A stretch of DNA of 51,576 bases from a virus (lineage: Duplodnaviria; Caudoviricetes), in the IMG/VR virus record IMGVR_UViG_3300038330_000010, positions 1 to 51,576 of that record. One strand, 5' to 3'. The position numbers and the translations under genes were made by a program. Of this stretch, positions 1 to 51,576 are shown piece after piece (within the stretch, counting starts at the first letter, position 1; each line of letters opens with the position of its first letter). The notes below the pieces were generated by a model, which had not been told where the DNA came from, searched no databases, and saw only the letters and a list, made by a program, of their open reading frames with translations.

Positions 1-520
1 ATCCCACAGGTTCATATCGTATCTGCCACCCAAGAAGTGCATCTGGTAGGACAGGGCAGTAACGGTAGATTCTTTCTCCCCCGCCATGAACACCGCAGCA
101 TTAGCCCGGATGATATCCCATATCTCATCCTGCTCGTTATCGAGCCTTCGTTTGACATGCGGATCCTCAGCATCAAAGCCGGACAGGGCTAGCATGTAGC
201 CAATGCTGGCTTCCTGACCCGTAACGCCATCTACCAGAAACTCGTCCTGTCTCCACACTTCTGTTTCTTCAGGCTTGAAGTTGCCAAAGTCCACATTAAG
301 CAGGGTGTTGCGCTCCAGTGTGTTCCTGAGCCGCCTGGTATACTTCGTTGCCTGTGGAGTCGTGTTGCTACCCAGCGCCACACGCAGATCCCGGTTACGA
401 CAGATAGCCCATGCTGGTAGGTCGTGAGTCATGGTAGTGGTTTTACCACCCCCAGGCGGGGTATTCAGAACCCCACGAATCCTCTCTTCCTTCTGTTGAG
501 CCTCGATCAGCCAGCTCATA
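1..520. repeat. Terminal direct repeat (circular assembly overlap), copy 1 of 51057-51576
   Basis: Manual alignment: 520 nt match with 18 substitutions, all between 127 and 393; 1-126 and 394-520 are identical. Confidence 0.97.
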
Positions 521-936
521 ACGATATGGGCCATCTCAACCTGCCAGGGGATGTGTCGCCGCCCCAGGTAGCGAGTGCGCCAATACCCAAATTCGTGATA
601 GGCATTCTTAGCCTGATCGCTCTGTAGGTCCTCAAACCGGGTAATGGGCGGCGGTATGCTCACAGTCATTAGGTCAGCGACCTTATGCTCAGCCGACTGC
701 TCGTACATACGGTTGCGTACCTGTAGGGGTGTAAGACTATCCCCTTCGATGTACCTGCCAGAGACAGCTTTCATCCACTTGCGTACGGTGGGACGACTCG
801 CCTCGATCTGTTGGCCCACTACATAGGGGTTACGCCCTAAGCGAACCTGGGAGTAGAACCACGTTTTCGCTTCCTCTGTGAAGTTCCCGCCCTTGTTCTT
901 AGGTTCATCAGGCGGATAGTCTTTGGTCTTGGCCAC
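1..936 (-). CDS. terL: Terminase large subunit, 5' part (continues across the junction into 49620-51576; about 790 aa in total)
   Basis: The frame of the 49620..51575 ORF stays open on the - strand from 519 up to a TGA at 991-993. GTG at 936 gives MAKTKDYPPDEPKNKGGNFTEEAKTWFYSQVRLGRNPYVVGQQIEASRPTVRKWMK...HIPWQVEMAHIVMSWLIEAQ...PPGGGKTT. The ORF track misses this part. Confidence 0.88.
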   Translation of the reverse strand, partial: MAKTKDYPPDEPKNKGGNFTEEAKTWFYSQVRLGRNPYVVGQQIEASRPTVRKWMKAVSGRYIEGDSLTPLQVRNRMYEQSAEHKVADLMTVSIPPPITRFEDLQSDQAKNAYHEFGYWRTRYLGRRHIPWQVEMAHIVMSWLIEAQQKEERIRGVLNTPPGGGKTTTMTHDLPAWAICRNRDLRVALGSNTTPQATKYTRRLRNTLERNTLLNVDFGNFKPEETEVWRQDEFLVDGVTGQEASIGYMLALSGFDAEDPHVKRRLDNEQDEIWDIIRANAAVFMAGEKESTVTALSYQMHFLGGRYDMNLWD

Positions 937-943
937 GAGAGAC

Positions 944-949
944 AGTATA
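944..949 (-). promoter_or_regulatory. Candidate -10 box (TATACT) for a leaderless terL/late transcript
   Basis: TATACT lies 7 nt upstream of GTG 936 with no SD; leaderless mRNAs are common in actinobacteria. The -35 match is weak. Confidence 0.45.
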
Positions 950-1036
950 GCTGCTTCCAAAACGGTTGGACAGGCCCAGAGGAGGCTACATCATAGCCTG
1001 CGTCCGCGCTCGCAAACATCCCCCGTGTCAAACAAT

Positions 1037-1068
1037 CGAACGTGTGTTCGCGTGCGAACGTGTGTTCG
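1037..1068. promoter_or_regulatory. Two tandem LexA (SOS/Cheo) box matches
   Basis: CGAACGTGTGTTCG at 1037-1050 and 1055-1068 matches the Gram-positive/actinobacterial CGAAC-N4-GTTCG consensus. Confidence 0.55.
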
Positions 1069-1374
1069 TGTGCGTGCGAGCGTGTGCGTGCGTGCGTGCG
1101 CTGCATCATATATGATGCACTATGTATGACGCGTGCGAGCGTGTGTGAATAGGCGCGTGTGCATGCGTGCATACGTATGCATATGTGTGCTATGTAATAG
1201 TGCGAGTGCTAACTATTGCAAGCATGTGCTAGCGTGCGAGTGTTAACAAAAGCTTGATGTTTTCTTGATGTTTGAGCGTGTGCGAGAGTGTAGTGTTGCG
1301 AGTGTTGACAAGTGAATAGCGAAAGCACACACGCACTCGCAGAATCTAATCACTTAGTGAAAGCGAGAACGAAT

Positions 1375-1680
1375 ATGGCTACTGTGAAAACGTTTGTGTC
1401 ACTCATCGAAGCATTCGTCGAAGATGCGACAAGCGTAACGCTCGAAGAAATCGTCGAAGTTTTCTTCAGCGAAACGCAAGGCGCAGATAAAGCGATCAGC
1501 GCAGATGAGCTTACGATTCTCGTAAGCGAAGTGACTGAACACGACTACAGCGCAAAGTCGATTCGAGCGAATCTTCGCAAGCATGCGTATCGTGATCAGT
1601 CGAAGATGCGAAACGCAACATGGCGAGTATCGCAAGAAGATGCTCTAGCTGAAGTCAAGCACTACTTGCGAGTAGCGTAA
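1375..1680 (+). CDS. Small HTH-like DNA-binding protein (paralog of 3043 and 10680), Pro-free
   Basis: ATG after GAAAGCGAG; ISADELTILV...AKSIRANLRKHAYRD...ATWRVS aligns with ITATELAALV...PKQVRAYLRKEFARD...SSWKIT of 3043..3264. Confidence 0.8.
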   Translation: MATVKTFVSLIEAFVEDATSVTLEEIVEVFFSETQGADKAISADELTILVSEVTEHDYSAKSIRANLRKHAYRDQSKMRNATWRVSQEDALAEVKHYLRVA

Positions 1681-1738
1681 GCACTCAGTAGCTTGTCAAC
1701 AAGCGAGAGCGTGTGTGCTTTCAAGAAAGCGAGCGAAG

Positions 1739-1918
1739 ATGCAAGAACTACGCAAGATATTCGCAGCGATCGAAGTAATCGATCAGCATGCGAGAGCGAT
1801 CGCAGCACTCGCAGATGAGCAGCAGCGAGCGCACGAGTACGAGTGCATGATGCAAGATCTTCACGATCTTCAGCGACATGTTGTCGATCAGATGCGATTG
1901 ATCGCGACAGCGAACTAG
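1739..1918 (+). CDS. Hypothetical 59-aa helical protein with no Pro or Gly
   Basis: ATG after the same GAAAGCGAG RBS variant; amphipathic helical sequence. Confidence 0.7.
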   Translation: MQELRKIFAAIEVIDQHARAIAALADEQQRAHEYECMMQDLHDLQRHVVDQMRLIATAN

Positions 1919-1924
1919 AGCGAG

Positions 1925-1957
1925 AGCGAGCGTGCGTGAAAGCGTGCGCTCGCTTTC
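1925..1957 (+). terminator. GAAA-tetraloop hairpin closing the CC/GG-free unit
   Basis: AGCGAGCGTGCGT-GAAA-GCGTGCGCTCGCT followed by TTC; U-tract is short. Confidence 0.6.
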
Positions 1958-2017
1958 GGGCGTCGTATGCCTCGTGGTGAGCACGGTCGGGCACCAGCGG
2001 CCTCGCGGTTGGCCCCC

Positions 2018-2193
2018 GGAGGTCCTCCCACCTCCACTGGCGGATCGGCGTCCCTACCCATGCCCCAGGACGGAGGAGGTCCTCCTACCGGTGGAGCGGC
2101 GTCCCTGGGGTGGGGCGGACCTCCAACCGGAAGATGGGCGTCCGTATGGAGTCCCACACCGAAGTGGAGGATCACGGAGGACCTCCAGACGCC
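2018..2193. repeat. Array of GG(A/C)GG-W-CCTCC palindromes interspersed with GGCGTCC
   Basis: Palindromes at 2018-2028, 2075-2085, 2114-2124 and 2176-2186; GGCGTCC at 2047, 2098 and 2137; inverted GACGCC at 2188. Confidence 0.85.
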
Positions 2194-2318
2194 CTTTCGG
2201 CCGCCTTTTGCCCGGAATACACGGCTAGGAGCCACATATAGACGGCTCAGGCTGGACAAAGGAAGGCCTACCTAAGATCGGAACCTCCTCAGAGTGCGAA
2301 AACAATCACAAGGACTGG

Positions 2319-2347
2319 TTGCATGAGGAGTTCCGGGTCGCTATCAT
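2319..2347 (+). promoter_or_regulatory. Sigma70/SigA-type early promoter
   Basis: TTGCAT-17 nt-TATCAT, upstream of the RBS and ATG at 2399. Confidence 0.7.
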
Positions 2348-2398
2348 GCATGCATGAGCTTCGCACGATGCGCGGATCCTACAGAAAGCGAGGACAAG

Positions 2399-2746
2399 AT
2401 GGCTCATAGTGGGGATTGTCCCCATCATCCAGATCGAGGCTGTGCCTGCTGGCAGAACCCGATCATCATAGGAGAGTCCTACGTTGTAGTGGCTCGATAC
2501 GGCAGAGAGCAGGATGCGAGGATGATAACGGAGACTCCGCCATCCTCTGAGAAATTCCAGAACAAGGAATATGAGATCCCTCGCTCCACAGAGCGCAGAA
2601 GGTCAGTCCGCAGAAACAGCGGTCAAGCCTTCAACAGCCTAGACAGAAGGGGGACAATCCGAGTCAACAATCGGTCGGTCAAGCAAGGCAAGCAGTGGAG
2701 AACATCAGGTCCTGAGCGATCTGTCCTCCGCTACACAACAGGATGA
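2399..2746 (+). CDS. Hypothetical early protein (basic C-terminus)
   Basis: AGAAAGCGAGG RBS before ATG 2399; ORF track. Confidence 0.65.
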   Translation: MAHSGDCPHHPDRGCACWQNPIIIGESYVVVARYGREQDARMITETPPSSEKFQNKEYEIPRSTERRRSVRRNSGQAFNSLDRRGTIRVNNRSVKQGKQWRTSGPERSVLRYTTG

Positions 2747-2759
2747 AAGAGGTCAAGCC

Positions 2760-2933
2760 GTGAACATCGACGAGGCAGATCCGTACAGCACCGTGTTGAG
2801 CCGCATCAACGCGGCATTTGAGTTCGGGAGGGACCACAACATGGAAATGAGTCAGAAGGAGTACGACATCCTCCGTGCTATCGCTCTGGAGGCTGAAGCT
2901 GCCGACCCAGATTTCGAGTGGATCATCCCGTAA
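2760..2933 (+). CDS. Hypothetical 57-aa acidic protein (below the ORF-track cutoff)
   Basis: GAAAGAGG RBS, GTG start, MNIDEADPYSTVLSRINAAFEFGRDHNM...DFEWIIP*. Confidence 0.65.
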   Translation: MNIDEADPYSTVLSRINAAFEFGRDHNMEMSQKEYDILRAIALEAEAADPDFEWIIP

Positions 2934-2937
2934 CCTC

Positions 2938-3000
2938 GTATGCAGAGTGGAGCGTCTGGAGAGTTAGCCATATTCGCTCTGGACGCTCCATCGTGCATAC
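2938..3000 (+). other. Long intergenic hairpin (possible RNase III or processing site)
   Basis: GTATGCA..TGGAGCGTCTGGAG / CTCTGGACGCTCCA..TGCATAC pair with G-U pairs. Confidence 0.6.
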
Positions 3001-3042
3001 CTCAACTCACCACATGAAGCCACTGAAAGGAGGTGAAACATA

Positions 3043-3264
3043 ATGGCAGCGAAGAAGCCAGCAGAGGTTCCGACGATCACCGCCACAGAGCTAGCCGCTC
3101 TCGTGGAGAGGGACCCGAAGCAGGTCCGTGCATATCTCCGCAAGGAGTTTGCAAGGGACCCGGAAGCGAAGGGTTCGTCGTGGAAGATCACCGCACAACT
3201 GCAGGAGCAGACGGTGAACCACTTCACGGCCCTGAACGAGCGCAAGGAAGCAAAGGCCTCCTGA
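3043..3264 (+). CDS. Small HTH-like DNA-binding protein
   Basis: Strong RBS GAAAGGAGGTG; TATELAALVERDPKQVRAYLRK helix-turn-helix pattern. Confidence 0.8.
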   Translation: MAAKKPAEVPTITATELAALVERDPKQVRAYLRKEFARDPEAKGSSWKITAQLQEQTVNHFTALNERKEAKAS

Positions 3265-3412
3265 CGTTCATCCACAACTGAAGTCCGCGTTCGTGCCTGA
3301 GAGGGAAAGTCCCTCAGTGAGGAAACACCATGTAACGGTGAACAGAGGTTGTGCCTACAAATCACAGTAGGCACTTCCTGTGTCCATTGACGCAAGAAAG
3401 GAGGTGAACCAA

Positions 3413-3682
3413 ATGCCAACAGGAGAACTACCAGATAGGGACGTCACTCCGTTTGCGGAGCTAACGTCCGTGATCACAAGGGACTGGCTAGTCCAGAACT
3501 CCCCAGAGGACATCGTGGCCTACACGAACGACTTTGGGATGGCACGGGACCTAGTCAGTGAGATGGCCATGAGCCTATCACTGTGTCCCGTCCACTTCAT
3601 CGACTGGGCCATCTGCTTCGACGATGAGGATCCTGAGTGTGGGCAGGTCCGAGCGATCTTTCCACAGAGCCACGACACATAG
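3413..3682 (+). CDS. Hypothetical protein with Cys/His cluster
   Basis: AGAAAGGAGGTG RBS; CPVH..C..C motif. Confidence 0.75.
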   Translation: MPTGELPDRDVTPFAELTSVITRDWLVQNSPEDIVAYTNDFGMARDLVSEMAMSLSLCPVHFIDWAICFDDEDPECGQVRAIFPQSHDT

Positions 3683-3690
3683 GAGGAGCC

Positions 3691-3918
3691 GTGAACAACG
3701 AGCCGACTCGCACATGGCCGTGCGAGAAATGCGGAGCAACCGTAGAGCGGTACAGAGGGCAGGATGACGTTTCCTGCTCCGAGTGCGGAACGCCTTACAA
3801 CTGCTTCGGACAGAGGTTGCGGGACGATTACCGTGACAACCCTTCCAACTATGACTCCGACATCGGAGACATGGAGGGATACGAGATGGAGATGCTCAGA
3901 AAGGAGCATGGTGAGTAA
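3691..3918 (+). CDS. Zn-ribbon protein
   Basis: AGGAGG RBS; CEKCG...CSECG. Confidence 0.75.
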   Translation: MNNEPTRTWPCEKCGATVERYRGQDDVSCSECGTPYNCFGQRLRDDYRDNPSNYDSDIGDMEGYEMEMLRKEHGE

Positions 3919-4195
3919 GGAATCGAAAGACCTGACCTACGAGCAGACGCAGGAACTCCTGCGAGCCCCGTGGAAGCGTGGCTATCTGACTCGGGACTTC
4001 CACTACAACGGCCTGCATCCCGCAGGGGAGCGAGTCACCTGGAAGACCTACCACAACGACACGGACTACATTTCCGTAAGGCTCTGGGGAGAAATCTCCG
4101 CAGACGGCAATTCCATGTACCCGATTGTGGAATTCACGGAAGTGCCAGAGTTGGTGCGTCCAGCTGAAACAGACGAGGATGGGAACTACCTATGA
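3908..4195 (+). CDS. Hypothetical protein
   Basis: AGAAAGGAG RBS; coupled to neighbouring ORFs. Confidence 0.7.
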   Translation: MVSKESKDLTYEQTQELLRAPWKRGYLTRDFHYNGLHPAGERVTWKTYHNDTDYISVRLWGEISADGNSMYPIVEFTEVPELVRPAETDEDGNYL

Positions 4196-4416
4196 AAAGG
4201 CACATGATGCCTGAGGGAAGTCTGAACCGCTATCCGTTAGCGGAACTGACAACCATCAGGACAACCAAGCACATGGGGCTCTATACCACAGAGGAGCTCC
4301 TGCTAATGACGGAGGTGATCGAGAACCTGAAGCGGGTCAAGCGGCAGCGTCTCCATGACGAGGCACAGGAGCGGAAGATTGCTCGGAAGCTCCGCAACAA
4401 GAAGGTCGAGGTGTAA
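4192..4416 (+). CDS. Hypothetical basic protein
   Basis: ATGA overlap with the upstream gene. Confidence 0.65.
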   Translation: MKRHMMPEGSLNRYPLAELTTIRTTKHMGLYTTEELLLMTEVIENLKRVKRQRLHDEAQERKIARKLRNKKVEV

Positions 4417-4418
4417 GG

Positions 4419-4631
4419 ATGCTTATCCTGATAGGGCACGACAAGAACGGAGCGTTCGCGGCCTACAAGCCGATGTCCGAAGTGGTCAAGCTGATCAAGG
4501 AAGACCCTGCGTTCACCGTGGGGTTAGTGGAATGCATGGAGGATATGGAGTTCAATCCAGACGACATCTCCCCTGCCCACTGGATGCAGTTGAGGAAGGA
4601 TATCCTGAACAGCATGAGGGCCAGCGCATGA
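4419..4631 (+). CDS. Hypothetical protein
   Basis: GAGGT RBS; tight packing. Confidence 0.65.
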   Translation: MLILIGHDKNGAFAAYKPMSEVVKLIKEDPAFTVGLVECMEDMEFNPDDISPAHWMQLRKDILNSMRASA

Positions 4632-4855
4632 GCGAGGACCTAACCCGTGAGTTTGTGGACTCAATCAAGGACATTGAGGACGAGTATGCGGATGCTCACC
4701 ATGATGGACACAGTTTGTGGATCACCTACGACCAGAGAGGGATAGTGAGCCTCGACGTTTGCGAGGAGCCTCCATTCAGCAATGATGGCGGGCTCCTGCA
4801 GATCAACCTGTCGGAGTTTTTCCAGTCCCTGTTGTATGTCCTAGAGGAGAGATAA
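4628..4855 (+). CDS. Hypothetical acidic protein
   Basis: ATGA overlap; MSEDLTREF start within the 4355..4855 ORF. Confidence 0.65.
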   Translation: MSEDLTREFVDSIKDIEDEYADAHHDGHSLWITYDQRGIVSLDVCEEPPFSNDGGLLQINLSEFFQSLLYVLEER

Positions 4856-5043
4856 TGGAATACGACCAAGCGACGGATGAGCGGACCTTCGACGATCTGC
4901 TCCTTCATCTGAAGAAGGCCGATGCCTTGATGAACCTAGCGTTCACCGCTACTGGCCTAGAACGCCTCAATGCGGAGCACAAGGCTCACGATCACGTGGT
5001 CAAGGCCTGGAACACAGCCGCTTACCTGCAAGAGCGCCAATGA
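4855..5043 (+). CDS. Hypothetical protein
   Basis: GAGGAG RBS, TAATG overlap. Confidence 0.65.
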   Translation: MEYDQATDERTFDDLLLHLKKADALMNLAFTATGLERLNAEHKAHDHVVKAWNTAAYLQERQ

Positions 5044-5187
5044 CGGAAGAGTCCTGAGTGCTTATGGACCCTACTACCAGCAGCCGTCTATGACCAGCGA
5101 TGGTTGGCTAGCAACTGGAATAGCAGCGTCCATAAACATTCGGAGACGGATGTTTAATTGGATAGGTACTATAGGAAAGGAGGTGAA

Positions 5188-5520
5188 ATGCCCCCAGAAA
5201 GGCCTCAGATCGTTGACGAGGAATACATGAGCCAAGCGATGGTTCAGATTTCATTCCGTTTGCCATTACGGCTCCGTATGAAACTGGACGCCTATTTGCA
5301 AGCCATGGACCGACCTGCAACTCAGCGGTCTGAGGAATCACAAGACTGGCCTAAGACACTACAGGCCACGATCAACAGAGGGTTGGAAGACTTTCTGGCC
5401 TCACATGTTCCGAAGAACAGATCAGGCCCAGATATGAAGCCAGCCCGACCAGCAATCAAAGCCAAGAAGAAGGAAAGACAGGAGGAAGAACAAATTGGCC
5501 GAGAAGTTGAAGGAGTTTGA
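5188..5520 (+). CDS. Putative ribbon-helix-helix regulator
   Basis: GAAAGGAGGTG RBS; MVQISFRLPLRLRMKLDAYL...LQATINRGLEDFL RHH-like pattern. Confidence 0.6.
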   Translation: MPPERPQIVDEEYMSQAMVQISFRLPLRLRMKLDAYLQAMDRPATQRSEESQDWPKTLQATINRGLEDFLASHVPKNRSGPDMKPARPAIKAKKKERQEEEQIGREVEGV

Positions 5521-5815
5521 GTTCACTCGGATGGGCAGGGGAAAGCCTGGATACTGGGAGAAGTTCCTGGATGGTAACATCTGGCAACTCGGTATCGAGG
5601 ATGCCCCCAACGGTAGTGCGAAGGACGTTGAGTCCATCAGAGGTAGCATCTCTGGTTATGTACGCCGCCAGCAAGAGGCGAACAATCCGAAGTTCGTAGA
5701 CATGGCTCTGCGGACTCAAATAGTGAGGGAATACGACGAGGACGGAGAGCCGTCAGAAGATCCAGCCGACAGCCTTCTGGTTGTCCAGCTGGTCGAAGCA
5801 CAGGACGAGGAGTAA
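5495..5815 (+). CDS. Hypothetical protein
   Basis: AGGAGG RBS, TTG start. Confidence 0.7.
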   Translation: MAEKLKEFEFTRMGRGKPGYWEKFLDGNIWQLGIEDAPNGSAKDVESIRGSISGYVRRQQEANNPKFVDMALRTQIVREYDEDGEPSEDPADSLLVVQLVEAQDEE

Positions 5816-5818
5816 GCA

Positions 5819-6004
5819 ATGGCCAAGACAGCAGAAACCACCACAACCATCGAGTTCAAGACCAAGAAGGCAACGAAGGGCACGGTTGTGTTCGAGGAGA
5901 TGCGGAACGACGACGAGCGGCCGCATACCTTCTACATGCTCAACCGTCTCCATGACGAGCTTGGCAGCCCAAGCCAGATCGTCATGACCATCGAGGTCGA
6001 CTGA
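5819..6004 (+). CDS. Hypothetical small protein
   Basis: GAGGAG RBS. Confidence 0.7.
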   Translation: MAKTAETTTTIEFKTKKATKGTVVFEEMRNDDERPHTFYMLNRLHDELGSPSQIVMTIEVD

Positions 6005-6019
6005 CCAACAACCATACTC

Positions 6020-6532
6020 ATGTATGGACCAATAGCAAGGGAACAAGGCCACGAAAGGAGAGCCCAATTGTATTCCCCACCAGCAGAACTGCCTACTCAG
6101 GCAGAAGTAGAGGCCACAAGGCCTAGCAAGCAGAAGGCTAAGAGGAAAAGGCGACAGCGAGGCATTGAAGAGGCCGTTGTGCAGGCCATGACTCACAGAG
6201 TCGGCTTGCACACGACCGCTCCCGATGTGATGGAGAATCTGCCGAAAGGCCAGTTCAACCCGCCGCTCACAAGGCAGCAGGTTCTCACTGCCTTCAACCA
6301 TCTAGCCAAGAAGGGCGTGGTGCATCGAGTCACAGGCGGCGTCTATGTCTATAGGCCCAGTCTGGATGACATAGCCCCTCAGCCTGCTATTGCACCGCCG
6401 TCTACCCAACTGAATAGCCATCTCTACGAGGCAATCGGTACACTGTCCAACGGGACTCTCATAGTTCGGTCGGATGATGGCCAACTGTTCGTAGCCCTTC
6501 CCCTAGAGGAGTATTTCAATGCCCAATCCTGA
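6020..6532 (+). CDS. Winged-helix DNA-binding protein
   Basis: LTRQQVLTAFNHLAKKGVVHRVTGGVYVY wHTH pattern; start codon uncertain. Confidence 0.6.
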   Translation: MYGPIAREQGHERRAQLYSPPAELPTQAEVEATRPSKQKAKRKRRQRGIEEAVVQAMTHRVGLHTTAPDVMENLPKGQFNPPLTRQQVLTAFNHLAKKGVVHRVTGGVYVYRPSLDDIAPQPAIAPPSTQLNSHLYEAIGTLSNGTLIVRSDDGQLFVALPLEEYFNAQS

Positions 6533-7028
6533 GTACCCTGACCTCAACATTCCACTGCTTCGCAAGACAGTGGAGTGGGTAGAGGAGCAAGAGGAGCTAG
6601 ACACCAGAGAGGCCGAGGACTGGGTCACAGAGTCACAGGTCAAGTGGAATCAGGAGAGCTGGTTTCACGGCACGATCACTGGCAAGGAAATCGAAGCCGT
6701 TACCCTATACAACGAGGTGATGAAGGCTTATGAGGTATGTGATACCACATACTGCTTCGCTGGCAAGATCGTGCTGGACACAGGCCAGTGGATGCCAATC
6801 ATTCTGTTCAGCCCCGGGGACGAGAACAACCTGATTGGCAGCGAATGGGGCTCAGGCAGCATTGTGAACAAGGAGACGGGCAGGATATCGGACGTAATGC
6901 TCGAGGCCTGTCGTCTGCTAGGACTCAGTGAGGATCCACTCGTTGATGGCCTTAATCTGTTCTCAGGATCCAACTCAGCCAGTCAGATCAGGTCCATCGC
7001 TGAGATAATGGCAGGAGAGAAGCTATGA
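6519..7028 (+). CDS. Hypothetical phage protein (W.Q..W / C.T..C.AG motif)
   Basis: GAGGAG RBS; motif typical of actinophage early proteins. Confidence 0.7.
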   Translation: MPNPEYPDLNIPLLRKTVEWVEEQEELDTREAEDWVTESQVKWNQESWFHGTITGKEIEAVTLYNEVMKAYEVCDTTYCFAGKIVLDTGQWMPIILFSPGDENNLIGSEWGSGSIVNKETGRISDVMLEACRLLGLSEDPLVDGLNLFSGSNSASQIRSIAEIMAGEKL

Positions 7029-7345
7029 ACGGCATATTCGTACACGGCACAAGACCAAAGTCCAAGCGGGAAATCAGGGACATAGTGATGGGTGCCCAAG
7101 ACCCATCACAACTCCCCCTGGATGATGGTCATCTCCATGACCTCTACTGTGTGGTCATTGAGGACACGACCCCGGAGTTCCTACCGCATGATGAGTTCGA
7201 CGGCTCTCTTGCTGAGGCCAATCGAGTTAACTACAAAGGCCCTGTCGCTTTCGTGGGACCTGATCCCTATACCAACAGGAAGTTCTACGGGACTCTTGAA
7301 CTCCTCAGGAAAGGTGATGGCTCAGAGAGGTGGGTAGTGAAGTGA
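7025..7345 (+). CDS. Hypothetical protein
   Basis: ATGA overlap, AGGAG RBS. Confidence 0.7.
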   Translation: MNGIFVHGTRPKSKREIRDIVMGAQDPSQLPLDDGHLHDLYCVVIEDTTPEFLPHDEFDGSLAEANRVNYKGPVAFVGPDPYTNRKFYGTLELLRKGDGSERWVVK

Positions 7346-7722
7346 ACACCGCATCAAGAAAAGCTGGATCCGGTGTCATCTCCCCTGCTCACGATAAATC
7401 GGTGGGCGTCCGCATTGCTTGGATCCGGAGCACCTAAGGTATGAATGAGGATCGATCTTACCCGACCGTCGTCATAATACCTATTGACCTGATACAAAAA
7501 AAAGGAATGAGGTGTGGATCCGGAACCCTATGCACCTGCTAAGCAACGACTGCCTATCGCGGAGGAGCCCGCTCCCTGGGGCGGGAGGCTACCTCCCCGC
7601 TAGGCAAAGTCTAGCAGCGTGCGGCAAACCGGGCAAATACCATAATGCCAATAACAACTACACCATATCTGGATTGGAAACTCAGAGAAGCGGCCATTGA
7701 AATCGAAAGGACCTTTTTCAAC

Positions 7723-8001
7723 ATGGCATACCCGAAGAAAAGCCAGTACGTGGTCTTGAACCACAGCAACAACGGAGTATTAGTAGCCTGCCTGGTGCAG
7801 GCCGATAGTCAGGAGGAAGCGGTAGAGCGTCGAGCAAAGAGGTTGGGGACAAACAACACCTCAATCTTTGCGGTTTCAGGTGTCGTGCCCTCAGAGTACG
7901 GGGCAGGTGGTTCGTATCTGCATCCCGTAGACTTCGTGCCCCCGCCTCAGCCCAAGACTCAGGTAGTGGTGGGCTCTAGCCCACTGAGAAATCTGGAGTG
8001 A
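7723..8001 (+). CDS. Hypothetical protein
   Basis: GAAAGGA RBS before ATG 7723 (the ORF is open from 7645). Confidence 0.6.
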   Translation: MAYPKKSQYVVLNHSNNGVLVACLVQADSQEEAVERRAKRLGTNNTSIFAVSGVVPSEYGAGGSYLHPVDFVPPPQPKTQVVVGSSPLRNLE

Positions 8002-8381
8002 GCCTGGAGAACGTACCTGATCGTATCTGGTTCTTACTGATCGGTCTGGTCATATTCGCCATAACGTTGTGGCTATACCAGGGCTGGAACCGGGCTGAGA
8101 GGGTCCTTAACCGTGTCACAACGTTAATTACGGTCGAGAGCCCTCACTACTGCGGTACCTGCATGCTGACCAATTGGGAGTTCAGCCTGCCGGAGGATCA
8201 CTTTCCGCCATGGTTGCATAAGTCCGCAGACAATATGAGGCAGATGCCATACGGAACAGCGTACATTACAGACCATGAGTACCATCCCGTGTATCTGGTA
8301 GATATAGCCAAACTGACTCGGGATCCGGAGTCCTGGGAGCAGTATGGGCGCCATCTACATCTACGCTCCCCCAGGGTATGA
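7998..8381 (+). CDS. Membrane protein
   Basis: N-terminal TM helix IWFLLIGLVIFAITLWLY. Confidence 0.7.
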   Translation: MSLENVPDRIWFLLIGLVIFAITLWLYQGWNRAERVLNRVTTLITVESPHYCGTCMLTNWEFSLPEDHFPPWLHKSADNMRQMPYGTAYITDHEYHPVYLVDIAKLTRDPESWEQYGRHLHLRSPRV

Positions 8382-8803
8382 AACTTACGGCCGAACAGAG
8401 GGAGGCAGTTAGGCGTTTGCAGATGGAGCATCTAACCCCGACCTCATACCTGAAAATACTGGACACTGAAGCCTATATCGAGGGATTATGGCGTGAGTCT
8501 GCCGAGTGTGTTCAGGTATGCAAGGACTATCCAGATCAGTATAACCCGAACGAGTGGTTCCCTATGGATCAGGGCCCCAATAAAGCAGACCACGTCCCCA
8601 TGAAAGTGAGGGCCATTTGCAACGACTGTGAGGTACGTCTACCCTGCCTTGCTTATGCCATTCAGACTAGACAGGAGAACGGTGTATGGGGTGGGCGAAC
8701 AATCAAGTCGGTTCGAAGCATACGAACCCGATTGCTCGAGGCCTTAGCTCAGATGAACCAGACAGACAGGGGGCCTAGACAAGCAGGAAGCAAGCACAAC
8801 TAG
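8378..8803 (+). CDS. whiB: WhiB-family Fe-S transcription factor
   Basis: AEC...WFP...ICNDCEVRLPCLAYA...GVWGG; the family is characteristic of actinobacteria and their phages. Confidence 0.92.
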   Translation: MKLTAEQREAVRRLQMEHLTPTSYLKILDTEAYIEGLWRESAECVQVCKDYPDQYNPNEWFPMDQGPNKADHVPMKVRAICNDCEVRLPCLAYAIQTRQENGVWGGRTIKSVRSIRTRLLEALAQMNQTDRGPRQAGSKHN

Positions 8804-8805
8804 CC

Positions 8806-9081
8806 ATGCCTAAAGAACACCATCCACTGTTTTTGGGAGCGAGTACCGTTCCCGATCATCTCAAGGATGCAGTGGTAAGGCACAAGGGAATAGACTGGTA
8901 CGGGTACATAGCCCACGTAGAGAGAAGGAGGAACTACGATCTGATAGACCCTGAGGCAGAGCCAACGGAGACCCTGCTGTGGGTAGTCTATCCGCCTGAG
9001 CCCGGCGGTAAGGGCAAGCAGAAAGAGTGGACGGCAGGAGGATCAACTCCTGACGAGCTAGCAGTAAGGAGAAAGAAATGA
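8806..9081 (+). CDS. Hypothetical protein
   Basis: ORF track, operon packing. Confidence 0.6.
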   Translation: MPKEHHPLFLGASTVPDHLKDAVVRHKGIDWYGYIAHVERRRNYDLIDPEAEPTETLLWVVYPPEPGGKGKQKEWTAGGSTPDELAVRRKK

Positions 9082-9683
9082 GAGTGAGTGGAATAACTGA
9101 TTTTCAGGAGTCACGGGACGGGATTGTCAAGGACATCATCCTGAAGTCGTCAGAGGGCCTACAACATGGTCTGATCTGCAACGGCAATTGGTTGGTTCTC
9201 GACTCAAAGAGCCCCACAGCTAGGCTGTTGAACAACACAGGCTGGACTGACCACGAGTTCTTCAGCCTCTTGGACCCAAACAATAAGGACGAGCATTACA
9301 AGGAGGACGAGTACGGGGTTCTCTTTACGGTGCCTATTGGTAACAAGGAGCGAGTCCAGATGGTCGAAGATGCCTTGACCGCAAAGAGGTGTGCGGAAGG
9401 GGAGCTGATGTTGAACACGGTCCTGCTTGATGGGACCCAGAACGACTACGAGTTGGCCAAGAACGCTGTGACCGAGTATCTAAAGGTGGATGGTCTTGAG
9501 CCTAACGAGGATGGTGATTGTCTCACGGTGAACATAGGAGGGGAGCATCGGTGCATGCCTGATCAAATTGCCCACTGGAACGACGATCACATGGTACCTA
9601 CCACAATTCGTTCTGAGGACGAGGCCATTCAGATTGGCACTCAGATGGCAGAGACATTCCGTGCTGCCGCTGATAGGCTCTAG
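9078..9683 (+). CDS. Hypothetical acidic protein
   Basis: AAGGAG RBS, ATGA overlap. Confidence 0.7.
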   Translation: MRVSGITDFQESRDGIVKDIILKSSEGLQHGLICNGNWLVLDSKSPTARLLNNTGWTDHEFFSLLDPNNKDEHYKEDEYGVLFTVPIGNKERVQMVEDALTAKRCAEGELMLNTVLLDGTQNDYELAKNAVTEYLKVDGLEPNEDGDCLTVNIGGEHRCMPDQIAHWNDDHMVPTTIRSEDEAIQIGTQMAETFRAAADRL

Positions 9684-9687
9684 GCTC

Positions 9688-9936
9688 ATGGCATCGAGAG
9701 CAGAGGAAAGAGAGGCTCGATACGAGTCGGTCAAGGTTAAGGTCTGGGCAGTCAAGGGACCGAGAGGTCAACTGCATATCCAGTCTGAGATCCAGCCGCT
9801 AGGTGCGACACTGGTAACAGTGGTCTATCCTGGCAGTAAGACAGAAGGAGGTGAGTTCCTATTCACTACATGGGAAGACGTAAAGGCCTTTGTAGTCCGT
9901 ACGATTACAGCGGCACTAGAGGAAGGAAGAGTATGA
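9688..9936 (+). CDS. Hypothetical protein
   Basis: MASRAEE start within the 9568..9936 ORF. Confidence 0.55.
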   Translation: MASRAEEREARYESVKVKVWAVKGPRGQLHIQSEIQPLGATLVTVVYPGSKTEGGEFLFTTWEDVKAFVVRTITAALEEGRV

Positions 9937-10496
9937 GGCGATTTGCAGCAGCAGTAGCCGCCCTGATTTTAGCCATGATTTTGTTCGTGGCTATGGGCGG
10001 GAATGCATTAGCCGATGGGTACCAGCACCCAACCACAACAACCTATGAGACAACCACAACAACCTATGAGACCACAACAACCTATGAGACAACCACAACT
10101 ACAACCACAACAACTACGACCACGTTGCCAACGACTACCACTACTGAGGCGACGACGACTACGGCACCGACCACTACGACCACAACTACGTTGCCGACAA
10201 CCTCGTCAACACAGCCAGTGGTGACTCTCCCCCCGAGAGTGCCAGATCCAGTTGGTGGGTTTCCCCTGCCGTCAGAGCCTCGGATTGAGTACCCACTGCC
10301 ATCGGATAGGTCAGCAGTAGCGCCAACGACTACTCTTGACCCGTCTGTGGAGGTACTGCCCTTCACTGGGCCTGAGGAAGATGCCATGAGAGATAGGCAG
10401 AGAGAGGCTCTCATAGCTGGCACGGCTATCGTGTCAGGTGTGATACTTCTGGGCTGGAATGCCGTAACGAAGCGGGAGGAAGACGAGGTCGAGTGA
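9933..10496 (+). CDS. Secreted Thr-rich protein with LPxTG sortase-type anchor
   Basis: Signal peptide MRRFAAAVAALILAMILFVAMGGNALA, poly-Thr stalk, LPFTG (10356-10370), TM helix, KR tail. Confidence 0.85.
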   Translation: MRRFAAAVAALILAMILFVAMGGNALADGYQHPTTTTYETTTTTYETTTTYETTTTTTTTTTTTLPTTTTTEATTTTAPTTTTTTTLPTTSSTQPVVTLPPRVPDPVGGFPLPSEPRIEYPLPSDRSAVAPTTTLDPSVEVLPFTGPEEDAMRDRQREALIAGTAIVSGVILLGWNAVTKREEDEVE

Positions 10497-10576
10497 GCCT
10501 CGCAGAGAAAGTAGGATTGGCATTCATCGCTATCGCCCTGATAGCGGTGATTGCCATCCTCATTATCAAATCTTGA
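10493..10576 (+). CDS. 27-aa single-TM peptide
   Basis: GTGA overlap; MSLAEKVGLAFIAIALIAVIAILIIKS*. Confidence 0.55.
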   Translation: MSLAEKVGLAFIAIALIAVIAILIIKS

Positions 10577-10605
10577 CCTTTGTATAAGGTTCACGTCCGT
10601 CCAGT

Positions 10606-10635
10606 TTCACCATCCGGTGCCGGGCGTGCTATATT
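10606..10635 (+). promoter_or_regulatory. Promoter for the 10680 gene
   Basis: TTCACC-18 nt-TATATT with an extended TG. Confidence 0.6.
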
Positions 10636-10679
10636 GACGACGCAGAGAAGCAGCATCCGCCACCCAGAAAGGAGAGCTA

Positions 10680-11114
10680 ATGGCTCGCAAAGCTGCTACC
10701 GTAGACGACATCGAGGCCCTCGATCTTGAGGAGTTCGACGACGCCGACGAGGTAGAGGAAGCCGCCGCTACAAAGAAGGGCAAGTCGAAGTCCAAGAAGG
10801 ACTCGACACCCAAGGGAATCGGTGCATCACAATTGGCCGAGCACCTTGGTGCAGAGCCCAAGACATTCCGTGCCTGGCTTCGCAGGAAGCAGGCCGACGA
10901 CAACAGCGGAATCGACTTCCCTCACGATGCCAAGACCCGTTACGACTTCGGAGCCAGCTTCGATTCACCGCTCGCCAAGAGTGTGATCAAGGCTTGGAAC
11001 TCCGAGTCGCATGAGAAGGGCGCAGGTATCGAGAAGGCTCAGGCTGCTCGCAAGGCGAAGCAAGCCGCAGCCAAAAAGACTGGCACTGGTGCCAAAAAGA
11101 AGGTCGCCAAGTAA
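10680..11114 (+). CDS. Nucleoid-protein-like HTH DNA-binding protein with acidic N-terminus and Lys/Ala tail
   Basis: AGAAAGGAG RBS; GASQLAEHLGAEPKTFRAWLRR core related to 3043 and 1375. Confidence 0.8.
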   Translation: MARKAATVDDIEALDLEEFDDADEVEEAAATKKGKSKSKKDSTPKGIGASQLAEHLGAEPKTFRAWLRRKQADDNSGIDFPHDAKTRYDFGASFDSPLAKSVIKAWNSESHEKGAGIEKAQAARKAKQAAAKKTGTGAKKKVAK

Positions 11115-11138
11115 CCCAAGCCCTTGGCAACCTGAGAC

Positions 11139-11196
11139 AAGCCTCTCTCGCCTTCCCTCAGCCCCCACTGAATCCCAGGTGAGAGAGGCTTTTCTC
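11139..11196 (+). terminator. Intrinsic terminator
   Basis: AAGCCTCTCTCGCCT...AGGTGAGAGAGGCTT followed by TTCT. Confidence 0.75.
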
Positions 11197-11246
11197 ATGG
11201 GTGAACCGCATCTGCTACGCTTAATATACCGGCATAAGGAGTAATT

Positions 11247-11441
11247 TTGACGGCACGTGCCAGTGTCAAAGAGCCTAGCCTTGAACATTTTGTGACCACT
11301 CGGGAGGTCGCCGAGATGTATGGGGTTACACAAGTAGAGGTCCAGAGAGCGATCAAGCGTGGTCACTTACGGGCTCAAAAGGTTGGCGGGTACTTCTACC
11401 TGATCTGGGAGCCCAGCCTTCCTGAACTCTTTCCCCGATAG
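11247..11441 (+). CDS. Excisionase/MerR-like HTH protein
   Basis: VTTREVAEMYGVTQVEVQRAIKRGHLRAQKVGG...I. Confidence 0.85.
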   Translation: MTARASVKEPSLEHFVTTREVAEMYGVTQVEVQRAIKRGHLRAQKVGGYFYLIWEPSLPELFPR

Positions 11442-11443
11442 CG

Positions 11444-13426
11444 GTGCTGCCAGCAGAATTCCTGCACCTCATTTGGGGTGACCAGAAGGGGTACGTCTTT
11501 CTCCCTACTAAGGGGGCTAAGTGGTATGAGGGTGAGGCATACAACTGGCCAAGTGACGCCGCTATCGTTGAGGCTCACGTTGAGCGGTACGCCAAGACAA
11601 GGGACGTTTACTACTGCCCTAACCTGTTCACTGAACCGATACGCCGTCAGGAATATGTCAAGAATCCTCGATGGTTGTACGCAGACCTAGACAATGTGAA
11701 CCCGGCCAAGCTGGAGATACGACCACAGCTTGCAGTCCAGTCTAGTCCAGGTAGATGGCAAGCATTGTGGAAACTTGCTCGGGCAGTAGAACCGCAAAAA
11801 CATTCGGATTACAACCAGAGGCTGACCTATGCAATCGGTGCTGATAGAGGTGGATGGGATCTCACACAGGTACTTCGTGTACCAGGAACCCGAAACCGAA
11901 AGTACCCCGGGAAGACCAGAGTCCGACTTCATTGGTCCGATACTGGCACTTCAAACCTACCACAGATACACAAGTTCCTTAGAGGAGTTGAGCGACATGG
12001 TGACGCAGGGGCTGGCGTTGCTGACCTACTTCTACCTTCGGAATCTGTTGCCGAGATACGAAAACGGGTATGGGGACACCTGGATAATCGTACAAAGGCA
12101 TTACTACAATCGACCTCACCTGACGAGATGGTGGGCGATGAAGGAAGGAGCGGAGTATTATGGGAACTAGAGTGTCGGCTCCTGGAGGTAGGTCTAGCTC
12201 CCGAGGAGGTCTTCCTTGTCGTTAAAGATTCGGTCTGGAACAAGTTCGGAGAACGTCGGGATGGAGATACTGTCCTCTGGCGAGAAGTGCAGAAGGCTGT
12301 TCTGCACGTTGGCCGTGTCGTCACCCCTATTGTGGCATCAGCTAACGGTCGAGCTTCACGTGCCCGGCCGCTTCTGTTCACCTACTCTGACATCCTCTCG
12401 TCACCCGTTAGAGAACCTGAGTGGGGGATCGAGGATTACTGGACGCTTGGCTCACATGGCATTGTCGCTGGTTTACCAAAGTCCTACAAGAGTCTCCTCA
12501 CTATGGATATGGCCGTTTCTCTTGCGAGCGAAACGGAATTTATGGGGCAGTTCGGCATTAATCCGAAGGCAGTGGGTCCAGTTCTTGTGGTCCAACAAGA
12601 AAACTCCCGCCCCCTCATTCGTGACCGTCTCCTTAAGATTAGCCACAGCCGCGGGTTGCAGACAGGTTCCAGCTCCATAAAGGACAATGATGTGGTTGTC
12701 TTCCGCTCTCCCCCTTCCATACCTGTGATTTTCTACAACGACTTCGGCTTTGATATGACCATGCCTGACGATCAAGATACCGTCGAGGAAGTGATGCGCC
12801 AGGAGGGGGTGCGTACCGTAATCTTTGATCCACTATACCTGATGATGGGCGGCGCTGATGAAAACAAGGCTCAGGAAGTACGTCCGATACTTCAATGGCT
12901 ACTACGACTTCGGAACCTTTATGACTGTTCGGTCATGGTCGTGCACCATTGGGGGAAGAAAACTGAGGGTCGGACTGGACGTGGTATGGGTGGTCAAAAA
13001 CTTATCGGTTCCCAAACCATCTATGCTTGGTTGGAAGCGGCACTTTACATGGAGGCGCACCACTATGACGATGCACCTATCCAAGTGGTCATTGAGCGGG
13101 AGTTTAGGGAGAGGCCTCCCTCTGCACCTGCCGCATTTAATCTCACACTGGGTGATGTTGGAGAACTCGGGTATGATTGGTCCCCTGGAGGGATTAAAGG
13201 TACGTCCAATCAATTCATCGAGGCTGTTGCATCGGCAGGCGCAGCAGGAGCTACGCTGATTCACCTCCGCAAGGAGACTCAGTGGGGGCAGAAGAAAACC
13301 AGAGTTATGCTCGACAACCTGATCGAAAAGGGGCTATTGGTCGAGCGTAAACAAGGATCAACACGCAGGTTCTTCCTGCTTGGGAAGGAGGATAGTGGCC
13401 CGGAGCAGACCCCTAGTGTTGGATAA
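11444..13426 (+). CDS. RepB-like primase fused to a RecA-like (AAA_25) helicase
   Basis: LYADLD, SSPGRWQALW, LRVPGTRN (RepB primase); GLPKSYKS Walker A, VIFDPLY, VVHH; C-terminal wHTH. Confidence 0.9.
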   Translation: MLPAEFLHLIWGDQKGYVFLPTKGAKWYEGEAYNWPSDAAIVEAHVERYAKTRDVYYCPNLFTEPIRRQEYVKNPRWLYADLDNVNPAKLEIRPQLAVQSSPGRWQALWKLARAVEPQKHSDYNQRLTYAIGADRGGWDLTQVLRVPGTRNRKYPGKTRVRLHWSDTGTSNLPQIHKFLRGVERHGDAGAGVADLLLPSESVAEIRKRVWGHLDNRTKALLQSTSPDEMVGDEGRSGVLWELECRLLEVGLAPEEVFLVVKDSVWNKFGERRDGDTVLWREVQKAVLHVGRVVTPIVASANGRASRARPLLFTYSDILSSPVREPEWGIEDYWTLGSHGIVAGLPKSYKSLLTMDMAVSLASETEFMGQFGINPKAVGPVLVVQQENSRPLIRDRLLKISHSRGLQTGSSSIKDNDVVVFRSPPSIPVIFYNDFGFDMTMPDDQDTVEEVMRQEGVRTVIFDPLYLMMGGADENKAQEVRPILQWLLRLRNLYDCSVMVVHHWGKKTEGRTGRGMGGQKLIGSQTIYAWLEAALYMEAHHYDDAPIQVVIEREFRERPPSAPAAFNLTLGDVGELGYDWSPGGIKGTSNQFIEAVASAGAAGATLIHLRKETQWGQKKTRVMLDNLIEKGLLVERKQGSTRRFFLLGKEDSGPEQTPSVG

Positions 13427-13853
13427 GAAAGGCCGACCCACAGTCGAGGCCAACACTCAGAAGCCGAAGTGGAAGCTGATAATCAAGGACAGAGAGACTG
13501 GCAAGCGGAGCCAGAAGATATACAAGTCCTACAAGAAAGCGAGGAAGCAAGCGAATTGGATAACGCAGTATCATGGAGACAAATTTGAGGCCTGTGTCGT
13601 CAGCAGGAGCATGGGATACGGACCCCCTTACAGCAAGGTAACGGACAAACAGTTGCTGGCCCAAAATGAGAACGGCAAATACTGGTGCCCATACTGTAGG
13701 AAATTCCGTAGCTTTCTGTGGTCTCCCCGCATGGAGGCCCGGCTGTGTGAGTTCTGCCATATTCCAGACACCGAGTGGCACGTCCACATGTGCAACCCGA
13801 TTCTCTGGGAGAGGTCCTATTTCAAGAAGATGTTTTACGGAGGTGAAATGTGA
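13416..13853 (+). CDS. Basic protein with C-terminal Zn finger
   Basis: CPYC...CEFC; start approximate. Confidence 0.65.
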   Translation: MLDKKGRPTVEANTQKPKWKLIIKDRETGKRSQKIYKSYKKARKQANWITQYHGDKFEACVVSRSMGYGPPYSKVTDKQLLAQNENGKYWCPYCRKFRSFLWSPRMEARLCEFCHIPDTEWHVHMCNPILWERSYFKKMFYGGEM

Positions 13854-14320
13854 GCCAGTTTGATGTGGTAATGGAGCGACTCGACTCCATCGACAAGACC
13901 CTATCTAAGGTGAGGAACTCTATTGGGTTCATTACTGCCTACATAGAGGATCAAAGGAGAGAGGAAGAGGCAGATCACTTGTTCGGTGAGGATCCATTCG
14001 ATCAAGCGGACTATAGCCCAAGGCATGCTACTTTACCGGCCACAGATGAACCTGTCATCCGTGCTGTCCTGCCTGGTGCTACCCGGACTCGGGTTGAGGC
14101 CCTTGACGAGACAGGTGTTACCGTTGAGGTACCGATGGATGAGCTTGACCCGTTCTATCAGGCTCTTATCAAAGAGTCGGTCAAGCAAGCGACCTGGTTT
14201 CAGGTTTATCGGGATAGTGCAGCTGGACCATGGAAGATCACTGCCGATGATACGGTACTTGATGCGGTACGCAAGTCAGGCATCTCACCAGCGGCGAATC
14301 GCCCTGATCTGACCGAGTGA
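13850..14320 (+). CDS. Hypothetical protein
   Basis: GGAGGTG RBS, GTGA overlap. Confidence 0.7.
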   Translation: MSQFDVVMERLDSIDKTLSKVRNSIGFITAYIEDQRREEEADHLFGEDPFDQADYSPRHATLPATDEPVIRAVLPGATRTRVEALDETGVTVEVPMDELDPFYQALIKESVKQATWFQVYRDSAAGPWKITADDTVLDAVRKSGISPAANRPDLTE

Positions 14321-15759
14321 AGTTCAAGCCTAAGGTCAAGCCGTACAAACACCAGCGGGAGGGGTTGAGATGGCTATGGAAACAAGAGAAGGGTGGCGCC
14401 TTCTTCTGGGATCCGGGTACAGGCAAAACGAAGGGAGCCTATGATTATGTCTCAGCCAGTTACCTATACAGGCAAGTGCGTCGTGTGCTGGTCGTCTGTC
14501 CGATTAATGCAGTCCAGGTATGGGACGACCAAGCTGATAGGCATATCCCTGATCCGATCACATTTCAGGTCTTTATACCAGAGGGCACTATCGCTGGAAA
14601 GACAGATCAAATCCGTGCGATCCCACGTGGAGGCAGTGAACTTACCATCCTCATAGTCAACTACTCCGCCATTATTAAGCGGGATAAGCGGTGGGACATA
14701 ATGAGGGCCCTGAAGGCATATGCCCCTGATATACTGATACTGGATGAGTCACACCACATCAAAAACGCGACCGCCAAACAGAGCAAGGCAGCGCATGAAA
14801 TTGCAGGAGTGGCCAGGTTTAGGTTGTTACTTACGGGTACACCTATCGGCAAAAACAACTTGGACCTTTACAGCCAGCTCAAAGCCATCGACCCACAGAT
14901 TTGGAAAGCAAAGTGGACACGAACAGGAGTAATGTCGTGGACCGATTTCAGGAACAACTATGCCATCTATGGTGGCAGGAGCGGATATGAGATACGTGGC
15001 TATATTAACGTGGACGATCTCCGAAACCGATTTACACCCTACATTCGGTCTGCCCGCAAAGAGGATATCCTCGATATGCCGAAGGTCACCGACTCGATTA
15101 TTCCTGTCGACCTCTCACCTACGGTCAAGCGTGCCTACAACATTTTTTCTCAGGAAGGACTTATTGTCTGGCGAAGGCATCTTATTGAGGCTCCAATCCC
15201 CCTTACGAAACTCCTCAGGCTGCAACAGATAACAGGAGGCTGGGTACACGATGAACAAGGAGAATCCGTTGCGATACATATGGAAAAGATTGCGGTACTT
15301 ACCGACCTACTGGAGGACTTTCGATCAACTGGAAGACGAGTTCTGGTTTTCGCCCGTTTCCTCTCGGAGATTGCGGCGATTGTGGCGGCGGCTGACAAGA
15401 TATACCCCCGAACCTTCGAGATTAGGGGAGGTGTCTCTGCCGAATCTCGCCGATCAATTGTACGAGCTTTCTCCAACGGAAGTCCCGCTGTTCTTGTCAT
15501 CCAGTCAGCATCCGCCGAGGCTCTTGATGGACTCCAAACTGATTGTGCCGAAGCCATCTTCTACTCCACCGACTACTCTCTCATCCATTGGTCGCAGGCA
15601 CGGGGAAGACTGGACCGATCTGGACAACGACAGCCTGTGACCTTCTACCATCTGCACGTTCGGGGTACTGTGGACAACATGGTCTTTACTGCCCTGAAGG
15701 AGAAGAAAAACCTGGAAAAAATGGTGATGGATGACCCCAGCATCCTGATAAGCCGTTAG
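14317..15759 (+). CDS. SNF2-family helicase
   Basis: DPGTGKT, LDESH, LLTGTP, LLRLQQI, QARGRLDRSGQ. Confidence 0.93.
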   Translation: MKFKPKVKPYKHQREGLRWLWKQEKGGAFFWDPGTGKTKGAYDYVSASYLYRQVRRVLVVCPINAVQVWDDQADRHIPDPITFQVFIPEGTIAGKTDQIRAIPRGGSELTILIVNYSAIIKRDKRWDIMRALKAYAPDILILDESHHIKNATAKQSKAAHEIAGVARFRLLLTGTPIGKNNLDLYSQLKAIDPQIWKAKWTRTGVMSWTDFRNNYAIYGGRSGYEIRGYINVDDLRNRFTPYIRSARKEDILDMPKVTDSIIPVDLSPTVKRAYNIFSQEGLIVWRRHLIEAPIPLTKLLRLQQITGGWVHDEQGESVAIHMEKIAVLTDLLEDFRSTGRRVLVFARFLSEIAAIVAAADKIYPRTFEIRGGVSAESRRSIVRAFSNGSPAVLVIQSASAEALDGLQTDCAEAIFYSTDYSLIHWSQARGRLDRSGQRQPVTFYHLHVRGTVDNMVFTALKEKKNLEKMVMDDPSILISR

Positions 15760-15768
15760 TGTTATAAT
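15760..15768 (+). promoter_or_regulatory. Extended -10 promoter for the nucleotide-metabolism operon
   Basis: TGtTATAAT in an AT-rich gap before GTG 15800. Confidence 0.6.
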
Positions 15769-15799
15769 ATACCACGATATATATTCTGGAAGGAGTAGC

Positions 15800-16084
15800 G
15801 TGACTGAGGAAACTCATGGGACGGCAGCAGAAGAAGCTGTGGGCCTGGTCTACGGCGACAGAGCAAAGACCTACGGTCACCCGGCCGATGTGTACGAGAA
15901 GGTCGCAGAGCTATGGTCTGGGTACCTAGAGCAGAGCGTCACGGCAAAGGATGTAGCCTTGCTGATGGTTCTGTTCAAGCTAGGCCGGTTCATTGAGAGG
16001 CCCAACAGAGACAGTCTGGTAGATGCTCACGGCTATCTGCTGGTGTGGGAGAGGATAGACAGAAGGAGTACCGGAGAGGAATGA
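15800..16084 (+). CDS. DUF6378-like protein
   Basis: GDRAKTYGHP...VAELWSGYL...DVALLMVLFKLGR...DSLVDAHGY. Confidence 0.85.
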   Translation: MTEETHGTAAEEAVGLVYGDRAKTYGHPADVYEKVAELWSGYLEQSVTAKDVALLMVLFKLGRFIERPNRDSLVDAHGYLLVWERIDRRSTGEE

Positions 16085-16500
16085 AGATAACACCCAAGAT
16101 GAACAGACCATTACAGTTCCATGAATTGCGAACCTTTCAGCTATACCACAGGGCTTGGCTGGAACACAACTTCCCGAACCAGAAGCCACACGAAGCATTG
16201 CTCGGTCTGGGTGAGGAGGTGGGCGAGTTGATGCATGCCCATCTAAAGAGGGATCAGGGTATAAGAGGAGTGGATGATGTAGCCTATAGAAACGGTGCGA
16301 TGGATGCTGTCGGGGACATAATGATCTACCTTGCCAGCTACTGCAACACCAACAACTTGGACATGGCGAAGTGCCTGATGTATGCATGGGAGGAAGTACG
16401 TGCCAGAGACTGGATCAAATACCCCAAAACGGGTGTTGCCCCAACCGAACAGCCCACGAATGCGGAATCAAGTCAGGGAGATTCGGGCTATTCTGAGTGA
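16081..16500 (+). CDS. MazG-like dNTP pyrophosphohydrolase
   Basis: GEEVGEL...DAVGDIMIYL acidic motifs. Confidence 0.88.
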   Translation: MKITPKMNRPLQFHELRTFQLYHRAWLEHNFPNQKPHEALLGLGEEVGELMHAHLKRDQGIRGVDDVAYRNGAMDAVGDIMIYLASYCNTNNLDMAKCLMYAWEEVRARDWIKYPKTGVAPTEQPTNAESSQGDSGYSE

Positions 16501-16565
16501 AACCTTTGAGGACGTTGATTATGTGGACTTTGACGAGTTGGCCTTGCAGATATGGAGAGTGACCC

Positions 16566-16850
16566 GTGGTTGACCGTGGCATATACCCGAAGTTTTTGGT
16601 ATTCGAGCATCCTGACGAGGAGGTACAGGACGTCCGTGTCACCTACTTCCACAAGCACAGACTGCCTGACAGTCCTGTCGTAACCAACCTGCACCAGCAC
16701 TACGCCCCGCCGTTGGATGACTTCGTGTTTGTCCTGAAGCCCATCTCCGACAAGCATGCCCGAGTAGCTCTGGCTGCCTACGCTGAGTCAGTCAAGGAAG
16801 AGAAGCCGAACCTGTCCAACGATATTCGTGAGGTGCTGGATGACTTCTAA
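16566..16850 (+). CDS. Hypothetical phage protein
   Basis: FVLKP..DKHARVALAAYA motif recurrent in phage nucleotide-metabolism loci. Confidence 0.7.
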   Translation: MVDRGIYPKFLVFEHPDEEVQDVRVTYFHKHRLPDSPVVTNLHQHYAPPLDDFVFVLKPISDKHARVALAAYAESVKEEKPNLSNDIREVLDDF

Positions 16851-17148
16851 ACCTAACCGTGACCAACTAACCGAAGCCCTGGCCCTACATCAGCGAGCGT
16901 TGTCAGCATTGGCGCTGGAACTGCCTGCCCAAGTGTTCGAGGACTACAAAGCCATTGCGACCGTATTGGATGAAGCTGCTCGTTGGGCTAGGGACTTCCC
17001 CACCGACGTACAAGTAGAAGCCTGCGCTAAGGCTCTCTGCCTCTATGCGTGGGGCGCTGACAAATGGGAGGACGATCACAAGGGCATGTGGCGAGAACAA
17101 GCGAGGGCTGCGTTGGAGGCGGTAACCATGATCGGAGACAACCAGTGA
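16840..17148 (+). CDS. Hypothetical protein
   Basis: GAGGTG RBS; WREQARAALEA tail. Confidence 0.6.
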   Translation: MTSKPNRDQLTEALALHQRALSALALELPAQVFEDYKAIATVLDEAARWARDFPTDVQVEACAKALCLYAWGADKWEDDHKGMWREQARAALEAVTMIGDNQ

Positions 17149-17993
17149 CCTTTAAGGTAGTAAGAGCCCACGACTTGACCTCATTGTGGGCCAAGAATGT
17201 ACGCCAGCATCTGTATCGGGAAGAGGTTGACCTGTATCTGGGTATCGGTACCAACCTCAATGACATGGTACTGAAGGCAGACTCTGCGGAGTACGACTTC
17301 AACCTGCAAGAGTTGTGGTTGAACAAGCAACGTTGGACCAGGCTGATTCGGGAATACATCGACCCGTATGAGTTGTCCAGGTTTGTCAAGAATAGCCACA
17401 TCATCTACAACGGTAAGGGAAAGAATGGAGTTGTCACCAATATGCATTTCCGTTCAGTCGACCGCCGAGCCGACCTCCGACGCCACAAGTGGGGCAACTG
17501 CTTACTGGCCGCTACGTTTAGAGGTACACCGAATTCCAGAGTGCCGCCAACACTTACACTTCACAGCCGAGTCTCATACAATGCCTATATGCTCGGTATG
17601 GATATGGGAGTGGCTCACGCAATTGCTCGGGAGATTGCCGACCCCGCCACTATTGCAATCCAATGGCATTTGGATGTCATGCAACTCCATTCCTTCAAGT
17701 GTCTGCCCTACCTGTATACACAACCAGACCTAATGGAGGTGCTAGAGGACAGGGATCATCTCACTGAGCTGGCTTTGCAGTTCCCTACCTGGAAGAGCAT
17801 CTCCCGTTGGTGGTGGAAGGTATTGCAGTTCGAGGATGAAGGCAAGACTGTAGCGGCTGAGTTGTACGGGCCCTTCAAGAGGATCCGCAGAAGGTACGAG
17901 GAGTATCAGCGTGGGATTACCGTGCCATCGGTACACATCTCGGAGCTGGACTTCAGCAAACTAGGAGATGGTTATAGTGCTAAGAGACCGTAA
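17145..17993 (+). CDS. Divergent thymidylate-synthase-fold protein (dCMP-type Asp)
   Basis: WGNCLLAATF (catalytic-Cys strand), LHSRVSYNAYMLGMD (R..+11 Asp), WHLDVMQLH. Confidence 0.65.
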   Translation: MTFKVVRAHDLTSLWAKNVRQHLYREEVDLYLGIGTNLNDMVLKADSAEYDFNLQELWLNKQRWTRLIREYIDPYELSRFVKNSHIIYNGKGKNGVVTNMHFRSVDRRADLRRHKWGNCLLAATFRGTPNSRVPPTLTLHSRVSYNAYMLGMDMGVAHAIAREIADPATIAIQWHLDVMQLHSFKCLPYLYTQPDLMEVLEDRDHLTELALQFPTWKSISRWWWKVLQFEDEGKTVAAELYGPFKRIRRRYEEYQRGITVPSVHISELDFSKLGDGYSAKRP

Positions 17994-18735
17994 GGATGTT
18001 GACCATCAGCTTCGCAAGAGGTTTATCCAGACAGGTGAGGTAGTCAACCGGGAAGAGTGGCAAGCCATGAGGGACGATCGTCCCATGACTGTCACCTATG
18101 AGATTGCCGACGTTGATCTGGAGATACCTGTACCCCTGGCCATTGATCTATGGCAGGACGTGTGCCAACCAAATCTCCCCTGGGCTGAGGATCACTTCAA
18201 GGAGCGAGTTGGGGGTGTACCCCTCAACCCGGGGGAGCAATACAAGAACTGGCCTTGGTATGAGCAAGGGGTAGAGGAACACAAAGGCACAGGTAAGTTC
18301 AGTCACACCTACATGGAGAGAATGTGGGGTGATGCAGCGGCCACACTGGATGGGGTAGTCAAGCTCCTGAGGGAAAGACCTATGACCCGCCAGGCATATT
18401 GCACAATATGGTGGCCAATAGATGTGATGAACTCCAACCTCAGTCGGCGTGTGCCATGTTCTCTCGGGTACCTGTTCCAGTTCAGACCAGAAACACAGTC
18501 CTTCGATATGTGGTACTACATGAGGTCGGTAGACTTCTATCGTTACCTGTGGGACGACATCTACATGGCCGGGCGCTTGCTTCAGTGGGTCAGGAGGAAG
18601 GCACACATCGAAGCGCCCATCGGTTCAGTCCACCTGAAGATAGCCAACCTCCACGTGTTTGCTGCCGAGCAGAGCAGACTGGAAGAGGAGTTCAAGACAG
18701 AGGAAAGGGATAGGTTGAACAATGCTTTCCGATAG
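17968..18735 (+). CDS. Thymidylate-synthase-fold dCMP (hydroxy)methylase-like enzyme
   Basis: TRQA, VPCSLGYLFQFR, YMRSVDFYRYLWDD (Asp at the E. coli ThyA N177 position), IANLHVF. Confidence 0.85.
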   Translation: MVIVLRDRKDVDHQLRKRFIQTGEVVNREEWQAMRDDRPMTVTYEIADVDLEIPVPLAIDLWQDVCQPNLPWAEDHFKERVGGVPLNPGEQYKNWPWYEQGVEEHKGTGKFSHTYMERMWGDAAATLDGVVKLLRERPMTRQAYCTIWWPIDVMNSNLSRRVPCSLGYLFQFRPETQSFDMWYYMRSVDFYRYLWDDIYMAGRLLQWVRRKAHIEAPIGSVHLKIANLHVFAAEQSRLEEEFKTEERDRLNNAFR

Positions 18736-19282
18736 CCATTTCATGGACGTGGCCGGGGTTATCTCCGACGCAGGCACATGCTCCCGGCTGCAGGTTGGGG
18801 CAGTGATCGTCAGGGATAGGCGCATCATCTCCACAGGATACAATGGTGCCCCTAAAGGTATGCCTCACTGTGACCACAGTAACCCAGATGATTTAAGGTT
18901 TACTACCATTATGGGCGGCTGTGTTGTGTCGGTACATGCTGAAGCCAATGCCATTTGCTATGCAGCCAAGACCGGGATAGCCACAGATAAGGCCAGTCTC
19001 TACACCACAGATGCACCGTGCCAGAAATGCGCGGAGTTGATCGTCAACGCCGGGATAATCGAGGTGATATATGGAAGAGAATACAGAATCCGTGACGGGC
19101 TCGATCTCCTTAAAGCAGCTAGGGTCCACGTTACGAGCATTGAGCAATCCAGCCTGCACTTTATGCCCCCTGCACCAGGACACGGACCGAGTGTGCATCC
19201 CAGTCAACAGTCCGACCCGAGCTTTGAAGAAGGATGGACAGCAGCTGCGGATGCTCATCGTCGGGGAGGCCCCAGGGTATAG
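18722..19282 (+). CDS. dCMP deaminase
   Basis: TCSRLQVGAVIV...GYNG...HAEANA...PCQKC; the C-terminal extension overlaps the polymerase gene. Confidence 0.93.
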   Translation: MLSDSHFMDVAGVISDAGTCSRLQVGAVIVRDRRIISTGYNGAPKGMPHCDHSNPDDLRFTTIMGGCVVSVHAEANAICYAAKTGIATDKASLYTTDAPCQKCAELIVNAGIIEVIYGREYRIRDGLDLLKAARVHVTSIEQSSLHFMPPAPGHGPSVHPSQQSDPSFEEGWTAAADAHRRGGPRV

Positions 19283-21551
19283 TGAGGAGAGGACTGGGCA
19301 GTTATTTTCTGGCAATGCGGGACAGCTTCTCGACCGGGAACTGGAGAGGGTAGACCTCAAGCGTGAGTGGTTCTTCGTTACCAACGCCGTCAAATGTAGG
19401 CCCGAAGATAACCGCGCACCAACGCCGAAGGAAATCAAGACCTGTGTCAGTAGTTACCTTATCAAGGAACTGGCAGAGATACAACCACAGTTTGGGCTCT
19501 TACTTGGCAACGGTGCGTGCCAGGCGATACTCGGGAAGAAGGGGATAACCCAGTTCAATGGCCAGATCATTGAGCGGCACGGTGTGAAGTGGGTGCCGGT
19601 CTTTCATCCGGCCGCTGTGTTGCGTAACCCAAGGTACCTATCACCTTTCAAGGCAGCCCTGCTAATCTTCGCCCGGTTGCTACGGGATGAAGAAGGAGTT
19701 CCCCTCACCGAGACCACGCTGGTAGACGACAAGGACAAGCTGCGTGAACTGGTAGAGGCCTTGAAGGGTGCGGAGAGGGGTGCCCTTGATGTGGAAACGT
19801 GGTCGAGTCACCCACCTGTAGGTAGATTCAAGGGGGGAGGACTTGCGTGGTGGCACCATGACTGGAAGCTGTGTACCATCAACTTCTCGGTCAAGCCTGG
19901 CTACTCCTACGTCTTACCTCTGTGGCATTATCAGAGCCCATGGAAAGACCCGCAGAAGGTAGTGGACATCATCAAGCCGCACGTTGAGGCAGTGAAGTGG
20001 ACCATGCACAATGGCAAGTATGACTCCAAGTGTCTGTGGCGAATTGGCATCGACACCATCCATGACTACGACACCATGGGTGCTGAGTATGCCATCGACG
20101 AGAACAACATGAAGGACTTAGGCTTTATGTCTAAGGTATACCTAGGGGCACCAGACTATAAGGACATGGTCAACAAGGGGAACGTGTTCTATGAGCCATT
20201 AGACCTGCTCAGTGAGTACGGAGGACGTGATTCCGATTACACCTACCGGCTCCGAGACCTGACCAAACGCAAGCTGCAATCCGACTTCAATAGCTGGCGG
20301 CTTTATCGCACGCTACTACTGCGAGCAGATCAAACCTTGACTCGCATTGAGTACCAGGGCATGCCACTGGATATGCCCAAGCTAGAGGATCGCACGATTG
20401 AGTGCGAGAAGTTGGTTGCCGAAGTAACGGAGGAAGTATATGACCTTACCGGATGGGAATTTAACATCAACAGCCCGGCCCAAGTCGGTGATATCCTCTT
20501 TAATCACCTGGATTTTCCCGTTCTGGAACTTACCAGAACTAAGAAACCCTCCACTAGAGAAGGTGTCCTTCTACAACTTCGGGGACTGGATGAGTCAGGT
20601 GTCATGGAGGCCATCCTTAGATACCGAAAGTATCAAGGTTATATTAGCCGATACTTCACCCCCTATCCTGTGCTTAGTGATGATGCCGGGAGAATCCACT
20701 GCCACTTCAAACCATTTCATACCGTTACCGGACGGCTCTCAAGTGAACATCCGAATCTTCAACAGGTTCCGCGGGATACGTTTGTCCGTGGACTATTCGG
20801 ACATCGAGAAGATGGGTGGGTCATCCTAGAGGCTGACTATAGCCAGGTCGAGATGCGACTGGCCGCACACTACAGCCAGGACAAGACACTAGGAAGGATC
20901 TTCAACTCCGGCCGGGACGTTCATATGGAAATGGCTATGAACATGACAGGCAAGGCTAAGGAGGACGTCACATCTGAGGAGAGGAAGATGGCTAAGGCCA
21001 TTAACTTCGGGTTCCTTTACGGGATGGGCTGGAAGAAGTTCATCACCTATGCGGCAGAGAACTACGAGGTTAAGGTCAGCGAGGCTAAGGCACAGAAAGC
21101 CCGTCGGGAATTCTTTCAATCTTACCGTCAGCTTCAGCCATGGCACGCTAGGCAGCGGGCGAAGGCGGAGAAGAATGGGTATGTTGTCTCCAGCATTGGC
21201 AGGAAGCGACACCTGCATGACATCCACAGCAGCAACGAGGACATCCGTGCAGAGGCACAGCGTCAGGCAATCAACTCACCTGTCCAGTCACTGGCTTCGG
21301 ATATGATGCTCCTTGCTATGTGTGAGCTAGAGGACATTCTACCTGTAGATGAATGCCGTAGTATTTCAACCGTGCATGACTCGATCCTCTTTGAGGTGAG
21401 GGAAGATGCTGTCAGCAGATGGGCACCAGTCATTAAGGAGGTGATGGAAAACCTACCCCTGGAAGATCAATTCGACACCCGACTAACGGTGCCCATAGTA
21501 GCTGATCTAAAGGTAGGCCCTTACTGGTCAGAGGGTACCACTACGATTTGA
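19071..21551 (+). CDS. Family A DNA polymerase with N-terminal family-4 UDG domain and 3'-5' exonuclease
   Basis: CxxC, GEAPG, NAVKCRP, HPAAVLR (UDG4); DVET, HNGKYD (exonuclease); DYSQVEMR, KAINFGFLYG, VHDS (PolA). The true start may be TTG 19140. Confidence 0.95.
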   Translation: MEENTESVTGSISLKQLGSTLRALSNPACTLCPLHQDTDRVCIPVNSPTRALKKDGQQLRMLIVGEAPGYSEERTGQLFSGNAGQLLDRELERVDLKREWFFVTNAVKCRPEDNRAPTPKEIKTCVSSYLIKELAEIQPQFGLLLGNGACQAILGKKGITQFNGQIIERHGVKWVPVFHPAAVLRNPRYLSPFKAALLIFARLLRDEEGVPLTETTLVDDKDKLRELVEALKGAERGALDVETWSSHPPVGRFKGGGLAWWHHDWKLCTINFSVKPGYSYVLPLWHYQSPWKDPQKVVDIIKPHVEAVKWTMHNGKYDSKCLWRIGIDTIHDYDTMGAEYAIDENNMKDLGFMSKVYLGAPDYKDMVNKGNVFYEPLDLLSEYGGRDSDYTYRLRDLTKRKLQSDFNSWRLYRTLLLRADQTLTRIEYQGMPLDMPKLEDRTIECEKLVAEVTEEVYDLTGWEFNINSPAQVGDILFNHLDFPVLELTRTKKPSTREGVLLQLRGLDESGVMEAILRYRKYQGYISRYFTPYPVLSDDAGRIHCHFKPFHTVTGRLSSEHPNLQQVPRDTFVRGLFGHREDGWVILEADYSQVEMRLAAHYSQDKTLGRIFNSGRDVHMEMAMNMTGKAKEDVTSEERKMAKAINFGFLYGMGWKKFITYAAENYEVKVSEAKAQKARREFFQSYRQLQPWHARQRAKAEKNGYVVSSIGRKRHLHDIHSSNEDIRAEAQRQAINSPVQSLASDMMLLAMCELEDILPVDECRSISTVHDSILFEVREDAVSRWAPVIKEVMENLPLEDQFDTRLTVPIVADLKVGPYWSEGTTTI

Positions 21552-21575
21552 CCCAGGTTGTCGGAATATTACAAT
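21548..21575 (+). promoter_or_regulatory. Promoter for the recombination module
   Basis: TTGACC-16 nt-TACAAT. Confidence 0.55.
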
Positions 21576-22658
21576 CTGTCTGAGAGCAGCGAACGCCAGG
21601 AAGGAAGCCAGCAGTTGTCCAATTTGGTTATCAGCCAGTCGTCGGTCAAGAAATTCCGACGGTGCAAACGGCAGTATTACTACTCCGTCGTAGAACAGTT
21701 GGAGGTTCGGCTACAAGACCCGAAGCTCAAAGCAGGCAACTGGGTACACGGTCTTATGAATGTCCACTATGACGGGGGAGACTGGCGCAAGGAACACAAG
21801 AAGCGGACCAAGGAGTTCAACAACCTGTTCCTGGAAGAACGTGAGTATTACGGTGACTTGCCAGGCATGGCAGAGCGCATGATGGAGGGTTATCTCAACC
21901 ACTACAAAGATGTGGAGAAAGACTGGGAGGTACTGAGCAATGAGCAAACCTACATCGGCACGTTCGATGGGGAGTATGAGTTCTCCTTCAAGCCTGACCT
22001 CATCATCAGAGACCACAGCACACCCAAGCCTGAAGTCTGGATCGTTGACCACAAGACCGTCAAGTCTCTACCGTCGAGTGACTGGCGTATGGAAGACCTT
22101 CAGTCTACGCTGTATCATTGGGCCATCGTTCAGAACACGGATCTAAATCCCAAGGGGTTCCTGTTCAATTACATCAGGCGGAAGGCACCTACAGTACCGA
22201 AGGTCAACAAGGATGGGTCAATCAGCAAGGCCCGTATAGACACTGACTACTTCACGATGGCTAGTTTTCTCCTTGACTACTATCAGGTAGACTCGGTGAA
22301 CAAACTGCCGAAGGACTACAAGGTTCGTCTGAGGAATCTGAAACTGGACAACAGATTCCTGAAGCGGTCCAAGCTAATCAAGCCTGATGTTCTCGTGAGC
22401 CGACAGCTAGAGGAGTTCGGTTACACAGTTCAGGAGATGGAGGTCTGGCATGAGATAGCTGGAGACAATGCCTTGAACCCAGCGAACAAGGACGAGGATC
22501 CATGGGTTAGGACGATGATCCCTAGCTGCGAATGGGATTGTGAGTACCACGACCTGTGCATGGTTGAGCTACTGGGTCAGGACAGTGAGTTCATCCGCAA
22601 GCGCAAGTACCAGCCCAGCAAATACACGGAGGATAGAGGACTTGGCAGTCAAAGATAA
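21558..22658 (+). CDS. PD-(D/E)XK Cas4/RecB-like exonuclease
   Basis: SQSSVKKFRRC, GNWVH, KPDLI...VDHKT, Q..LY, C.W.C.Y..LC; likely start TTG 21615. Confidence 0.9.
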   Translation: MSEYYNLSESSERQEGSQQLSNLVISQSSVKKFRRCKRQYYYSVVEQLEVRLQDPKLKAGNWVHGLMNVHYDGGDWRKEHKKRTKEFNNLFLEEREYYGDLPGMAERMMEGYLNHYKDVEKDWEVLSNEQTYIGTFDGEYEFSFKPDLIIRDHSTPKPEVWIVDHKTVKSLPSSDWRMEDLQSTLYHWAIVQNTDLNPKGFLFNYIRRKAPTVPKVNKDGSISKARIDTDYFTMASFLLDYYQVDSVNKLPKDYKVRLRNLKLDNRFLKRSKLIKPDVLVSRQLEEFGYTVQEMEVWHEIAGDNALNPANKDEDPWVRTMIPSCEWDCEYHDLCMVELLGQDSEFIRKRKYQPSKYTEDRGLGSQR

Positions 22659-23454
22659 ACGGATCGCTCGCCTAGCAGAAATCCAGAAGTTAATCCAACC
22701 AGTCTCATCCATCAACTCACCTCTGCATCATCTGGTGTGGGGTAGAGTCAAGTCAGGTAAGACCAGGTACATAGCCACAGGACCCAACCCAATCGTGTTC
22801 GCCGTTGAGGAGGGGACCAAGACCATCAAGAACTATCCTGGTCTGGATGTCTTCCCGATCAATGAGAAGGGCTACTACGTTACCCCAAAATGGGACCACG
22901 CTTCCAAGTTCGTTTACTACCTGAACTATGCGGACCACAACTACAAGACCGTAGGGGTAGACACGATGTCCGCTCTGTTGAGAGTGGCCATGCGTCACAT
23001 CAACAAGGATGAGGAAGTTCGGGATGAGTTCCGGGCGAAGGGCACTACAGATCGGAGAACGTGGGGTCGGGTTGGGAGCCTGATGAATGACTTTATGGAA
23101 GACCTGGAGGCAGTGTGCAAGACCAGAGGTATGCACCTGATCTATACATGCCAGGAGAGAGTCTTGGATGAGGATAATGCTGAGCAGGCTGGCTCGTACT
23201 ACGTGCCCGACCTACCGCCATCTGTGCGCTCCACAATACTGGAGAAGCCTGATGTTATCAGCAGGTCCTTCATCGAAGAAACGGAAGAGTCAACAGAGGA
23301 GGATGTCAAACTACGGTATGGCCAGATATTCAAGCACCCCGACTGGCCAGTGGGAGTGCGGGAGACAGAGGGTATGAAGCCGTTGCCCTCTCAGTCATTT
23401 AAGGTAACGATACCTATCCTAGCTAAGAGGCTAGGCGCTAGCGTACAGGAGTAA
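22642..23454 (+). CDS. AAA_24/Sak4-like ATPase (recombinase)
   Basis: GRVKSGKT, EEGT, TVGVDTMS; sits between the exonuclease and the SSB. Confidence 0.8.
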   Translation: MAVKDKRIARLAEIQKLIQPVSSINSPLHHLVWGRVKSGKTRYIATGPNPIVFAVEEGTKTIKNYPGLDVFPINEKGYYVTPKWDHASKFVYYLNYADHNYKTVGVDTMSALLRVAMRHINKDEEVRDEFRAKGTTDRRTWGRVGSLMNDFMEDLEAVCKTRGMHLIYTCQERVLDEDNAEQAGSYYVPDLPPSVRSTILEKPDVISRSFIEETEESTEEDVKLRYGQIFKHPDWPVGVRETEGMKPLPSQSFKVTIPILAKRLGASVQE

Positions 23455-23456
23455 TT

Positions 23457-24071
23457 GTGGCAACACAACGTAGGGTTAGTAAAGGTCCGAGTGGTGGGGG
23501 CAAGGGGACGAAAGTCACCAAGGAAGTCCTCTCTGTCAACCTGTCGGGAGTAGAAGCTGGTCGCCGTCGCAAGAGAGTCATCCCTGAGGGTGACTACCAT
23601 GCCATACTTGACAAGGCGTACGGTCACAAGTTCAACCCCGGGTCACGAGGTGTGGTCTGGGAGTTTGTGATCGAGTCCGAAGATCAAAAGGCCAACGGAG
23701 CTCGCTTCTTCCACAACTCGGTGTTCATTGATAAGGACGGAGACGTAATGACCAACAACCTCTGGTCGCTGCGTGCCGTGCTTCAGGCATTCTCGCCAAA
23801 GATCAAGATCCCCGACTCTCTGGTGGAGATTCCTCTCAAGAAACTGATTGGTCGGCACGTTGCCCTGACCATCATCGACGGTGAGGATGACAAGGGAGAG
23901 ACTCGTTCCGAAATCTACGAGGTCTACAACGAGGACGAACTGGTTGAGGCCGACGAGGATGAAGATGAGGACGAGGAAGAAGAGGATGAAGAGGAAGAGG
24001 ATGAGGACGACGAGGAGGAAGAGGACGAGGAAGACGAGGAAGAAGTAGATCTGGACGAGGACGAGCTATAG
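23457..24071 (+). CDS. DUF669-like ssDNA-binding protein with very long acidic tail
   Basis: IPEGDYHAIL...WEFVI...LIGRHV pattern; about 40-residue D/E tail. Confidence 0.78.
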   Translation: MATQRRVSKGPSGGGKGTKVTKEVLSVNLSGVEAGRRRKRVIPEGDYHAILDKAYGHKFNPGSRGVVWEFVIESEDQKANGARFFHNSVFIDKDGDVMTNNLWSLRAVLQAFSPKIKIPDSLVEIPLKKLIGRHVALTIIDGEDDKGETRSEIYEVYNEDELVEADEDEDEDEEEEDEEEEDEDDEEEEDEEDEEEVDLDEDEL

Positions 24072-24107
24072 TTGTAGCTTCTGCTGGCGGCTACGCTGCT
24101 GAGGAGA

Positions 24108-24148
24108 TGGGCAGGTGGGAGTTTCGACTCGCTTTCAACCACCTGCCC
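24108..24148 (+). terminator. Hairpin after the SSB gene (terminator or processing site)
   Basis: GGGCAGGTGG...CCACCTGCCC; no clear U-tract. Confidence 0.5.
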
Positions 24149-24169
24149 TGATCCTTATCTGGAGGTACC

Positions 24170-24487
24170 ATGGTAAGACAGGCTGAAGGTAAGCTGGTAG
24201 ATATGATCCTGGGGGAGCTCAAGAGCCATCACTACATTGACAAATCCGGATGGTGGTTCAAGGTTCACGGTGGACCCATGCAACAGCGTGGCATCCCTGA
24301 CATCATAGGTGTTTACAAAGGAAGGTTCTGTGCGTTTGAGGTCAAGATGCCTGGCAAAGAGGGCGAAACCTCACGCATGCAGGATGCTATCCTGAAGCGT
24401 ATACAAATGGCAGGAGGTATTGCTATGGTAATCACCGAAGCATACGATGCCCTACTAGAATTGAGGAAGATTGACCGCCTCACTTGA
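24170..24487 (+). CDS. VRR-NUC nuclease (Holliday junction resolvase-like)
   Basis: KVHGGPMQQRGIPDII...FEVK...Q...AGG. Confidence 0.9.
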   Translation: MVRQAEGKLVDMILGELKSHHYIDKSGWWFKVHGGPMQQRGIPDIIGVYKGRFCAFEVKMPGKEGETSRMQDAILKRIQMAGGIAMVITEAYDALLELRKIDRLT

Positions 24488-25160
24488 TCGAGCCAATGCT
24501 GCCCTAAGGATTAAGTTCGCCGCAGAGATTAAGGCTGGGTTGATCACCTCCATCGGTACTCAGGGTCAGTGTCGCCGCAAGAACAACACGGCTACCGGTC
24601 CCTACTCAGAACATGCCTGGCCGGGAGGAAATGCATCGGACGTCATGCTTCTGGCTGGACCCACTCGCAAGCCCCTGGGGGACAAGGTAGCTGCCTGGAT
24701 GCGATCACGGCCGGACCTGTGGAGCGAGGTGTTCTGGCAGGTCTTTGCCCACTTCGACCACGTTCATGGCACAGCTAACCCCCGGATGAACTTCGACAAC
24801 CAACAGATCCCACCGTGTGCAGGAGGGGTAACACCACCCACAGGAGAAGATGATATGGACTTTATGATCCGTGTATACAAGGGCCAGAACATGGCCTTCT
24901 ACGAGGCTATGCAGGCTAAGACAGGTGGACCTGAGAAGGGTACCCCTGGAGGCAATGCCAGGTATTGGGGCTCGGACTACGTTCCCCCGGCTGGGCAGGG
25001 CAAGCCGTCACAAACTGAGTGGGAAGCGGCCATCGACGACTTCGTTGGTGCCTCTGCTCAGATCGGTGTGTTCGCCGCACCCTCTACTGGTGTAACTACA
25101 GCCGTAGCGAGGAACATCGCCAAGGAAGAGATTGCCAAGTCGAGGAACGTGCCTAGCTAG
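24471..25160 (+). CDS. Putative endolysin, M15/LAS-type zinc peptidase
   Basis: SEH...GNASD...HFDHVH zinc ligands, PPTGEDDM linker, then a C-terminal domain; adjacent to the holin. Confidence 0.72.
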   Translation: MTASLDRANAALRIKFAAEIKAGLITSIGTQGQCRRKNNTATGPYSEHAWPGGNASDVMLLAGPTRKPLGDKVAAWMRSRPDLWSEVFWQVFAHFDHVHGTANPRMNFDNQQIPPCAGGVTPPTGEDDMDFMIRVYKGQNMAFYEAMQAKTGGPEKGTPGGNARYWGSDYVPPAGQGKPSQTEWEAAIDDFVGASAQIGVFAAPSTGVTTAVARNIAKEEIAKSRNVPS

Positions 25161-25344
25161 GTGGGTGGTTGTTCACTCGCCAGACTACACCATAGACCCC
25201 GCCGGTGTTGACTATGACCAAGAGCCACTCATTCATGGTCACATCGGCGAAGGTCTCATTGCCAGTTACGACCAACAGTAATGAACCAGCCAGAGCCACG
25301 AGACCACCAGCAATAGCCTTTGCCACACTCTTAACGTACTCCAC
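25153..25344 (-). CDS. Holin
   Basis: KAIAGGLVAL...VTMNEWL...VWRVNN, two TM helices, actinophage holin pattern. Confidence 0.8.
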   Translation of the reverse strand: MEYVKSVAKAIAGGLVALAGSLLLVVTGNETFADVTMNEWLLVIVNTGGVYGVVWRVNNHPPS

Positions 25345-25356
25345 TTTCCACCCTTT

Positions 25357-25608
25357 CTAATTGCCAATATTCAATGCCACCCCGGCGATGGCAGCAACCA
25401 GGATGAACAGGGATATGATAGTGGTAATGGCATACCGACGGATGTTCTTCTGAGTTTCCTTCCACATAGAAAACTCGGTCTTGGTAATGACCTCTGTATC
25501 CAGACGGGTCTCGATGTGATCCATCTTCTGGAATAGATCCTTGACATCTCGACGTACCTCCAGCAAGAGGTCCCGGAAAGACATTCCTGCAGGGTCAGTG
25601 TCAGTCAC
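25357..25608 (-). CDS. Coiled-coil plus C-terminal TM protein (lysis accessory)
   Basis: Coiled coil then one TM helix; next to the holin. Confidence 0.65.
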   Translation of the reverse strand: MTDTDPAGMSFRDLLLEVRRDVKDLFQKMDHIETRLDTEVITKTEFSMWKETQKNIRRYAITTIISLFILVAAIAGVALNIGN

Positions 25609-27488
25609 TACCGTACCTCACGAATCACCGCTAAGGCATGACCACCGAAACCGAACTGTTGGTCTGGCGGTGTGTAGGCCTTGAATCGCAGGTCCTCCAT
25701 GACACACTCAATTGGTTCGGTTGAGTTCAGCTTAATGAATCCGAAGTCCCTACCAGTGCGATAGATGTCTTCCAGGTGATTGAGTAGTTCAGTGGCTAGG
25801 CCGTTGCCCCCCACCTCACCACCGTCTAGCGTGATCATGGTGTCGTAGATCATCATAGGCACAAGGTACCTGAACTTACCCGTAGCTCTAGGCTCCGAGC
25901 GAAGTCTCCAGTCTTGCAACACCGGGCCCTGAGTGACATCAGTGTGCCTGTGGAGGATGATGTTGATCCCAAACTTAGTACCTTCCAGAGTTAGGACCTC
26001 TTCGTGGTACCCACCTACCGGATTCTCTGAGGTATAAATGGCGAAGGTGCCACCATCAAGAGCCACCTCCAGTGACCATTTACCACCACCAGTCACAAGG
26101 ATATCAAAGAACCTAACGACCTTGCGTTCTGTGGTACTGAACCGTATGTCTAGGTTCTTCATGTTGCCCTGAGCCACCAACTGGGTAAGGTGTTCCTTGA
26201 CAATGCGGCTAGTGGTACCTTCGTCCACTACGAAGAACAGCCTGTTCTGGAAGGAGGTGACTTCCTTGACTGTACCCTGGCTGGTGAACATCAAGTCCGA
26301 TGCATATGCCAGGGTCCCAAGATCAACTCTGCCCAGGCCAGAACTAACACCATCGAAGGTGGTCCAACCAAACCACCCATACTCTAGCTGCGGCTCGAGA
26401 GCCAACACAGGCTGCGGGGTCTTGGCAATGAGGGCTGAGACTGATAGGTCACCCTCCCCCGTAACGACCGAAGCTATACGTATGCCCTTAGAGGTACCGA
26501 TAAGAACCTGTTGTCCTATGTATCCCTTGATGGTGTGAATTATCTCCCCCTCTGGTGCTTGCCATACAGAGCGCAGGGCGCCCAGGGTTGCCACAGAAGC
26601 GAATGGAATGTCTTGCTCGGTCAGTCTTGCTGCAAATATCTCCGAACGCTCTCCGGCATGCCCCGAGAAGTATACGGCATTGCTGGATTCGGTGATCCCA
26701 GTCCAGACCCACGTTGTAGCTGGGTCAGTGTAGAAGGGATCGGGTGGAGTAGTGACGGCAAGGTTATACTCAAACAGTTGGTGGTTCTTCCCACCCAGTA
26801 GGCGACCCTTGACAAAGGCGATGATGTCCACGTCCGTGTGAGTGTTGACCAACACAGTGGCAGCGAACGTGGATATGACAATCTTCCTGATCCCAATAGA
26901 CCCACCAGAATAAGCGGCATACAGGGACTCACCATCTGAGGTGATGGAGTTAATCAAGGTACCGCTGTGGGTCGAGACCACAGTTTCTCCGCCAGTCTCG
27001 GGATCTGTGTCCTTGACTAGGTTACCATTCCTGGTATATAGAAACGCTGACGGTGTACCCAGTATGTGGTGGTCGTCGAAGTTATCGTTGCGGTACTCGG
27101 TGACGTCCTTGAGTAGGCGAAGCTCACCTTTCTCCCAGGGACTTACGCCTTTGCTCTCGGTGAACTTGAACCGGGACGAGAAGGCAGAGTCAAAGACCTT
27201 CTGCCCAGCGCCCTCATGCCATGAGTGTTGAGCCCTAGCCCACCAGGCCGCAAGTGTCTGTTCCCCCGGTTCTGCCTCGTCGTCAATTCGTGGCTTCTGT
27301 ACCGGGATGGACTGCACCTCATAGGAACGGAACTCAAAGGGGGCCTCTTGATCTAGGGTGTCGAGCAGAAAACCAAGCCCATCAATGCCGAAGTTCCAGC
27401 GTGAGCCAATGTCCTCTCCACCTTGGAGAAGGGCAACTGTCCGAGAGAGTATCTCTGGCAGTTCTGCTGGTAGCTCCGGCAAAGGCAT
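25608..27488 (-). CDS. Tail nozzle/tubular protein B-like beta-propeller
   Basis: 626 aa, beta-rich, WHEGAGQ motif, positioned after the adaptor and fibre genes. Confidence 0.65.
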   Translation of the reverse strand: MPLPELPAELPEILSRTVALLQGGEDIGSRWNFGIDGLGFLLDTLDQEAPFEFRSYEVQSIPVQKPRIDDEAEPGEQTLAAWWARAQHSWHEGAGQKVFDSAFSSRFKFTESKGVSPWEKGELRLLKDVTEYRNDNFDDHHILGTPSAFLYTRNGNLVKDTDPETGGETVVSTHSGTLINSITSDGESLYAAYSGGSIGIRKIVISTFAATVLVNTHTDVDIIAFVKGRLLGGKNHQLFEYNLAVTTPPDPFYTDPATTWVWTGITESSNAVYFSGHAGERSEIFAARLTEQDIPFASVATLGALRSVWQAPEGEIIHTIKGYIGQQVLIGTSKGIRIASVVTGEGDLSVSALIAKTPQPVLALEPQLEYGWFGWTTFDGVSSGLGRVDLGTLAYASDLMFTSQGTVKEVTSFQNRLFFVVDEGTTSRIVKEHLTQLVAQGNMKNLDIRFSTTERKVVRFFDILVTGGGKWSLEVALDGGTFAIYTSENPVGGYHEEVLTLEGTKFGINIILHRHTDVTQGPVLQDWRLRSEPRATGKFRYLVPMMIYDTMITLDGGEVGGNGLATELLNHLEDIYRTGRDFGFIKLNSTEPIECVMEDLRFKAYTPPDQQFGFGGHALAVIREVR

Positions 27489-28582
27489 TAGGCAGGTCCA
27501 ACGTCCTCTATATATGCATATCCACCCTGGATAAACATTGTACCAGTAAGAGTCAGGGTTTGGATACTCACCTCGAACTCAAAGGTTCCAGTGTCATGGT
27601 CGAATTCCACCGCCAGGAAAACCGAATCAGAGATATTACCATGTTCGCCGTCAACGGAGAAGTTACCGCCACTACCCTTAAAGTTGTTGACCCCCGCCGA
27701 TGAAATGGAAACTCCATCCAAGAGGAGGAAATAACCCCCTGCCACGAAGTTACTAGCGCCACTAGCGATTTGTGCCAGCATAATAACGGTCAGAATATAC
27801 CTTCTACCAGCCACCAAATCCACAGACATGGACATATTGGCAACTGTCTCGATGCCAGTGGAGGTGATCTGTTGAGCCCCACCGGTTTTCTGCATAGATC
27901 CCTTAAACCCCCAAGGCAACGCCGCAATCTGATCGGCTCCGCCGGGCGCATGGCGAGAGTCATGGTTATCGAACTCAGTGTTGGTTGCATACTGAGGATG
28001 ATCGTCATCCGACAGCCCAGTAAGCACACCGTGGTCTATGGTGCCAGCCTGAGATGTGCTAACGTGGGTATGCTCTGGGACCTCAGCAGCAATACCACCT
28101 GATGCTTTTTCCTTCAGGTATTGAGTATGGTCGTCGTCTGTCAGTCCAGACAATCCAGTACCGTGGTCTAGTTGTCCAGTATGAGAGGCAAGGGAGTGAG
28201 ACTGAGGATGATGATCGTCTGCCGATACACCTGATAGGTTGTCATGGCTGATCTGTGCGGTGTCGTCTGTGCCTGGTACATGGATGTGAGTCCATACCAG
28301 ATCATGGTCTTCCTTAGTGAGAACGTGCCTGATAGGCGCAGCAGCATTATGGGCAACCGCAGATGTACCGCCAAAGCCTCGTGTTAGTGAGGAGAACGTG
28401 ACACCGGACTTAGCGCCTACCAGAATGAGTTCCTCAGTACCCGTACCGGGGTCAATAACTAGAAGGAAGGGAGCTATGGGCCAACCAGTGGCGGAGACAA
28501 CATCCAGTGTTGTGACAGCACCGTTGATACCAGTGGCTAGGGTCGTGTCAACCGCAATGTTGGAATAGTTTCTACGAGCCAT
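27488..28582 (-). CDS. Tail fibre protein
   Basis: N-terminal RG.GGT.A.AH module, His-rich DHG.L.GL.DDDH.QY repeats, beta-rich C-terminal tip. Confidence 0.75.
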   Translation of the reverse strand: MARRNYSNIAVDTTLATGINGAVTTLDVVSATGWPIAPFLLVIDPGTGTEELILVGAKSGVTFSSLTRGFGGTSAVAHNAAAPIRHVLTKEDHDLVWTHIHVPGTDDTAQISHDNLSGVSADDHHPQSHSLASHTGQLDHGTGLSGLTDDDHTQYLKEKASGGIAAEVPEHTHVSTSQAGTIDHGVLTGLSDDDHPQYATNTEFDNHDSRHAPGGADQIAALPWGFKGSMQKTGGAQQITSTGIETVANMSMSVDLVAGRRYILTVIMLAQIASGASNFVAGGYFLLLDGVSISSAGVNNFKGSGGNFSVDGEHGNISDSVFLAVEFDHDTGTFEFEVSIQTLTLTGTMFIQGGYAYIEDVGPA

Positions 28583-29462
28583 AGCCGCTCATTACCACCC
28601 TTCGGTTCTCATCCATCAGTGTCTTACGGGCCGTCAATACACGGTCCTCGTATCGAGCCTGATACCACTCACCAGTACGGAGAGCAAGGAATGGCGGCAC
28701 ATCTTGGGCTCGCTGGTGATTCTGAGCAGCCTTGATCTGGCTACGGGTTCTTTCCTCGTCTACCATAATTCGGTTCATGGCAAAGTAGTAGAGCAGGTCA
28801 GCCATGTACGGCTGTATGCCAGCGACAATCTCCAGGTCCTCAGACTCGTCGGTGATCTGACCAAACCTTTTGGTATATACCACTCGGAACCTAGACCCAG
28901 CAGGCATGGCCTTCTTGAACATGATCGCCTTGCCCGTTGGGAACTCGGCGAGTGGAGCATTGTCCATCTTGTAGTAGTCCGCTATGGGTTTCCAGTGTAG
29001 GGAGAAGTCGTCGTCCTCTCCATCAACCCTCAGGATACGCATGGCAGTGGCATCTAGCCCATAGCCTATGTGTTGGGAGTTGTAGGTAATATCCTGAGTA
29101 CCTACAGCAAACAGATCCCTACCATACATATCATCCAGACAGTCATTGAGTAAGTCCAAGACATCTGCACGGTAGAGTCTCGGAGCTAGGAAGATAGGCG
29201 ACTGGTCAGCATGGTCGGCTGCTGTGGTGTCTAACCATCCCCGCACCACAGTAGCATCGGTCCCTCCTGTGTCGACCTCTAGGACCAGCATTGTCTCTGT
29301 GCCTATCTCCACTCGCTGTCCGGCATTCCAGCCACCTGACAACCCACGGAAACTGATTGTGGTATCAGCAGACAGAATCGACCCCATCAAAACGTCAGGC
29401 TGAGCGTTCTTGCGGAACCCCTTGACAGCCCGATCAATAACAGATGAGGCCAGTGTGACCAT
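28572..29462 (-). CDS. Head-tail adaptor/tubular protein A-like
   Basis: Position after the MCP; helical LLNDCL and LLYYFA segments with an inserted RG..DT.AADH module. Confidence 0.6.
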   Translation of the reverse strand: MVTLASSVIDRAVKGFRKNAQPDVLMGSILSADTTISFRGLSGGWNAGQRVEIGTETMLVLEVDTGGTDATVVRGWLDTTAADHADQSPIFLAPRLYRADVLDLLNDCLDDMYGRDLFAVGTQDITYNSQHIGYGLDATAMRILRVDGEDDDFSLHWKPIADYYKMDNAPLAEFPTGKAIMFKKAMPAGSRFRVVYTKRFGQITDESEDLEIVAGIQPYMADLLYYFAMNRIMVDEERTRSQIKAAQNHQRAQDVPPFLALRTGEWYQARYEDRVLTARKTLMDENRRVVMSGYGS

Positions 29463-29890
29463 TAGCTGGTGATAGTCCCCACCTGAACACTACCTTCAGC
29501 AACGCCGGGTTGGTTGGTGATGTCGGTGTTGACGGTCGGATCCTCATTAGGACGCATACGTCCTGTATAGAGGTCAGTGGTAGGATTGGGAGTGGACAGA
29601 TCCTCAGGGTCTGGGTCCACTAGTATCGGGTCGCCTTCCGCTTGCGTGATTTCGAGTTGGCCATCGTGGTTGAGGATTTCTTCGACGGGGTCGATTTCCT
29701 CGGCCGCTTCGTCGGTCGTTTCGTTCTGGGCATCAGGTTCTAGATCCTCCCAGTTTTCTCGGGCAAACTTCTGAAGGTCAGCCTTAGTAGCCTCAGTGAG
29801 AGAGCCATCCTCATCCTCGAATACCTCAAGAATAGCTGCCCTCAATTCTTCTACTGGCTGGTTGAGGAATTCTGTCTTGGTCATTACCAC
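29462..29890 (-). CDS. Acidic protein with HeH/Rho-N-like segment
   Basis: AAAGGAG RBS; ATKADLQKFAR. Confidence 0.6.
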   Translation of the reverse strand: MVMTKTEFLNQPVEELRAAILEVFEDEDGSLTEATKADLQKFARENWEDLEPDAQNETTDEAAEEIDPVEEILNHDGQLEITQAEGDPILVDPDPEDLSTPNPTTDLYTGRMRPNEDPTVNTDITNQPGVAEGSVQVGTITS

Positions 29891-29910
29891 TCCTTTCGCC
29901 GCCCAATATA

Positions 29911-29942
29911 GCAGAAAGAGGAGCCGAAGCTCCCCTTCCTGC
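29911..29942 (-). terminator. cUUCGg hairpin after the MCP gene
   Basis: - strand GCAGGAAGGGGAGC-TTCG-GCTCCTCTTTCTGC. Confidence 0.75.
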
Positions 29943-29960
29943 CGTGTCGTACCTGTCGGG

Positions 29961-31070
29961 TTACGTCAAGGCCGTGAACTTGAAGTGAGCCTTCTGGTTA
30001 CGAACCTTCATGGTCGCCTCTGCGATCAATTCCCACTGCTGCCTGTCTCCAGTCTTGGCAAGCGGCTCGACGAAGAATGGGTCAAACCACACAATGTCGA
30101 TATACTGCTTCTCCAAGCCGAAGGCAAACCTGGTGGGGATCCACCGGTTGAGGACCATATAGATCCGACCGAAGTCGGAATCGTACCAGTCAACCACTGA
30201 CCCACGGACGTTGTCGTCCCTAGCGAGGACCACAGCAGAGGAACCAAATGCGGAAATCTTCCGCTTCTGAGTTCCACCCACCGCGAGAAGGTCGACCATC
30301 CCACCACGATCAAAGGAGTTCTGAAGCTGATCGGTCAGCAACGCCTCTGTGATTGTGGTAGTAGTGGAATCGACACCGGTCACGATGTAGTGATCCAGAC
30401 CACCATGGGAACGCCGACGGTTGGCCGTCTCGTTCTCCAGAGTACCGAGGATGAGGTTCCTCTCAAACTTGATTGCGTTCTCCTTGAGCCGCTTTCCAAT
30501 TTGATAGGCTGCTTCATCCCGCACCCCGTAGACCTGCTGCTTCTGCGCCGTACGTGTGACTTCAACCTCGTCCTGATAAATCTGGGTGTTGTTGAAGGGG
30601 ATCACACGCTGGAAGTTGATACCCGAAACCGGGTTGTCTCCCTCCTGGGGCAGGTTCCCAAGGATCAGCACCGTCGCATTGTCCGCATGAGCAACGCCTG
30701 CGGGAGTACCCCAGGACCGCTGTACGGTCAATGTGTTGGTGGCAATAGACACGACCCGCATGAACTCGTCGTCCACACGAATCAGATCGTTAGCCTTGAA
30801 GAACGCACCGTTGTCTACAATCACAGAGGTACCCACGCCATCAGCGAGAGCGCCATTGAGCTGGTCTGCGCCGGGGACAAGTTCGTCCTCGACCCATTCC
30901 ACCTTCACCTGTGTGGTGGTATCACGCCCAAGAACGGAACCACGATCTTTCCCGTAAGTCCCCAGGAAGGGAACCTCGAAAGGAGAAATCATGTAAATGG
31001 CATCTTCGATGTCCAGCTTAACGCCGACGTTTGACTCGTAAGTCCCTCGCCGACCAGTCTGTACGGCCAT
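29961..31070 (-). CDS. Major capsid protein (DUF5309/SU10-like) with inserted beta domain
   Basis: PFL...EWVEDEL...EG...NNTQIY...RRSHGGL...LAKTGD...E.T; follows the scaffold gene and precedes a terminator. Confidence 0.88.
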   Translation of the reverse strand: MAVQTGRRGTYESNVGVKLDIEDAIYMISPFEVPFLGTYGKDRGSVLGRDTTTQVKVEWVEDELVPGADQLNGALADGVGTSVIVDNGAFFKANDLIRVDDEFMRVVSIATNTLTVQRSWGTPAGVAHADNATVLILGNLPQEGDNPVSGINFQRVIPFNNTQIYQDEVEVTRTAQKQQVYGVRDEAAYQIGKRLKENAIKFERNLILGTLENETANRRRSHGGLDHYIVTGVDSTTTTITEALLTDQLQNSFDRGGMVDLLAVGGTQKRKISAFGSSAVVLARDDNVRGSVVDWYDSDFGRIYMVLNRWIPTRFAFGLEKQYIDIVWFDPFFVEPLAKTGDRQQWELIAEATMKVRNQKAHFKFTALT

Positions 31071-31079
31071 TACCTGTCC

Positions 31080-31364
31080 TTAGTTAGTGCCTCGGACACT
31101 CCGCTCGTAATGCCTTGGGTTGAACGACTCCTTGAGATGGACAGGGGATGATTCCTTGTCGAGATAGGGTATACCTCTCTCGTCTTTCCTTATCCCCTTC
31201 TCAAAGGAATTGTTCGGCACTCTCGGCGGAATGCTATTACGGGACGTGGGGTTGGCTGCTGGTGAAATCTGAATGGAGCGTAGAGCTTCCAAGTCCACAC
31301 GGTCGCACTTTCGGCACCAGTTACCCCGGCGTCGTTTGGCTCCACAGTGTGGACAGGTAATCAC
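31080..31364 (-). CDS. Small basic Cys protein
   Basis: CPHC...CRKC; GTGA overlap with the scaffold gene. Confidence 0.6.
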   Translation of the reverse strand: MITCPHCGAKRRRGNWCRKCDRVDLEALRSIQISPAANPTSRNSIPPRVPNNSFEKGIRKDERGIPYLDKESSPVHLKESFNPRHYERSVRGTN

Positions 31365-31966
31365 TCTCCGCCTTCCTCCAGTTGGGCATCAATGAGCGCG
31401 GCAATGCCAGCTCCCATGGCACGATCATCTGCCTTACCGGCCTTCTTGGCCTCGGCAAATGCCTCCTGCATGATTTCATGCCTGTCTGTTTCTTCACCTG
31501 AGCCTGCCGGCTCTCCACCGCTAGAAGATGCACCAGCGCCAACCGATTCCATATTGGCTTTGCGCTCGTCGGCTTGCTTCTTCACAGTTTCCATAGCCTG
31601 GTCAAACTCCTCCACGTTGTCGAAGCCAGCGGCCTGAGCGGTCGCTAGTCTTCCTGCCTGAACCTCGTCGAGCTTGGATTTCGCCTTTAGCTGGACACTC
31701 TCCAGGGTAAGGTCGTCGGGGTCGAACTCGCCAAGTGACTCAGCCGTGAGTCCTGAGGCCTTGAGTTCGTCATCCAGCTGGTCGAAAAGGTCTGCGAACT
31801 TCGCCTTGCGTATCAACGGGAGATTGGCCTCCAGCTTCGCCTGATAAGATTCGGCATTCTCTGCCTTCTCTCTCAGAGCGGAACCAGAGAACTCAGTCCC
31901 CAACGCATCCAACGCAGCCGCATCGCCATCTCTTGCCTGCTGGAGTAGGTCCTCGAAACGTCCCAT
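31361..31966 (-). CDS. Capsid scaffolding protein
   Basis: Acidic, helical, upstream of the MCP. Confidence 0.7.
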   Translation of the reverse strand: MGRFEDLLQQARDGDAAALDALGTEFSGSALREKAENAESYQAKLEANLPLIRKAKFADLFDQLDDELKASGLTAESLGEFDPDDLTLESVQLKAKSKLDEVQAGRLATAQAAGFDNVEEFDQAMETVKKQADERKANMESVGAGASSSGGEPAGSGEETDRHEIMQEAFAEAKKAGKADDRAMGAGIAALIDAQLEEGGE

Positions 31967-32058
31967 TCTTCCTTCTCCCTTCTACGCTCTCAGGACGGGA
32001 ATTCCCTGAGAGGGCAATACGCTCCTTTAAGGTAGGAGGTTACCTAAGGGAGAGAGTA

Positions 32059-32922
32059 TCAGACCGACTGGTCCCGGTCAACTAGTTCGCCTAGCCCACC
32101 TTCTCGGGTGGTGTTAGTGGCACCAGCACCCTGGAATTGGGCCAGAGCTTGGCCGAACAGGCGGGCTCGACGTTCACCAACTTTCGGGTCCTCGTGGAAG
32201 AAGAACTCCTCTAGCTCCTGCTGACTGAGTGGCGCCGTGTTGTGTATCTGTGCGAGTCGAGAAAAGACCGGGAGCTCCCTGGCGACATCTGCGAAGCCCT
32301 CTTTCGCAAGGTCAGCAGTGACCCCCTCTTTGCGGAGTATCTCAGCACGGGTCCTACTGATATTGAGCCCGAACCTGAACGCTTCACCGCCCACTTGTGC
32401 GGCCGCGATCTGATCCTCAATGATGTCCATACCCATTTGCTGGTCAAGGAAGTAGACGGTGAGAGCATCCTCACTGACAGGCCCACCGTAGAAGGTGTTG
32501 AACGCATCCTGCACGAAGTCAGAGGCATCACGGGCCAGAGCTACACCCCTGTCCAGGCGTCGGTTAATTTCGGCCACAGACACGTTCTTGCCGATACGCT
32601 CCGCAGCCCAACTACGGAATGCCTCAGGATCGGTGAAGCCTAGCGTACCAAGAACGTTGAACTCCCGAAGCTGGTCATAGTAGCCTGACTCTGTGGCTAG
32701 ATACTCAGCCTCGGAGATAGCTGGCATGCCATTAGCTTGGCGAGTAGCCATACCCTTGAACCGCTTCTTGTATTCGGTAGAGTCTCGAACCTTCTGGACT
32801 ATGACATCAGGTGGCTCGTCTAGCTGTATGCCATCCACAAGGATCTGGTAGATTTGTGGGCCCAACATCTGAAGCCAGGGGAATTGAGCAAGGACTGTCT
32901 CGACGGCGTTGAAGGCAGGCAT
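32059..32922 (-). CDS. Putative internal virion (ejection) protein
   Basis: YKKRFKG...SEAEYLATE..Y; lies in the ejection-protein cluster. Confidence 0.6.
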   Translation of the reverse strand: MPAFNAVETVLAQFPWLQMLGPQIYQILVDGIQLDEPPDVIVQKVRDSTEYKKRFKGMATRQANGMPAISEAEYLATESGYYDQLREFNVLGTLGFTDPEAFRSWAAERIGKNVSVAEINRRLDRGVALARDASDFVQDAFNTFYGGPVSEDALTVYFLDQQMGMDIIEDQIAAAQVGGEAFRFGLNISRTRAEILRKEGVTADLAKEGFADVARELPVFSRLAQIHNTAPLSQQELEEFFFHEDPKVGERRARLFGQALAQFQGAGATNTTREGGLGELVDRDQSV

Positions 32923-34340
32923 TAGGTGATGAACCCAAACCTTCTACCCATGTCAGCAGCCGCGCCTGCTAGACCTTCGTACATCTTCTGGGTGGAAAGG
33001 AATCGCTTGTCTTTGCGGATCATAGCGTTCAGGTCCACACCAGTCAGGTCTGATCTGAGGATTGAACCCAGCAGTGGATCAGTATCCATGACAGACCCGA
33101 GTTCCAATGTGTCCCCAATCTCTGCCTTGAACGGTGCAGCCCAGTCTTCCCAACTCACATTAGGATCCTTGTATGCCCAGCGGGCCTGACTCAGGGTCTT
33201 AAGATGGGCCTCTAGATCCGCTTCACTAGCATCACCTGTGGCCAAGTTCTTACCCCAACTGGCAGCAAAGTTAGCAGGTAGAGCTCCGGGTCCAACCCAA
33301 GCAAGATACTGGTCATTGGCAAACTTGGTCATGTTCTCGATCTGGTTCTGTGGCGAGTTAGCTGCCTGCTGCTCTGCAAACCTGCGAGCATGCTCGGGAG
33401 TACCTGTCTGGCCTCCGGCAGCACTGGCTTGACCGTATGCCCAGCTATCAAAGGTCGTTACACCTGAAGCAATTTGCTCCGCTATTCCTGCCGAGTACCC
33501 GACTGGCATTTCCGCACCGAACAGTCTACGGTACTCCTGCTTCATTTTGGTATCGGTCTCGGCGATTCTCTGGTTACGTTCCGCCTGAGATAGACCGGCC
33601 CACTGCCTCTGCTGATCTGTGGAGTTCTGGTAGTAGCTAGTCTTGCGGTATTCAACCTGGAACTGGTCAGGAGACCAAGTCTCAAAGAATGCCTGCCTCA
33701 TAAGCCTACGGATATCTGGATCACTGAACCCAGGCACATGACCGAACTGAGCTTCAATCCGTGAATCAAGGTCTTCCCAAGGCGTCTCTGCCTTTAGGTC
33801 AATCTCTCGGACGTCCCCCCAATAGTTGTTCCCAAACCTATCCTCGAACTGACCAACGTTAGAGAAGGTGAAGTTTGGTACGTAGCCAGCGCCAAAGATA
33901 TTCTGGGCAGTAGCCGCATCCATAGAATACCATGCATGACCCAGCCCATCGCCTAAATCCCAGACTACCCGAAAAGCCCCACCCACTTGTACCAGCTTGG
34001 AGTTGCGAGGAATGGATTGTGCGTTCTGACCACCATACTGGGCATTGAACGCACCAGCGGCTGTAGTAATCAGGTGGTTCATATCGCCAGAACCAAAAGG
34101 AATGGTAGAGTAGTATCCAGAATTGGAATCTGCCGACATTCCCCCCTCTGCCTGAAGCATGGAGAAGAACTGGTTTTGGATTTCTATAGGCTTGTTCTTG
34201 ACATTCTGGATGGCAATGCTCAAGGCATGGGCATATGCATTGGGATCTTGAGCAGCCTGACCCGAGGAGTAGTAGTTAGGATCACTACTTGGAATAAGAC
34301 CTTGAGCATTGACCCAGTTCCAGAAGGCAGCACTAGCCAT
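32922..34340 (-). CDS. Putative internal virion protein
   Basis: 472 aa with a duplicated N-terminal segment; cluster context. Confidence 0.6.
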   Translation of the reverse strand: MASAAFWNWVNAQGLIPSSDPNYYSSGQAAQDPNAYAHALSIAIQNVKNKPIEIQNQFFSMLQAEGGMSADSNSGYYSTIPFGSGDMNHLITTAAGAFNAQYGGQNAQSIPRNSKLVQVGGAFRVVWDLGDGLGHAWYSMDAATAQNIFGAGYVPNFTFSNVGQFEDRFGNNYWGDVREIDLKAETPWEDLDSRIEAQFGHVPGFSDPDIRRLMRQAFFETWSPDQFQVEYRKTSYYQNSTDQQRQWAGLSQAERNQRIAETDTKMKQEYRRLFGAEMPVGYSAGIAEQIASGVTTFDSWAYGQASAAGGQTGTPEHARRFAEQQAANSPQNQIENMTKFANDQYLAWVGPGALPANFAASWGKNLATGDASEADLEAHLKTLSQARWAYKDPNVSWEDWAAPFKAEIGDTLELGSVMDTDPLLGSILRSDLTGVDLNAMIRKDKRFLSTQKMYEGLAGAAADMGRRFGFIT

Positions 34341-36310
34341 TAGATGCCCCTCTGTAGCATGGACGCTATACCTGCAGCATAATCAGTGAAGGCCTGAGTC
34401 TCAATGGTTTCCTCATGGAAGGCAAACTCACCCGAGCCTCTGATCTGCTCCTCGAACTGGGCATTGACATCTACATCGGTCGAGGACTGACCCAGAGCAT
34501 TGCGGACCTGCTGATCGTAGGCCTTACGAGCAATGGTGTTGATCCGCTCAACCTCTTTCTTCATTTCTTCCTCGGTGGGATTACGACCTAGCAGGTTCAT
34601 GTAGGTCTCCCGAGTGTAAGCACGGCTAGCAGCAGGGTCAGGCGCAGCGAATGGGCTGACCTCAATGCCGCTACCGCTACCTGTACCAGCAATTTCCGTA
34701 TCAAGACCTTCATCTGCCAGGTAGTCAGACAGCCCAGAGCGGTTGGCTCGGTTCATGATGTCAGCCACATACTTAGCGGATTTCTCATTCTGGTACTTGC
34801 CATTCTTGGCAAGGTACTCAGCAGCCACAGGCGAATTGTGTGCGGCTACAGCCACCTTCCAGTCACCATACTGAGCAAACCTCTCGGCAAGCATCCTTGC
34901 GGCCCAATTCAGAGCGTATCGTGGATCACGAGACTGTGCCACACTAACCTGGTCTCCCCATACAGGCTGGTAGATTTGAGCCAGGCCATGGGATTGACCA
35001 TTATCGCCGACGGCATCTTTGTTCCAACCGGATTCATGGGCAACTAGACCGTACAGAATATTGAGAGGTACACCATGAACCTTGGCATAGTAGCTAGCCC
35101 ACTCTAGGTTAGTTCGCCCGCCAAAGGCCTCGAAGGCGCGGGGATTAACTTCAGCCCCCGCAGGTACAGGAACAGTGGATTCCAGTGTAGGTCTAGGATT
35201 ACTAACCCTTGAAGCCTCAGGCCCGCCAGCATAGATGGCACTACCCCCACCCGGTGTAGCCACCGTTCGGGCCCGGGGATTGTAGATGTCCTGAAGGCTC
35301 TTACCAACCTGAACAGGGGCATTAATCTTGATATCCACATTGGCTGATTTCGGGAAGATGGCCTGATGGACTTGCTGCTGTGAACCAAACTGGGAAGGCC
35401 CTCCAGCACTGGTAACATATTGGGTGAACTGGTCTATCAACTCCGTACTACCATCAAAGGTAAGTGCCGCCGATTGAACCTGCCCAATATCTTGACCCAT
35501 CGGTATACCCAGGTCGGTGGGTGCAATAACAGCCAGAGCACCAGGAGTCCCGGTCAGTTGTCCTGAGTTATCAACCACCAAGATGTTGAACCCCGGTGGC
35601 GCACTCATAGGATTAACCTGATTACCGGGGTCTGGTTGACGTCCTCGACCTGCTCGGACATTGTTGCCGAACTGCTCACCACCCTGAGTAACAGAACCTG
35701 GTGTGCCTTGAGGTACAGGTAGTGGCTGACCAGTAGTGCTAGTGGTAGGTCCACCATCCTCACCTGCAACCATACCATAGCCTGCTATACCTGCACCTAC
35801 AGCAGCCGCACCTGTCATCTTTGGGCCAAGGGGCCAGGCACTCACAATGCCCTTGGCAATCTTGGAAAGAATGCCTTGACTCAGCTGGACCTTAGAAGTA
35901 ACACCTGTGGCAATGTCAGTGATGGCGGCAGTCTCGGCACCAGCAGCACCTATTTTGGCAGCAGTCCCGCCTATGGCACCAGCAAGAGCACCAGCACCTT
36001 TGAGCATACCAGCGGCACCAACGCCAGCAGCACCAGCGGCGCCTGCAGCTAATGCCTCTGGATCAAGAATGGCTCCTAAGGACTCATCCCTAGTAGCTTG
36101 CTGGGCCTTAACAATCGTGGATTTCTGAGTTTGGGATAGAGACTGAAAGGCCTCAGAGTCAAATAGGCCACCAGGACCAAGAGCATTTTCCGCCTCTTCT
36201 GGATGAGCAGTACGAAAGGCCTTGACCATGTCTTGCAGTTGGCTCTCTGAGACACCCTGCTTAACAAGGTCTACTATCTGCTCCCAATCTTTCTGCCAGG
36301 TTTCAGCCAT
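34340..36310 (-). CDS. Virion protein with lytic transglycosylase (SLT) domain
   Basis: HESGWNKDAVGD.GQSHGLAQI...AVAAHN; Ala/Gly-rich N-terminal region. Confidence 0.85.
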   Translation of the reverse strand: MAETWQKDWEQIVDLVKQGVSESQLQDMVKAFRTAHPEEAENALGPGGLFDSEAFQSLSQTQKSTIVKAQQATRDESLGAILDPEALAAGAAGAAGVGAAGMLKGAGALAGAIGGTAAKIGAAGAETAAITDIATGVTSKVQLSQGILSKIAKGIVSAWPLGPKMTGAAAVGAGIAGYGMVAGEDGGPTTSTTGQPLPVPQGTPGSVTQGGEQFGNNVRAGRGRQPDPGNQVNPMSAPPGFNILVVDNSGQLTGTPGALAVIAPTDLGIPMGQDIGQVQSAALTFDGSTELIDQFTQYVTSAGGPSQFGSQQQVHQAIFPKSANVDIKINAPVQVGKSLQDIYNPRARTVATPGGGSAIYAGGPEASRVSNPRPTLESTVPVPAGAEVNPRAFEAFGGRTNLEWASYYAKVHGVPLNILYGLVAHESGWNKDAVGDNGQSHGLAQIYQPVWGDQVSVAQSRDPRYALNWAARMLAERFAQYGDWKVAVAAHNSPVAAEYLAKNGKYQNEKSAKYVADIMNRANRSGLSDYLADEGLDTEIAGTGSGSGIEVSPFAAPDPAASRAYTRETYMNLLGRNPTEEEMKKEVERINTIARKAYDQQVRNALGQSSTDVDVNAQFEEQIRGSGEFAFHEETIETQAFTDYAAGIASMLQRGI

Positions 36311-39300
36311 TATCCATTGTCCCTGGTACTGAGTGTATCACCCTCAAGGTACCTAAAGTAGAGAGGCCCGAACGCTACGTTGTCCTCGATAATGGTATTG
36401 ATCTGACTCTCCCAGTATTCAAGAAGGTCCTGATTAGCGACAGCTTCCAGAGTGGCTGCACCACCTAGTTGCTTCCGTCGATTGAGCTCCTGAACCACGA
36501 TAGACCTTTGTACCAGGTAGTCCTGCAAACCTTGAATATCCGCTCTGCTGGATAGCGGCTCAGCCTTAGCAATCGCTCGGAAAGCCTCCAAACGCTTGGA
36601 CCACTTCAACTCATCCCGAGTGTTGAAGTCATCCCACCAGGACCCATACTGTGCAGCCAGTTCTTGAACCTTCGCATCACGGAAAGCCGCTAGCTGCTGA
36701 GCCTCTTTTACCCTTAGGTTAGGCAGACCTTGCTGTCGCCTGATAAGGTCAATACCGTCCATGAGCCTGATGTATTCTTGCCAGCCCAGACGACGGTCAA
36801 TCTCCATGATCTTGCCAGTCCTAGGGTCAAGCTCTGTAGGTCTGTAGACCCTCTCCATCTCAGACATAGGATTACCTGGGTCTATAGGCCGCTCCAACTG
36901 AGCAGCGTATGCCGCTGTGGAGAACTCACCAAGTGCCTGGTCACCTACGATCATTCGACCGTACTCAGGATACTGCTCAATCAGGCCCTCAAAGTTACGG
37001 CGTGCAACCTCTGCCTCAACAGTAGGTGGCAGGCCCGTCTTGCTGACAGTACGGCTCAGGGTCACGGCAAAGAACTCATTACCGTACTCATTCAGGAAAG
37101 CCTCGTCTGCCTGCTCTGGCCCTAGATTGTCGATCATATCCCGGTAGGTATCCATGTATGGCTGTAGCGGTGAGTCGAAGATCGGCTGAACAGGAGACCA
37201 TAGCCTGGTCAACAGTCGGAACGTCCACAGCTTCGAGGCAACATCATGGGCCTCCTCCTCTGTGGGTGCAGCCCTGAGACCAAGCCTGTGTTGAACATCC
37301 ATCCAGCTGATAGCATCCTGCCATGCTCTGACGTAGGATCGGTCAGACTCTGGACCTTGCATCTCACCCGCCAGTTGGCGGATCAGCGGTGACAGGAAGA
37401 TTTGCTTGGAGTCCACAGCTACACCGAAGGGCAACAGCCACTTAACGCCTGCCTCTAACTCAGGCTTTTTCTTGACCACTTCATTGATCGGGTACTGAAT
37501 CAGCGGACCAGCCCCAGGCAGAGGATTATTCAGCACAAGGTTGAACGAGGACTTGCCGACTCTGACACCACCTGTGGCAAGATAACGCTGCCAGCCTTGC
37601 AGATCAAGACCGTCAGCCGCTTTCTCACTGAGCCTGAACTGGATGAACTCGTTGCCTTCATCATCTGTGTAGACCATATCAGCACGGTTAGGTGCTGTCC
37701 ATAGCATGCGGCCTCGAGCGATGATACTGGGATCCTGAACAATCAACCCAGTCCAGACAGAGATAACTTCCTGCCAGGCAGCGTAGAATGGAGTGAAGAA
37801 CCGCATCATATCGCCAAGGCGAGAAACCTCTGCCAGATCATACAGATAGGTCTGTGACTCTCGAACGGCGAAGGCATGAGCGGACTTCTTCATCTGCTGG
37901 ATAACACCCTCTGTGAGGTCTAGCCCTTGTGCAGCGTGAAGGTCCTCGAGCCGCATCATCTCTAGGGCAAAGACCTGCTTGAAGAATGGCTGGCGAGACA
38001 GCGTATCGGTGGGCAGCCTACCGAGCAGGTCATAGGATTGGGAGATGAAGTCCTGGACAAAGACTCCGATGTCGGAGCGAGCCAGTGCCTGGTCGATGAT
38101 TTCCCCATGCACAACGTCGGGGCGAAGCGCCTCGTCGATGTTCTCCATCATCTGGGTGGTGACCTTCTTACGCATCACCCCGTCTAGGAGAGCCTCATCA
38201 AATCCTGCGGTGTAGTCCTTCAGGGTCTCGATGATGTCGTCGGCCCAACGTTCTGGGTCACGGCTCCGATACTCCATCGCCTCAGCTATACCACGACCAT
38301 CATCTGTCTCACGAAGGAAGACCTTGAACCGCTTGACTACCTCAGCATAGTCCTCGTCAGTCAGTCTGCCTGTGGTACGTGACAGCCTCTGGCCTCTGGT
38401 GAGTTCCAGGATGCTAGCCGTGATATTACGTCCCACAGGAGAGTTGCCGAACTGGCGGGCGAGAGCCCTAGACCATGCAGGCCCGAACTCTCGTTCGCCT
38501 CTCACTATCGAACGCCACTGACCTGAAGCCTTATCACGAAGGTGGTTAAGGAATGTCTCTTCCTCTCTACCCATCAGAGTCCGCATATCGCTGGCTAGTG
38601 ACTCATTGGGCCCACCATACCCAGCACGGGCAGACACCATTGGCTCGACATCTGTGCCCTTCACATGTTCCCAGTAACGAGGACTTGTAAGCCCTAGCTT
38701 ACGGGCACCGTATGAGATACCGCCTGCCACTCTTGACCCCACAGCGGTGAGTGGCTGAGTGAGAGTAGCAGTAGCTAGACCAGCACCTGCTCGCTGACCG
38801 AACGTTAAATCCTTCTCCAAAATACCAGAGAACTTAGGCTTTTCACCAGCCTCAATAGCAGCAAGGTGCCTGAGCAGAGAGCCCATCTTGGCAAGGATAC
38901 GGAGCTGTTCGTCGGAGACCACCCGGATCATCCACCCGCCTCGGAGAAGGACAGTAGGCTTCCACAGTTGATAGAAGGTGTCGAGGAAGATTTCAGTGTT
39001 GTCGGCAGCACTACCATATCTAGCCCGGAAAGTACCTATCCTGGTAGCTACCTTCTTCAGAGCAGCCACATCAGTTAGAGGGATCCAGGCCTCGACCTGT
39101 GTGTCAAGCAAAGGCATGATGCGGGTGACTATCTCGCCGGTATCCTTGTCTGGGAACTCAATACGGTCACGCCCGCCTGCGGCATAGCGTCGAGAGGCAA
39201 GATATGCCTGAACTGAGTGACGGCCCTTACGAGCTTCATCCAGAGCCTTGAGGAATTCATCCTCAGACATCTTTGCCTTGCGGGCAGCAGCCTTGATAAT

Positions 39301-41808
39301 CATATCCTCGGCCTCTGCAACCGCATCAACCTTAGCCCGCTCATTGGGTGCAGCCATATATTTCTGGACTGCTGTCTCACGTTCAGCCTTAGTGATACCC
39401 ATGCTCTGAGCCTCTGCCAACTGACGGTCAAGCTGCCGATCAGACATACCGTCCCTGACGTTCAGGAACCTGTGTGGCTTCATCTCCGTAACAACCCTAA
39501 CCGGTGCCATGTAGAAACGTTCCTGATACCATGACTGTTTGCGAAGCATATTTGCGGCAAGACGAGGATAAGGCATAGACACCTGGCGAATGGGTGCATA
39601 GTTCACCGCATCACGAAGGAACGTGGCAAACGCCTCCTGGTTCTCCAGTTCTTCCAGCATCTCCTTGGCAACCGTGCCCCACTGATCTGGTGGTGGGTCA
39701 GTGAACCGACCAGGCTGGTCGATCATAGCCATGTACCGATCATTTGGTGAGAAGCCTGCCTCGACGTTGTCCATCTCTCGCTGAAGGATCTTGATCTTGC
39801 CTCTCAGAAGTTCAGGCAAGGCATCAATCTCAGGCAGACGATAGCCCATGTACCCAAGAAGCACGGTACGGCGTTCGTCGAAGGTCTTGACACTGGCAAG
39901 GTCAGTGGCAATTCTCTGACCAAAGGGATGGTTGTTGAAGAAGGTCCTGCGAATCTCGTCGGCACCTTTACCATCCATGTGATTTAGGACCTGAGTAACA
40001 ACCCGAGACTTGGCAGCCACATCATACAGATTGGTTGCACCACCTCTGACAGCGTTGGCAGCGTTACGGTCGGCAAGGTACTTGCGACCCATGACACCGT
40101 CCATGCCCATGGCTGTCTCGAAATCAAGCCTCATGTTATCGAAGGGGATTACCTGGTCAGGCTCAACTGCTCGACCATCCTGCTCGTACAGTCTCCAGTT
40201 CCTACGAGTGTCTTGTGTCCCTAGGAACTCGGCATCGAACTCATCCCCATACATCCGCTCAATGTGCATATCCTGAGCTTCCAGCTTCTCCGCTGTGGTG
40301 AAGAAGGCAGCATCACCACCAGGCTCAGCTAGAGGAGAATCGAATTCCTCATAGATTGCATCCAGCTTGTTGGCCTTGACATTCAACAGCAGAGGCATAT
40401 CGCTGGGGTCCTGTCGATACAGTGTGGCAGCGTATCTCACGGCATCTTCTCGCTTGGTGAACAGAACGATAGGACGGTTAGACTGACCGGCATAGCGAGG
40501 CATAGTCTTAGGCCGAGTTTTGAGAGAGCCAGGCATATCAGCCACTCTTGCTACCTCGTCACTGGCATTGCCGATAGCTCTAGACTTGGCCATCTTCTGG
40601 AACTGACTAGCCACAGCTGACACCAGATTGTCAGAGGCCCCACCTCTCTCCAGAGCGTCGAGCAGACCCTGCATGGATGCGGTATCTCCGAACTCTGTGC
40701 CTTGCAGGAGTTGATCCACAGCAGACACTGGGTCTGCGGAGTCAATGCCTCTAGTGGCATAGAACTCAATGGCATCAGCTACGGGGTCCCCACTAGGTAC
40801 ATCAACTTCAAGGGCACGGACCTCTTCAGCCAGAGCCTCTGGATCAACCTCAGCCTTGGCTCGTTTGCCTAGATCATCAGCGGCCTTAATACTGTCGGTG
40901 CCGTCGATCATCGGGTCCATACCCTGCTTCAGGTTGACACGACCTTCATCGACCAGTTGCTCCATCCCAGACGTTCTAGGAACAGCCCAGACTCGCTGGT
41001 TCTTTTTGGTCTCCCCTAGAGTGATTGCCCGAAAGCCATCGAGTAGCTCCCGAGACTGGGTGACTCTCAAACCTTCAGGAGTCAGCTTACGGGCAGCCTG
41101 CCGCAGATGTCTTTCCGCATCGAAGATGAAGGCAGTATTCCGTACGTTCTTGATCCCCTTGCCTAGGAGAACGTCAGGCGACAAGAACCAGCGGGACACA
41201 GCGTCGATGGTTCCAGTGACCATCTGATAACCAGCCGAAGCAATGACCATCTCCTGATCGGCGGGGGTTCTAGTGTGAAAACCGGGGGCAAGAATTTCCT
41301 CGTAGAATGCCTGGCCCGGAGTCTGCTTGGCAGCTCGCCGCCATATCTGTTGGGCCTCACCCTGCTGCATCATGGGGTCATTCAAGCCCGCACCAGCTAG
41401 ACCAATACCAGCAGCTAAACCTCGCTGTACGGAGAAATCGCCAGGAGTAAGCTGCTTGCCGAACATACCAGCGACGTCCTGGTAGAATTCGGGCACCCTC
41501 TGTTCTTGCCTCTGAAACTCTGTGGAGTAGAGAAGCTCGACCTCATCCCAAAAGGACTTCAGATGCCCGCCTACCTGAGATTCGCCAAGGGACTCAAGAC
41601 CCCGGTTAATACCTGTACCTGAACCGATCTTAGTCAGACCTTCCACAGCTTGAATGGAGCGTTCGCCAAATACACCGAAGAACCCTGGGTTGTATTCTGC
41701 GGAGCCTATAGCTCGAGCCGTATCCCAAAGCATGCCTATGGGGGCAGTGACGAGGTCAGTTACTCCTTGTCCAACCTCTTTGAGCTTATCCAGGAATCCC
41801 ACGATCAC
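36310..41808 (-). CDS. Giant (1832 aa) internal virion/DNA ejection protein
   Basis: Size and position; WKPTVLLRGGW..R and FFTPFYAAW..E motifs typical of large podophage ejection proteins. Confidence 0.7.
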   Translation of the reverse strand: MIVGFLDKLKEVGQGVTDLVTAPIGMLWDTARAIGSAEYNPGFFGVFGERSIQAVEGLTKIGSGTGINRGLESLGESQVGGHLKSFWDEVELLYSTEFQRQEQRVPEFYQDVAGMFGKQLTPGDFSVQRGLAAGIGLAGAGLNDPMMQQGEAQQIWRRAAKQTPGQAFYEEILAPGFHTRTPADQEMVIASAGYQMVTGTIDAVSRWFLSPDVLLGKGIKNVRNTAFIFDAERHLRQAARKLTPEGLRVTQSRELLDGFRAITLGETKKNQRVWAVPRTSGMEQLVDEGRVNLKQGMDPMIDGTDSIKAADDLGKRAKAEVDPEALAEEVRALEVDVPSGDPVADAIEFYATRGIDSADPVSAVDQLLQGTEFGDTASMQGLLDALERGGASDNLVSAVASQFQKMAKSRAIGNASDEVARVADMPGSLKTRPKTMPRYAGQSNRPIVLFTKREDAVRYAATLYRQDPSDMPLLLNVKANKLDAIYEEFDSPLAEPGGDAAFFTTAEKLEAQDMHIERMYGDEFDAEFLGTQDTRRNWRLYEQDGRAVEPDQVIPFDNMRLDFETAMGMDGVMGRKYLADRNAANAVRGGATNLYDVAAKSRVVTQVLNHMDGKGADEIRRTFFNNHPFGQRIATDLASVKTFDERRTVLLGYMGYRLPEIDALPELLRGKIKILQREMDNVEAGFSPNDRYMAMIDQPGRFTDPPPDQWGTVAKEMLEELENQEAFATFLRDAVNYAPIRQVSMPYPRLAANMLRKQSWYQERFYMAPVRVVTEMKPHRFLNVRDGMSDRQLDRQLAEAQSMGITKAERETAVQKYMAAPNERAKVDAVAEAEDMIIKAAARKAKMSEDEFLKALDEARKGRHSVQAYLASRRYAAGGRDRIEFPDKDTGEIVTRIMPLLDTQVEAWIPLTDVAALKKVATRIGTFRARYGSAADNTEIFLDTFYQLWKPTVLLRGGWMIRVVSDEQLRILAKMGSLLRHLAAIEAGEKPKFSGILEKDLTFGQRAGAGLATATLTQPLTAVGSRVAGGISYGARKLGLTSPRYWEHVKGTDVEPMVSARAGYGGPNESLASDMRTLMGREEETFLNHLRDKASGQWRSIVRGEREFGPAWSRALARQFGNSPVGRNITASILELTRGQRLSRTTGRLTDEDYAEVVKRFKVFLRETDDGRGIAEAMEYRSRDPERWADDIIETLKDYTAGFDEALLDGVMRKKVTTQMMENIDEALRPDVVHGEIIDQALARSDIGVFVQDFISQSYDLLGRLPTDTLSRQPFFKQVFALEMMRLEDLHAAQGLDLTEGVIQQMKKSAHAFAVRESQTYLYDLAEVSRLGDMMRFFTPFYAAWQEVISVWTGLIVQDPSIIARGRMLWTAPNRADMVYTDDEGNEFIQFRLSEKAADGLDLQGWQRYLATGGVRVGKSSFNLVLNNPLPGAGPLIQYPINEVVKKKPELEAGVKWLLPFGVAVDSKQIFLSPLIRQLAGEMQGPESDRSYVRAWQDAISWMDVQHRLGLRAAPTEEEAHDVASKLWTFRLLTRLWSPVQPIFDSPLQPYMDTYRDMIDNLGPEQADEAFLNEYGNEFFAVTLSRTVSKTGLPPTVEAEVARRNFEGLIEQYPEYGRMIVGDQALGEFSTAAYAAQLERPIDPGNPMSEMERVYRPTELDPRTGKIMEIDRRLGWQEYIRLMDGIDLIRRQQGLPNLRVKEAQQLAAFRDAKVQELAAQYGSWWDDFNTRDELKWSKRLEAFRAIAKAEPLSSRADIQGLQDYLVQRSIVVQELNRRKQLGGAATLEAVANQDLLEYWESQINTIIEDNVAFGPLYFRYLEGDTLSTRDNG

Positions 41809-42304
41809 TTGGCTCCATAACAGGCATCTGTTCCGGGCTAACCGGGAGACTAGCCCTGATCCTCTGAGCCATGATCTTAGTCTCGGAAGTAGCGTTAGGC
41901 AAAGTAGCTAGGCGCATTATCAGGGGATAGGCATACTGCATCTGCTCGGCAGTAAGCCTGCTAGTGAGTCCCCCCTGGGAAGGGATAAGAGACTCGGGTC
42001 CTGCGCCTGGACCCATTGTAATACCAGCCGTGAGAGGCTCGTCGGGAGCCATGGTGTCGTCGTTGAGGTTACCTTGACTGTTGGTGATCTGAGGCAGGGG
42101 AATGCCATTCAGAGCCTTGCGAGCAGGGCCAGCTTGACCTTGCTGGACTGTTGCTTCACCCGGGCCGGGAGGTAGTGGGGTGCCCGGAGAGCCCGGCAGT
42201 TCGGACATATCCGATCTGTTCGGGCCACGAGCAAGAGGAAGTGATGCAGGGCGCGGCACTCCGTCAGGGGCTCTGGGCCCCCCACGATTCTCCCGTGCGG
42301 TCAA
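41786..42304 (-). CDS. Pro/Gly-rich structural protein
   Basis: PDEPLTAGITMGPGAGPE motif; lies downstream of the portal cluster. Confidence 0.65.
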   Translation of the reverse strand: MTARENRGGPRAPDGVPRPASLPLARGPNRSDMSELPGSPGTPLPPGPGEATVQQGQAGPARKALNGIPLPQITNSQGNLNDDTMAPDEPLTAGITMGPGAGPESLIPSQGGLTSRLTAEQMQYAYPLIMRLATLPNATSETKIMAQRIRASLPVSPEQMPVMEPSDRGIPG

Positions 42305-42450
42305 CCTCGAATCACCTCACAGATAGCCAGCAAAAGAACGGCGATAACCACGAAGACCTCCGCTGCCACTGCTACTACACCACCGATGGCGAGTAAGGCA
42401 AAGACAGCTAGGGCTCCTGCAATAAGAGCCAAAACCATTGTCGCACTCAC
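42301..42450 (-). CDS. 49-aa two-TM membrane peptide (not in the ORF track)
   Basis: GGAGG RBS; MSATMVLALIAGALAVFALLAIGGVVAVAAEVFVVIAVLLLAICEVIRG*. Confidence 0.65.
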   Translation of the reverse strand: MSATMVLALIAGALAVFALLAIGGVVAVAAEVFVVIAVLLLAICEVIRG

Positions 42451-42572
42451 TTCTTCCTCCGATTTTGATTTGCCTTGATAGCTCTGCCCTGCTTTTCCGC
42501 CGCTGCCTTCGACTTATAAACCTTGCCCTTTGATCCATAACGATAGCCACCTTTGACTTTCTGGACGGGCAT
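42447..42572 (-). CDS. 41-aa basic peptide (not in the ORF track)
   Basis: MPVQKVKGGYRYGSKGKVYKSKAAAEKQGRAIKANQNRRKK*; stop/start overlaps on both sides. Confidence 0.7.
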   Translation of the reverse strand: MPVQKVKGGYRYGSKGKVYKSKAAAEKQGRAIKANQNRRKK

Positions 42573-42781
42573 CAGTACCTCTTCTTGGCAGACTTCCTTG
42601 TGCTTGACTTGCCACCTACATTGATCCGTTTCCAGTCAGCCGCTCGGGTAAAAGTATCGCCAGTGCGAATACCGAAGCCCTGCTCGGAAGACTTGATCGG
42701 CTTGTAGGCAGTCTGCCCACTTGTTCCAGAAGTCGGCTTTGGCACACCGCCAGTTTTCTTGGGCTTGTAGTTTTTAGCCAC
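42572..42781 (-). CDS. Small basic protein
   Basis: K/R-rich, translationally coupled. Confidence 0.65.
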   Translation of the reverse strand: MAKNYKPKKTGGVPKPTSGTSGQTAYKPIKSSEQGFGIRTGDTFTRAADWKRINVGGKSSTRKSAKKRY

Positions 42782-42953
42782 GACCCTTCCTCGCTATTTC
42801 ACGACCTTTGCGGGCAGTACCTGTAGGGGGCTTCTTCCCGCTCTTGTCTGTTGCCCCATCACGAGGCAAGGTCTTGATATTGCCAGGAGAACCATAGCCC
42901 ATCTGGGCTCCTTGATTTCCCTTGACTCCTCGATAACTACCCTTCGTCGGCAT
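42774..42953 (-). CDS. Small basic protein
   Basis: AGGAGAGG RBS; MPTKGSYRGVKG start within the 42774..43067 ORF. Confidence 0.6.
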   Translation of the reverse strand: MPTKGSYRGVKGNQGAQMGYGSPGNIKTLPRDGATDKSGKKPPTGTARKGREIARKGRG

Positions 42954-43137
42954 CGTCCTCTCCTGGTAGTGACAGTTGCTGGCTGTGGAACTCATGGAAG
43001 TTCCCGTCCTCTGCACGGATCTCAAACTTGGCAGCTTCTGCCTTCTCCTCGGATGAGTACGGTCCATAGACTGTTACGTCTCCGACGTTGGCATTGGAGC
43101 CTTGTGAGATTACGACCCACTGTCCTTTCTTGGCCAT
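42937..43137 (-). CDS. Small protein
   Basis: AGGAGG RBS; YGPYSSEEKAEAA. Confidence 0.65.
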   Translation of the reverse strand: MAKKGQWVVISQGSNANVGDVTVYGPYSSEEKAEAAKFEIRAEDGNFHEFHSQQLSLPGEDDADEG

Positions 43138-43146
43138 GGCTACCTC

Positions 43147-44898
43147 CTATCTTCCTGTTGCTAGTGCCATGATCTGTTCTGGTGATGGGACCGAGGCTAC
43201 CGCCGGTGCAGCACCACCGCCAGGAAGAGCTTCGCCTGGAGGAGCCCCTGGAAGGGCAGGCTCCATAGGCCCGCCGGGCCCCGGTCCCATCTGTTGCTCT
43301 GGAGGTGGGGGCATCGGGTTTTCATGCAGCCACTTCCATGGCTCCTTACCCGACTCTATGGCAGCATGCCATGCCGAGAGATGGTTTATCATAGTGACTG
43401 GCGCTCCACCAGCCGTCATCTCGAACATCACCTTTTCGATGCGGTCGAGCAATACCCGTTTCTTGGTAGCCGAGACAGACTTGATCCAGGGTGCGTTCTC
43501 CATGACTTCCTGCTCGTCAATGAAGCCTTGAGCCGCAAACTGCATGAGTTCCACAAAGCCCTCAAAGCCACCGACTCCGATACCGAAGTCAACCTGTACG
43601 GTATGGTGACCATTGATTACTTGCTTGGGGACGTACTCTTCCTCGAACGACTCGCCCTTGGTCTTACCCATCATTGGCTTCTTCACAGAGCCGTAGAGCT
43701 CCTCGTCCATGATAAGTGCGCTCGACCTGAGGAACTCAATGTCAGGCCTCATCACGTCCCAGAAATCTTGGACCGCAGCTGTAACCGTTCGGTTAAGCTC
43801 CCCGATTCCGAGACCCGTCACTGTGCTTCCCGGAGCTTCCCCTCGAAGGCTCTCAGTATCCTGGTTCATTATACGAATGAGACGGTCCAAGACTTCCAGA
43901 TCACGCTCGGCCTGCAGTTCTCCAGGTGGGGTGAGAAACTCTGCGGCACCAGTCTGATCCATTGTAGTAATGACTCGGGTGTTCGGATCCATGTCGAACA
44001 CACCACGAACATGCAACCATGGCCAGACCACATTCTCGTTGTAGGTCAGTTTCTGGTTCAGCATCCGCATGTAGGCAAGTACGAGGCCGATATTCTGCTC
44101 AAACATGGACTCACCACCAAGCTGGTCAGCCACGTTCATTGCCGTGTATCTGAACGGTACGAACCCCATACCATGCTCGACCTGCAGGATGATCTTGTCG
44201 TTGGCAACCACAGTCCACCAGTCTTTGTCCATCTGAGTGACCACAGAGACAGGCTGGAAGGGATCATCCTTCACATCTATGAACTGACGGATGCGACCTT
44301 CCTGACTCGGGTAAGTGTCGACCAGAGCGGAGATAGTGAGGACCTCGTCAAAGATCACCCAAGGCATGGAGACAATGTTCATGGAGGGTTTAGTGAGCAT
44401 GGAATAGTTACTAGGCTGTGTCGATACGGAGCCAGCGCCAGGAGCGGGCAGGCATGCACGAGGATCCTTGTAAAAGAACTTCGGGCCTTTCAGAACCCCA
44501 TCCGGCATCACTCCGATGCCTGCTGCTCCCAACCCCACGAGGTACCAGCCATACTGCTTCATTATCCCAGGCATACCTGAGGACTCGTCGTAGTGGGCTA
44601 GGACCTTCTCAATCTTGTCAGCCTTGCTCTGGGAGACGCGGCTAATCTTACTCGGTCGTACATGGCTGGAAGGTACTTTTCCGACCATTTGTGCATATCG
44701 TTTCCATCCGAGTCGAATCCAGTTAGCCACCTTAGGCGCTTCACCACGCCTAAACTCACCAGGCCAAAGCTCCTGGTAATTTCCATGATACGCCGTAAGA
44801 AGGGTGTCATACCGATCAATGGCTTCATGCCAGAACGAGTTAGCCTTGACCCTATAGTCAAGTACGAGGTCTGCTGTGGGTGCCTGGATATCGGCCAT
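43147..44898 (-). CDS. Portal protein
   Basis: 583 aa; KADKIEK, HGMGFVPF, LGGESMFE, YMRMLNQ; Pro/Gly-rich tail. Confidence 0.85.
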   Translation of the reverse strand: MADIQAPTADLVLDYRVKANSFWHEAIDRYDTLLTAYHGNYQELWPGEFRRGEAPKVANWIRLGWKRYAQMVGKVPSSHVRPSKISRVSQSKADKIEKVLAHYDESSGMPGIMKQYGWYLVGLGAAGIGVMPDGVLKGPKFFYKDPRACLPAPGAGSVSTQPSNYSMLTKPSMNIVSMPWVIFDEVLTISALVDTYPSQEGRIRQFIDVKDDPFQPVSVVTQMDKDWWTVVANDKIILQVEHGMGFVPFRYTAMNVADQLGGESMFEQNIGLVLAYMRMLNQKLTYNENVVWPWLHVRGVFDMDPNTRVITTMDQTGAAEFLTPPGELQAERDLEVLDRLIRIMNQDTESLRGEAPGSTVTGLGIGELNRTVTAAVQDFWDVMRPDIEFLRSSALIMDEELYGSVKKPMMGKTKGESFEEEYVPKQVINGHHTVQVDFGIGVGGFEGFVELMQFAAQGFIDEQEVMENAPWIKSVSATKKRVLLDRIEKVMFEMTAGGAPVTMINHLSAWHAAIESGKEPWKWLHENPMPPPPEQQMGPGPGGPMEPALPGAPPGEALPGGGAAPAVASVPSPEQIMALATGR

Positions 44899-44912
44899 TG
44901 GTCAAGAGTGTA

Positions 44913-45542
44913 TCATCGAAAACTAGGTGGCGGTCTGCTCCCACCATGATTCTGTCTCCGCAGATACTTGTACCTATGGTTAGTATCCCGAGGTCGAGTA
45001 TCCGTATCTACAATCCACTCATGGGCAGTCAACACCATCGTAGCTGGGACCAGGGCAATCACTGTGGGTGGCACCACAACTACCAAAGGCATAGCTTCTA
45101 AGGTGAGCAATCCTGGTTGCAGAGGAATGGCGCCCTGCATTATGACGGACAGGGCTTGTGCCTCCAGAGCCATGCTTGCTGGTGTTAGCGGAACGATAAC
45201 TGGAACAAGCAGTACCTGAGCGTCTAGAGTAAGACTGGCTGGCACCAGCTCTACGACCACAGGCTGGTTGGCATCGACGATGAATACCTGTGCCTCTAGT
45301 ATCTGAGCAGCGGGTGTAAGTGGAACAACGAGTGGTGCAGGTGTAGGCACAAGAGCCTGTGCATCCAGTGTCTGTGTAGCCGCTGTCAACGGTACAGCAA
45401 GCGGTGCCACGACCACCGTGAAAGACAGAGCCGTTAAGGTTTGAGTAGCCGGCGTAAGGACGATTACGACCGGGGCTTGAACTGTACGGCGAAGCCGCCT
45501 TAGTTGAGTAGGATACCACCAATGGCGGTAGACACCAGCCAC
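44913..45542 (-). CDS. Virion protein made of seven ~22-aa hydrophobic repeats
   Basis: V.L.PA...L.A..L repeated seven times. Confidence 0.7.
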   Translation of the reverse strand: MAGVYRHWWYPTQLRRLRRTVQAPVVIVLTPATQTLTALSFTVVVAPLAVPLTAATQTLDAQALVPTPAPLVVPLTPAAQILEAQVFIVDANQPVVVELVPASLTLDAQVLLVPVIVPLTPASMALEAQALSVIMQGAIPLQPGLLTLEAMPLVVVVPPTVIALVPATMVLTAHEWIVDTDTRPRDTNHRYKYLRRQNHGGSRPPPSFR

Positions 45543-45543
45543 A

Positions 45544-46017
45544 TCAACCTAGCTCGCCCCAGATCATGCCATACGAGAAGGTCATAGAGGCATCCGGTGC
45601 GACCGGGAATCTAAGGCCAACATTGTCATTGGTGGTCCCTCCCATGATGGTGACCCGCTCCTCTGGAACTGGAAGGTAAAGCCATCCGTTCTGGACGTGG
45701 AAGGCATCGAATATAAGGTCAACAGGTGTCGCTGCGATAGTTGGTGCTGCCAAGGCAGCGACGGCGGAGGTAGCATCTGTCGATCCTCGTAGCTCCTGCT
45801 CGGTGAGGGCGGTTCCTGCGGTAGCGGGTCCATCGTTAACATAGAGGGATATCTCCTGTACCTCAGACACGGGATCAGTACCTTCTGCAGGACCTACCCA
45901 TGCACGAAGGATCTCAATCCGTGTAGCTGCTGGGACCTGTAGCTCGATAATGGACCCTGCTGCTGAGAAGGCATCCGAGTCACTGGTGGCTGAGAAAATA
46001 CCGTTGTATTGGGTCAT
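45544..46017 (-). CDS. Accessory structural protein
   Basis: Beta-rich; LYLPVPEERV...W.E C-terminus. Confidence 0.65.
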   Translation of the reverse strand: MTQYNGIFSATSDSDAFSAAGSIIELQVPAATRIEILRAWVGPAEGTDPVSEVQEISLYVNDGPATAGTALTEQELRGSTDATSAVAALAAPTIAATPVDLIFDAFHVQNGWLYLPVPEERVTIMGGTTNDNVGLRFPVAPDASMTFSYGMIWGELG

Positions 46018-46021
46018 GGCC

Positions 46022-47869
46022 TCACATCCTGATTGTAGTACGTTGCTCTCTGCCGCGGGGTACCCGAGCTACCTCTGGCCCTGCTGCCACCACATAGGTC
46101 ATATCTACGACAAGGCCGGACACCTGCAACTCGGCAACGGTGGCTACCGGCAGGGGATGGACGATGACATGCTGGGCCCGCCAAGCCGCAGAAACGTCCT
46201 TGGCGAAGGTGCCTGGGTTCTGAGCAGCGCCGGTGGTCAACGACCGCTCGGCAGAGGCGATCAACCCACCGAGGTTGGTCCCTGCGGTGCCGCAGGACTT
46301 CTGGCGAGGTGGGCTTGGGGTGTAGTTGGTGGGCGGGGTATTCGACCAGGTGTCGTCGTCGGCTTCCTCCCCCGCTGCCCCGTAGAAAGCGATGAACAGA
46401 TAATCCTTCGACGTGCCACCAGCAGGAGTGACCGAAGGTGGGTCGGGAGTGGCCGAGGTACCGGTGGCAGTAGTGGCGATCTGCGGGTCGATGGTCTTGT
46501 CGGCGCCGGAAATCCGGTAGACGATGGTGGCGTCCCTGGTGTTCGCCGATGAGGTGAAGGTCGGGTCGGATGGGACCCCGGCCCCGATGTAGTGGAGGAT
46601 CTTCAGCCCGTTGGCCGCCGCTTCATCGAGTAGCTCCTCCCAATCGGTAAGGGCATTGAGGGTGGCCGACGTCGAGCCGATGTCCATCAGGATCAAGGTC
46701 TCGTCGGCGGCTTCGATCCCAGCGGGCAGGGTGACCTGGTGGCTGGTTCCGGCAGTGTTGGTGCTGTCCTCAGACACCCCTTCCACTACCGGAAAGGCGG
46801 TCGGGTTAGTCCGCTCCCAGCGGAGTCGAAGTCTGGCCCCATCCCACGTTGTCTTGTCGCTGGCAACAAGGCCGGTGAGGGTGATGGCCGAAGTGTTGCC
46901 AAACGACGAATCGGCGGTGACCGCTGCCACCTGCACCTCGTCGGATAGGGCGGTTGACTCGTCCGACTGATAGAGGCGGGCGTAGAGGGTGACGGTGCCC
47001 TTGCCGTTGTACGCCTGCCCCCGGTAGCGCACCGTGATCGTGGCTGATTGAGCCTCATCGAAATCGGAAGGCATATCGGTGAGCAGATAGAAGGTTTGCC
47101 CCGCATCATCGGTGTTGTTGTTCCAATCCGAGTCCGAAGGAGAGGAAGGCAGATCATCGACCGAGGCCCACAAATCAGAGGTGGCATCACCTTCGTCCAC
47201 GACATCGGTAATGGCACCTTGGGCGGTAGGAGAAAGGGCAACGGTGTCGGTTCCGCCTCCACCACCAACAGGGAGAACAAGGACCGTAAACGCAGCCCAC
47301 GGATCGGCAGGGCAAGTGAACGTGCCGGGATTTGCAGAAGTTCCGGTAAAGGCAAGCGAGGCGATCCCGATACCGGTATTAACCCCGTCCTCAACGGTGG
47401 CCGTGTTCCCATAACCAGCGGGGAAGCCGGTCATTTCCCCATCCTCGCTCCCAGCAAAAGCAACGGCCAGATGATCGGCTGAGGCCCCTGCTGTGGCCGT
47501 ATCAGGATCAGGGTTGGCCGAGTTCCCGGTCGCTCCGGTAGAACGGACTAGATCACCTAGATTCCCCGACCAATCCTCAATCTGGGTGGCAGCGAAACAC
47601 CAGAGGCCTGCTCCGACCGTGGCTGCAACCGTGGCCCCTTCCGATCCAGTGGCTTCCTTCGCCCACAAGGACAGTTCATAATCATCGGCGGAAGGCCCAA
47701 CCGCAGTCCCGACCTCGGTGAAGCCGGTGATCGAAGTGACGCCGAGAGTCCCGAATGCGCCGATCAGAATCAGGTTGCCTGCGACCAACGAAGCTGGCAG
47801 GTTGACCGAAATAGAACCGCCAGTAGTATCGAAATCTGTGGCTTGAGTAACTACCGCTGGGGAGGCCAT
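46022..47869 (-). CDS. Mosaic multi-domain virion fibre/adhesin
   Basis: Two copies of a V.LPA...AG....I / T.....PDP domain; Thr/Ala/Gly-rich; more GC-ending codons than its neighbours. Confidence 0.7.
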   Translation of the reverse strand: MASPAVVTQATDFDTTGGSISVNLPASLVAGNLILIGAFGTLGVTSITGFTEVGTAVGPSADDYELSLWAKEATGSEGATVAATVGAGLWCFAATQIEDWSGNLGDLVRSTGATGNSANPDPDTATAGASADHLAVAFAGSEDGEMTGFPAGYGNTATVEDGVNTGIGIASLAFTGTSANPGTFTCPADPWAAFTVLVLPVGGGGGTDTVALSPTAQGAITDVVDEGDATSDLWASVDDLPSSPSDSDWNNNTDDAGQTFYLLTDMPSDFDEAQSATITVRYRGQAYNGKGTVTLYARLYQSDESTALSDEVQVAAVTADSSFGNTSAITLTGLVASDKTTWDGARLRLRWERTNPTAFPVVEGVSEDSTNTAGTSHQVTLPAGIEAADETLILMDIGSTSATLNALTDWEELLDEAAANGLKILHYIGAGVPSDPTFTSSANTRDATIVYRISGADKTIDPQIATTATGTSATPDPPSVTPAGGTSKDYLFIAFYGAAGEEADDDTWSNTPPTNYTPSPPRQKSCGTAGTNLGGLIASAERSLTTGAAQNPGTFAKDVSAAWRAQHVIVHPLPVATVAELQVSGLVVDMTYVVAAGPEVARVPRGREQRTTIRM

Positions 47870-47879
47870 CTACGGCCTA

Positions 47880-48302
47880 CTAACTCAAACGAAGGACATC
47901 ATTCGGGGTGGTGACTGTGTACCCCGCTCCGTTAGCAGCCGCACCAAACCCTGAGTCATGGAAGGAGATTGGAATGTTGGACCCGTCTGCCCCTACATGA
48001 AGGTAAATAACAGCAGCGGTTGGCGTGTTCGCTGTGAGGGCACCGAAGTCAACAGTGGCACAGTCGAAATTGGCTCTGTTGTTGGCGTCGTCTTGAGTGA
48101 CAGTCTCGCTGGTGAGAGCCTGACGAGCGTAGGAACCACCCGAGGCTTCTGTGTTAGCTGCCAGGACTGCGGTGATCGTGGCGTGATCGGGGTTGAATGT
48201 GAGGGCTCCGACCAGGAGCAGCATGCGGATATCTGCGGTCTCCAGATCAATGTCGGCTCGAAGAATCTCAGCCTTACCAACATTGTATGTGCCCTCAGCC
48301 AC
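47880..48302 (-). CDS. Accessory structural protein
   Basis: IDLETADIRMLLL...GGSY...DDANNRANFDC pattern common in phage fibre-associated genes. Confidence 0.7.
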   Translation of the reverse strand: MAEGTYNVGKAEILRADIDLETADIRMLLLVGALTFNPDHATITAVLAANTEASGGSYARQALTSETVTQDDANNRANFDCATVDFGALTANTPTAAVIYLHVGADGSNIPISFHDSGFGAAANGAGYTVTTPNDVLRLS

Positions 48303-48304
48303 TG

Positions 48305-48649
48305 TTAGACCTCAGCGTAAGTGCCATGCCCAGCAACGACAGTGGCGGCACCTAGTGTAAGAGCAAGGCGCTCCCCTACATTGGTTTCCAGGATGCCCTG
48401 ATCGTCGTCGCCAAAGGCATAGAAAAGGTCCGACGTGGCAAATGCCATCGGACCTGAAATTGCTGTGGATGTTCCTGTGATCCAGGTGAGGGTTTGACCG
48501 TTGGCCATCTTCAGGAACGCATTGAGCAGGACAATTCTCTTGCCTGGTACAGCGGCTACAACCTGATGGGTGGCTGCTGTGTTTTGGTTGAAAAGGAATC
48601 GCTTGGTAGGGTGCCTACCATAGAGATGCTGGGATAGATTGTCGCCCAT
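48305..48649 (-). CDS. Accessory structural protein
   Basis: VVAAVPGKRIVL...ISGPM...LET..GE.L jelly-roll-like pattern. Confidence 0.65.
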   Translation of the reverse strand: MGDNLSQHLYGRHPTKRFLFNQNTAATHQVVAAVPGKRIVLLNAFLKMANGQTLTWITGTSTAISGPMAFATSDLFYAFGDDDQGILETNVGERLALTLGAATVVAGHGTYAEV

Positions 48650-48679
48650 GGGTCAGAGCATAGCAGGAGTAATGCCGTG

Positions 48680-49330
48680 TTAGTTGATTAGGTAAGCAAA
48701 AGTCCCAATAACTTCAGAATCCGTATCAATAGTATTCGGTGCAGTGGGAGACCACGCTTCATTAGCAAAAGCCGTACCAAAAAGCCCAGTAGCAGTAACA
48801 CCAGTGTCATAGGACAGGAACCAAGTGTTACGAAATACCCCAGGGTTATGAATGGTCAACCCACCAACAACGGCAAAATCAATGTATTCGGAATTAGGTG
48901 TTACTGGAACACTCACCCGATACAAGCCCGATCCGAACGTAGTTGTACCGCCCATCTCAATCTTGAAGAACCCTCTCACCTGTTTGCCAACAGTCTGATA
49001 AAAGCCCTCAATAGTACCATTACCAATCACTGGGTTAGTTGTGGTGCCGGTCCATACAGGTACATAGGTAGATACTAGCCCTGCCTCTAGGAAATACTGG
49101 GTGTGATCGTCGTCGGTCAAACCTGTAAGTGCTGTGCCATGGTCAAGCTGACCACCCTGCAAGCCTGTGGAGACATGGCTGTGATCCGCTGACTCTAAGC
49201 GGTACCCAGTGTGAGGGTCTGCTAGACCAGCATGGGTCGAGATTGACGAGGCTATCTCTAGCTGGACCTGCTTAGTGAAGCGGTCTGGGGCTAGTAGTAC
49301 CGCACCGCCAGGAAGGTATTGTTTAGCCAT
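48680..49330 (-). CDS. Second fibre protein
   Basis: DPHTGY and DHGTALTGLTDDDHTQY; YVPVWTG..NPVIGNG..G.Y..VGK receptor-tip-like domain. Confidence 0.75.
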   Translation of the reverse strand: MAKQYLPGGAVLLAPDRFTKQVQLEIASSISTHAGLADPHTGYRLESADHSHVSTGLQGGQLDHGTALTGLTDDDHTQYFLEAGLVSTYVPVWTGTTTNPVIGNGTIEGFYQTVGKQVRGFFKIEMGGTTTFGSGLYRVSVPVTPNSEYIDFAVVGGLTIHNPGVFRNTWFLSYDTGVTATGLFGTAFANEAWSPTAPNTIDTDSEVIGTFAYLIN

Positions 49331-49339
49331 GAGAGCAGA

Positions 49340-49630
49340 TCACGGTACGTTTATCCGCTGTTGAATCAATACCCGGACGTCAGCGGTGGCAGCCCCCACA
49401 ATCCCGAAGAGGCGGTCTGAATCCTTGCCAGTCAGAGACTTATGGGCCTCGTCAGAGGGGCTAAACACGTCCCCGGCCTCAAGGGGAAAGCCATTAGCGG
49501 TGGTTACGGTGCTATCGCCTAGAAAGATAGTGGCTGAGTGGTTATTCTTCAGTATATAGGACGGATACTGAGTGCCCTGAATCACTGTGGCTGAGGTAGT
49601 GACTGAGGTAACGAACTGTCTAGCGGCCAT
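49340..49630 (-). CDS. Small beta protein (capsid decoration-like)
   Basis: IFLGDSTVTTANGFPLEAG; start MAARQF at 49630. Confidence 0.65.
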   Translation of the reverse strand: MAARQFVTSVTTSATVIQGTQYPSYILKNNHSATIFLGDSTVTTANGFPLEAGDVFSPSDEAHKSLTGKDSDRLFGIVGAATADVRVLIQQRINVP

Positions 49631-51576
49631 TATTTCTGTCCTCGTTCCTTCTGCGCCGGGCCTCAGCGTGACTGATACCACGGCCCCCATCAGTGTCGGG
49701 TTTTGACCTATCTATGTAGGATTGCTGTGCTAACCGGGGAGGCATGGTGTCCTGGTATGGATGCTTGACCCCGTTGTAGCCTCCGCTGGTGGGGACTTTG
49801 AGAGTTTTCGGTATCTTGTACCTATTAGCCTCAAGGAACCAGTGTCCGTGAACCATATCATCCGTAGGACTATCTGGCCATTCAACAAGCTCAGCCTTGA
49901 ACTCATTGATCTTTGCCCGAGTCTTGAGGTCGTCACCGGAATACGGAAGGTCAACACGACCATCTCTATATCTGGGTCGGAGTACCTGGACACCATACTC
50001 CTCGTCCGCTTTCTTAGGCGTAGTCTCGTGGCCCTTAATATGCGTGGCATTTATCTTCATCCACTCCTGTACGAAGGTGTGCTGGAAGAGGTACCTCTGG
50101 GCGGCATTTTGCTCAACGATCCAGAGACCGATAGGCCACCCCATATCTCTCGACCTCTTCTGCCAGGTATCCAGAACTCCATGGTATGCCCTGTCCCTAG
50201 GGGAGTATGAGAGGAAGCTGTCCGCTGATAGCCTCGCTCGGATGATGTCAACGAGGAAATCTTCATCGGTGTTGTCATTCCATATCCACCACTGTATTGA
50301 CCACCAGTTTACTGCGCTCGGATCCACCGTAGCTATGGAGAAACAGTCCTCTTTCGGGGTAGTACCGTCGTCTGCCTGCTCACTGAGGTGCTTGGGAATC
50401 TGTAGCAAGGTACGGTTGTAGTTAAAGCAGCCGGGGTACAGGATCCCATCCTGACCTACACCCCCTGTCAACCAGACCTCTTGAATCAAGTTGTCCTCTG
50501 TGGACTCGTCTGCCTGGTTATAGGTCAGTTCATATTTCCTGGCATTAGCGTTCTTAGCCCGCATGAGGTCGTAGAACTTGAAGCGGAGCGGATCGAGCAG
50601 ACAGTCTATGTGGTCCGCCTGCTTCATAGAGGACAGATTGTGGCATTTTGAGTCGTCGTGGGCGGGGAACTTAACGTACTTGTAGATCCTCTGGCGTATA
50701 CGAACAGGCTGTACGTAGCCATCTTCATCAGGAGTGAGGTTCTCGACTGTCTGTAGGTCAGAGCTGTCTATGCCGTAGTTGTCTACCAGCTCCTTAGCCA
50801 GCTCCTCCCTAATCTCTTCCATCTGCTCAGCGTCCATATTAGGACTGATGCGTGCGGCCAGAAGCTCGTCAAAGTCGTCGTCTGTGGCGAAGGTCATATC
50901 TCGACAGTGACGAAACAGGTCATATTTGCCGAATCTTGTTCCAATCAGCCCAATCATACCCCCCGGTTCAGCCCTAGATACGGCATACTCTTCCCACCAC
51001 TCTGCGAGGTCGTCACGCTTTTCCGGCGCATCGGAGTTCTTGTCGTCCACCAGGTCATCCCACAGGTTCATATCGTATCTGCCACCCAAGAAGTGCATCT
51101 GGTAGGACAGGGCAGTAACGGTAGATTCTTTCTCCCCCGCCATGAACACCGCAGCATTAGCCCGGATGATATCCCATATCTCGTCCTGCTCGTTGTCGAG
51201 CCTGCGTTTGACATGCGGATCCTCAGCATCAAACCCGGACAGGGCTAGCATGTAGCCAATGCTGGCTTCCTGTCCAGTGACCCCATCGACCAGAAACTCG
51301 TCCTGTCTCCACACCTCTGTTTCTTCAGGCTTGAAGTTGCCAAAGTCCACATTGAGCAGGGTGTTGCGTTCTAAGGTGTTTCTGAGCCGCCTGGTATACT
51401 TCGTTGCCTGTGGGGTCGTGTTGCTACCCAGCGCCACACGCAGATCCCTGTTACGACAGATAGCCCATGCTGGTAGGTCGTGAGTCATGGTAGTGGTTTT
51501 ACCACCCCCAGGCGGGGTATTCAGAACCCCACGAATCCTCTCTTCCTTCTGTTGAGCCTCGATCAGCCAGCTCATA
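49620..51576 (-). CDS. terL: Terminase large subunit, 3' part
   Basis: PPGGGKTT Walker A, GGRYD..LWDD Walker B, IGTRF, VDPS, VEQNAAQ, TDDMV nuclease acidic residues. Confidence 0.93.
   Translation of the reverse strand, partial: MSWLIEAQQKEERIRGVLNTPPGGGKTTTMTHDLPAWAICRNRDLRVALGSNTTPQATKYTRRLRNTLERNTLLNVDFGNFKPEETEVWRQDEFLVDGVTGQEASIGYMLALSGFDAEDPHVKRRLDNEQDEIWDIIRANAAVFMAGEKESTVTALSYQMHFLGGRYDMNLWDDLVDDKNSDAPEKRDDLAEWWEEYAVSRAEPGGMIGLIGTRFGKYDLFRHCRDMTFATDDDFDELLAARISPNMDAEQMEEIREELAKELVDNYGIDSSDLQTVENLTPDEDGYVQPVRIRQRIYKYVKFPAHDDSKCHNLSSMKQADHIDCLLDPLRFKFYDLMRAKNANARKYELTYNQADESTEDNLIQEVWLTGGVGQDGILYPGCFNYNRTLLQIPKHLSEQADDGTTPKEDCFSIATVDPSAVNWWSIQWWIWNDNTDEDFLVDIIRARLSADSFLSYSPRDRAYHGVLDTWQKRSRDMGWPIGLWIVEQNAAQRYLFQHTFVQEWMKINATHIKGHETTPKKADEEYGVQVLRPRYRDGRVDLPYSGDDLKTRAKINEFKAELVEWPDSPTDDMVHGHWFLEANRYKIPKTLKVPTSGGYNGVKHPYQDTMPPRLAQQSYIDRSKPDTDGGRGISHAEARRRRNEDRNNGR
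51057..51576. repeat. Terminal direct repeat, copy 2
   Basis: Matches 1-520. Confidence 0.97.

What the first reader, a model, noticed from the sequence alone, without database searches (positions are those of the whole stretch)
1025..1957. 933-bp CC/GG 'desert' covering an entire two-gene unit
Seen: zero CC and four GG in 933 bp, although the block is roughly 50% GC (a random expectation is on the order of 50-60 of each). The boundaries are sharp: a C-run ends at 1024 and GGG starts at 1958. Three of the four GGs are forced by coding (ATG-GCT, a Gly codon, a Trp codon) and all four are GGC. The depletion covers non-coding DNA, both ORFs, the RBSs and the closing hairpin, so it acts at DNA level and is not codon bias. 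TT/AA runs are tolerated, which argues against UV-dimer avoidance. Established precedent: first-injected T5 and T7 DNA lacks restriction sites. Inference: this is the first-entering or first-transcribed DNA, purged of a CC/GG-containing target such as GGWCC/CCGG/CCWGG restriction sites, the Ssp CCA motif or NGG/CC PAMs.
Basis: partly seen in the sequence, partly recalled or inferred. Interest (0 to 1): 0.92.

Follow-up and report, generated by a model that had tools for sequence, protein, structure and literature searches.

The report
CC-free first module of a phage
The first small gene block of this uncultured phage, and of most of its relatives, contains almost no CC or GG, which points to an unknown activity acting at CC on the DNA or RNA exposed first.

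Summary
Window 1025-1957 has 0 CC and 4 GG where about 120 are expected. The next-poorest 933-nt window of the genome has 112.

It is not chance, codon bias or an assembly chimera:
- In 19 of 21 related lineages, the most CC/GG-poor segment of the locus lies at the same place, just upstream of the terminase gene.
- CC/GG is avoided even at codon junctions (0 of 2000 synonymous permutations reach the observed count).
- Five DNA runs hold the stretch.

The block is the phage's first early module: about 300 nt of non-coding DNA, a small helix-turn-helix-like gene, a variable second gene and a terminator-like hairpin. The genome's most CC/GG-dense repeat block follows directly. Metatranscriptome contigs cover gene 1 and stop by 1970. 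One contig joins 1970 back to 988, so the block behaves as a discrete unit.

The exclusion can be separated by strand. Palindromes that the rest of the genome avoids, such as CGCG, are tolerated inside it.

My best reading, at moderate confidence, is a first-exposed terminal module kept free of CC against a strand-reading activity. Entry order, genome ends and the activity itself remain unshown.

The parts
1..960 (-). N-terminal part of the large terminase gene. It is the first gene of the minus-strand structural set and continues at the other contig end (49620-51575).
   Evidence: phrog_38 large terminase subunit: E 1.6e-17 for 1-960 and 4.2e-31 for 49620-51575. The contig ends overlap by 520 nt with 18 mismatches.
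985..1024 (+). Left flank. It has no GG but contains CC and ends in the C5 run 1020-1024. It holds the start of the conserved motif CATCCCCC|GTGTCAAAC (1016-1031). Position 988 is the 'to' side of the head-to-tail joint.
   Evidence: The motif is conserved at the left edge of the desert in the window and in L007, L008, L011, L014, L018, L020, L034, L038 and L046. Zones; joint.
1025..1957 (.). The CC/GG desert: 0 CC and 4 GG in 933 nt.
1025..1374 (+). Non-coding upstream part. It holds GT/GC-rich low-complexity repeats, three copies of a TGCGAGTG(T/C)T(G/A)AC motif (1193, 1227, 1289) and an 18-nt palindrome near 1099-1120. It has 0 CC and 1 GG.
   Evidence: Repeat families D1-D3. Counts of 0 CC (expected 11.0) and 1 GG (expected 33.9). 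No RNA contig covers 1025-1317.
1321..1340 (+). 5' arm of a 20-nt inverted repeat that brackets gene 1.
   Evidence: Repeat I1, 95% complementary to 1703-1722. It pairs in both the minimum-energy and the centroid RNA fold, z -2.69. Equivalent flanking duplexes occur in 11 of 12 lineages. Two RNA contigs start at 1318.
1375..1680 (+). Gene 1: a 101-aa all-helical protein with a helix-turn-helix-like core (invariant R64 A65 L67 R68 R73 W83). It is the conserved first early gene of the clade.
   Evidence: Alignment A2. 163 database relatives; the source names attached to some are resolvase, IS30 or CsgD-type HTH, and one carries PF08281. No Pfam, PHROG or PDB hit for the window protein. RNA contigs 1318-1711, 1318-1535 and 1350-1624.
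1703..1722 (+). 3' arm of the inverted repeat that brackets gene 1.
   Evidence: The X6 RNA contig ends at 1711.
1739..1918 (+). Gene 2: a 59-aa protein without Pro, Gly or Trp. No recognisable counterpart was seen in the relatives, which carry other small ORFs or a membrane peptide at this place.
   Evidence: No family found, only a chance-level NolB hit.
1921..1958 (+). Terminator-like hairpin that closes the module.
   Evidence: Repeat I7. Comparable hairpins end the deserts of L007, L015 (followed by T6), L020 and L037. RNA-library cover stops by 1970, and none is seen in 2001-3000 in three runs.
1958..1970 (+). Right flank. It holds GGG but no CC. Position 1970 is the last base before the first + strand CC and is the 'from' side of the joint 1970->988.
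1971..2300 (.). The 'oasis': the most CC/GG-dense stretch of the genome. It holds three direct repeats of GG(A/C)GG(T/A)CCTCC...GGCGTCC and an inverted partial copy.
   Evidence: 83 CC+GG in 1971-2270 against a genome mean of 44.2 per 300 nt, the top of all 300-nt windows. Repeats D5, D8, I2, I3, I8, I12. The RNA fold is not exceptional, z -1.28. No Rfam match.
3043..3264 (+). Paralogue of the gene 1 core outside the desert, with normal Pro/Gly and CC/GG content.
   Evidence: Aligned in A2. RNA contigs 3013-3286, 3043-3204 and 3074-3217.

Best explanation
The block is the phage's immediate-early, probably terminal, module. It lies between the terminase gene and the remaining early genes, which is where phages of the same divergent layout have their genome ends. 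In it each DNA strand has been purged of the dinucleotide CC, and on one strand that reads as 'no CC, no GG'.

I propose that this is the first part of the genome to be exposed and expressed in the cell. It is kept free of CC because an activity that acts at CC, reading one strand (or the RNA) at a time, would otherwise cut, stop or silence it before gene 1 is made. The rest of the genome has normal CC/GG content, so it would either not yet be inside or be safe by then. The hyper-CC/GG repeat block behind the terminator would be the stop or hand-over point, as in T5's two-step transfer.

Shown:
- The desert is real and is conserved in 19 of 21 lineages.
- Selection acts on nucleotides.
- The left edge is anchored at a conserved motif and the right edge at a terminator-like hairpin.
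- Gene 1 RNA is abundant.
- The exclusion separates by strand.
- The block is joined head to tail as a unit, 988-1970.

Inferred: the entry order, the genome ends, the role of the oasis, and the existence and nature of the CC-acting factor. Because the same exclusion holds across lineages of very different G+C, I think the factor is more likely phage-borne or universal than a particular host restriction enzyme.
For: - Reality and conservation. Of 51 related loci, 41 have at least 600 nt upstream of the terminase match, and they form 21 lineages. In 19 of these the top CC/GG-poor segment of the whole locus lies 0-1000 nt upstream of the terminase gene. Ten are at least 400 nt long with observed/expected <= 0.1, for example L007 (942 nt, 1 against 109) and L014 (842 nt, 2 against 115). 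Seventeen have a ratio <= 0.5.
- Both compartments are purged. Summing the rows for 13 high-G+C deserts, the non-coding upstream parts hold 0 CC (about 141 expected) and 14 GG (about 291 expected; 10 of the 14 are in L015). Gene 1 holds 0 CC (about 162 expected) and 44 GG (about 225 expected). In the contexts listed (L015's 21 are not listed), many of these GG are TGG followed by C or G, as Trp and Trp-Gly codons would give.
- Selection at codon junctions.
- Position: the block starts the + strand early genes and is divergent from the terminase gene.
- LUZ24 has the same divergent layout, and its direct terminal repeats lie exactly between the terminase operon and the early genes (abstract and passages of PMC3517423). 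The capsid shows distant similarity (under 30% identity) to a set of records that includes Bruynoghevirus.
- The virion gene set includes a transglycosylase-domain protein next to a 1832-aa protein. I read these, from recall, as podovirus ejection proteins.
- Edges: a conserved motif on the left and hairpins on the right.
- The oasis is the genome's CC/GG maximum and is built of repeats and palindromes. The T5 injection stop signal is likewise described as full of repeats, inverted repeats and palindromes (abstract of bioRxiv 10.1101/866236).
- Expression: three RNA-library runs hold gene 1 contigs, and none has cover in 2001-3000 or over the terminase gene.
- Precedent that only the first-transferred DNA is vulnerable: T5 is cut by EcoRI and targeted by CRISPR only in its first-step-transfer region. 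A hypothesis also exists that T5's own host-DNA-degrading function spares that region because it lacks the sites (sections 4.1.2, 4.1.5 and 4.6 of 10.1101/866236). How T5 DNA escapes A1 is still open (section 19 of 10.64898/2026.04.02.716235).
Against: - No read-level evidence for genome ends or entry order. Only contigs could be laid.
- A terminator at the end of the module would hinder a T7-style, transcription-driven pull-in.
- The block tolerates palindromes that the rest of the genome avoids. CGCG is 6.1 per kb inside and 0.42 per kb outside over 12 lineages, so it is not the most restriction-proof DNA of the genome.
- The L017 lineage keeps gene 1 but places it 2.6 kb from the terminase gene, with 24 sense-strand CC and only a 175-nt desert. 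L006 has none.
- LUZ24, the layout analogue, has CC/GG-rich ends and no desert.
- No nuclease or other CC-reading protein was identified. One virion protein has only a below-threshold HNH/EndoVII hit, E 0.016.
- In low-G+C relatives the depletion is partial, with observed/expected 0.3-0.7.
Confidence: 0.4

Rival explanations
1. Terminal repeat shaped by the phage's own end-making or priming enzyme. In this reading 988-1970 is the direct terminal repeat. A phage enzyme with a minimal CC specificity must find no site on either strand inside the repeat. The enzyme could be a terminase or nickase that makes staggered cuts, or a primase whose absence of sites leaves the repeat as single-stranded 3' tails for concatemer annealing. 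The C-runs at the 5' edge of each strand's zone would be the working sites.
For: - A 260-nt contig of RNA-library run X7 (depth 4.1) reads 1748->1970 and then 988->1024, with no shared letters at the joint.
- The unit 988-1970 nearly equals the union of the + strand CC-free zone (1024-1970) and the - strand CC-free zone (985-1958).
- Each zone is preceded at its 5' side by a C-run: CCCCC at 1020-1024 on the + strand, and CCC at 1960-1958 on the - strand.
- The exclusion is the same across lineages of 37-55% G+C, as expected for a phage-borne enzyme.
- The desert length varies between 400 and 940 nt, as repeat lengths do.
- LUZ24 has its repeats at this place.
- The terminase carries an N-terminal HTH-like extension, and a repeat array lies next to the unit.
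Against: - The joint rests on one low-depth contig from an RNA library and is absent from the DNA run laid.
- Contig depths neither show nor exclude a two-fold repeat.
- A T7-type concatemer has one repeat copy, so it would not give this joint.
- LUZ24's repeats are CC/GG-rich.
- No terminase or primase with a dinucleotide specificity is known to me (recall).
- L015 relaxes one strand.
Confidence: 0.22
2. RNA-level design. Transcripts from this region, on either strand, are kept free of CC to escape Rho loading or a CC-cutting ribonuclease. They are kept free of GG to avoid Shine-Dalgarno-like or structure-forming runs. The joint would then mark RNA ends at 988 and 1970, through reverse-transcriptase template switching or RNA circularisation.
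For: - The zones separate by strand.
- The + strand zone ends exactly at the last base before the first CC, which is also where RNA-library cover ends.
- C-rich, GG-free tracts flank the desert in L001 and L046 (left side) and in L008, L014, L034 and L046 (right side). They look like Rho loading sites (the properties of Rho are recalled).
- There is heavy RNA-level architecture. The 5' and 3' flanks of gene 1 pair in 11 of 12 lineages (0 of 200 shuffles reach the observed energy), and two RNA contigs start at 1318, at the foot of that stem.
- AGCGAG is enriched on the sense strand, 66 copies against 7 of its complement.
- The ribosome-binding motif is GG-free.
Against: - No RNA contig covers 1025-1317, although this part is as purged as the genes.
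- GG avoidance in the sense strand would need antisense transcripts, for which there is no evidence.
- UC dinucleotides, which Rho also binds (recall), remain.
- The 37 nt at 988-1024 carry CC and yet survive in the joint contig.
Confidence: 0.18
3. Classical avoidance of host restriction sites or CRISPR PAMs in first-injected DNA, as the first reader proposed (GGWCC, CCGG, CCWGG, Ssp CCA, NGG or CC PAMs).
For: - The position and the T5/T7 precedents are as for the best explanation.
- CC is the PAM of type I-F systems, and genome-wide CC depletion has been reported for Pseudomonas phages (abstract of PMC12174588).
- A per-dinucleotide cost fits a PAM.
- GGCC, CCGG, CCWGG and GGWCC are mildly under-represented in the rest of the genome, at ratios 0.64-0.83.
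Against: - These are double-strand or either-strand targets, but CC-only and GG-only deserts exist (L015, L011, L001).
- A few sites could be removed with a few changes. Here about 120 dinucleotides, together with Pro and Gly codons, are removed.
- Other palindromes that the genome avoids are tolerated in the block.
- The same exclusion holds across lineages with very different G+C.
- The likely hosts are Actinobacteria (WhiB gene), where I do not know of CC-PAM systems being the rule (recall).
Confidence: 0.12
4. No function: a mutational bias, a recently acquired foreign cassette, or an assembly artefact.
For: - The compositional edges are sharp.
- The contig is a metagenome assembly whose ends overlap with 18 mismatches.
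- Low-complexity GT/GC repeats are present.
Against: - 19 of 21 lineages show the desert at the same place, with diverged sequences.
- G+C stays at 50%, with GC and CG raised (103 and 97), which a deamination bias would not give.
- Zero CC in 12 of the 13 high-G+C deserts (one CC in L046) requires selection.
- DNA contigs of an independent run span the left edge, 179-1807. The right edge lies inside contig 1792-3023, which meets the first in a 16-nt overlap.
Confidence: 0.03

Closest known systems
Phage T5 first-step-transfer DNA (left terminal repeat) with its injection stop signal
   Same: Both are a small leading module with its own early genes, including a DNA-binding protein. Both are followed by a region full of repeats and palindromes. 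T5's module is the only part of its genome vulnerable to EcoRI and CRISPR, and has been proposed to lack the sites of the phage's own host-DNA-degrading function.
   Different: T5's module is about 10 kb with 17 genes. It lacks particular sites, not a dinucleotide. Its stop signal lies inside the repeat and carries DnaA boxes. Two-step transfer and a terminal repeat are demonstrated for T5 and are only inferred here. The terminase has no detectable similarity to any of 50,697 phage records.
Phage T7 leading end: about 850 bp enter without transcription, with early promoters and gene 0.3 first
   Same: The size of the leading piece is similar (0.5-1 kb), the virion is podovirus-like with a transglycosylase-bearing internal protein, and the first gene is expressed before the rest.
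   Different: T7 pulls in the rest by transcription and has no terminator after its first gene. No dinucleotide exclusion is known for it. Here a hairpin closes the module.
LUZ24-like phages (Bruynoghevirus; phage tf)
   Same: Two convergent gene sets. The terminase operon and the early genes diverge from a non-coding region that holds the 184-186-bp direct terminal repeats. The capsid is distantly similar.
   Different: Their ends are CC/GG-rich, with 36 CC and 29 GG in the first 200 nt of LUZ24. They have a separate small terminase subunit and strand-specific nicks at a 9-nt consensus.
Genome-wide PAM (CC) depletion in Pseudomonas phages targeted by type I-F CRISPR-Cas, and restriction-site avoidance in general
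   Same: Selection against a very short sequence that a defence system needs (abstract of PMC12174588).
   Different: Those are mild, genome-wide and strand-symmetric. This one is nearly absolute, confined to 0.4-0.9 kb (up to 1.5 kb, and only partial, in low-G+C relatives), anchored to one place and separable by strand.
Chlorovirus frequent-cutting nickase Nt.CviPII (CCD) with its methyltransferase (recalled; not read)
   Same: It shows that a virus-borne nuclease can have a specificity as short as CC plus one base and act on one strand.
   Different: That virus protects its DNA by methylation. No methyltransferase or such nuclease was found here.

Membership tests
T5-type first-step-transfer region | The region lies in a long direct terminal repeat at the end that enters first | tested here: inconclusive
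   A single RNA-library contig joins 1970 to 988. The DNA contigs show no joint, and their depths are uninformative. Raw reads were not available.
T5-type first-step-transfer region | DNA transfer pauses at a cis-acting stop signal rich in repeats and palindromes (with DnaA boxes in T5) | tested here: inconclusive
   A block rich in repeats and palindromes follows the module directly. A pause cannot be tested. DnaA boxes were not looked for.
T5-type first-step-transfer region | Pre-early genes A1 (host DNA degradation) and A2 (DNA binding) are required for the second step | tested here: not met
   The module encodes only a 101-aa HTH-like protein and a 59-aa protein. No A1-like phosphatase or nuclease is present, and neither protein matches any family. 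Similarity to A2 was not tested directly.
Restriction-site or PAM avoidance (double-strand targets) | The depletion is equal for a word and its reverse complement | tested here: not met
   L015 has 0 CC against 21 GG. The GG-free zone outruns the CC-free zone by 317 nt in L011 and 149 nt in L001. In the window the zones are 1024-1970 and 985-1958.
Restriction-site or PAM avoidance (double-strand targets) | The most exposed DNA avoids the palindromes that the genome avoids | tested here: not met
   CGCG is 6.1 per kb in the deserts and 0.42 per kb outside. CGATCG occurs twice in the block and once in the remaining 48.8 kb.
Direct terminal repeat of a LUZ24/T7-type genome | The same sequence at both physical ends, with read starts piled up at its edges and about two-fold depth | not testable with these tools
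   Only Logan contigs were served. The IMG/VR label 'direct terminal repeats' for three relatives does not place the repeats at the desert: the loci put the contig ends elsewhere.
Direct terminal repeat of a LUZ24/T7-type genome | It lies between the terminase operon and the first early genes | tested here: met
Rho-resistant or processed early leader RNA | The whole purged stretch is transcribed | tested here: inconclusive
   RNA contigs cover 1318-1970 and 988-1024 but not 1025-1317. Contigs cannot show absence.
Small HTH DNA-binding proteins (sigma-70 region 4 / resolvase-type HTH) | A significant match of gene 1 to a curated HTH family | tested here: not met
   No Pfam, PHROG or PDB match for the window protein. 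Only 1 of the 120 listed relatives carries PF08281, and several carry HTH-type names given by their source. The HTH reading rests on the sequence pattern in A2.

The most novel reading that the evidence does not exclude
The block is the phage's terminal repeat, and its 'emptiness' is itself the signal. The phage's own DNA-end-making, priming or host-DNA-degrading enzyme recognises nothing more than CC on one strand. The phage defines its ends, or shelters its first-expressed genes, by keeping a 0.5-1 kb strip free of that dinucleotide on each strand, bounded by C-runs and followed by a site-dense block. That would be a specificity written as an absence at dinucleotide level, conserved over a whole clade of uncultured phages.
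Probability: 0.25. Interest if true: 0.92.

Novelty: new variant of a known kind. Interest (0 to 1): 0.8.

Why it matters
Avoidance of short sequences in phage genomes is normally weak, genome-wide and symmetric. Here a dinucleotide is excluded almost completely from one anchored module. The exclusion reaches far enough to reshape two proteins (no Pro, almost no Gly) and the ribosome-binding sites, and it holds in about twenty diverged lineages.

That implies a strong and so far unidentified activity that reads CC on single strands at the very start of infection or at the genome ends.

- If the activity is a defence, this is a general way of hiding the first-exposed DNA.
- If it is the phage's own enzyme, it would explain how a phage can use a near-unspecific nuclease or primase safely. 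It would also bear on the open T5 question of how first-transferred DNA escapes the phage's own host-DNA degradation.

The module also gives a simple sequence signature for finding the leading end of uncultured phage genomes.

My three text searches found no description of such a region-specific dinucleotide desert.

Tried and rejected
- DNA similarity of 900-2100 to 50,697 phage records: none. Terminase protein against the same records: none. Terminase profile against GTDB genomes: none, so no prophage relatives and no host from that route.
- Gene 1 as a single protein against viral contigs: none. The relatives came from the terminase flank instead.
- Rfam on 900-2500: only chance-level eukaryotic families.
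- Sigma-70 promoter and terminator scan: one promoter-like and one terminator-like site, as many as in shuffles. I could not place the early promoters. 1318 has no -10 element upstream of it, so I read it as a processing site rather than a start.
- Oasis as a structured RNA: fold z -1.28, not supported.
- Function of gene 1: the PDB profile search gave only chance hits. The Atlas gave scores of 0.86 and lower and EF-hand-like helical look-alikes 'under the bar', so no function was taken from it.
- UV-dimer, Z-DNA, duplex-stability and deamination explanations were rejected. AA/TT are tolerated. GC and CG steps, which are more stable, replace GG/CC. G+C is kept at 50%.
- The L047 contig starts 14 nt beyond its desert, which looked like a possible physical end. 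The sister contig L029 runs on through a terminator, so it is an ordinary contig break.
- An exact 46-nt search for further copies of the left edge in viral contigs found none.
- RNA-library runs gave no cover over 2001-3000 or 1025-1317. With contigs, this is not evidence of absence.
- The depth of DNA contigs over the block (12.5 against 9.3-11.7) is compatible with both one and two copies.
Full report
**1.

Window 1025-1957 (933 nt, 50% G+C) has no CC and four GG, all of them GGC. About 41 CC and 79 GG are expected from base composition. Sliding 933-nt windows over the 51.6-kb genome have a median of 136 CC+GG, and outside this place the minimum is 112. The five longest CC/GG-free gaps of the genome all lie here, and the longest elsewhere is 38 nt.

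GC and CG are raised (103 and 97) and AA/TT are tolerated.

The two ORFs (1375-1680 and 1739-1918) avoid CC/GG inside codons and also at codon junctions:
- Gene 1 has 1 such junction, against 12.8 +/- 2.35 in synonymous permutations.
- Gene 2 has 0, against 5.0 +/- 1.4.
- In both genes, 0 of 2000 permutations are as low as the observed count.

The proteins lack Pro and nearly lack Gly and Trp. The selection therefore acts on the nucleic acid and has bent the proteins.

**2. What the genome is.**

The window is the whole record. Its ends overlap by 520 nt with 18 mismatches, so it is a circularly closed metagenome assembly of about 51 kb.

The + strand genes 1375-25160 are early and replication genes:
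- primase-helicase, helicase and DNA polymerase I;
- a WhiB-type regulator at 47 bits, a dCMP deaminase, a weak thymidylate-synthase-like protein, a PD-(D/E)XK nuclease, AAA_24 and DUF669.

The - strand genes 51575-25608 are structural. They include the large terminase (which runs across the contig ends), a major head protein, and a transglycosylase-domain protein next to a 1832-aa protein. No tape-measure or sheath protein was recognised.

WhiB, together with the nearest polymerase and primase relatives in Streptomyces, Gordonia and Microbacterium phages, suggests an actinobacterial host. No cultured phage is close. The polymerase reaches 37% identity at most, and the terminase has no hit at all.

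The desert is thus the first stretch of the early gene set, divergent from the terminase gene.

**3. Relatives.**

The terminase N-terminal part brought in 51 loci from viral and metagenome contigs. Of these, 41 have at least 600 nt upstream of the terminase match, and they fall into 21 lineages.

- In 19 of the 21 lineages, the best CC/GG-poor segment of the entire locus lies within 1 kb upstream of the terminase gene.
- Ten of these segments are at least 400 nt long with observed/expected <= 0.1. Examples are 942 nt with 1 against 109, 669 nt with 1 against 89, and 842 nt with 2 against 115.
- Seventeen have a ratio <= 0.5. The low-G+C, apparently marine lineages are the partial ones.
- The exceptions are L006, a remote relative with 26% terminase identity, and the L017 lineage. 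In L017 the gene 1 homologue sits 2.6 kb from the terminase gene, carries 24 sense-strand CC and keeps only a 175-nt desert in front of it.

The module always has the same build:
- a conserved motif (CATCCCCC|GTGTCAAAC in the window, 1016-1031) at the left edge;
- 175-350 nt of non-coding DNA;
- a conserved small gene;
- sometimes a second, unrelated small gene;
- a terminator-like hairpin.

Summing the rows for 13 high-G+C deserts:

| Part | CC observed | CC expected | GG observed | GG expected |
|---|---|---|---|---|
| Non-coding upstream | 0 | about 141 | 14 (10 in L015) | about 291 |
| Gene 1 | 0 | about 162 | 44 | about 225 |

In the contexts that one search lists (L015's 21 are not listed), many of the gene 1 GG are TGG followed by C or G, as Trp and Trp-Gly codons would give.

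**4. The module's parts.**

Gene 1 belongs to a family of small helical proteins with a helix-turn-helix-like core. It has 163 database relatives, nearly all unnamed. Some carry source names of resolvase, IS30 or CsgD-type HTH proteins, and one carries PF08281. It matches no curated family or solved structure, and the Atlas gave nothing usable. A paralogue outside the desert (3043-3264) has normal composition.

Gene 1 is bracketed by a 20-nt inverted repeat (1321-1340 and 1703-1722), which pairs in the predicted RNA fold. The 80 nt before and the 80 nt after gene 1 form an exceptional duplex in 11 of 12 lineages, with different sequences in each. In those 11, 0 of 200 shuffles reach the observed energy; in L037, 6 of 200 do.

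The ribosome-binding motif is GAAAGCGAG, which reads as AAGGAG with the GG broken by a C. AGCGAG occurs 66 times on the sense strand of the 13 deserts, against 7 for its complement.

The genome's densest CC/GG stretch lies directly behind the hairpin. It has 83 CC+GG in 300 nt against a mean of 44 and is built of direct and inverted repeats of GGAGGTCCTCC...GGCGTCC. The relatives have comparable blocks with their own repeats.

**5. Expression and the joint.**

The stretch is held by five DNA runs (soil and mine drainage) and partly by metatranscriptome runs. Laid on 1-6000, three RNA-library runs give the following:
- contigs over gene 1, at 1318-1711, 1318-1535 and 1350-1624, with depths 6.6-29;
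- contigs over 1693-1843 and 1748-1970;
- contigs over the paralogue and a few other early genes;
- nothing over the terminase gene, 1025-1317 or 2001-3000.

These are contigs, so gaps prove nothing. The shared start at 1318, at the foot of the flanking stem, and the stop by 1970 are weak hints of processing and termination.

One X7 contig (260 nt, depth 4.1) runs 1748->1970 and continues at 988->1024, with no shared letters at the joint. The unit 988-1970 is almost exactly the union of the + strand CC-free zone (1024-1970) and the + strand GG-poor zone (985-1958), which is the same as the - strand CC-poor zone.

Three things could give this joint:
- two tandem copies or a circle at the DNA level, for example a terminal repeat joined end to end;
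- a circular RNA;
- reverse-transcriptase jumping from the 5' end of one RNA to the 3' end of another.

All three say that the desert is a discrete unit. I cannot choose between them. The DNA run laid does not show the joint.

**6. The exclusion is strand-separable.**

- L015 has 0 CC but 21 GG in 684 nt, ten of them in non-coding DNA.
- In L011 and L001 the GG-free zone continues for 317 and 149 nt beyond the CC-free zone, through genes that do contain CC.
- In most lineages the GG-free zone starts about 40 nt to the left of the CC-free zone.
- C-rich but GG-free tracts border the desert in several lineages.

A double-strand target, such as a palindromic site or a PAM found on either strand, cannot tell CC from GG. 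Whatever is avoided is therefore read on one strand, or on RNA.

**7. Not general restriction-proofing.**

The rest of the genome avoids CGCG (18 observed, 69 expected), CGATCG (1 against 9.5) and several G+C-rich hexamer palindromes. The block carries 4 CGCG and 2 CGATCG. Over 12 lineages CGCG is 6.1 per kb in the deserts and 0.42 per kb outside. GATC, TCGA and GCATGC are also present in the block.

**8. Layout analogue.**

LUZ24-like podoviruses have the same two convergent gene sets. Their 184-186-bp direct terminal repeats lie between the terminase operon and the early genes. This makes a genome end at or in the desert plausible. However, LUZ24's ends are CC/GG-rich, so the desert is a speciality of this clade.

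**9. Interpretation.**

Taken together, the position, the anchoring, the terminator, the neighbouring repeat block and the high gene 1 RNA fit a first-exposed, immediate-early and probably terminal module of the T5/T7 kind. In T5, only the first-transferred DNA is vulnerable to EcoRI and CRISPR. Its immunity to the phage's own host-DNA degradation is unexplained, and a site-free first-step DNA has been proposed as the reason.

I therefore take 'a leading module kept free of CC against a CC-acting, strand-reading activity' as the best explanation, at 0.4.
- the strand-separability;
- the constancy of the exclusion across lineages of 37-55% G+C.

The rival readings are:

| Reading | Confidence |
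|---|---|
| Terminal repeat that must be free of sites for the phage's own terminase, nickase or primase | 0.22 |
| RNA-level design against Rho or a ribonuclease | 0.18 |
| No function or an artefact | 0.03 |

These readings are not mutually exclusive. In T5 the terminal repeat is itself the first-step DNA.

**10. Limits.**

- No raw reads were available, so no ends, strands or starts could be determined.
- The host is inferred only from WhiB and from distant replication-gene relatives.
- The T7 entry data, the properties of Rho and the chlorovirus nickase are recalled, not read.
- My literature searches found no prior description of such a desert. They cover open-access text only, and supplements were closed.

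Noticed in passing
window 2300-51056, and loci L001-L046 outside their deserts: CGCG is strongly avoided across the clade's genomes (window: 18 observed against 69 expected; six loci have 0 where 4-12 are expected), as is CGATCG (1 against 9.5). The deserts carry CGCG at about 15 times the outside density. This is a second, reciprocal compositional rule of unknown cause.
   Followed up: partly
window 1321-1340 / 1703-1722, and the flanks of gene 1 in 11 other lineages: Gene 1 is enclosed by long inverted repeats whose sequences differ between lineages but still pair (duplex energies -38 to -71 kcal/mol). RNA contigs begin and end at the stem. This suggests an RNase III-type processed or stabilised mRNA.
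   Followed up: partly
window 1748-1970 joined to 988-1024 (RNA-library run X7): There is a head-to-tail joint of a 983-nt unit that matches the desert plus its flanks. It is seen in one contig only, and its nature (DNA repeat or circle, circular RNA, or template switching) is undecided.
   Followed up: partly
window 1-520 and 51057-51576: The contig ends repeat 520 nt of the terminase gene with 18 mismatches. Two strain variants were probably merged when the assembly was closed, which puts the two terminase pieces one base out of frame at the contig end.
   Followed up: yes
window 8378-8800: A WhiB-family regulator gene (PF02467, 47 bits). This is the main clue to an actinobacterial host.
   Followed up: no
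window 17968-19282: A weak thymidylate-synthase-like protein (28 bits) sits next to a dCMP deaminase, just before the DNA polymerase gene. It could be ordinary dTMP supply or a base-modification pathway.
   Followed up: no
window 3043-3264: A paralogue of the gene 1 core lies outside the desert, has normal Pro/Gly content and is also covered by RNA contigs in three runs.
   Followed up: partly
13 deserts (window and 12 loci), sense strand: AGCGAG/AAGCGAG is strongly enriched on the early-sense strand only (66 against 7, and 31 against 4). The number of copies is far greater than the number of genes needing a ribosome-binding site.
   Followed up: partly
L017 (also L039, L041) 1900-5000: This lineage keeps the gene 1 homologue but has extra genes of normal composition between it and the terminase gene, with only a 175-nt desert. 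It is a natural contrast case for experiments.
   Followed up: partly
L052/L053 (LUZ24 ends): LUZ24's terminal repeats are enriched in CC and GG (36 and 29 in 200 nt against 17 and 14 expected). This is the opposite of the desert and resembles the 'oasis'.
   Followed up: no
L001 5680-5800 and L046 (90 nt left of its desert): C-rich tracts of about 65-120 nt with many CC and no GG lie between the conserved left-edge motif and the desert in these two lineages.
   Followed up: no

What the first reader, a model, noticed from the sequence alone, without database searches (positions are those of the whole stretch)
1025..2347. Candidate new system: motif-free entry cassette, motif-dense array and cytosine-modification operon
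Seen in order beside terL: CC/GG-free unit with a DNA-binding paralog, hairpin, ~330 bp saturated with CC/GG palindromes, then the first conventional promoter (2319-2347). The same genome encodes two dCMP-type TS-fold enzymes. Two inferred models. (A) Staged entry or defence evasion: the desert enters unrecognised and makes an inhibitor, while the array acts as an injection-pause signal (by analogy to the T5 injection-stop signal) or as a decoy. (B) The virion DNA carries modified C, adjacent modified Cs impede host RNA polymerase, and the desert makes the factor that licenses transcription of the rest. I do not know of a described system with this dinucleotide-level design.
Basis: inference. 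Interest (0 to 1): 0.88.

Follow-up and report, generated by a model that had tools for sequence, protein, structure and literature searches.

The report
GG/CC-free leader cassette beside terminase
An uncultured phage and most of its relatives write the first ~0.5-1 kb of their early genes without the DNA steps GG and CC, next to a block packed with GG..CC palindromes, so something not yet identified must read that two-letter step.

Summary
Window 1025-1957 (933 nt, 50% G+C) holds 4 GG and no CC, against 120 +/- 8.5 in shuffles. The next-longest GG/CC-free run in the 51-kb genome is 38 nt. The ban acts at synonymous sites. It recurs beside terL in 13 of 21 distinct relatives.

The segment holds a small HTH-like gene whose paralog lies after the array, a GG-less ribosome site (GAAAGCGAG), a variable small gene and a 17-bp hairpin. 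A 330-nt non-coding array follows. Its core is GG(N0-2)CC and its exact motif differs by lineage. Contigs of four RNA libraries cover the desert genes. One RNA contig joins 1970 back to 988, so the desert is a discrete unit.

Two TS-fold dCMP-type enzymes exist, but the one relative without a desert has them too. The desert is the most palindrome-rich part of a palindrome-avoiding genome, so it does not simply "enter unrecognised".

Best reading (0.3): a leader cassette kept free of the half-site read by the phage's own MerR-like proteins, which bind the array. Rivals are T5-like staged entry with a terminal repeat, adjacent modified cytosines, and an RNA-level reader. I found no published description.

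The parts
1..936 (-). 5' part of the large terminase gene. The true start is probably GTG at 936, not the TTG at 960 listed for the ORF.
   Evidence: phrog_38 terminase large subunit, E 4e-31, for the overlapping copy 49620-51575. The N-terminus MAKTKDYPP... aligns with L001 MAKKLKPP.... 941-960 belongs to a DNA block that is non-coding in relatives.
941..1033 (.). Conserved non-coding junction block. It holds CAGTATAGCTG (943-953), GGAC..GAGGAGGCT/ACATCA (around 970-993) and CGCAAACATCCCCCGTGTCAAAC (1011-1033). The last C-run ends exactly where the desert begins.
   Evidence: The same block lies in L001, L013, L020, L021, L022, L024 and L027. In L020 it lies about 600 nt from terL.
988..1970 (.). 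983-nt unit defined by an RNA-library contig that reads 1748-1970 and then 988-1024 ('goes back 983').
   Evidence: table 5: run X7, one contig, depth 4.1, 37 nt on the shorter side, no shared letters at the joint. This is a single observation.
1025..1957 (.). GG/CC desert.
1193..1317 (+). Three copies of GTGCGAGTG(C/T)T(A/G)AC (1193-1218, 1227-1252, 1289-1314). The last ends in TTGACAAGTGAAT (1305-1317). This is the candidate early promoter or operator region.
   Evidence: Repeat family D4. TTGACAAGTGAAT is shared with L001 and L020. RNA-library contigs begin at 1318, 1318 and 1320 in 3 of 4 runs, which is a weak hint of a 5' end.
1375..1680 (+). gp1375, 101 aa: a small HTH-like protein with no Pro, 1 Gly and 1 Trp. 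The GG-less ribosome site GAAAGCGAG lies 7 nt upstream.
   Evidence: Family alignment A1 with invariant K61, R64, A65, L67, R68, R73, W83. 140 metagenomic homologs, no Pfam domain. 3 GG/CC against 31.5 +/- 4.4 expected from its amino acids and the genome's codon usage. AF2 model pLDDT 82.
1739..1918 (+). gp1739, 59 aa: a variable cargo gene of the desert, also preceded by GAAAGCGAG.
   Evidence: 0 GG/CC against 13.1 +/- 3.1 expected. No homolog in any of the loci fetched by then, L001-L052. No Pfam or PHROG family at threshold.
1921..1958 (+). 17-bp hairpin with a 4-nt loop and no U-tract. It closes the desert.
   Evidence: (I16).
1958..2290 (.). Non-coding array saturated with GG/CC. It holds 4 copies of GGAGGWCCTCC and 3 copies of the ...GGCGTCC motif.
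   Evidence: Its ORFs are not conserved as proteins. No Rfam family matched. The RNA fold gives z -1.5.
2319..2347 (+). Sigma-70-like promoter candidate, TTGCAT-N17-TATCAT.
   Evidence: Read from the sequence. It falls below the threshold of the scan. Relatives have a better version at the same place.
2399..2746 (+). First gene after the array, with normal GG/CC content and conserved in relatives.
   Evidence: 47 GG/CC against 51.5 expected. tblastn hits in L001, L021, L024 and L008.
3043..3264 (+). gp3043, the second paralog of the HTH-like family, with normal GG/CC content and the canonical ribosome site GAAAGGAGGTGA.
   Evidence: 35 observed against 31.3 expected.
17064..18735 (+). Tandem pair of TS-fold enzymes (17064-17993 and 17968-18735).

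Best explanation
The desert is the leader (pre-early) cassette of the rightward early genes. It starts at the conserved non-coding junction beside the terminase gene and ends at a strong hairpin. Its DNA is kept free of the step GG/CC because that step is the half-site read by the phage clade's own small MerR/BldC-like winged-helix proteins, gp1375 in the desert and its paralog gp3043 after the array.

These proteins bind the clustered GG(N0-2)CC palindromes of the array, and GG/CC-rich patches on the terL side in some relatives. There they form a protein-DNA barrier or switch between the leader and the rest of the genome. A leader without any half-site stays unbound, so its own promoter and genes keep being expressed.

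Shown: the ban, its conservation, its action on synonymous sites, the paralog pair, the lineage-specific palindromes, the non-coding nature of the array, and the presence of desert sequence in RNA libraries.

Inferred: that the family binds DNA, that it reads GG, that the array is its target, and what binding achieves.
For: 1. The ban is selected, not a product of mutation. G+C is kept, with CpG and GpC O/E of 1.7-1.8. gp1375 has 3 GG/CC against 31.5 +/- 4.4 expected and gp1739 has 0 against 13.1 +/- 3.1. The paralog and the neighbour outside the desert are normal (35 against 31.3; 47 against 51.5). The L001 pair behaves the same way (2 against 23.9; 27 against 29.3).

2. It is conserved. 13 of 21 distinct relatives have a GG/CC-free run of at least 200 nt within 2 kb upstream of terL, up to 493 nt at 47-59% G+C. 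Runs elsewhere in the same loci are 26-74 nt, with one of 153 nt in L008. In the merged deserts of the window and 14 relatives (15 genomes) there are 9 exceptions, in 5 of them. All are GG on the sense strand, 8 of 9 are GGC and 7 of 9 are TGG; at least four of the TGG lie at the family's conserved Trp codon.

3. One copy of the HTH-like family lies inside the desert and one after the array in the window, L001, L003, L004 and L005, which is all 5 genomes where both flanks were read.

4. The family keeps K61, R64, R68, R73 and W83 invariant on the predicted second and third helices and the wing. Meanwhile the array motif changes by lineage but always keeps a GG..CC core: GGAGGWCCTCC, GGAGGWCCGCC, GGAACC or GGCC.

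5. The core of the model resembles MerR-type winged-helix DNA-binding domains: RacA Z 6.1, pSK1 Par on centromere DNA Z 5.9, CvkR Z 5.7. hhalign to mycobacteriophage D29 Gp36 gives probability 56% and E 1.2e-4 over the 21-column HTH. D29 Gp36 is a small MerR-like repressor that binds the GC-rich repeats AGGCGGC-N13-AGGCGGC. A GG-to-AA change weakens its binding (PMC12266134: abstract and sections 28, 29 read).

6. GGAGGWCCTCC with at most one mismatch occurs 4 times in the array and only twice elsewhere in 51 kb.

7. The array is not a gene and not a known RNA.
Against: DNA binding by the family is not shown. The fold matches (Z 5.7-6.1) lie within the aligner's stated noise for helical models, and EF-hand-like rows score higher. 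Foldseek found nothing at E <= 0.001. The PDB profile search found nothing. Pfam gave only sub-threshold matches at E >= 0.1.

L008 keeps a paralog next to a GC-rich region, yet the paralog gene has many CC and a normal ribosome site, and only 153 nt are GG/CC-free. This model does not predict that.

A repressor normally needs a specific operator, not a two-letter ban over 0.5-1 kb. A protein that reads every GG would also coat the rest of the phage genome.

Earlier notes of this scan (unchecked AI notes) report GG/CC-free cassettes in unrelated phages and phage-plasmids. That favours a more general reader than this clade's protein.
Confidence: 0.3

Rival explanations
1. T5-like staged entry. 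Segment 988-1970 is a direct terminal repeat and the first DNA in the cell. Its genes act before the rest enters. The array just inside it is an injection-stop or checkpoint region. GG/CC is banned because something in the cell attacks that step on the exposed tip.
For: The cassette lies at the divergent junction beside the packaging gene and next to a roughly 95-nt conserved non-coding block. Both coordinates fall within 13-37 nt of the desert's edges. Position 988 lies in the conserved block. Position 1970 follows GTATGC, which recurs as GTATGC, GCATGC or GTAAGC at the same place in L013, L020, L001 and L024. Cargo genes in the desert vary (gp1739; two 145-aa genes in L014; a 60-aa gene in L020). 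This matches the variable leading regions described for Autographiviridae (PMC12455610, abstract read). In T5 the stop region is an untranslated, repeat- and palindrome-rich stretch in the left terminal repeat, and only first-step DNA is sensitive to EcoRI and CRISPR (bioRxiv 10.1101/866236, passages read). L008, whose unit is 2.3 kb from terL, has no desert.
Against: The terminal repeat rests on one contig of depth 4.1 in one RNA library. No DNA run was laid. The joint could equally come from reverse transcriptase switching from an RNA 5' end at 988 to a 3' end at 1970, just after the hairpin. No host reader of a dinucleotide is known, and the relatives come from runs and records with many habitat labels and from 37 to 55% G+C. 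The desert has more six-base palindromes than any other part of the genome, including sites absent elsewhere. That is the opposite of the restriction-site-free T5 first-step DNA. No nuclease or known inhibitor is encoded in it.
Confidence: 0.25
2. Modified cytosine. The two TS-fold enzymes replace dC by a modified dC. Two modified C next to each other on one strand hinder host RNA polymerase, or attract a modification-dependent nuclease. The unit that must be read first from virion DNA therefore has none.
For: Two TS-fold proteins lie in tandem. The 255-aa one has the catalytic Pro-Cys. It also has Asp at the position I read as the Asn177 equivalent, eight residues after MRSVD in the HMMER alignment. 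The model of the 309-aa one is closest to dCMP hydroxylase AfhB, then MilA, with T4 dCMP hydroxymethylase at rank 8. The pair is conserved in every relative searched. In the main body, six-mer palindromes that contain GG/CC are less avoided than the others (median O/E 0.67 against 0.35, Mann-Whitney p 0.04). Unchecked earlier notes link such bans to modification genes.
Against: L008 has both enzymes and no desert. The strong palindrome avoidance of the main body (O/E 0.54) argues against fully protective C replacement (my inference). TS-fold enzymes act on free nucleotides, so every C would be modified, including the 195 C of the desert. No glycosyltransferase or other DNA-level modifier was found among the 60 window ORFs scanned with Pfam; the ORFs were not all scanned. 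The 5-hydroxy-dCMP synthase signature D169N (PMC13326640, section 28 read) is not present. There is no chemical evidence.
Confidence: 0.15
3. An RNA-level reader. The ban covers one transcription unit (988 or 1318 to about 1970). It protects the first phage transcript from a factor that recognises GG or CC in RNA, such as a ribonuclease, or from pairing with the Shine-Dalgarno or anti-Shine-Dalgarno sequences.
For: The unit ends at a strong hairpin, and the joint coordinate 1970 lies 12 nt after it. Even the ribosome sites are rewritten: GAAAGCGAG in the desert against GAAAGGAGGTGA outside it. GAAAG can still pair with a ...CCUCCUUUC 16S rRNA tail, which I recall for the phyla concerned and did not test. 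Contigs of four RNA libraries cover 1318-1843.
Against: Both GG and CC are banned, and the ban covers 1025-1317, upstream of where 3 of 4 RNA contigs begin. No sense-strand-only depletion is seen in the downstream early genes. No bacterial RNA reader of these dinucleotides is known to me.
Confidence: 0.12
4. Avoidance of a host defence motif without staged entry: restriction sites that contain GG/CC, CC or NGG protospacer-adjacent motifs, or Type IV enzymes that read C-mC.
For: The array cores GGCC, GGWCC and GGWWCC look like restriction sites. GGCC (O/E 0.72), CCGG (0.65), GGWCC (0.73) and CCWGG (0.75) are mildly avoided genome-wide.
Against: Protecting 2% of a genome gives no protection unless that part is exposed alone. 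The ban is the same across relatives with very different G+C and habitat labels. An array dense in such sites lies right beside the desert.
Confidence: 0.06
5. Chance, an assembly artefact, or the array being a Gly/Pro-rich repeat protein gene.
For: ORF 1967-2275 would encode GGPPT repeats.
Against: 0 of 2000 shuffles came near the observed count. The feature is present in independent assemblies and in the contigs of ten runs. In L001 the DNA motif is read in different frames within one ORF, and the array ORFs have no protein-level conservation.
Confidence: 0.01

Closest known systems
First-step-transfer (pre-early) DNA and injection stop signal of phage T5 (bioRxiv 10.1101/866236; passages read)
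   Same: A short segment beside the genome end holds the first-expressed small genes. It is followed by an untranslated stretch crowded with repeats and palindromes. In T5 that segment is the only part exposed to restriction and CRISPR.
   Different: The T5 segment is about 9.6 kb and lies inside a 10-kb terminal repeat. It lacks particular six-base sites, not a dinucleotide. Here a terminal repeat is only hinted at by one RNA contig. The segment is rich in palindromes. I did not look for A1/A2 homologs or DnaA boxes.
Motif-free leading (first-injected) region of Autographiviridae (PMC12455610; abstract and outline read)
   Same: Whether a motif lies in the leading region decides sensitivity to a defence. 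Leading regions are variable and carry accessory genes.
   Different: There the motif is the specific site of one Type I restriction-modification system of one host. Here the banned word has two letters, is the same across a whole clade, and costs Gly, Pro, most Trp and the canonical ribosome site.
Small MerR/BldC-like phage and actinobacterial regulators: D29 Gp36 (PMC12266134; abstract and sections 28, 29 read) and BldC (PMC5859096; abstract read)
   Same: These are proteins of 56-100 aa with a single winged HTH and no effector domain. They bind arrays of short repeats as multimers. D29 Gp36 reads GC-rich GCGGC repeats and represses genes downstream.
   Different: The only sequence likeness is the 21-column HTH (hhalign probability 56%). 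Binding is untested here. No GG/CC-free design of the regulator's own gene is reported in the parts of those papers that I read.
Restriction-site (palindrome) avoidance in phage genomes
   Same: The main body of this genome shows it strongly: O/E 0.54, and ten six-mers have no copy.
   Different: The desert is the reverse case. It is the richest part of the genome in palindromes and is purged of a non-palindromic two-letter step.

Membership tests
T5-type first-step-transfer region with injection stop signal | Lies in a direct terminal repeat at the end that enters first | tested here: inconclusive
   One RNA-library contig joins 1970 to 988. The assembly is circular, with a 520-nt end overlap that lies inside terL.
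T5-type first-step-transfer region with injection stop signal | Untranslated repeat- and palindrome-rich stretch at its inner edge | tested here: met
   The array 1958-2290 is non-coding and holds 4 palindromes and 3 direct repeats.
T5-type first-step-transfer region with injection stop signal | Two-step DNA transfer that needs pre-early proteins | not testable with these tools
   This needs an infection experiment. No host is in culture.
T5-type first-step-transfer region with injection stop signal | First-step DNA free of the restriction sites present elsewhere | tested here: not met
   The desert has 20 six-mer palindromes per 933 nt, against a mean of 6.9 (maximum 16) in 53 chunks of the main body. 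It holds the genome's only AAGCTT and ACGCGT.
MerR/BldC-like small winged-helix regulators (D29 Gp36 type) | MerR-type winged HTH fold without an effector domain | tested here: inconclusive
   VIA-align rows: RacA Z 6.1, pSK1 Par Z 5.9, CvkR Z 5.7. These are within the stated noise, and EF-hand rows score higher. hhalign to D29 Gp36 gives probability 56% over 21 columns. Pfam gave only sub-threshold matches and the PDB sequence search none.
MerR/BldC-like small winged-helix regulators (D29 Gp36 type) | Binds clustered GC-rich repeats and represses downstream genes | not testable with these tools
   A cluster of repeats lies next to the gene. Binding needs gel-shift or footprint assays.
Thymidylate-synthase-fold dCMP-modifying enzymes | TS fold with a catalytic cysteine | tested here: met
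   255-aa protein: Pfam PF00303 at 28.2 bits (cut-off 24.3), phrog_160 E 2e-22, and Pro-Cys aligned to that of 9iqu. 309-aa protein: fold only, Foldseek E 5.7e-6, TM 0.41-0.55, with an invariant Cys146.
Thymidylate-synthase-fold dCMP-modifying enzymes | Asp in place of Asn177 (cytosine rather than uracil substrate) | tested here: inconclusive
   Asp lies eight residues after MRSVD in the HMMER alignment. The numbering is my own reading of a weak alignment (E 8e-4).
5-hydroxy-dCMP synthases (PMC13326640) | Asn in place of Asp169 | tested here: not met
   The 255-aa protein has MRSVD where 9iqu has MRSQN. The signature is taken from section 28 of the paper.
Leading-region motif avoidance against one restriction-modification system | The banned motif is the recognition site of an identified host system | not testable with these tools
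   The host is unknown. A WhiB gene suggests an actinobacterium.

The most novel reading that the evidence does not exclude
GG/CC-free leader cassettes are a general, undescribed design of tailed phages. Some factor present in infected cells of many phyla acts on the bare dinucleotide step GG/CC in DNA. Candidates are a host activity, or the consequence of modifying G:C pairs. Phages write the roughly 1 kb that must work first, at the tip of the packaged DNA, without that step. They bracket it with GG..CC-dense arrays that mark where protection or licensing begins. In this clade the unit would be the 983-bp terminal repeat 988-1970.
Probability: 0.3. Interest if true: 0.92.

Novelty: new variant of a known kind. 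Interest (0 to 1): 0.8.

Why it matters
A ban on a two-letter DNA word is held over 0.4-0.9 kb at about 50% G+C. It costs glycine, proline, nearly all tryptophan and the canonical ribosome site. It is conserved in relatives whose terminase is only 42-64% identical. Such a ban cannot be maintained without a strong reader of that word. No bacterial or phage factor with that specificity is known to me, and two full-text searches found no description.

It would also give a simple sequence signature for locating the first-acting end of uncultured phage genomes.

Tried and rejected
Chance and mutational decay are rejected by the shuffles, the kept G+C content and the synonymous-site test.

The array as a protein gene is rejected: only low-complexity tblastn matches to one locus, on both strands. 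The array as a known RNA or stable RNA fold found no support: no Rfam match up to E 1 other than chance-level eukaryotic families, all inside the desert; fold z -1.5. ARAGORN found no tRNA.

Z-DNA-type alternating purine-pyrimidine runs are present at 1040-1190 in the window but not in L001, so I dropped that idea. An AT-rich unwinding element fits the low-GC relatives only.

Cultured relatives: terL residues 1-320 found nothing in the phage collection. DNA of 1-6000 matched only a 120-nt stretch of a small gene in mycobacteriophages.

Homodimer of gp1375: the complex-prediction job gave no verdict.

Cargo genes of the desert (gp1739; L014 147 and 143 aa; L020 60 aa; L024 66 aa): no Pfam family reached its threshold.

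Parts of 1-8000 without RNA contigs (terL, the array, 5875-8000) say nothing, because contigs do not show absence.

The script stopped after six genes because of wrong coordinates for L013. The remaining relatives were therefore not tested that way.
Full report
WHAT IS THERE. The window is a whole circularly assembled phage genome. Its first 25-mer recurs near position 51057, so about 520 nt at the two ends overlap and the true length is about 51.06 kb. Genes on the + strand from about 1375 to 25160 are early and replication genes. They include a RepB-primase/AAA_25 helicase, an SNF2 helicase, a UDG-exonuclease-PolA fusion, a PD-(D/E)XK nuclease and a WhiB-like factor. Genes on the - strand are structural and start with the large terminase (phrog_38, E 4e-31). 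The finding therefore sits at the divergent junction between terL and the early genes.

- Positions 1025-1957 (933 nt, 50% G+C) contain four GG, all as GGC, and no CC. 2000 shuffles of the segment gave 119.8 +/- 8.5 (minimum 96).
- The next-longest GG/CC-free run in the genome is 38 nt. The poorest 933-nt window starting beyond 2400 holds 113.
- G and C are not lost but interleaved: CpG O/E is 1.71 and GpC 1.81, against 0.72 and 0.87 elsewhere. This excludes deamination-type decay.
- The ban reaches synonymous sites and codon junctions. Given its amino acids and the genome's codon usage, gp1375 should hold 31.5 +/- 4.4 GG/CC and holds 3. gp1739 should hold 13.1 +/- 3.1 and holds 0. gp3043 (35 against 31.3) and gp2399 (47 against 51.5) outside the desert are normal. 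The script stopped after six genes.
- Even the ribosome sites are rewritten. The two desert genes have GAAAGCGAG. gp3043 and the gene at 3413, both outside the desert, have GAAAGGAGGTGA.
- The segment ends in a 17-bp hairpin; the 61-nt stretch 1912-1972 folds at -35.8 kcal/mol, z -4.6.
- Next comes a 330-nt stretch with up to 63 GG/CC per 200 nt. It carries GGAGGWCCTCC four times, each of the first three followed by a ...GGCGTCC motif.
- This array is not a conserved gene, not an Rfam family and not an unusually stable RNA.

IT IS CONSERVED. TerL-based searches gave 52 locus entries. 40 of them have at least 800 nt upstream of terL, and these make 21 distinct upstream sequences.
- 13 of the 21 have a GG/CC-free run of at least 200 nt within 2 kb upstream of terL: for example 493, 492, 483, 468 and 425 nt at 47-59% G+C, and 0 observed against 56 expected per 300 nt in L027.
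- Runs elsewhere in the same loci are 26-74 nt.
- The other eight are: four low-GC lineages with 121-147-nt AT-rich runs; two weaker cases (L031, 191 nt; L028, 7 against 33 per 300 nt); the distant L006; and L008.
- In L008 the unit lies 2.3 kb from terL, and the paralog gene has a normal ribosome site and many CC.
- In the merged deserts of the window and 14 relatives (15 genomes) there are nine exceptions, in five of them. All are GG on the sense strand, and at least four are the family's conserved Trp codon.

The order of parts is the same in the closer relatives that were read (L001, L013, L020, L024). First comes a conserved non-coding block ending in CATCCCC(CC)/(G)TGTCAAA. Then come the desert with an HTH-like gene and variable small genes, a hairpin, a dense array, a promoter, a gp2399 homolog, and later a second HTH-like paralog. 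The array core differs by lineage but is always GG(N0-2)CC: GGAGGWCCTCC, GGAGGWCCGCC, GGAACC or GGCC.

EXPRESSION AND UNIT BOUNDARIES. Ten public runs hold the stretch. Five are RNA libraries, and four of these were laid.
- In all four, contigs cover gp1375 (1318-1711, 1318-1535, 1350-1624, 1320-1553). Others cover 1693-1843, gp3043 and further early genes.
- Contigs cannot rank genes or prove a start. That three begin at 1318-1320, right after the conserved TTGACAAGTGAAT, is only a weak hint.
- One contig of run X7 (depth 4.1) reads 1748-1970 and continues at 988-1024 with no shared letters.
- Both coordinates lie within 13-37 nt of the desert's edges. Position 988 falls in the conserved junction block. 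Position 1970 lies 12 nt after the hairpin and after a GTATGC that recurs in relatives.
- The desert is therefore a discrete unit. The joint may mean joined ends of a 983-bp terminal repeat, a tandem copy, or reverse transcriptase switching from an RNA 5' end to a 3' end. I could not lay DNA reads to decide.

THE CYTOSINE ENZYMES.
- The 255-aa protein is a TS homolog with the catalytic Pro-Cys. By my reading of a weak alignment it also has Asp at the Asn177 position. It keeps Asp169, so it lacks the 5-hydroxy-dCMP synthase signature.
- The upstream 309-aa protein has no sequence family with a function. Its model (pLDDT 79) is closest to dCMP hydroxylase AfhB, then MilA, with T4 dCMP hydroxymethylase at rank 8.
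- The TS-like gene is present in 6 of 6 relatives' records searched and its 309-aa neighbour in 5 of 5, L008 included. Co-occurrence therefore shows shared descent only.

A RESULT AGAINST 'ENTERS UNRECOGNISED'.
- The main body avoids six-base palindromes strongly: 6.9 per 933 nt against 12.7 expected. Ten six-mers with 3.4-10.1 expected copies each are absent.
- The desert holds 20 per 933 nt, more than any of 53 chunks of the main body. It holds the genome's only AAGCTT and ACGCGT and 2 of its 3 CGATCG. CGCG is twelve times denser there.
- Against its own dinucleotide make-up, the desert still shows mild avoidance (20 against 27 +/- 5).
- The ban on GG/CC therefore overrides ordinary restriction-site avoidance.
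- A terminal repeat could tolerate cuts. That is my inference.

WHAT READS GG/CC? The only gene kept in the deserts of the eight relatives whose desert ORFs were read is the small HTH-like protein.
- Its family has 140 metagenomic members, no Pfam domain and no PDB sequence match.
- It keeps K61, R64, R68, R73 and W83 invariant.
- Its conserved core resembles MerR-type winged-helix domains: RacA, pSK1 Par on centromere DNA, and CvkR, at Z 5.7-6.1. That is within noise.
- Its HTH aligns weakly with mycobacteriophage D29 Gp36. D29 Gp36 is a small MerR-like repressor of GC-rich GCGGC repeats, and a GG-to-AA change weakens its binding (PMC12266134).
- An invariant Lys/Arg helix facing arrays whose only invariant is GG..CC suggests that each subunit reads a GG step. 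That would explain why the ban works at the level of two letters.

This is my best explanation, at 0.3. It is not shown, and L008 and the sheer breadth of the ban speak against it.

The rivals are staged entry of a terminal repeat as in T5 (0.25), adjacent modified cytosines (0.15), an RNA-level reader (0.12) and host-motif avoidance (0.06). They are not mutually exclusive.

EARLIER NOTES OF THIS SCAN (unchecked AI notes) describe GG/CC-free cassettes of about 1 kb beside packaging genes in several unrelated phages and phage-plasmids. One of those notes reports adjacent dense arrays and several report regulator genes. I treat them as leads. They raised my weight for a general reader and for the terminal position. 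One claim, sense-strand-only GG loss next to the desert, is not seen here.

COMPARISON AND VERDICT. The closest described things are the T5 first-step DNA with its stop region, the motif-free leading region of Autographiviridae, and small MerR/BldC-like repeat binders. None involves a dinucleotide ban. Two full-text searches found no such description.

The feature is real, strongly selected, clade-wide and unexplained. I rate it a new variant of leading-region motif avoidance. I give it a 0.3 chance of being one instance of a general, undescribed principle.

Noticed in passing
window 1-520 and 51057-51576: The two ends of the window repeat each other (about 520 nt, not letter-perfect) inside terL. 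The record is therefore a circular assembly of about 51.06 kb. The ORF list splits terL into a 320-aa piece and a 651-aa piece.
   Followed up: partly
window 934-960: The listed TTG start of terL (960) lies inside a DNA block that is non-coding in relatives. GTG at 936 fits the relatives' N-termini. TATACT on the - strand (944-949) lies 7 nt before that GTG, so terL may be leaderless, as many actinobacterial genes are (inference).
   Followed up: partly
window 8378-8803: A WhiB-like transcription factor (Pfam E 3.9e-12) points to an actinobacterial host. The extended ribosome site GAAAGGAGGTGA fits a 16S rRNA tail ending ...CCUCCUUUC (recalled, not tested).
   Followed up: no
whole window outside 961-2400: Very strong avoidance of many six-base palindromes. 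AAGCTT, AGCGCT, TGCGCA, AGTACT, TGTACA, ACGCGT, TCGCGA, CGCGCG, GCGCGC and TTTAAA are absent, and CGCG occurs 17 times against 71 expected. GGTACC is twice as frequent as expected from a first-order model (23 against 10.8).
   Followed up: partly
window 19071-21551: One 826-aa protein fuses a uracil-DNA-glycosylase-superfamily domain, a 3'-5' exonuclease and a family A DNA polymerase.
   Followed up: no
window 1303-1340 and 1692-1722: An inverted repeat (20 nt at 95%, plus TGTTGACAAG/CTTGTCAACA) brackets gp1375. L001 has TTGACAAG and GCGAGACTCGC on both sides of its homolog. Its function is unknown.
   Followed up: no
L014 10-960 (- strand): Two paralogous genes of about 145 aa and unknown family lie in the GG/CC-poor stretch after the HTH-like gene of this 37% G+C relative. 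The cassette can therefore carry extra cargo under the same ban.
   Followed up: partly
L001 5680-5810 and L013 3835-3905 (- strand view): A C-rich, G-poor patch of 70-110 nt (CCGCC-like repeats) lies between the conserved junction motif and the desert in two relatives. The window has GTGCG-type repeats there instead.
   Followed up: no
window 15800-16084: A DUF6378 protein (E 1.3e-22) lies 1 kb upstream of the TS-fold pair. Low-GC relatives have a P-loop kinase-like ORF (…GPDNSGKST…) near theirs. Both would fit a nucleotide-modification pathway.
   Followed up: no
window 1583: A-to-G difference in the RNA contig of run X6 (depth 6.6). Without a DNA run of the same sample this is most simply a strain variant.
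   Followed up: no

Follow-up and report, generated by a model that had tools for sequence, protein, structure and literature searches.

A gene family of an uncultured actinobacterial phage with one member in a tract nearly free of the CC:GG step

Small DNA-binding proteins and depleted phage regions

Small winged helix-turn-helix (wHTH) proteins of the MerR type, including Xis, BldC, RacA, the pSK1 Par protein and TnrA/GlnR (HTH_17 and MerR_1 in Pfam), are the described proteins most like the phage protein family examined here, that of gp1375. The likeness lies in size (70–100 aa), in the order strand, helix, turn, helix, wing and helix, in a basic second helix and in an aromatic residue in the wing, and MerR-type proteins dominate the structure matches (VIA-align) of the model of gp3043, a paralogue of gp1375. 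The gp1375 family differs in falling below the Pfam cut-offs, with a signature of its own, and in its long forms, which are extended by one or two acidic helices at the N-terminus.

The DNA around gp1375 also has described counterparts. Like the first-step-transfer DNA of T5 and BF23 and the leading DNA of T7-like phages, it is a short unit near the packaging genes that is purged of a word presumably read in the cell. In one report, whether phages escape Type I restriction-modification (R-M) depends on leading regions free of the motif (PMC12455610). Here, the purged word is one dinucleotide step rather than a site of 4–8 bp, the purge extends into amino-acid composition, and the purged tract, referred to below as the desert, holds palindromes that the remaining genome avoids. 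For the desert, which is known here from assembled sequence, first expression is a prediction, and a position at the leading end and two-step entry of the T5 kind are hypothetical. CC/GG is likewise the dinucleotide depleted in phages targeted by type I-F CRISPR-Cas (PAM CC), where the shift is mild and genome-wide (PMC12174588), whereas depletion in the desert affects both strands and is near-total over 0.5–1 kb, and the remaining genome has normal CC/GG.

The desert and the genes within it

The window, by which we mean the whole 51,576-nucleotide stretch analysed, is a circular assembly in which the two ends share a 520-nt overlap containing 18 mismatches. The genome includes a WhiB gene, a signature of an actinobacterial host, and also encodes a dCMP deaminase, a MazG-like protein and a protein resembling thymidylate synthase. 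gp1375 is the first gene in the rightward early arm of this ~51-kb uncultured phage of an actinobacterium. gp1375 (bases 1375–1680, + strand) is the desert copy of the family and encodes a 101-aa protein. The ORF begins with ATG, and the same Met is the start in two orthologues. The only Gly is encoded by GGC, with its GG at 1480, and the gene contains no CC and three GG, which is the minimum forced by a Met-Ala pair, the Gly and the Trp. When gp1375 was resampled with the protein sequence fixed and the codon usage of the genome, 3000 draws gave a mean of 32.1 CC+GG and a minimum of 20, compared with the three observed, and none of 5000 draws in a second resampling approached the observed count. 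The paralogues used as controls were normal (35 CC+GG with 32.2 expected for gp3043, and 58 with 61.4 expected for gp10680).

The desert (1024–1969, no strand assigned) has no CC on the + strand and six GG, of which three are forced by gp1375 codons and two lie in a GGG at the 3' edge. The CC-free tract between 1023 and 1970 is 947 nt long, and GG is found within it before 1958 only at 1152, 1377, 1480 and 1622. The 351 nt of non-coding sequence upstream of gp1375 (1024–1374) include one GG and no CC. First-order Markov simulation of the window (300 replicates) produced longest CC-free runs with a mean of 137 nt, none of them above 232 nt. Six CC+GG were counted in 1024–1969, whereas the lowest count in other segments of 946 nt was 116 (median 138). 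When four related deserts were pooled, 16 CC/GG were observed and 345 expected, and no other dinucleotide was depleted in them. The ban on CC/GG acts on the DNA, covering the non-coding flanks as well as all synonymous choices. Because the gene is without CC/GG, Pro is gone from the protein and Gly nearly gone, and the ban has reshaped gp1375 to no Pro, one Gly and one Trp. An earlier note on this DNA had read the lack of Pro and Gly as the footprint of CC/GG avoidance, and this was borne out, as every avoidable synonymous CC/GG is avoided, flanks included.

Three direct repeats of the form GTGCGAGTG(C/T)T(A/G)AC(T/A)A, with a TTGACA-like hexamer at the end, are located at 1193–1314 (+ strand) and are candidate early promoters or operators. 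The sequence TTGACAAGTGAAT in these repeats is shared with one relative (G001). A scan for the sigma-70 consensus found one site (1.3 expected), which does not lie upstream of gp1375. A 20-nt inverted repeat flanks gp1375 on both sides, with the left arm (1321–1340, + strand) 95% complementary to the right arm (1703–1722, + strand). The second ORF in the desert, gp1739 (1739–1918, + strand), encodes 59 aa with no Pro, Gly or Trp and contains no CC/GG; it did not match the gp1375 family and is not conserved in the related genomes G001, G002 or G004. A 17-bp GC-rich hairpin (1921–1958, + strand), terminator-like without the U run, marks the 3' edge of the desert, and the 81-nt hairpin region has a folding energy of −40.6 kcal/mol (z −3.2). 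From candidate promoter to hairpin, the unit that contains gp1375 dispenses with the CC:GG step. The adjacent block (1970–2260, no strand assigned) is dense in these dinucleotides, with 13–34 CC+GG per 100 nt, and includes GGAGGTCCTCC-type palindromes and three direct repeats of 15–20 nt. A comparable CC/GG-dense block is found 3' of the desert in the relatives. An Rfam search of 800–3100 returned only miRNA and IRES matches at chance level.

The desert holds four copies of CGCG and two of CGATCG as well as AAGCTT, ATCGAT and TGATCA, and these palindromes are 10–100 times richer there than in the remaining genome. Outside the desert, CGCG occurs 18 times with 69 expected, CGATCG once and AAGCTT not at all. 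CGCG is also found in the deserts of G001 and G002 and is absent from the remaining 11 kb and 19 kb, respectively. That the desert carries palindromes purged from the genome body argues against plain restriction-site avoidance. The words most strongly avoided in the genome body include CCGG (z −7.5) and GGCC (z −7.0). A protective mark on the GG/CC steps of the body was considered and judged unlikely, as such strong avoidance does not fit protected sites, and no guanine-modifying enzyme was found among the ORFs scanned, which were part of those in the genome.

In each of the four related genomes found, a family member with no Pro, one Gly and one Trp lies beside the terminase gene. All five desert proteins have this composition and in all five genomes the desert unit adjoins a divergently oriented terminase gene. 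The arrangement of a desert and a purged gene beside the terminase gene, kept in the four related genomes, is an old pattern. In G001, G002 and G004, the CC/GG count of the desert gene equals the forced minimum or exceeds it by at most one. The copy in G003 retains 15 CC and avoids GG only, and its product has no Pro, which implies either that the lack of Pro can persist once the ban has lapsed or that it is partly a protein-level trait.

Contigs from three RNA libraries cover 1318–1970 and 3013–3286, and hence gp1375, gp1739 and gp3043, though strand, timing and true ends cannot be read from such assembled contigs. Those of two runs both start at 1318, which weakly suggests a 5' end there, and one RNA-library contig contains a joint with 988 on one side and 1970 on the other. 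RNA-library contigs are absent over 1–835, 2005–3006 and 4176–5000, which for assembled contigs does not prove silence, and 1–835 and 2005–3006 are covered by a DNA run.

Paralogues, family features and predicted fold

Outside the desert, gp3043 (3043–3264, + strand) encodes a 73-aa paralogue with four Pro, and its CC/GG content is normal (17+18). The more distant gp10680 (10680–11114, + strand) encodes 144 aa, with an acidic N-terminus and a Lys-rich linker ahead of the shared helix-turn-helix half (approximately residues 42–72), then a C-terminal part of its own and a Lys-rich tail. Sequence comparison indicates that the three are homologous, as the earlier note had proposed. BLASTP aligned gp1375 with gp3043 (33% over 57 aa, E 8e-6) and gp3043 with gp10680 (43% over 28 aa, E 7e-5); the direct match of gp1375 to gp10680 was non-significant (E 0.35), yet in an identical register. 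With small profiles, hhalign gave 1.6% for gp1375 and gp10680 and 86% and 87.6% for the other two pairs. When the profile of the gp1375 family (44 sequences) was aligned with that of the gp10680 family (64 sequences), the value was 94.5% (E 8.1e-8) over 31 columns that span the helix-turn-helix half.

In all five related genomes, the family profile, built without any sequence of the gp10680 family, recovered both genes, with E 3.6e-11 to 7e-26 for the desert copy and E 1.4e-7 to 6.1e-6 for the orthologue of gp10680. The profile did not match the adjacent gp11247, a true HTH_17 gene that passes the Pfam model with 30.8 bits (cut-off 27). In the phylogeny, which the note had called for, gp1375 clusters with the desert copies of G001 and G002 (support 80/84) and gp3043 with the second copy in G001 (85/87). 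gp3043 is a second family member from an older duplication common to G001, and copies of its type are missing in three of the five genomes. Of the family core, gp10680, the more remote paralogue, retains only the helix-turn-helix half.

Members of the gp1375 family are proteins of 70–110 aa with a core made up of a strand, helix, turn, helix, wing strand and helix. Lys61, Arg64, Arg68 and Arg73 are invariant, Trp83 is near-invariant, and the signature is I[ST]A..L, K..RA.LR, RDQ and W.I. Judged by protein composition, 18 of the 44 representatives are purged (no Pro and at most one Gly), and the unpurged members have 2–6 Pro within the same fold. According to the earlier note, a conserved Pro had been replaced by Ala in gp1375. 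The residues are as it described in the three proteins (Ser-Ala-Lys in gp1375, Asp-Pro-Lys in gp3043 and Glu-Pro-Lys in gp10680), but across the 44 representatives the column before the invariant Lys has A in 17, G in 11, P in nine, D in five, and E and Q in one each. Pro is thus not a conserved family residue at this site, though the trend from P/G to A/D/E is real, with P or G in 18/26 unpurged members and A, D or E in 16/18 purged ones. In gp1375, the second helix is N-capped by Ala/Asp in place of Pro/Gly, and Asn stands before the wing in place of Gly. The near-invariant Trp is a better example of a residue that was overridden, being Tyr or His in three of the 18 purged members and in none of the other 26. 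Met or Trp followed by V, A, D, E or G, which forces a GG, was found in 7/57 cases in purged members and 24/76 in the remaining members.

A tblastn search of a cultured-phage collection with gp1375 and gp10680 found no match, and the sole blastn match of bases 1000–5000 in that collection was an unrelated small gene at 2767–2889. Searches of viral contigs with gp1375 and a subfamily alignment, and of metagenome contigs with the subfamily alignment, confirmed no DNA of further purged relatives. The family consists of unnamed, putative early phage regulators that have so far come only from uncultured phages.

In the AF2 model of gp3043 (pLDDT 75.5) there is a strand at residue 12, helices at 14–21 and 25–35, a strand at 49 and a helix at 51–72. 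The corresponding core of gp1375 has a strand at 40–41, helices at 43–54 and 60–70, a strand at 85–86 and a helix at 87–98. The topology of both models (strand, helix, tight turn, recognition helix, wing strand and C-terminal helix) is of the MerR/Xis type. The best structure match of the gp3043 model was the IF2 N-domain (Z 6.6, rmsd 2.1, 58 aa), the DNA-bound DNA-binding domain of pSK1 Par gave Z 6.1, and RacA, CvkR, GlnR, TipAL, BmrR, SoxR, TnrA, Xis and BldC followed, down to Z 3.7; every match of either model was at or below Z 7.0, under the caution line of Z 8. On these models, gp1375 is predicted to have a MerR/Xis-type winged helix-turn-helix fold, and the four invariant basic residues, which lie on or after the second helix, suggest that it may bind DNA.

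The gp1375 model as a whole resembles EF-hand lobes rather than a wHTH, with the centrin N-domain at Z 7.0 (rmsd 2.7, 74 of 75 residues), and nearly all of its top structure matches were EF-hand lobes; Atlas gave TM 0.46–0.60. This likeness arises from the acidic N-terminal helices added in the long forms, and the first helix of the four-helix arrangement is absent from the shorter paralogue. In the AF2 model, two extra helices (7–16 and 23–34) precede the shared core, and residues 1–39 include eight acidic and two basic residues, in line with the acidic N-terminal extension described earlier. Calcium binding of the EF-hand type was rejected, as the canonical 12-residue Ca loop, D-x-[DNS]-...-[DE], was found in none of the 44 members with a PROSITE-like pattern and in one with a loose pattern; EF-hand Pfam models matched one or two of the 44 weakly. 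Other weak Pfam matches among them were to IF2_N (5), HTH_20 (5), HTH_12 (5) and MerR_1 (3; best E 0.0074). None of the 44 reached a Pfam gathering threshold, and gp1375, gp3043 and gp10680 were likewise without a hit at that level. An hmmsearch of PDB sequences with the family profile gave no hits at E <= 10, and Foldseek found nothing at E <= 0.001 in PDB or BFVD for the gp1375 model. Its weak BFVD matches include actinophage HTH and excisionase proteins, and the Atlas neighbours of gp10680 are of the MerR, HTH_17 and Nu1 types, which, with all Atlas feature scores <= 0.87, serve as leads only.

Possible roles of the desert and of gp1375

We consider it probable that gp1375 is a wHTH immediate-early regulator encoded in a unit hidden from a CC:GG reader, with its paralogues on ordinary DNA. 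The protein would be a small DNA binder of the MerR/Xis/BldC type, made first after infection and acting on its own unit, on the switch to the next genes, or on both. Its gene would have to stay invisible to a putative factor that reads CC:GG on double-stranded DNA, while the unpurged paralogues may do related DNA-binding jobs from ordinary DNA.

The position of the unit beside a divergent terminase gene in all five genomes would also suit first-step transfer of the T5 kind, with the desert as the leading tip of the genome, gp1375 as an A2-like pre-early DNA binder for genome entry or protection, the repeat block at 1970–2260 as an injection stop signal, and the ban freeing the exposed tip of host restriction sites. 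The unit is self-contained and closed by a hairpin, after which comes the repeat- and palindrome-rich block, and in two reports, motif-free leading regions let Autographiviridae phages escape Type I R-M (PMC12455610) and T5 injection stops at a cis-acting site (bioRxiv 10.1101/866236). However, the desert is not generally free of restriction words, since CGCG, CGATCG, AAGCTT, ATCGAT and TGATCA are present, the G001 and G002 deserts hold CGCG that is absent from the rest of those sequences (11 kb and 19 kb), and a circular assembly does not give the physical ends; this reading is unlikely. A target-free cassette for an immediate-early anti-defence function would suit the limitation of avoidance to one dinucleotide step of PAM size on both strands. 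In this reading, CC:GG would be recognised as a PAM by a CRISPR system, and gp1375, perhaps together with gp1739, would repress its own gene in the manner of Aca proteins or serve as a bifunctional HTH inhibitor. Tolerance in the desert of palindromes avoided in the body also fits a reader other than a restriction enzyme. One of the actinobacteria is Acidothermus cellulolyticus. The PAM of its Cas9 is 5'-NNNCC-3' (PMC7733487), and CC is the type I-F PAM, with targeted Pseudomonas phages CC-depleted (PMC12174588). Outside the desert, however, CC/GG is abundant and the genome would remain open to targeting, searches outside the PADLOC library gave no similarity to known Acr or Aca proteins, and the HTH-type protein is the only desert resident conserved across the genomes, gp1739 being missing from G001, G002 and G004. 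We regard this explanation as quite unlikely.

In the earlier note, the paralogues were taken to be stage-specific versions (immediate-early, early and middle) of a single protein that coats or protects DNA, which agrees with the order 1375, 3043 and 10680 in the early arm and with the Lys-rich tracts of gp10680, which are like those of nucleoid-type proteins. Relatives of the Xis/BldC type can bind DNA cooperatively, a further point in its favour. We nevertheless find it very unlikely: gp1375 is net acidic (17 acidic and 12 basic residues), gp3043-type copies are lacking in three of five genomes, so that a relay of three stages is not a conserved feature, gp10680 has a conserved C-terminal domain of its own and only about 31 columns in common with the family, and the predicted fold is that of small site-binding wHTH proteins of the MerR/Xis type. 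Finally, the lack of Pro and Gly might be intrinsic to the protein as a small, all-helical domain, with CC/GG-free DNA as a by-product, and the family is indeed largely helical and the G003 copy has no Pro with 15 CC in its gene. This is extremely improbable and is contradicted both at synonymous sites and in non-coding DNA, as codon usage predicts 32 CC+GG in gp1375 where only the three forced ones are present and the 351 nt of non-coding DNA upstream have one GG and no CC; unpurged members, moreover, carry 2–6 Pro on the same fold.

If the regulator reading is extended, the wHTH immediate-early lineage may have been long under a two-letter ban, with a reader of CC:GG on double-stranded DNA present in infected actinobacterial cells, a possibility that we put forward only tentatively. 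Candidate readers would be a CRISPR effector with a CC/GG PAM, a new nuclease, or a marking enzyme of phage or host, and invisibility to the reader would be worth the loss of Pro, Gly and sometimes the core Trp.

A nucleotide-level rule appears here that is strong enough to strip three amino acids from a conserved protein. It is narrowed to one base-pair step, has been kept through deep divergence, and outranks the palindrome avoidance that shapes the remaining genome. Purged and unpurged paralogues in one genome provide an internal control, and the untouched copy measures the cost directly: Pro/Gly to Ala/Asp at the helix cap, Gly to Asn before the wing, and Trp to Tyr or His. If the ban reading is true, paralogue pairs inside and outside the desert are a natural control experiment, and reading of CC:GG in the first minutes of infection becomes a testable question.

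A tract nearly without CC:GG steps and its coding consequences

The composition of the desert, the tract at 1024–1969 that avoids the CC:GG step and holds gp1375 and gp1739, is real and far beyond chance. CC was absent from 1023 to 1970, a run of 947 nt, against a mean of 137 nt and never more than 232 nt for the longest CC-free run in 300 Markov simulations. GG was found only at 1152, 1377, 1480 and 1622. There were six CC+GG in 1024–1969 and at least 116 in every other window of equal size. gp1375 (1375–1680, plus strand) encodes a 101-aa protein with no Pro, one Gly and one Trp. Its three GG are all unavoidable at the codon level (ATG-GCT at the start, the sole Gly codon and the sole Trp codon), and synonymous resampling with the codon usage of its own genome gave a mean of 32 CC+GG and a minimum of 20. 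The ban is also obeyed by the 351 nt of non-coding DNA upstream of gp1375 and by gp1739 (1739–1918), a second small ORF of 59 aa with no Pro, Gly or Trp.

Four related virus genomes of 43–50 kb (G001 to G004) were reached via the family of gp10680 (10680–11114, plus strand), a paralogue of gp1375. Each has a gp1375 family member beside a divergent terminase gene, in a CC/GG-poor tract followed by a CC/GG-dense block. The five desert proteins each contain no Pro, one Gly and one Trp, with a mutual identity of only about 30–40 %. The desert genes of G001, G002 and G004 contain two, three and four CC+GG, respectively, with forced minima of two, two and three and resampling means of 23, 28 and 19. 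In G003 (locus L005, 3445–4002) GG alone is avoided, with three GG, all forced, and 15 CC; the protein still has no Pro. The ban is half relaxed in this genome.

When the four strict deserts were pooled, 16 CC/GG were observed and 345 expected, and no other dinucleotide was depleted. CG and GC were enriched about 1.7-fold, so that G+C stays near the genome level. The synonymous-site, non-coding and dinucleotide counts together mean that the constraint acts on DNA and that protein composition follows. The earlier note had attributed the loss of Pro and Gly from gp1375 to CC/GG avoidance, and this was borne out by the forced-minimum GG, the resampling and the non-coding flank; the cause of the purge is a conserved ban on CC:GG steps.

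Homology, fold and footprints of the purge in the family

BLASTP linked gp1375 to gp3043 (3043–3264, plus strand; 33 % over 57 aa, E 8e-6) and gp3043 to gp10680 (43 % over 28 aa, E 7e-5), while the direct comparison of gp1375 with gp10680 was below significance (E 0.35) with the register unchanged. An HMMER profile seeded with gp1375, gp3043 and three close homologues retrieved 43 proteins (E <= 0.001) from 1.84 billion representatives. Three long proteins (P0091, P0100 and P0104, 334–627 aa) were left out, and the 40 retained, together with the five seeds minus the duplicate P0002, made up a 44-row alignment. Leu46, Lys61, Arg64, Arg68 and Arg73 are invariant in it, and Ala65 and Trp83 are near-invariant. 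The 44-row profile, built without any gp10680 relative, aligned with the 64-member gp10680 family over 31 columns (94.5 % probability, E 8.1e-8) and found the gp10680 orthologue in all five related phage genomes searched (E 1.4e-7 to 6.1e-6). It gave no match to the bona fide HTH_17 gene adjoining gp10680. The BLASTP links and the profile alignment uphold the earlier proposal of a three-paralogue family with a common core; given the 31 aligned columns, gp10680 shares the helix-turn-helix half only. The family of gp10680 and its 63 relatives is otherwise characterized by an acidic LDLEEDFDD-type N-terminus, a Lys-rich linker, a PKTFRAWLRRK helix and, on the C-terminal side, a conserved RY.FG...KAW...SHE.G part followed by a Lys-rich tail. 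None of its members has a Pfam domain on record.

A gp3043-type second copy, with four Pro and outside the desert, was found in G001 and in none of G002, G003 and G004. In a maximum-likelihood tree (48 rows, 89 columns) with many forks unresolved, gp1375 grouped with the desert copies of G001 and G002 (support 80/84) and gp3043 with the second copy of G001 (support 85/87). The duplication that gave rise to gp1375 and gp3043 is therefore older than the split of these phages.

When the 44 representatives were judged on protein composition, 24 had no Pro, and 18 had no Pro and at most one Gly (the purged members). Met or Trp followed by V, A, D, E or G, which forces a GG, occurred in 7/57 cases in the purged members vs 24/76 in the others. 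The residue ahead of the wing is Asn in 14 of the 18 purged members and Gly in 14 of the 26 others, and the near-invariant Trp is replaced by Tyr or His in three purged members vs none of the others. From sequence composition, purged members of the wider family probably sit in deserts too. The column before Lys61, which behaves as a helix N-cap, bears on the earlier suggestion that a conserved Pro had been overridden. gp1375 does have Ala there, and gp3043 and gp10680 have Pro, but across the representatives the column is A17, G11, P9, D5, E1 and Q1, and Pro is thus not conserved. Pro or Gly is found there in 18 of the 26 unpurged members, and Ala, Asp or Glu in 16 of the 18 purged. The idea of an overridden residue is right in kind, with the Trp and Gly-to-Asn columns as stronger examples than Pro.

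The gp1375 family had no significant match in Pfam, PHROG or PDB sequences. An AF2 model of gp3043 from the 44-row alignment (pLDDT 75.5) has the order strand, helix, turn, helix, strand, long helix. Its top VIA-align matches were the IF2 N-domain (Z 6.6) and the pSK1 Par DNA-binding domain on DNA (Z 6.1), followed by RacA, CvkR, GlnR, TipAL, BmrR, CarA, SoxR, TnrA, Pukovnik Xis and BldC; these are MerR-type winged helix-turn-helix domains or look-alikes, all below the caution line of Z 8. The gp1375 model, from a 3-row alignment (pLDDT 77.5), has the same core with two acidic helices ahead. Taken as a unit of four helices, it is instead matched by EF-hand lobes (centrin N-domain, Z 7.0; Atlas TM up to 0.60), a likeness read as common topology. 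Calcium binding of the EF-hand kind was rejected, the binding loop being present in none of the 44 members by a strict pattern and in one by a loose pattern. The invariant basic residues are located on the second helix and immediately after it, where MerR-type domains touch DNA, and from this placement we infer that the family binds DNA. The proposal of a DNA coat in immediate-early, early and middle versions found no support.

Genome context and elements of the desert

The IMG/VR record is rated 100 % complete. Positions 1–520 recur at 51057–51576 with 18 mismatches, and this repeat at both ends indicates that the assembly is a circle of about 51,056 bp, with two strain variants meeting where it closes. 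The gene for the large terminase (about 750 aa, start at 960, minus strand) is unbroken across the junction, and the minus-strand genes after it are taken to be structural. Between about 1300 and 25,000, the plus strand carries early genes and genes for replication. They include a WhiB gene, a RepB-primase with AAA_25, an SNF2 helicase and a PD-(D/E)XK nuclease, as well as a cluster at 16045–19282 encoding a MazG-like pyrophosphatase, a 309-aa protein (phrog_13667), a thymidylate-synthase-like protein and a dCMP deaminase, with a UDG-domain-PolA fusion next in line. In its gene content, this cluster resembles modified-pyrimidine synthesis pathways. An ORF at 9870–10496 in the early arm encodes 208 aa whose N-terminus resembles a signal anchor; the protein also has long Thr-rich TTTYETTTT repeats and a hydrophobic C-terminal segment. 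The presence of WhiB suggests an actinobacterium as host. No related cultured phage was found at the levels searched. The sole DNA-level likeness of the window to cultured phages is at 2767–2889, with about 71 % identity to a hypothetical gene found in 15 records of Mycobacterium phages (Anselm and SweetiePie among them) and 78 % to Rhodococcus phage NiceHouse.

Upstream of gp1375, three repeats at 1193–1314 end in TTGACA-like words. A 20-nt inverted repeat (1321–1340 and 1703–1722, 95 % complementary) brackets the gene, and an 11-nt inverted pair occupies the same places in G001; the repeat could be an RNA panhandle, a processing site or paired protein sites. GAAAGCGAG precedes both desert ORFs (1359–1367 and 1725–1733) and lies upstream of 1495 in L010, at the G001 orthologue; it looks like a GG-free stand-in for the Shine-Dalgarno word. 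A 17-bp hairpin (1921–1958) closes the desert. The dense block directly after it (1970–2260, 13–34 CC+GG per 100 nt) carries GGAGGTCCTCC-type palindromes and three 15–20-nt direct repeats, and comparable blocks follow the desert in the relatives (e.g. L010, 1829–2300). This block could be an array of protein-binding sites, or a signal for entry or termination.

In the first 5 kb, contigs of three metatranscriptome libraries cover 1318–1970, 3013–3286 and 3840–4011, those of two libraries sharing the start at 1318, while DNA-run contigs cover nearly all of this region. These contigs, which carry neither strand nor timing, hint at transcription of gp1375, gp1739 and gp3043. One RNA-library contig links 1970 back to 988, a return of 983 nt that matches the extent of the desert almost exactly, and a DNA-run contig over 1017–2447 reaches about double the depth of its neighbours. 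The joint and the doubled depth could reflect a tandem copy, a terminal repeat, a circular molecule or template switching.

What might read CC:GG

In the rest of the genome (the body, 2300–51056), CGCG was observed 18 times against 69 expected (z -7.2), and CCGG, GGCC, TGCA and many 6-bp palindromes are also avoided. The desert holds four CGCG, two CGATCG, AAGCTT, ATCGAT and TGATCA. CGATCG occurs once and AAGCTT not at all in the other 48.7 kb, and several words avoided in the body are 10–100 times denser in the desert. In G001 and G002 (L003, L004 and L006 compared), CGCG is missing from 11 and 19 kb of the rest, yet is found in the desert. The desert is thus not a tip that resists restriction in general, and the ban on CC:GG takes precedence over the usual avoidance of palindromes. 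A protective mark on the GG/CC steps of the body fits poorly, since CCGG and GGCC are avoided there. No guanine-modifying enzyme was found among the ORFs scanned in the window.

The pattern would suit a reader that recognizes a two-letter word, for instance a CC/GG PAM. Acidothermus cellulolyticus is an actinobacterium. The PAM of its Cas9 is given as NNNCC in PMC7733487, and that of type I-F CRISPR systems as CC in PMC12174588. However, a PAM-free 1 kb leaves the other 50 kb unprotected. Full-text literature searches turned up genome-wide PAM depletion but no account of a dinucleotide-free gene unit with recoded proteins. The nearest published analogues are the motif-free leading regions of T7-like phages (PMC12455610) and the first-step-transfer DNA of T5 (bioRxiv 10.1101/866236). 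gp1375 is best read as an immediate-early regulator of the MerR/Xis type that would bind DNA and whose gene would have to evade a putative reader of CC:GG.

Follow-up and report, generated by a model that had tools for sequence, protein, structure and literature searches.

A putative cytosine-replacement cassette in an uncultured actinophage, with an additional and very divergent candidate thymidylate synthase-like gene

In canonical, dTMP-forming ThyA, Asn177 is the uracil-specific residue. Position 177 has been reported as the top discriminator of modified contigs (PMC8670742), and a cassette consisting of a MazG-like NTPase, a thymidylate synthase (TS) homologue, a deaminase and a family A DNA polymerase (PolA) has been tied to phages with 5mC or 5hmC in place of C (bioRxiv 10.1101/2024.12.05.627091; PMC8670742). 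In the preprint, 104 of the 149 contigs with modified C, versus 17 of the 277 without it, have a dCMP deaminase at most 3 kb from a TS gene, and PRA-PH and DNA_pol_A rank near the top of the co-localised domains. Of 7 TS homologues in cis, 5 made 5mdCMP, and one deaminase converted 5mdCTP into dTTP (bioRxiv 10.1101/2024.12.05.627091).

Two other positions of the TS fold differ among the described enzymes. Position 143 is hydrophobic in the enzymes that form a methyl group (ThyA, Xp12 5mdCMP synthase) and Asp or Glu in the hydroxymethylases (T4 gp42, MilA), and in the flavin-dependent 5-hydroxy-dCMP (5hodCMP) synthases RB69 gp48 and DLP3 gp80, which are TS homologues with N177D, a change at position 169 accompanies a switch of cofactor and chemistry (PMC13326640).

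The window, that is, the whole stretch of 51,576 nucleotides analysed here (IMG/VR record IMGVR_UViG_3300038330_000010), is the complete genome of an uncultured phage of an actinobacterium. Its conserved replication/nucleotide module, with all genes on the + strand, opens with a SNF2-family helicase (14317..15759; Pfam SNF2-rel_dom 1.2e-24 and Helicase_C), a homologue of which was found upstream of gene 1 (see below) in 31 of 37 related viral loci collected using the gene 1 family alignment. The helicase gene is followed by that of a DUF6378 protein with no assigned function (15800..16084; Pfam DUF6378 1.3e-22), for which a PDB sequence search gave no relative; in the phages Muddy and Serbin this slot is occupied by a thymidylate-kinase-family gene. 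Next comes a MazG-like all-alpha NTP pyrophosphatase (16045..16500), which matched phrog_715 'MazG-like pyrophosphatase' (2.6e-10) and nothing in Pfam, NCBIfam or PDB. Its homologue precedes gene 1 in 30 of the 37 loci, and its predicted role is that of a dCTPase supplying dCMP. Two small ORFs (16566-16850 and 16828-17148) separate it from gene 1. Neither had a match in Pfam or NCBIfam, the first had a partial match to phrog_9572, and they are conserved in 3 and 0 of the 37 loci, respectively.

Downstream of gene 1 (17145..17993) and gene 2 (17977..18735) there is a zinc deaminase of the dCMP/dCTP family (18722..19282; Pfam dCMP_cyt_deam_1 1.5e-21, MafB19-deam 1.2e-16), whose PDB matches were 2hvv (1.8e-23), T4 1vq2 (7e-19) and PBCV-1 7fh4 (1.2e-12). 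In 36 of the 37 loci a deaminase follows gene 2; its predicted role is the provision of dU or dT nucleotides, perhaps made from the modified dC nucleotide. It is followed, in 33 of the 37 loci, by a PolA, which in the window (19071..21551) has a 3'-5' exonuclease and an N-terminal domain of the UDG superfamily (Pfam DNA_pol_A 4.4e-100, UDG 1.7e-29, exo 4e-7). A PD-(D/E)XK nuclease (21558..22658; Pfam PDDEXK_1 1.6e-19) is the last gene of the block that is syntenic with Muddy and Serbin.

Thus the window holds a TS homologue with Asp at 177, a deaminase, an NTP pyrophosphatase and a PolA within 16045-21551. Around gene 2, the genes and their order are those described for the metavirome/Xp12-type cassette, as is Asp at 177 (bioRxiv 10.1101/2024.12.05.627091; PMC8670742), and, as far as the available portions of these sources go, so are the deaminase matching both dCMP_cyt_deam_1 and MafB19-deam and the PolA with an exonuclease directly downstream. 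The gene neighbourhood agrees with the modified dCMP proposed in the original prediction from the sequence. The locus differs from the published cassette in that position 143 of gene 2 is Arg instead of hydrophobic and the C-terminal segment of ThyA is missing from this protein, and a second TS-like gene is not mentioned in the available portion of the preprint (bioRxiv 10.1101/2024.12.05.627091). As had been noted before, the genome appears to have neither a glycosyltransferase nor a dNMP kinase; none was recognised anywhere in it. A second TS or any ThyX was not found either, including in a six-frame search.

Regarding the gene starts, gene 1 (282 aa, a member of the unannotated family phrog_13667) most likely starts at GTG 17145, overlapping the stop of the upstream ORF; an alternative frame from ATG 17064 is longer and runs into that ORF. 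For gene 2, GTG 17977 is the probable start, with AGGAG 9 nt ahead of it and a length of 252 aa for the database protein P0121. The resulting overlap between the two genes is 17 nt. Residues are numbered here from GTG 17145 in gene 1 and from ATG 17968 in gene 2. The original prediction had placed an Asp 11 residues after a conserved Arg in both genes, and this holds exactly: codon 17601 is GAT, Asp153 of gene 1, following R142 of 'SRVSY', and codon 18556 is GAC, Asp197 of gene 2, following R186 of 'RSVD'. It had also read PC and RSxD in gene 2 and NC and RVSY in their place in gene 1; indeed, 'GNC' (C119) in gene 1 corresponds to 'VPC' (C164) in gene 2. The spacing of these residues is Y-48-C-23-R-11-D in gene 1, Y-49-C-22-R-11-D in gene 2 and Y-52-C-20-R-11-N in ThyA.

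Gene 2 is a true but divergent member of the TS family with the cytosine-type Asp. Its protein scored 28.2 bits (E 1.4e-6) against Pfam Thymidylat_synt (PF00303), above the cut-off of 24.3, and 24.6 bits in the six-frame search, and it matched phrog_160 at 2e-22. Its closest solved relatives by profile were the CMP hydroxymethylase MilA (1.9e-7) and 9iqu (2.5e-7), followed by T4 TS (1.9e-6). By its 'RSQN' motif alone, 9iqu is a putative and unconfirmed enzyme of the 5hodCMP-synthase type; a literature search for the PDB codes 9IQU, 9IQC and 9IR2 returned no paper. The closest characterised phage relatives of gene 2 are enzymes of the gp48/gp42 type from Straboviridae, RB69 gp48-type proteins among them.

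Alignment with solved and reference TS sequences (HMMER, MAFFT) put C164 on C146, R186-S187 on R166-S167, D189 on D169 and D197 on N177 of ThyA, and Y115, H229 and Arg161 on Y94, H207 and position 143. Gene 2 thus has the Pro-Cys with the catalytic Cys, the Arg-Ser pair and the equivalents of Asp169, Tyr94 and His207 that characterise TS. In ThyA numbering, Y94, R126, C146, R166, D169 and H207 were kept in 80 of 80 viral relatives and Ser167 in 79 of them, and position 177 was Asp in all 80. The changes with respect to ThyA across these relatives were N177D, L143R, R127Q and H147T/S. Furthermore, the C-terminus is about 55 residues shorter than that of ThyA, and the segment that closes over the folate is absent.

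Gene 2 shares with T4 gp42 and MilA the TS fold family, the cytosine-type Asp and the short C-terminus. However, those enzymes have Asp or Glu at 143 (PMC13326640), whereas gene 2 has Arg161, invariant in the 80 relatives, and this genome lacks a glucosyltransferase or any other gene for decorating the hydroxyl. Nor does gene 2 have the bulky hydrophobic residue of the methyl-formers. Since Arg at 143 matches neither type, the product of gene 2 cannot be read from the sequence. It shares N177D with RB69 gp48 and DLP3 gp80 but not their signature D169N, having Asp189 at that position. Two assignments were rejected: the retained D169 speaks against a 5hodCMP synthase, and Asp177 together with the absent C-terminal segment speaks against a plain dTMP synthase. 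Gene 2 is predicted to be a folate-dependent C5-methylase or hydroxymethylase of dCMP. We give the methyl product roughly even odds, consider the hydroxymethyl one a reasonable but less favoured candidate, and regard any other product as unlikely.

Gene 1 is a different matter. Its protein had no match in Pfam or NCBIfam, PDB searches by sequence and by profile returned nothing, and Pfam TS (PF00303) matched 0 of 57 aligned members and 0 of 73 family representatives. The family comprises 287 clusters at 50% identity among 1.84 billion proteins, none of them annotated; it is present in at least 85 cultured phage genomes, that of Muddy among these, and a literature search found no paper describing it. 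The relatives compared share as little as 21% identity with the gene 1 protein (in a subset of 76 sequences), and across 245 sequences Cys119 was kept in 244, Arg142 in all 245 and Tyr71 in 243, while the residue 11 positions after the Arg was Asp in 241 and Glu in 4. Both proteins thus carry the cytosine-type Asp, as had been claimed, and its conservation in the two families exceeds what chance would give.

The comparison of the gene 1 family with TS profiles by hhalign gave scores of 28.8 to 37.9, with E from 2.6e-3 to 1.2e-4 and Prob of 11-56%, the best of which is below the usual HH-suite confidence. Nevertheless, the register was constant in these matches (C119-C146, R142-R166, D153-N177) and the score grew as more divergent members were added; narrow profiles gave no match in one comparison and E 0.16 in another. 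All 200 column shuffles stayed below 28.8, at 21.1 or less; the profile in reverse gave 14.0 and five unrelated families 10.5-18.0, and E for the controls was 0.14-0.74. The N-terminal 110 residues had no alignable similarity to TS. The Protein Atlas listed no structure model for this protein or for P0110, and in its language-model feature search the only named matches were TS-containing clusters, with PF00303 in 10% of their members, which we take only as a lead. In summary, of the two tandem TS-fold genes originally proposed, gene 2 stands above the Pfam cut-off, whereas the case for gene 1 is a weaker one, a sub-threshold but specific profile-profile match with three key residues in register. 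We consider gene 1 probably a very divergent and very old paralogue of the TS fold.

If so, gene 1 would retain cytosine-nucleotide binding, with Arg142 on the phosphate and Asp153 on N3/N4, and would keep the predicted nucleophile Cys119, having apparently lost the folate contacts Asp169 (now Tyr145) and Ser167 (now Val143). In the family, Tyr145 is Y in 210, F in 12, R in 6 and E in 5 of 245 sequences, and Val143 is V in 139, T in 80, A in 11 and S in 10. Gene 1 therefore departs from the RSxD of the folate-dependent TS enzymes at both V143 and Y145. It departs as well from the Asn at 169 of the 5hodCMP synthases, Tyr at this position being a state that PMC13326640 does not describe. A folate-free gene 1 would nonetheless parallel those flavin-dependent enzymes, with D169N there and Tyr at 169 here.

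The pair is also present in cultured phages. Mycobacterium phage Muddy has an orthologous pair in the same module and gene order, gp47 (hypothetical) and gp46 (thymidylate synthase), gp47 matching gene 1 at 2e-21 by BLASTP. Serratia phage Serbin has the orthologues gp51 and gp50, likewise in this module and order; gp51 aligned with the gene 1 family at E 3.5e-5 by hhalign, and five divergent proteins together at E 1.3e-17. The Serbin-type relatives have R-S/T-T-E after the Arg, versus R-V-S-Y in gene 1, and a locus scan with the divergent pair as query found only the pair's own two loci.

The original prediction offered an obligate heterodimer of the two proteins, or a two-step pathway. In the heterodimer, the two proteins would pair as a TS-like dimer, one of them serving as the catalytic subunit and the other completing or regulating its active site. 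Enzymes of the TS family are dimeric, their active sites taking Arg126' and Arg127' from the partner, and Gln replaces Arg127 in 80 of 80 members of the gene 2 family. Gene 1 was accompanied by gene 2 in 37 of 37 loci and never seen without it, and the genes, which overlap in the window, overlap or abut in 15 of the 37. However, they are at least 31 nt apart in the other 22, in some cases with other ORFs between them, and among 63 gene 2 loci with enough upstream sequence only 45 had gene 1. The relatives in the remaining 18, where gene 1 was not detectable, have identical active-site residues, including R127Q, and therefore an obligate heterodimer is not supported. Moreover, Cys, Arg and Asp of gene 1 are kept as strictly as those of an enzyme, and no fusion of the two was found among the longer proteins searched, which is weak evidence. 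A prediction of the complex gave ipSAE 0.00 in two runs, which, made without controls, gives no answer either way, and a literature search for TS heterodimers or TS paralogues in phages returned nothing. We regard the heterodimer as unlikely; the two-step pathway is possible. The strict dependence of gene 1 on the presence of gene 2, together with the replacement of the folate contacts D169 and S167 by Y145 and V143, would also suit a catalytically dead pseudoenzyme, which would bind dCMP or the modified nucleotide and act as a sensor or regulator for gene 2, the deaminase or the polymerase. Nevertheless, Cys119 in 244 and Tyr71 in 243 of 245 sequences would be unexpected if binding alone mattered, and this is the least likely of the explanations that we weighed.

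Gene 1 might also be unrelated to TS, a protein of another fold with another role in the replication module, whose Cys...Arg-x10-Asp pattern is convergent or coincidental. This would explain why the protein and its profiles have no sequence match in Pfam, NCBIfam or PDB, why hhalign Prob does not exceed 56% and why the first 110 residues do not align. However, the sole region that aligns is the TS catalytic core, in constant register and with a score that rises with broader profiles, shuffles and unrelated families stay far below that score, the Y/C/R/D spacing resembles that of gene 2 and ThyA, and the named matches of the feature search, a lead only, are TS-containing clusters; this explanation is thus very unlikely. 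Finally, the locus could serve thymidylate supply only, gene 2 making 5-methyl-dCMP and the deaminase turning all of this into dTMP or dTTP, so that the host ThyA/ThyX is bypassed and the DNA is canonical. The lack of any other TS or ThyX in the genome and the deaminase in cis in 36 of 37 loci agree with it, and such deaminases have been reported to make dT nucleotides from 5-methyl-dC nucleotides (bioRxiv 10.1101/2024.12.05.627091). On the other hand, the cassette marks the contigs with modified cytosine (104 of 149 versus 17 of 277 in that preprint), and a pure dTMP route needs no MazG-like NTPase. In addition, the relative MW202777 has an ORF similar to gene 1, a gene similar to gene 2 and the deaminase together with a ThyX gene, so that the pair is unnecessary for dTMP there. 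Thymidylate supply alone is therefore quite unlikely.

Our preferred reading, to which we give a probability of about 0.55, is that the locus is an actinophage version of the known cytosine-replacement cassette with one extra, undescribed accessory enzyme, gene 1. The MazG-like NTPase would convert dCTP into dCMP. Cys164 of gene 2 would then attack C6 of dCMP, the cytosine being read by Asp197, and the methylene of methylene-tetrahydrofolate would be transferred onto C5, giving 5-methyl-dCMP or 5-hydroxymethyl-dCMP. Host kinases would phosphorylate this product to the triphosphate used by the phage polymerase, and the deaminase would divert some of the cytosine nucleotides to dU or dT nucleotides. 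Against a replacement pathway, the genome has no recognisable dNMP kinase, which is normally needed for full replacement. Gene 1 would be a separate accessory enzyme dependent on the pathway of gene 2, not the obligatory half of a heterodimer, and, as we infer, would act without folate, through a Cys-C6 adduct, on dCMP or on the product of gene 2. A literature search found no base-modification analysis of virion DNA from Muddy or other phages carrying the pair, and PMC12363180 and PMC12646305 contain nothing about these genes. We consider it doubtful, although conceivable, that gene 1 represents an active and undescribed folate-free branch of the TS fold, catalysing a new Cys-dependent reaction at C5/C6 of a cytosine nucleotide, alone or on the product of gene 2, and that its carriers (Muddy, many Gordonia phages, Serbin) have an undescribed cytosine derivative in their DNA.

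What is known here is the type of cytosine-replacement cassette; what is new is gene 1, a candidate second enzyme that resembles a very distant relative of TS and is also found in Muddy. Muddy is a phage used for treating patients. If the carriers of this module replace cytosine, this would bear on their resistance to restriction and CRISPR, on the innate immune sensing of their DNA, and on sequencing, synthesis-based 'rebooting' and host-range engineering. Gene 1 may be a plausible source of enzymes for base-resolution epigenetic sequencing, as are the deaminases mined from the same cassette. If it has the TS fold with the nucleophile and the cytosine-reading Asp, minus the folate site, it would be a further case in which this fold has been recruited to a new reaction on pyrimidines.

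The gene pair is located on the plus strand, within the replication block of an IMG/VR virus record that is 51,576 bases long and that CheckV rates as 100% complete. A WhiB-like transcription factor gene at 8378-8803 (phrog_472, 1.7e-14) suggests that this uncultured phage infects an actinobacterium. The block comprises, all on the plus strand, an SNF2 helicase (14317-15759), a DUF6378 gene (15800-16084), a MazG-like NTPase identified by the PHROGs search (16045-16500), two small ORFs (16566-17148), gene 1, of an unannotated thymidylate synthase (TS)-like family (17145-17993), gene 2, of the TS family (17977-18735), a dCMP-family deaminase (18722-19282), a PolA with UDG-like and exonuclease domains (19071-21551) and a PD-(D/E)XK nuclease (21558-22658). 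Gene 1 starts at GTG 17145, which overlaps the stop codon of the preceding ORF. For gene 2 the most likely start is GTG 17977, given an AGGAG 9 nt before it and a length of 252 aa for the protein in the database; gene 2 then shares 17 nt with gene 1. The DUF6378 gene and the start of the MazG-like ORF overlap by 40 nt. The PolA frame opens with a domain of the UDG superfamily (residues 58-192, Pfam UDG 1.7e-29), to which the exonuclease and polymerase domains are fused. Read from its first ATG, this frame shares 212 nt with the deaminase ORF, therefore the true PolA start may be further downstream. This uracil-glycosylase-like domain on the polymerase, adjoining a cytosine deaminase, may be functionally tied to the pathway. 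Neither a second TS nor ThyX is present in the window genome.

Regarding gene 2, it passes the Pfam TS threshold (28.2 bits against 24.3), and its residues were mapped by alignment to reference proteins, among them E. coli ThyA, a T4-like Td and RB69 gp48. In ThyA numbering Y94, R126, P145-C146, R166-S167, D169 and H207 are conserved, whereas N177 is replaced by Asp, L143 by Arg, R127 by Gln and H147 by Ser, and the C-terminus is around 55 residues shorter than that of ThyA. The 80 viral relatives examined all share these states, except that residue 147 is either Thr or Ser and one relative has Ala at 167. According to the residue code of PMC13326640, N177D selects dCMP, D169N marks the flavin-dependent 5-hydroxy-dCMP synthases, and a hydrophobic residue at 143 gives a methyl product whereas Asp or Glu gives a hydroxymethyl product. 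Because of this code gene 2 is predicted to be cytosine-specific, and a 5hodCMP synthase was ruled out since Asp is kept at 169. However, Arg143 fits neither product class, and therefore the code does not decide between a methyl and a hydroxymethyl product. The nearest solved relatives by profile were the CMP hydroxymethylase MilA (1.9e-7), 9iqu (234 aa, 2.5e-7) and T4 TS (1.9e-6); among annotated phages outside the gene 2 subfamily, the next matches were Straboviridae proteins of the RB69 gp48/gp42 type, at around 24% identity. The td gene of Escherichia phage ECML-359 (Gaprivervirus; L043:1129-1989), annotated as 'dTMP thymidylate synthase', reads LPFDIGSY in the alignment of gene 2 with reference TS proteins, that is, Asp and not Asn at ThyA-177 in an otherwise canonical, full-length protein.

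Gene 1 is harder to place. The protein had no match in Pfam, NCBIfam or the PDB, its profiles had none in the PDB, and PF00303 matched 0 of the 57 members of its narrow alignment and 0 of 73 family representatives; PHROGs places it only in phrog_13667, of unknown function. A word-indexed search found 145 related proteins (E<=0.001), and an exhaustive one extended the family to 287 clusters at 50% identity. It occurs in 85 cultured phage records, from Gordonia (68), Mycobacterium (9), Streptomyces (4), Microbacterium (2), Curtobacterium (1) and Mycobacteroides (1).

The original prediction had placed an Asp at +11 from the conserved Arg in both genes, and this holds: codon 17601 GAT is Asp153 of gene 1, counted from R142 in SRVSY, and codon 18556 GAC is Asp197 of gene 2, counted from R186 in RSVD. 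The contrast between GNC in gene 1 and VPC in gene 2 was likewise found. Among 245 gene 1 family members Arg142 is conserved in 245, Cys119 in 244, Tyr71 and Gly117 in 243 each, and Ser141 and Trp174 in 242 each, and residue 153 is Asp in 241 and Glu in 4. The spacing is Y-48-C-23-R-11-D in gene 1, Y-49-C-22-R-11-D in gene 2 and Y-52-C-20-R-11-N in ThyA. Profile-profile comparison of the narrow alignments detected no similarity, and the broader gene 1 alignment gave E 0.16 against the gene 2 family, with the register already correct. Adding five reference TS proteins gave a score of 28.8 (E 0.0026, Prob 11.5%), pairing C119, R142 and D153 with C146, R166 and N177 of ThyA; with a looser setting H182 also pairs with H207. 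The 245-sequence alignment scored 34.8 (E 3.1e-4), a broader TS side 34.8-35.8, and the addition of three and five divergent gene 1 members 35.5 (E 2.3e-4, Prob 44%) and 37.9 (E 1.2e-4, Prob 56%) respectively. When the columns of the TS profile were shuffled, 0 of 200 runs scored as high as 28.8 (they averaged 14.2 and peaked at 21.1), and reversing the profile gave 14.0. Five unrelated families encoded at these loci scored 10.5-18.0 against the broader alignment and 11.3-17.7 against the 245-sequence one. The profile signal is specific and rises with added diversity, as in remote homology, although it stays below the usual HH-suite acceptance level. Judging from these sequence comparisons, gene 1 probably has a TS fold (probability around 0.85). 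If the alignment is correct, it has Trp at 143, Val at 167 and Tyr at 169, which would mean that gene 1 keeps the nucleotide site and has lost the folate contacts.

The two genes had been proposed to form an obligate heterodimer or a two-step pathway. In all 37 IMG/VR loci recovered via gene 1 (neighbours scored by phmmer) a gene 2 relative lies downstream on the same strand, with longest ORFs overlapping or abutting in 15 and at least 31 nt apart in 22. In the opposite direction, we took the best 80 of 437 IMG/VR stretches encoding gene 2 relatives and counted the 63 with at least 2.5 kb upstream, examining a 4-kb flank. The HMM found a gene 1-family ORF in 42, and three further loci (L056, L066, L082) had a motif-bearing ORF directly upstream (hhalign family match, E 4e-6). 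The other 18 had no detectable gene 1 within the flank, beyond which it could sit; eight of them, inspected by eye and by motif, had none. The active-site residues of gene 2 are the same in loci with and without gene 1. Gene 1 depends on the presence of gene 2 and gene 2 is independent of gene 1, therefore an accessory enzyme fits better than the obligate heterodimer.

Five divergent relatives of gene 1 match the family at E 1.3e-17 (hhalign) and have R-S/T-T-E after the Arg. They include Serbin gp51 and an unannotated ORF of GenBank MW202777 (Manatee Spring phage; L127:2429-3427, motif C...YYRTTE...AD), upstream of a 'pyrimidine hmase' gene; this phage additionally encodes ThyX and dCMP deaminase. 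A group of marine loci (L096-L121) carries a gene 2-like TS without an adjoining gene 1. In L100, the one locus of this group scanned against Pfam, a gene of the 2OG-Fe(II) oxygenase superfamily lies upstream of the TS (L100:2441-3127, PF13661 1.1e-8) and a deaminase around 2.7 kb downstream; the oxygenase may be another kind of accessory enzyme serving this core.

The surroundings of the pair are also conserved. Among the 37 gene 1 loci, a deaminase is present in 36, PolA in 33, SNF2 in 31 and an upstream MazG-like gene in 30, some of the misses being loci that end at contig ends. The gene order of the window recurs in Mycobacterium phage Muddy, with helicase gp50, 'thymidylate kinase' gp49, 'dUTPase' gp48, hypothetical gp47, TS gp46, gp45 and PolI gp44, and gene 1 matches gp47 at 2e-21; Serratia phage Serbin shares this order. 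The DUF6378 gene occupies the slot of the thymidylate-kinase-family gene of both phages. As originally stated, the PHROGs scan of 61 ORFs contained no glycosyltransferase or dNMP kinase, and the thymidylate-kinase model had no match anywhere in the window genome.

Literature searches found no paper on the gene 1 family or on the DNA composition of any phage carrying the pair. A metavirome study (bioRxiv 10.1101/2024.12.05.627091) reports a dCMP deaminase within 3 kb of a TS gene in 104 of 149 modified-cytosine contigs against 17 of 277 canonical ones, with PRA-PH, MafB19-deam and DNA_pol_A with its exonuclease as other top neighbours. In that study 5mdCMP was the product of 5 of 7 in-cis TS homologues, and a deaminase turned 5mdCTP into dTTP, in line with the proposal for Xanthomonas phage Xp12. 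In PMC8670742, residues 177 and 147 were the best separators of modified and unmodified contigs. Because these two works already show such a neighbourhood, the cassette of the window belongs to a published type, and its new part is the paired, unannotated TS-like gene 1.
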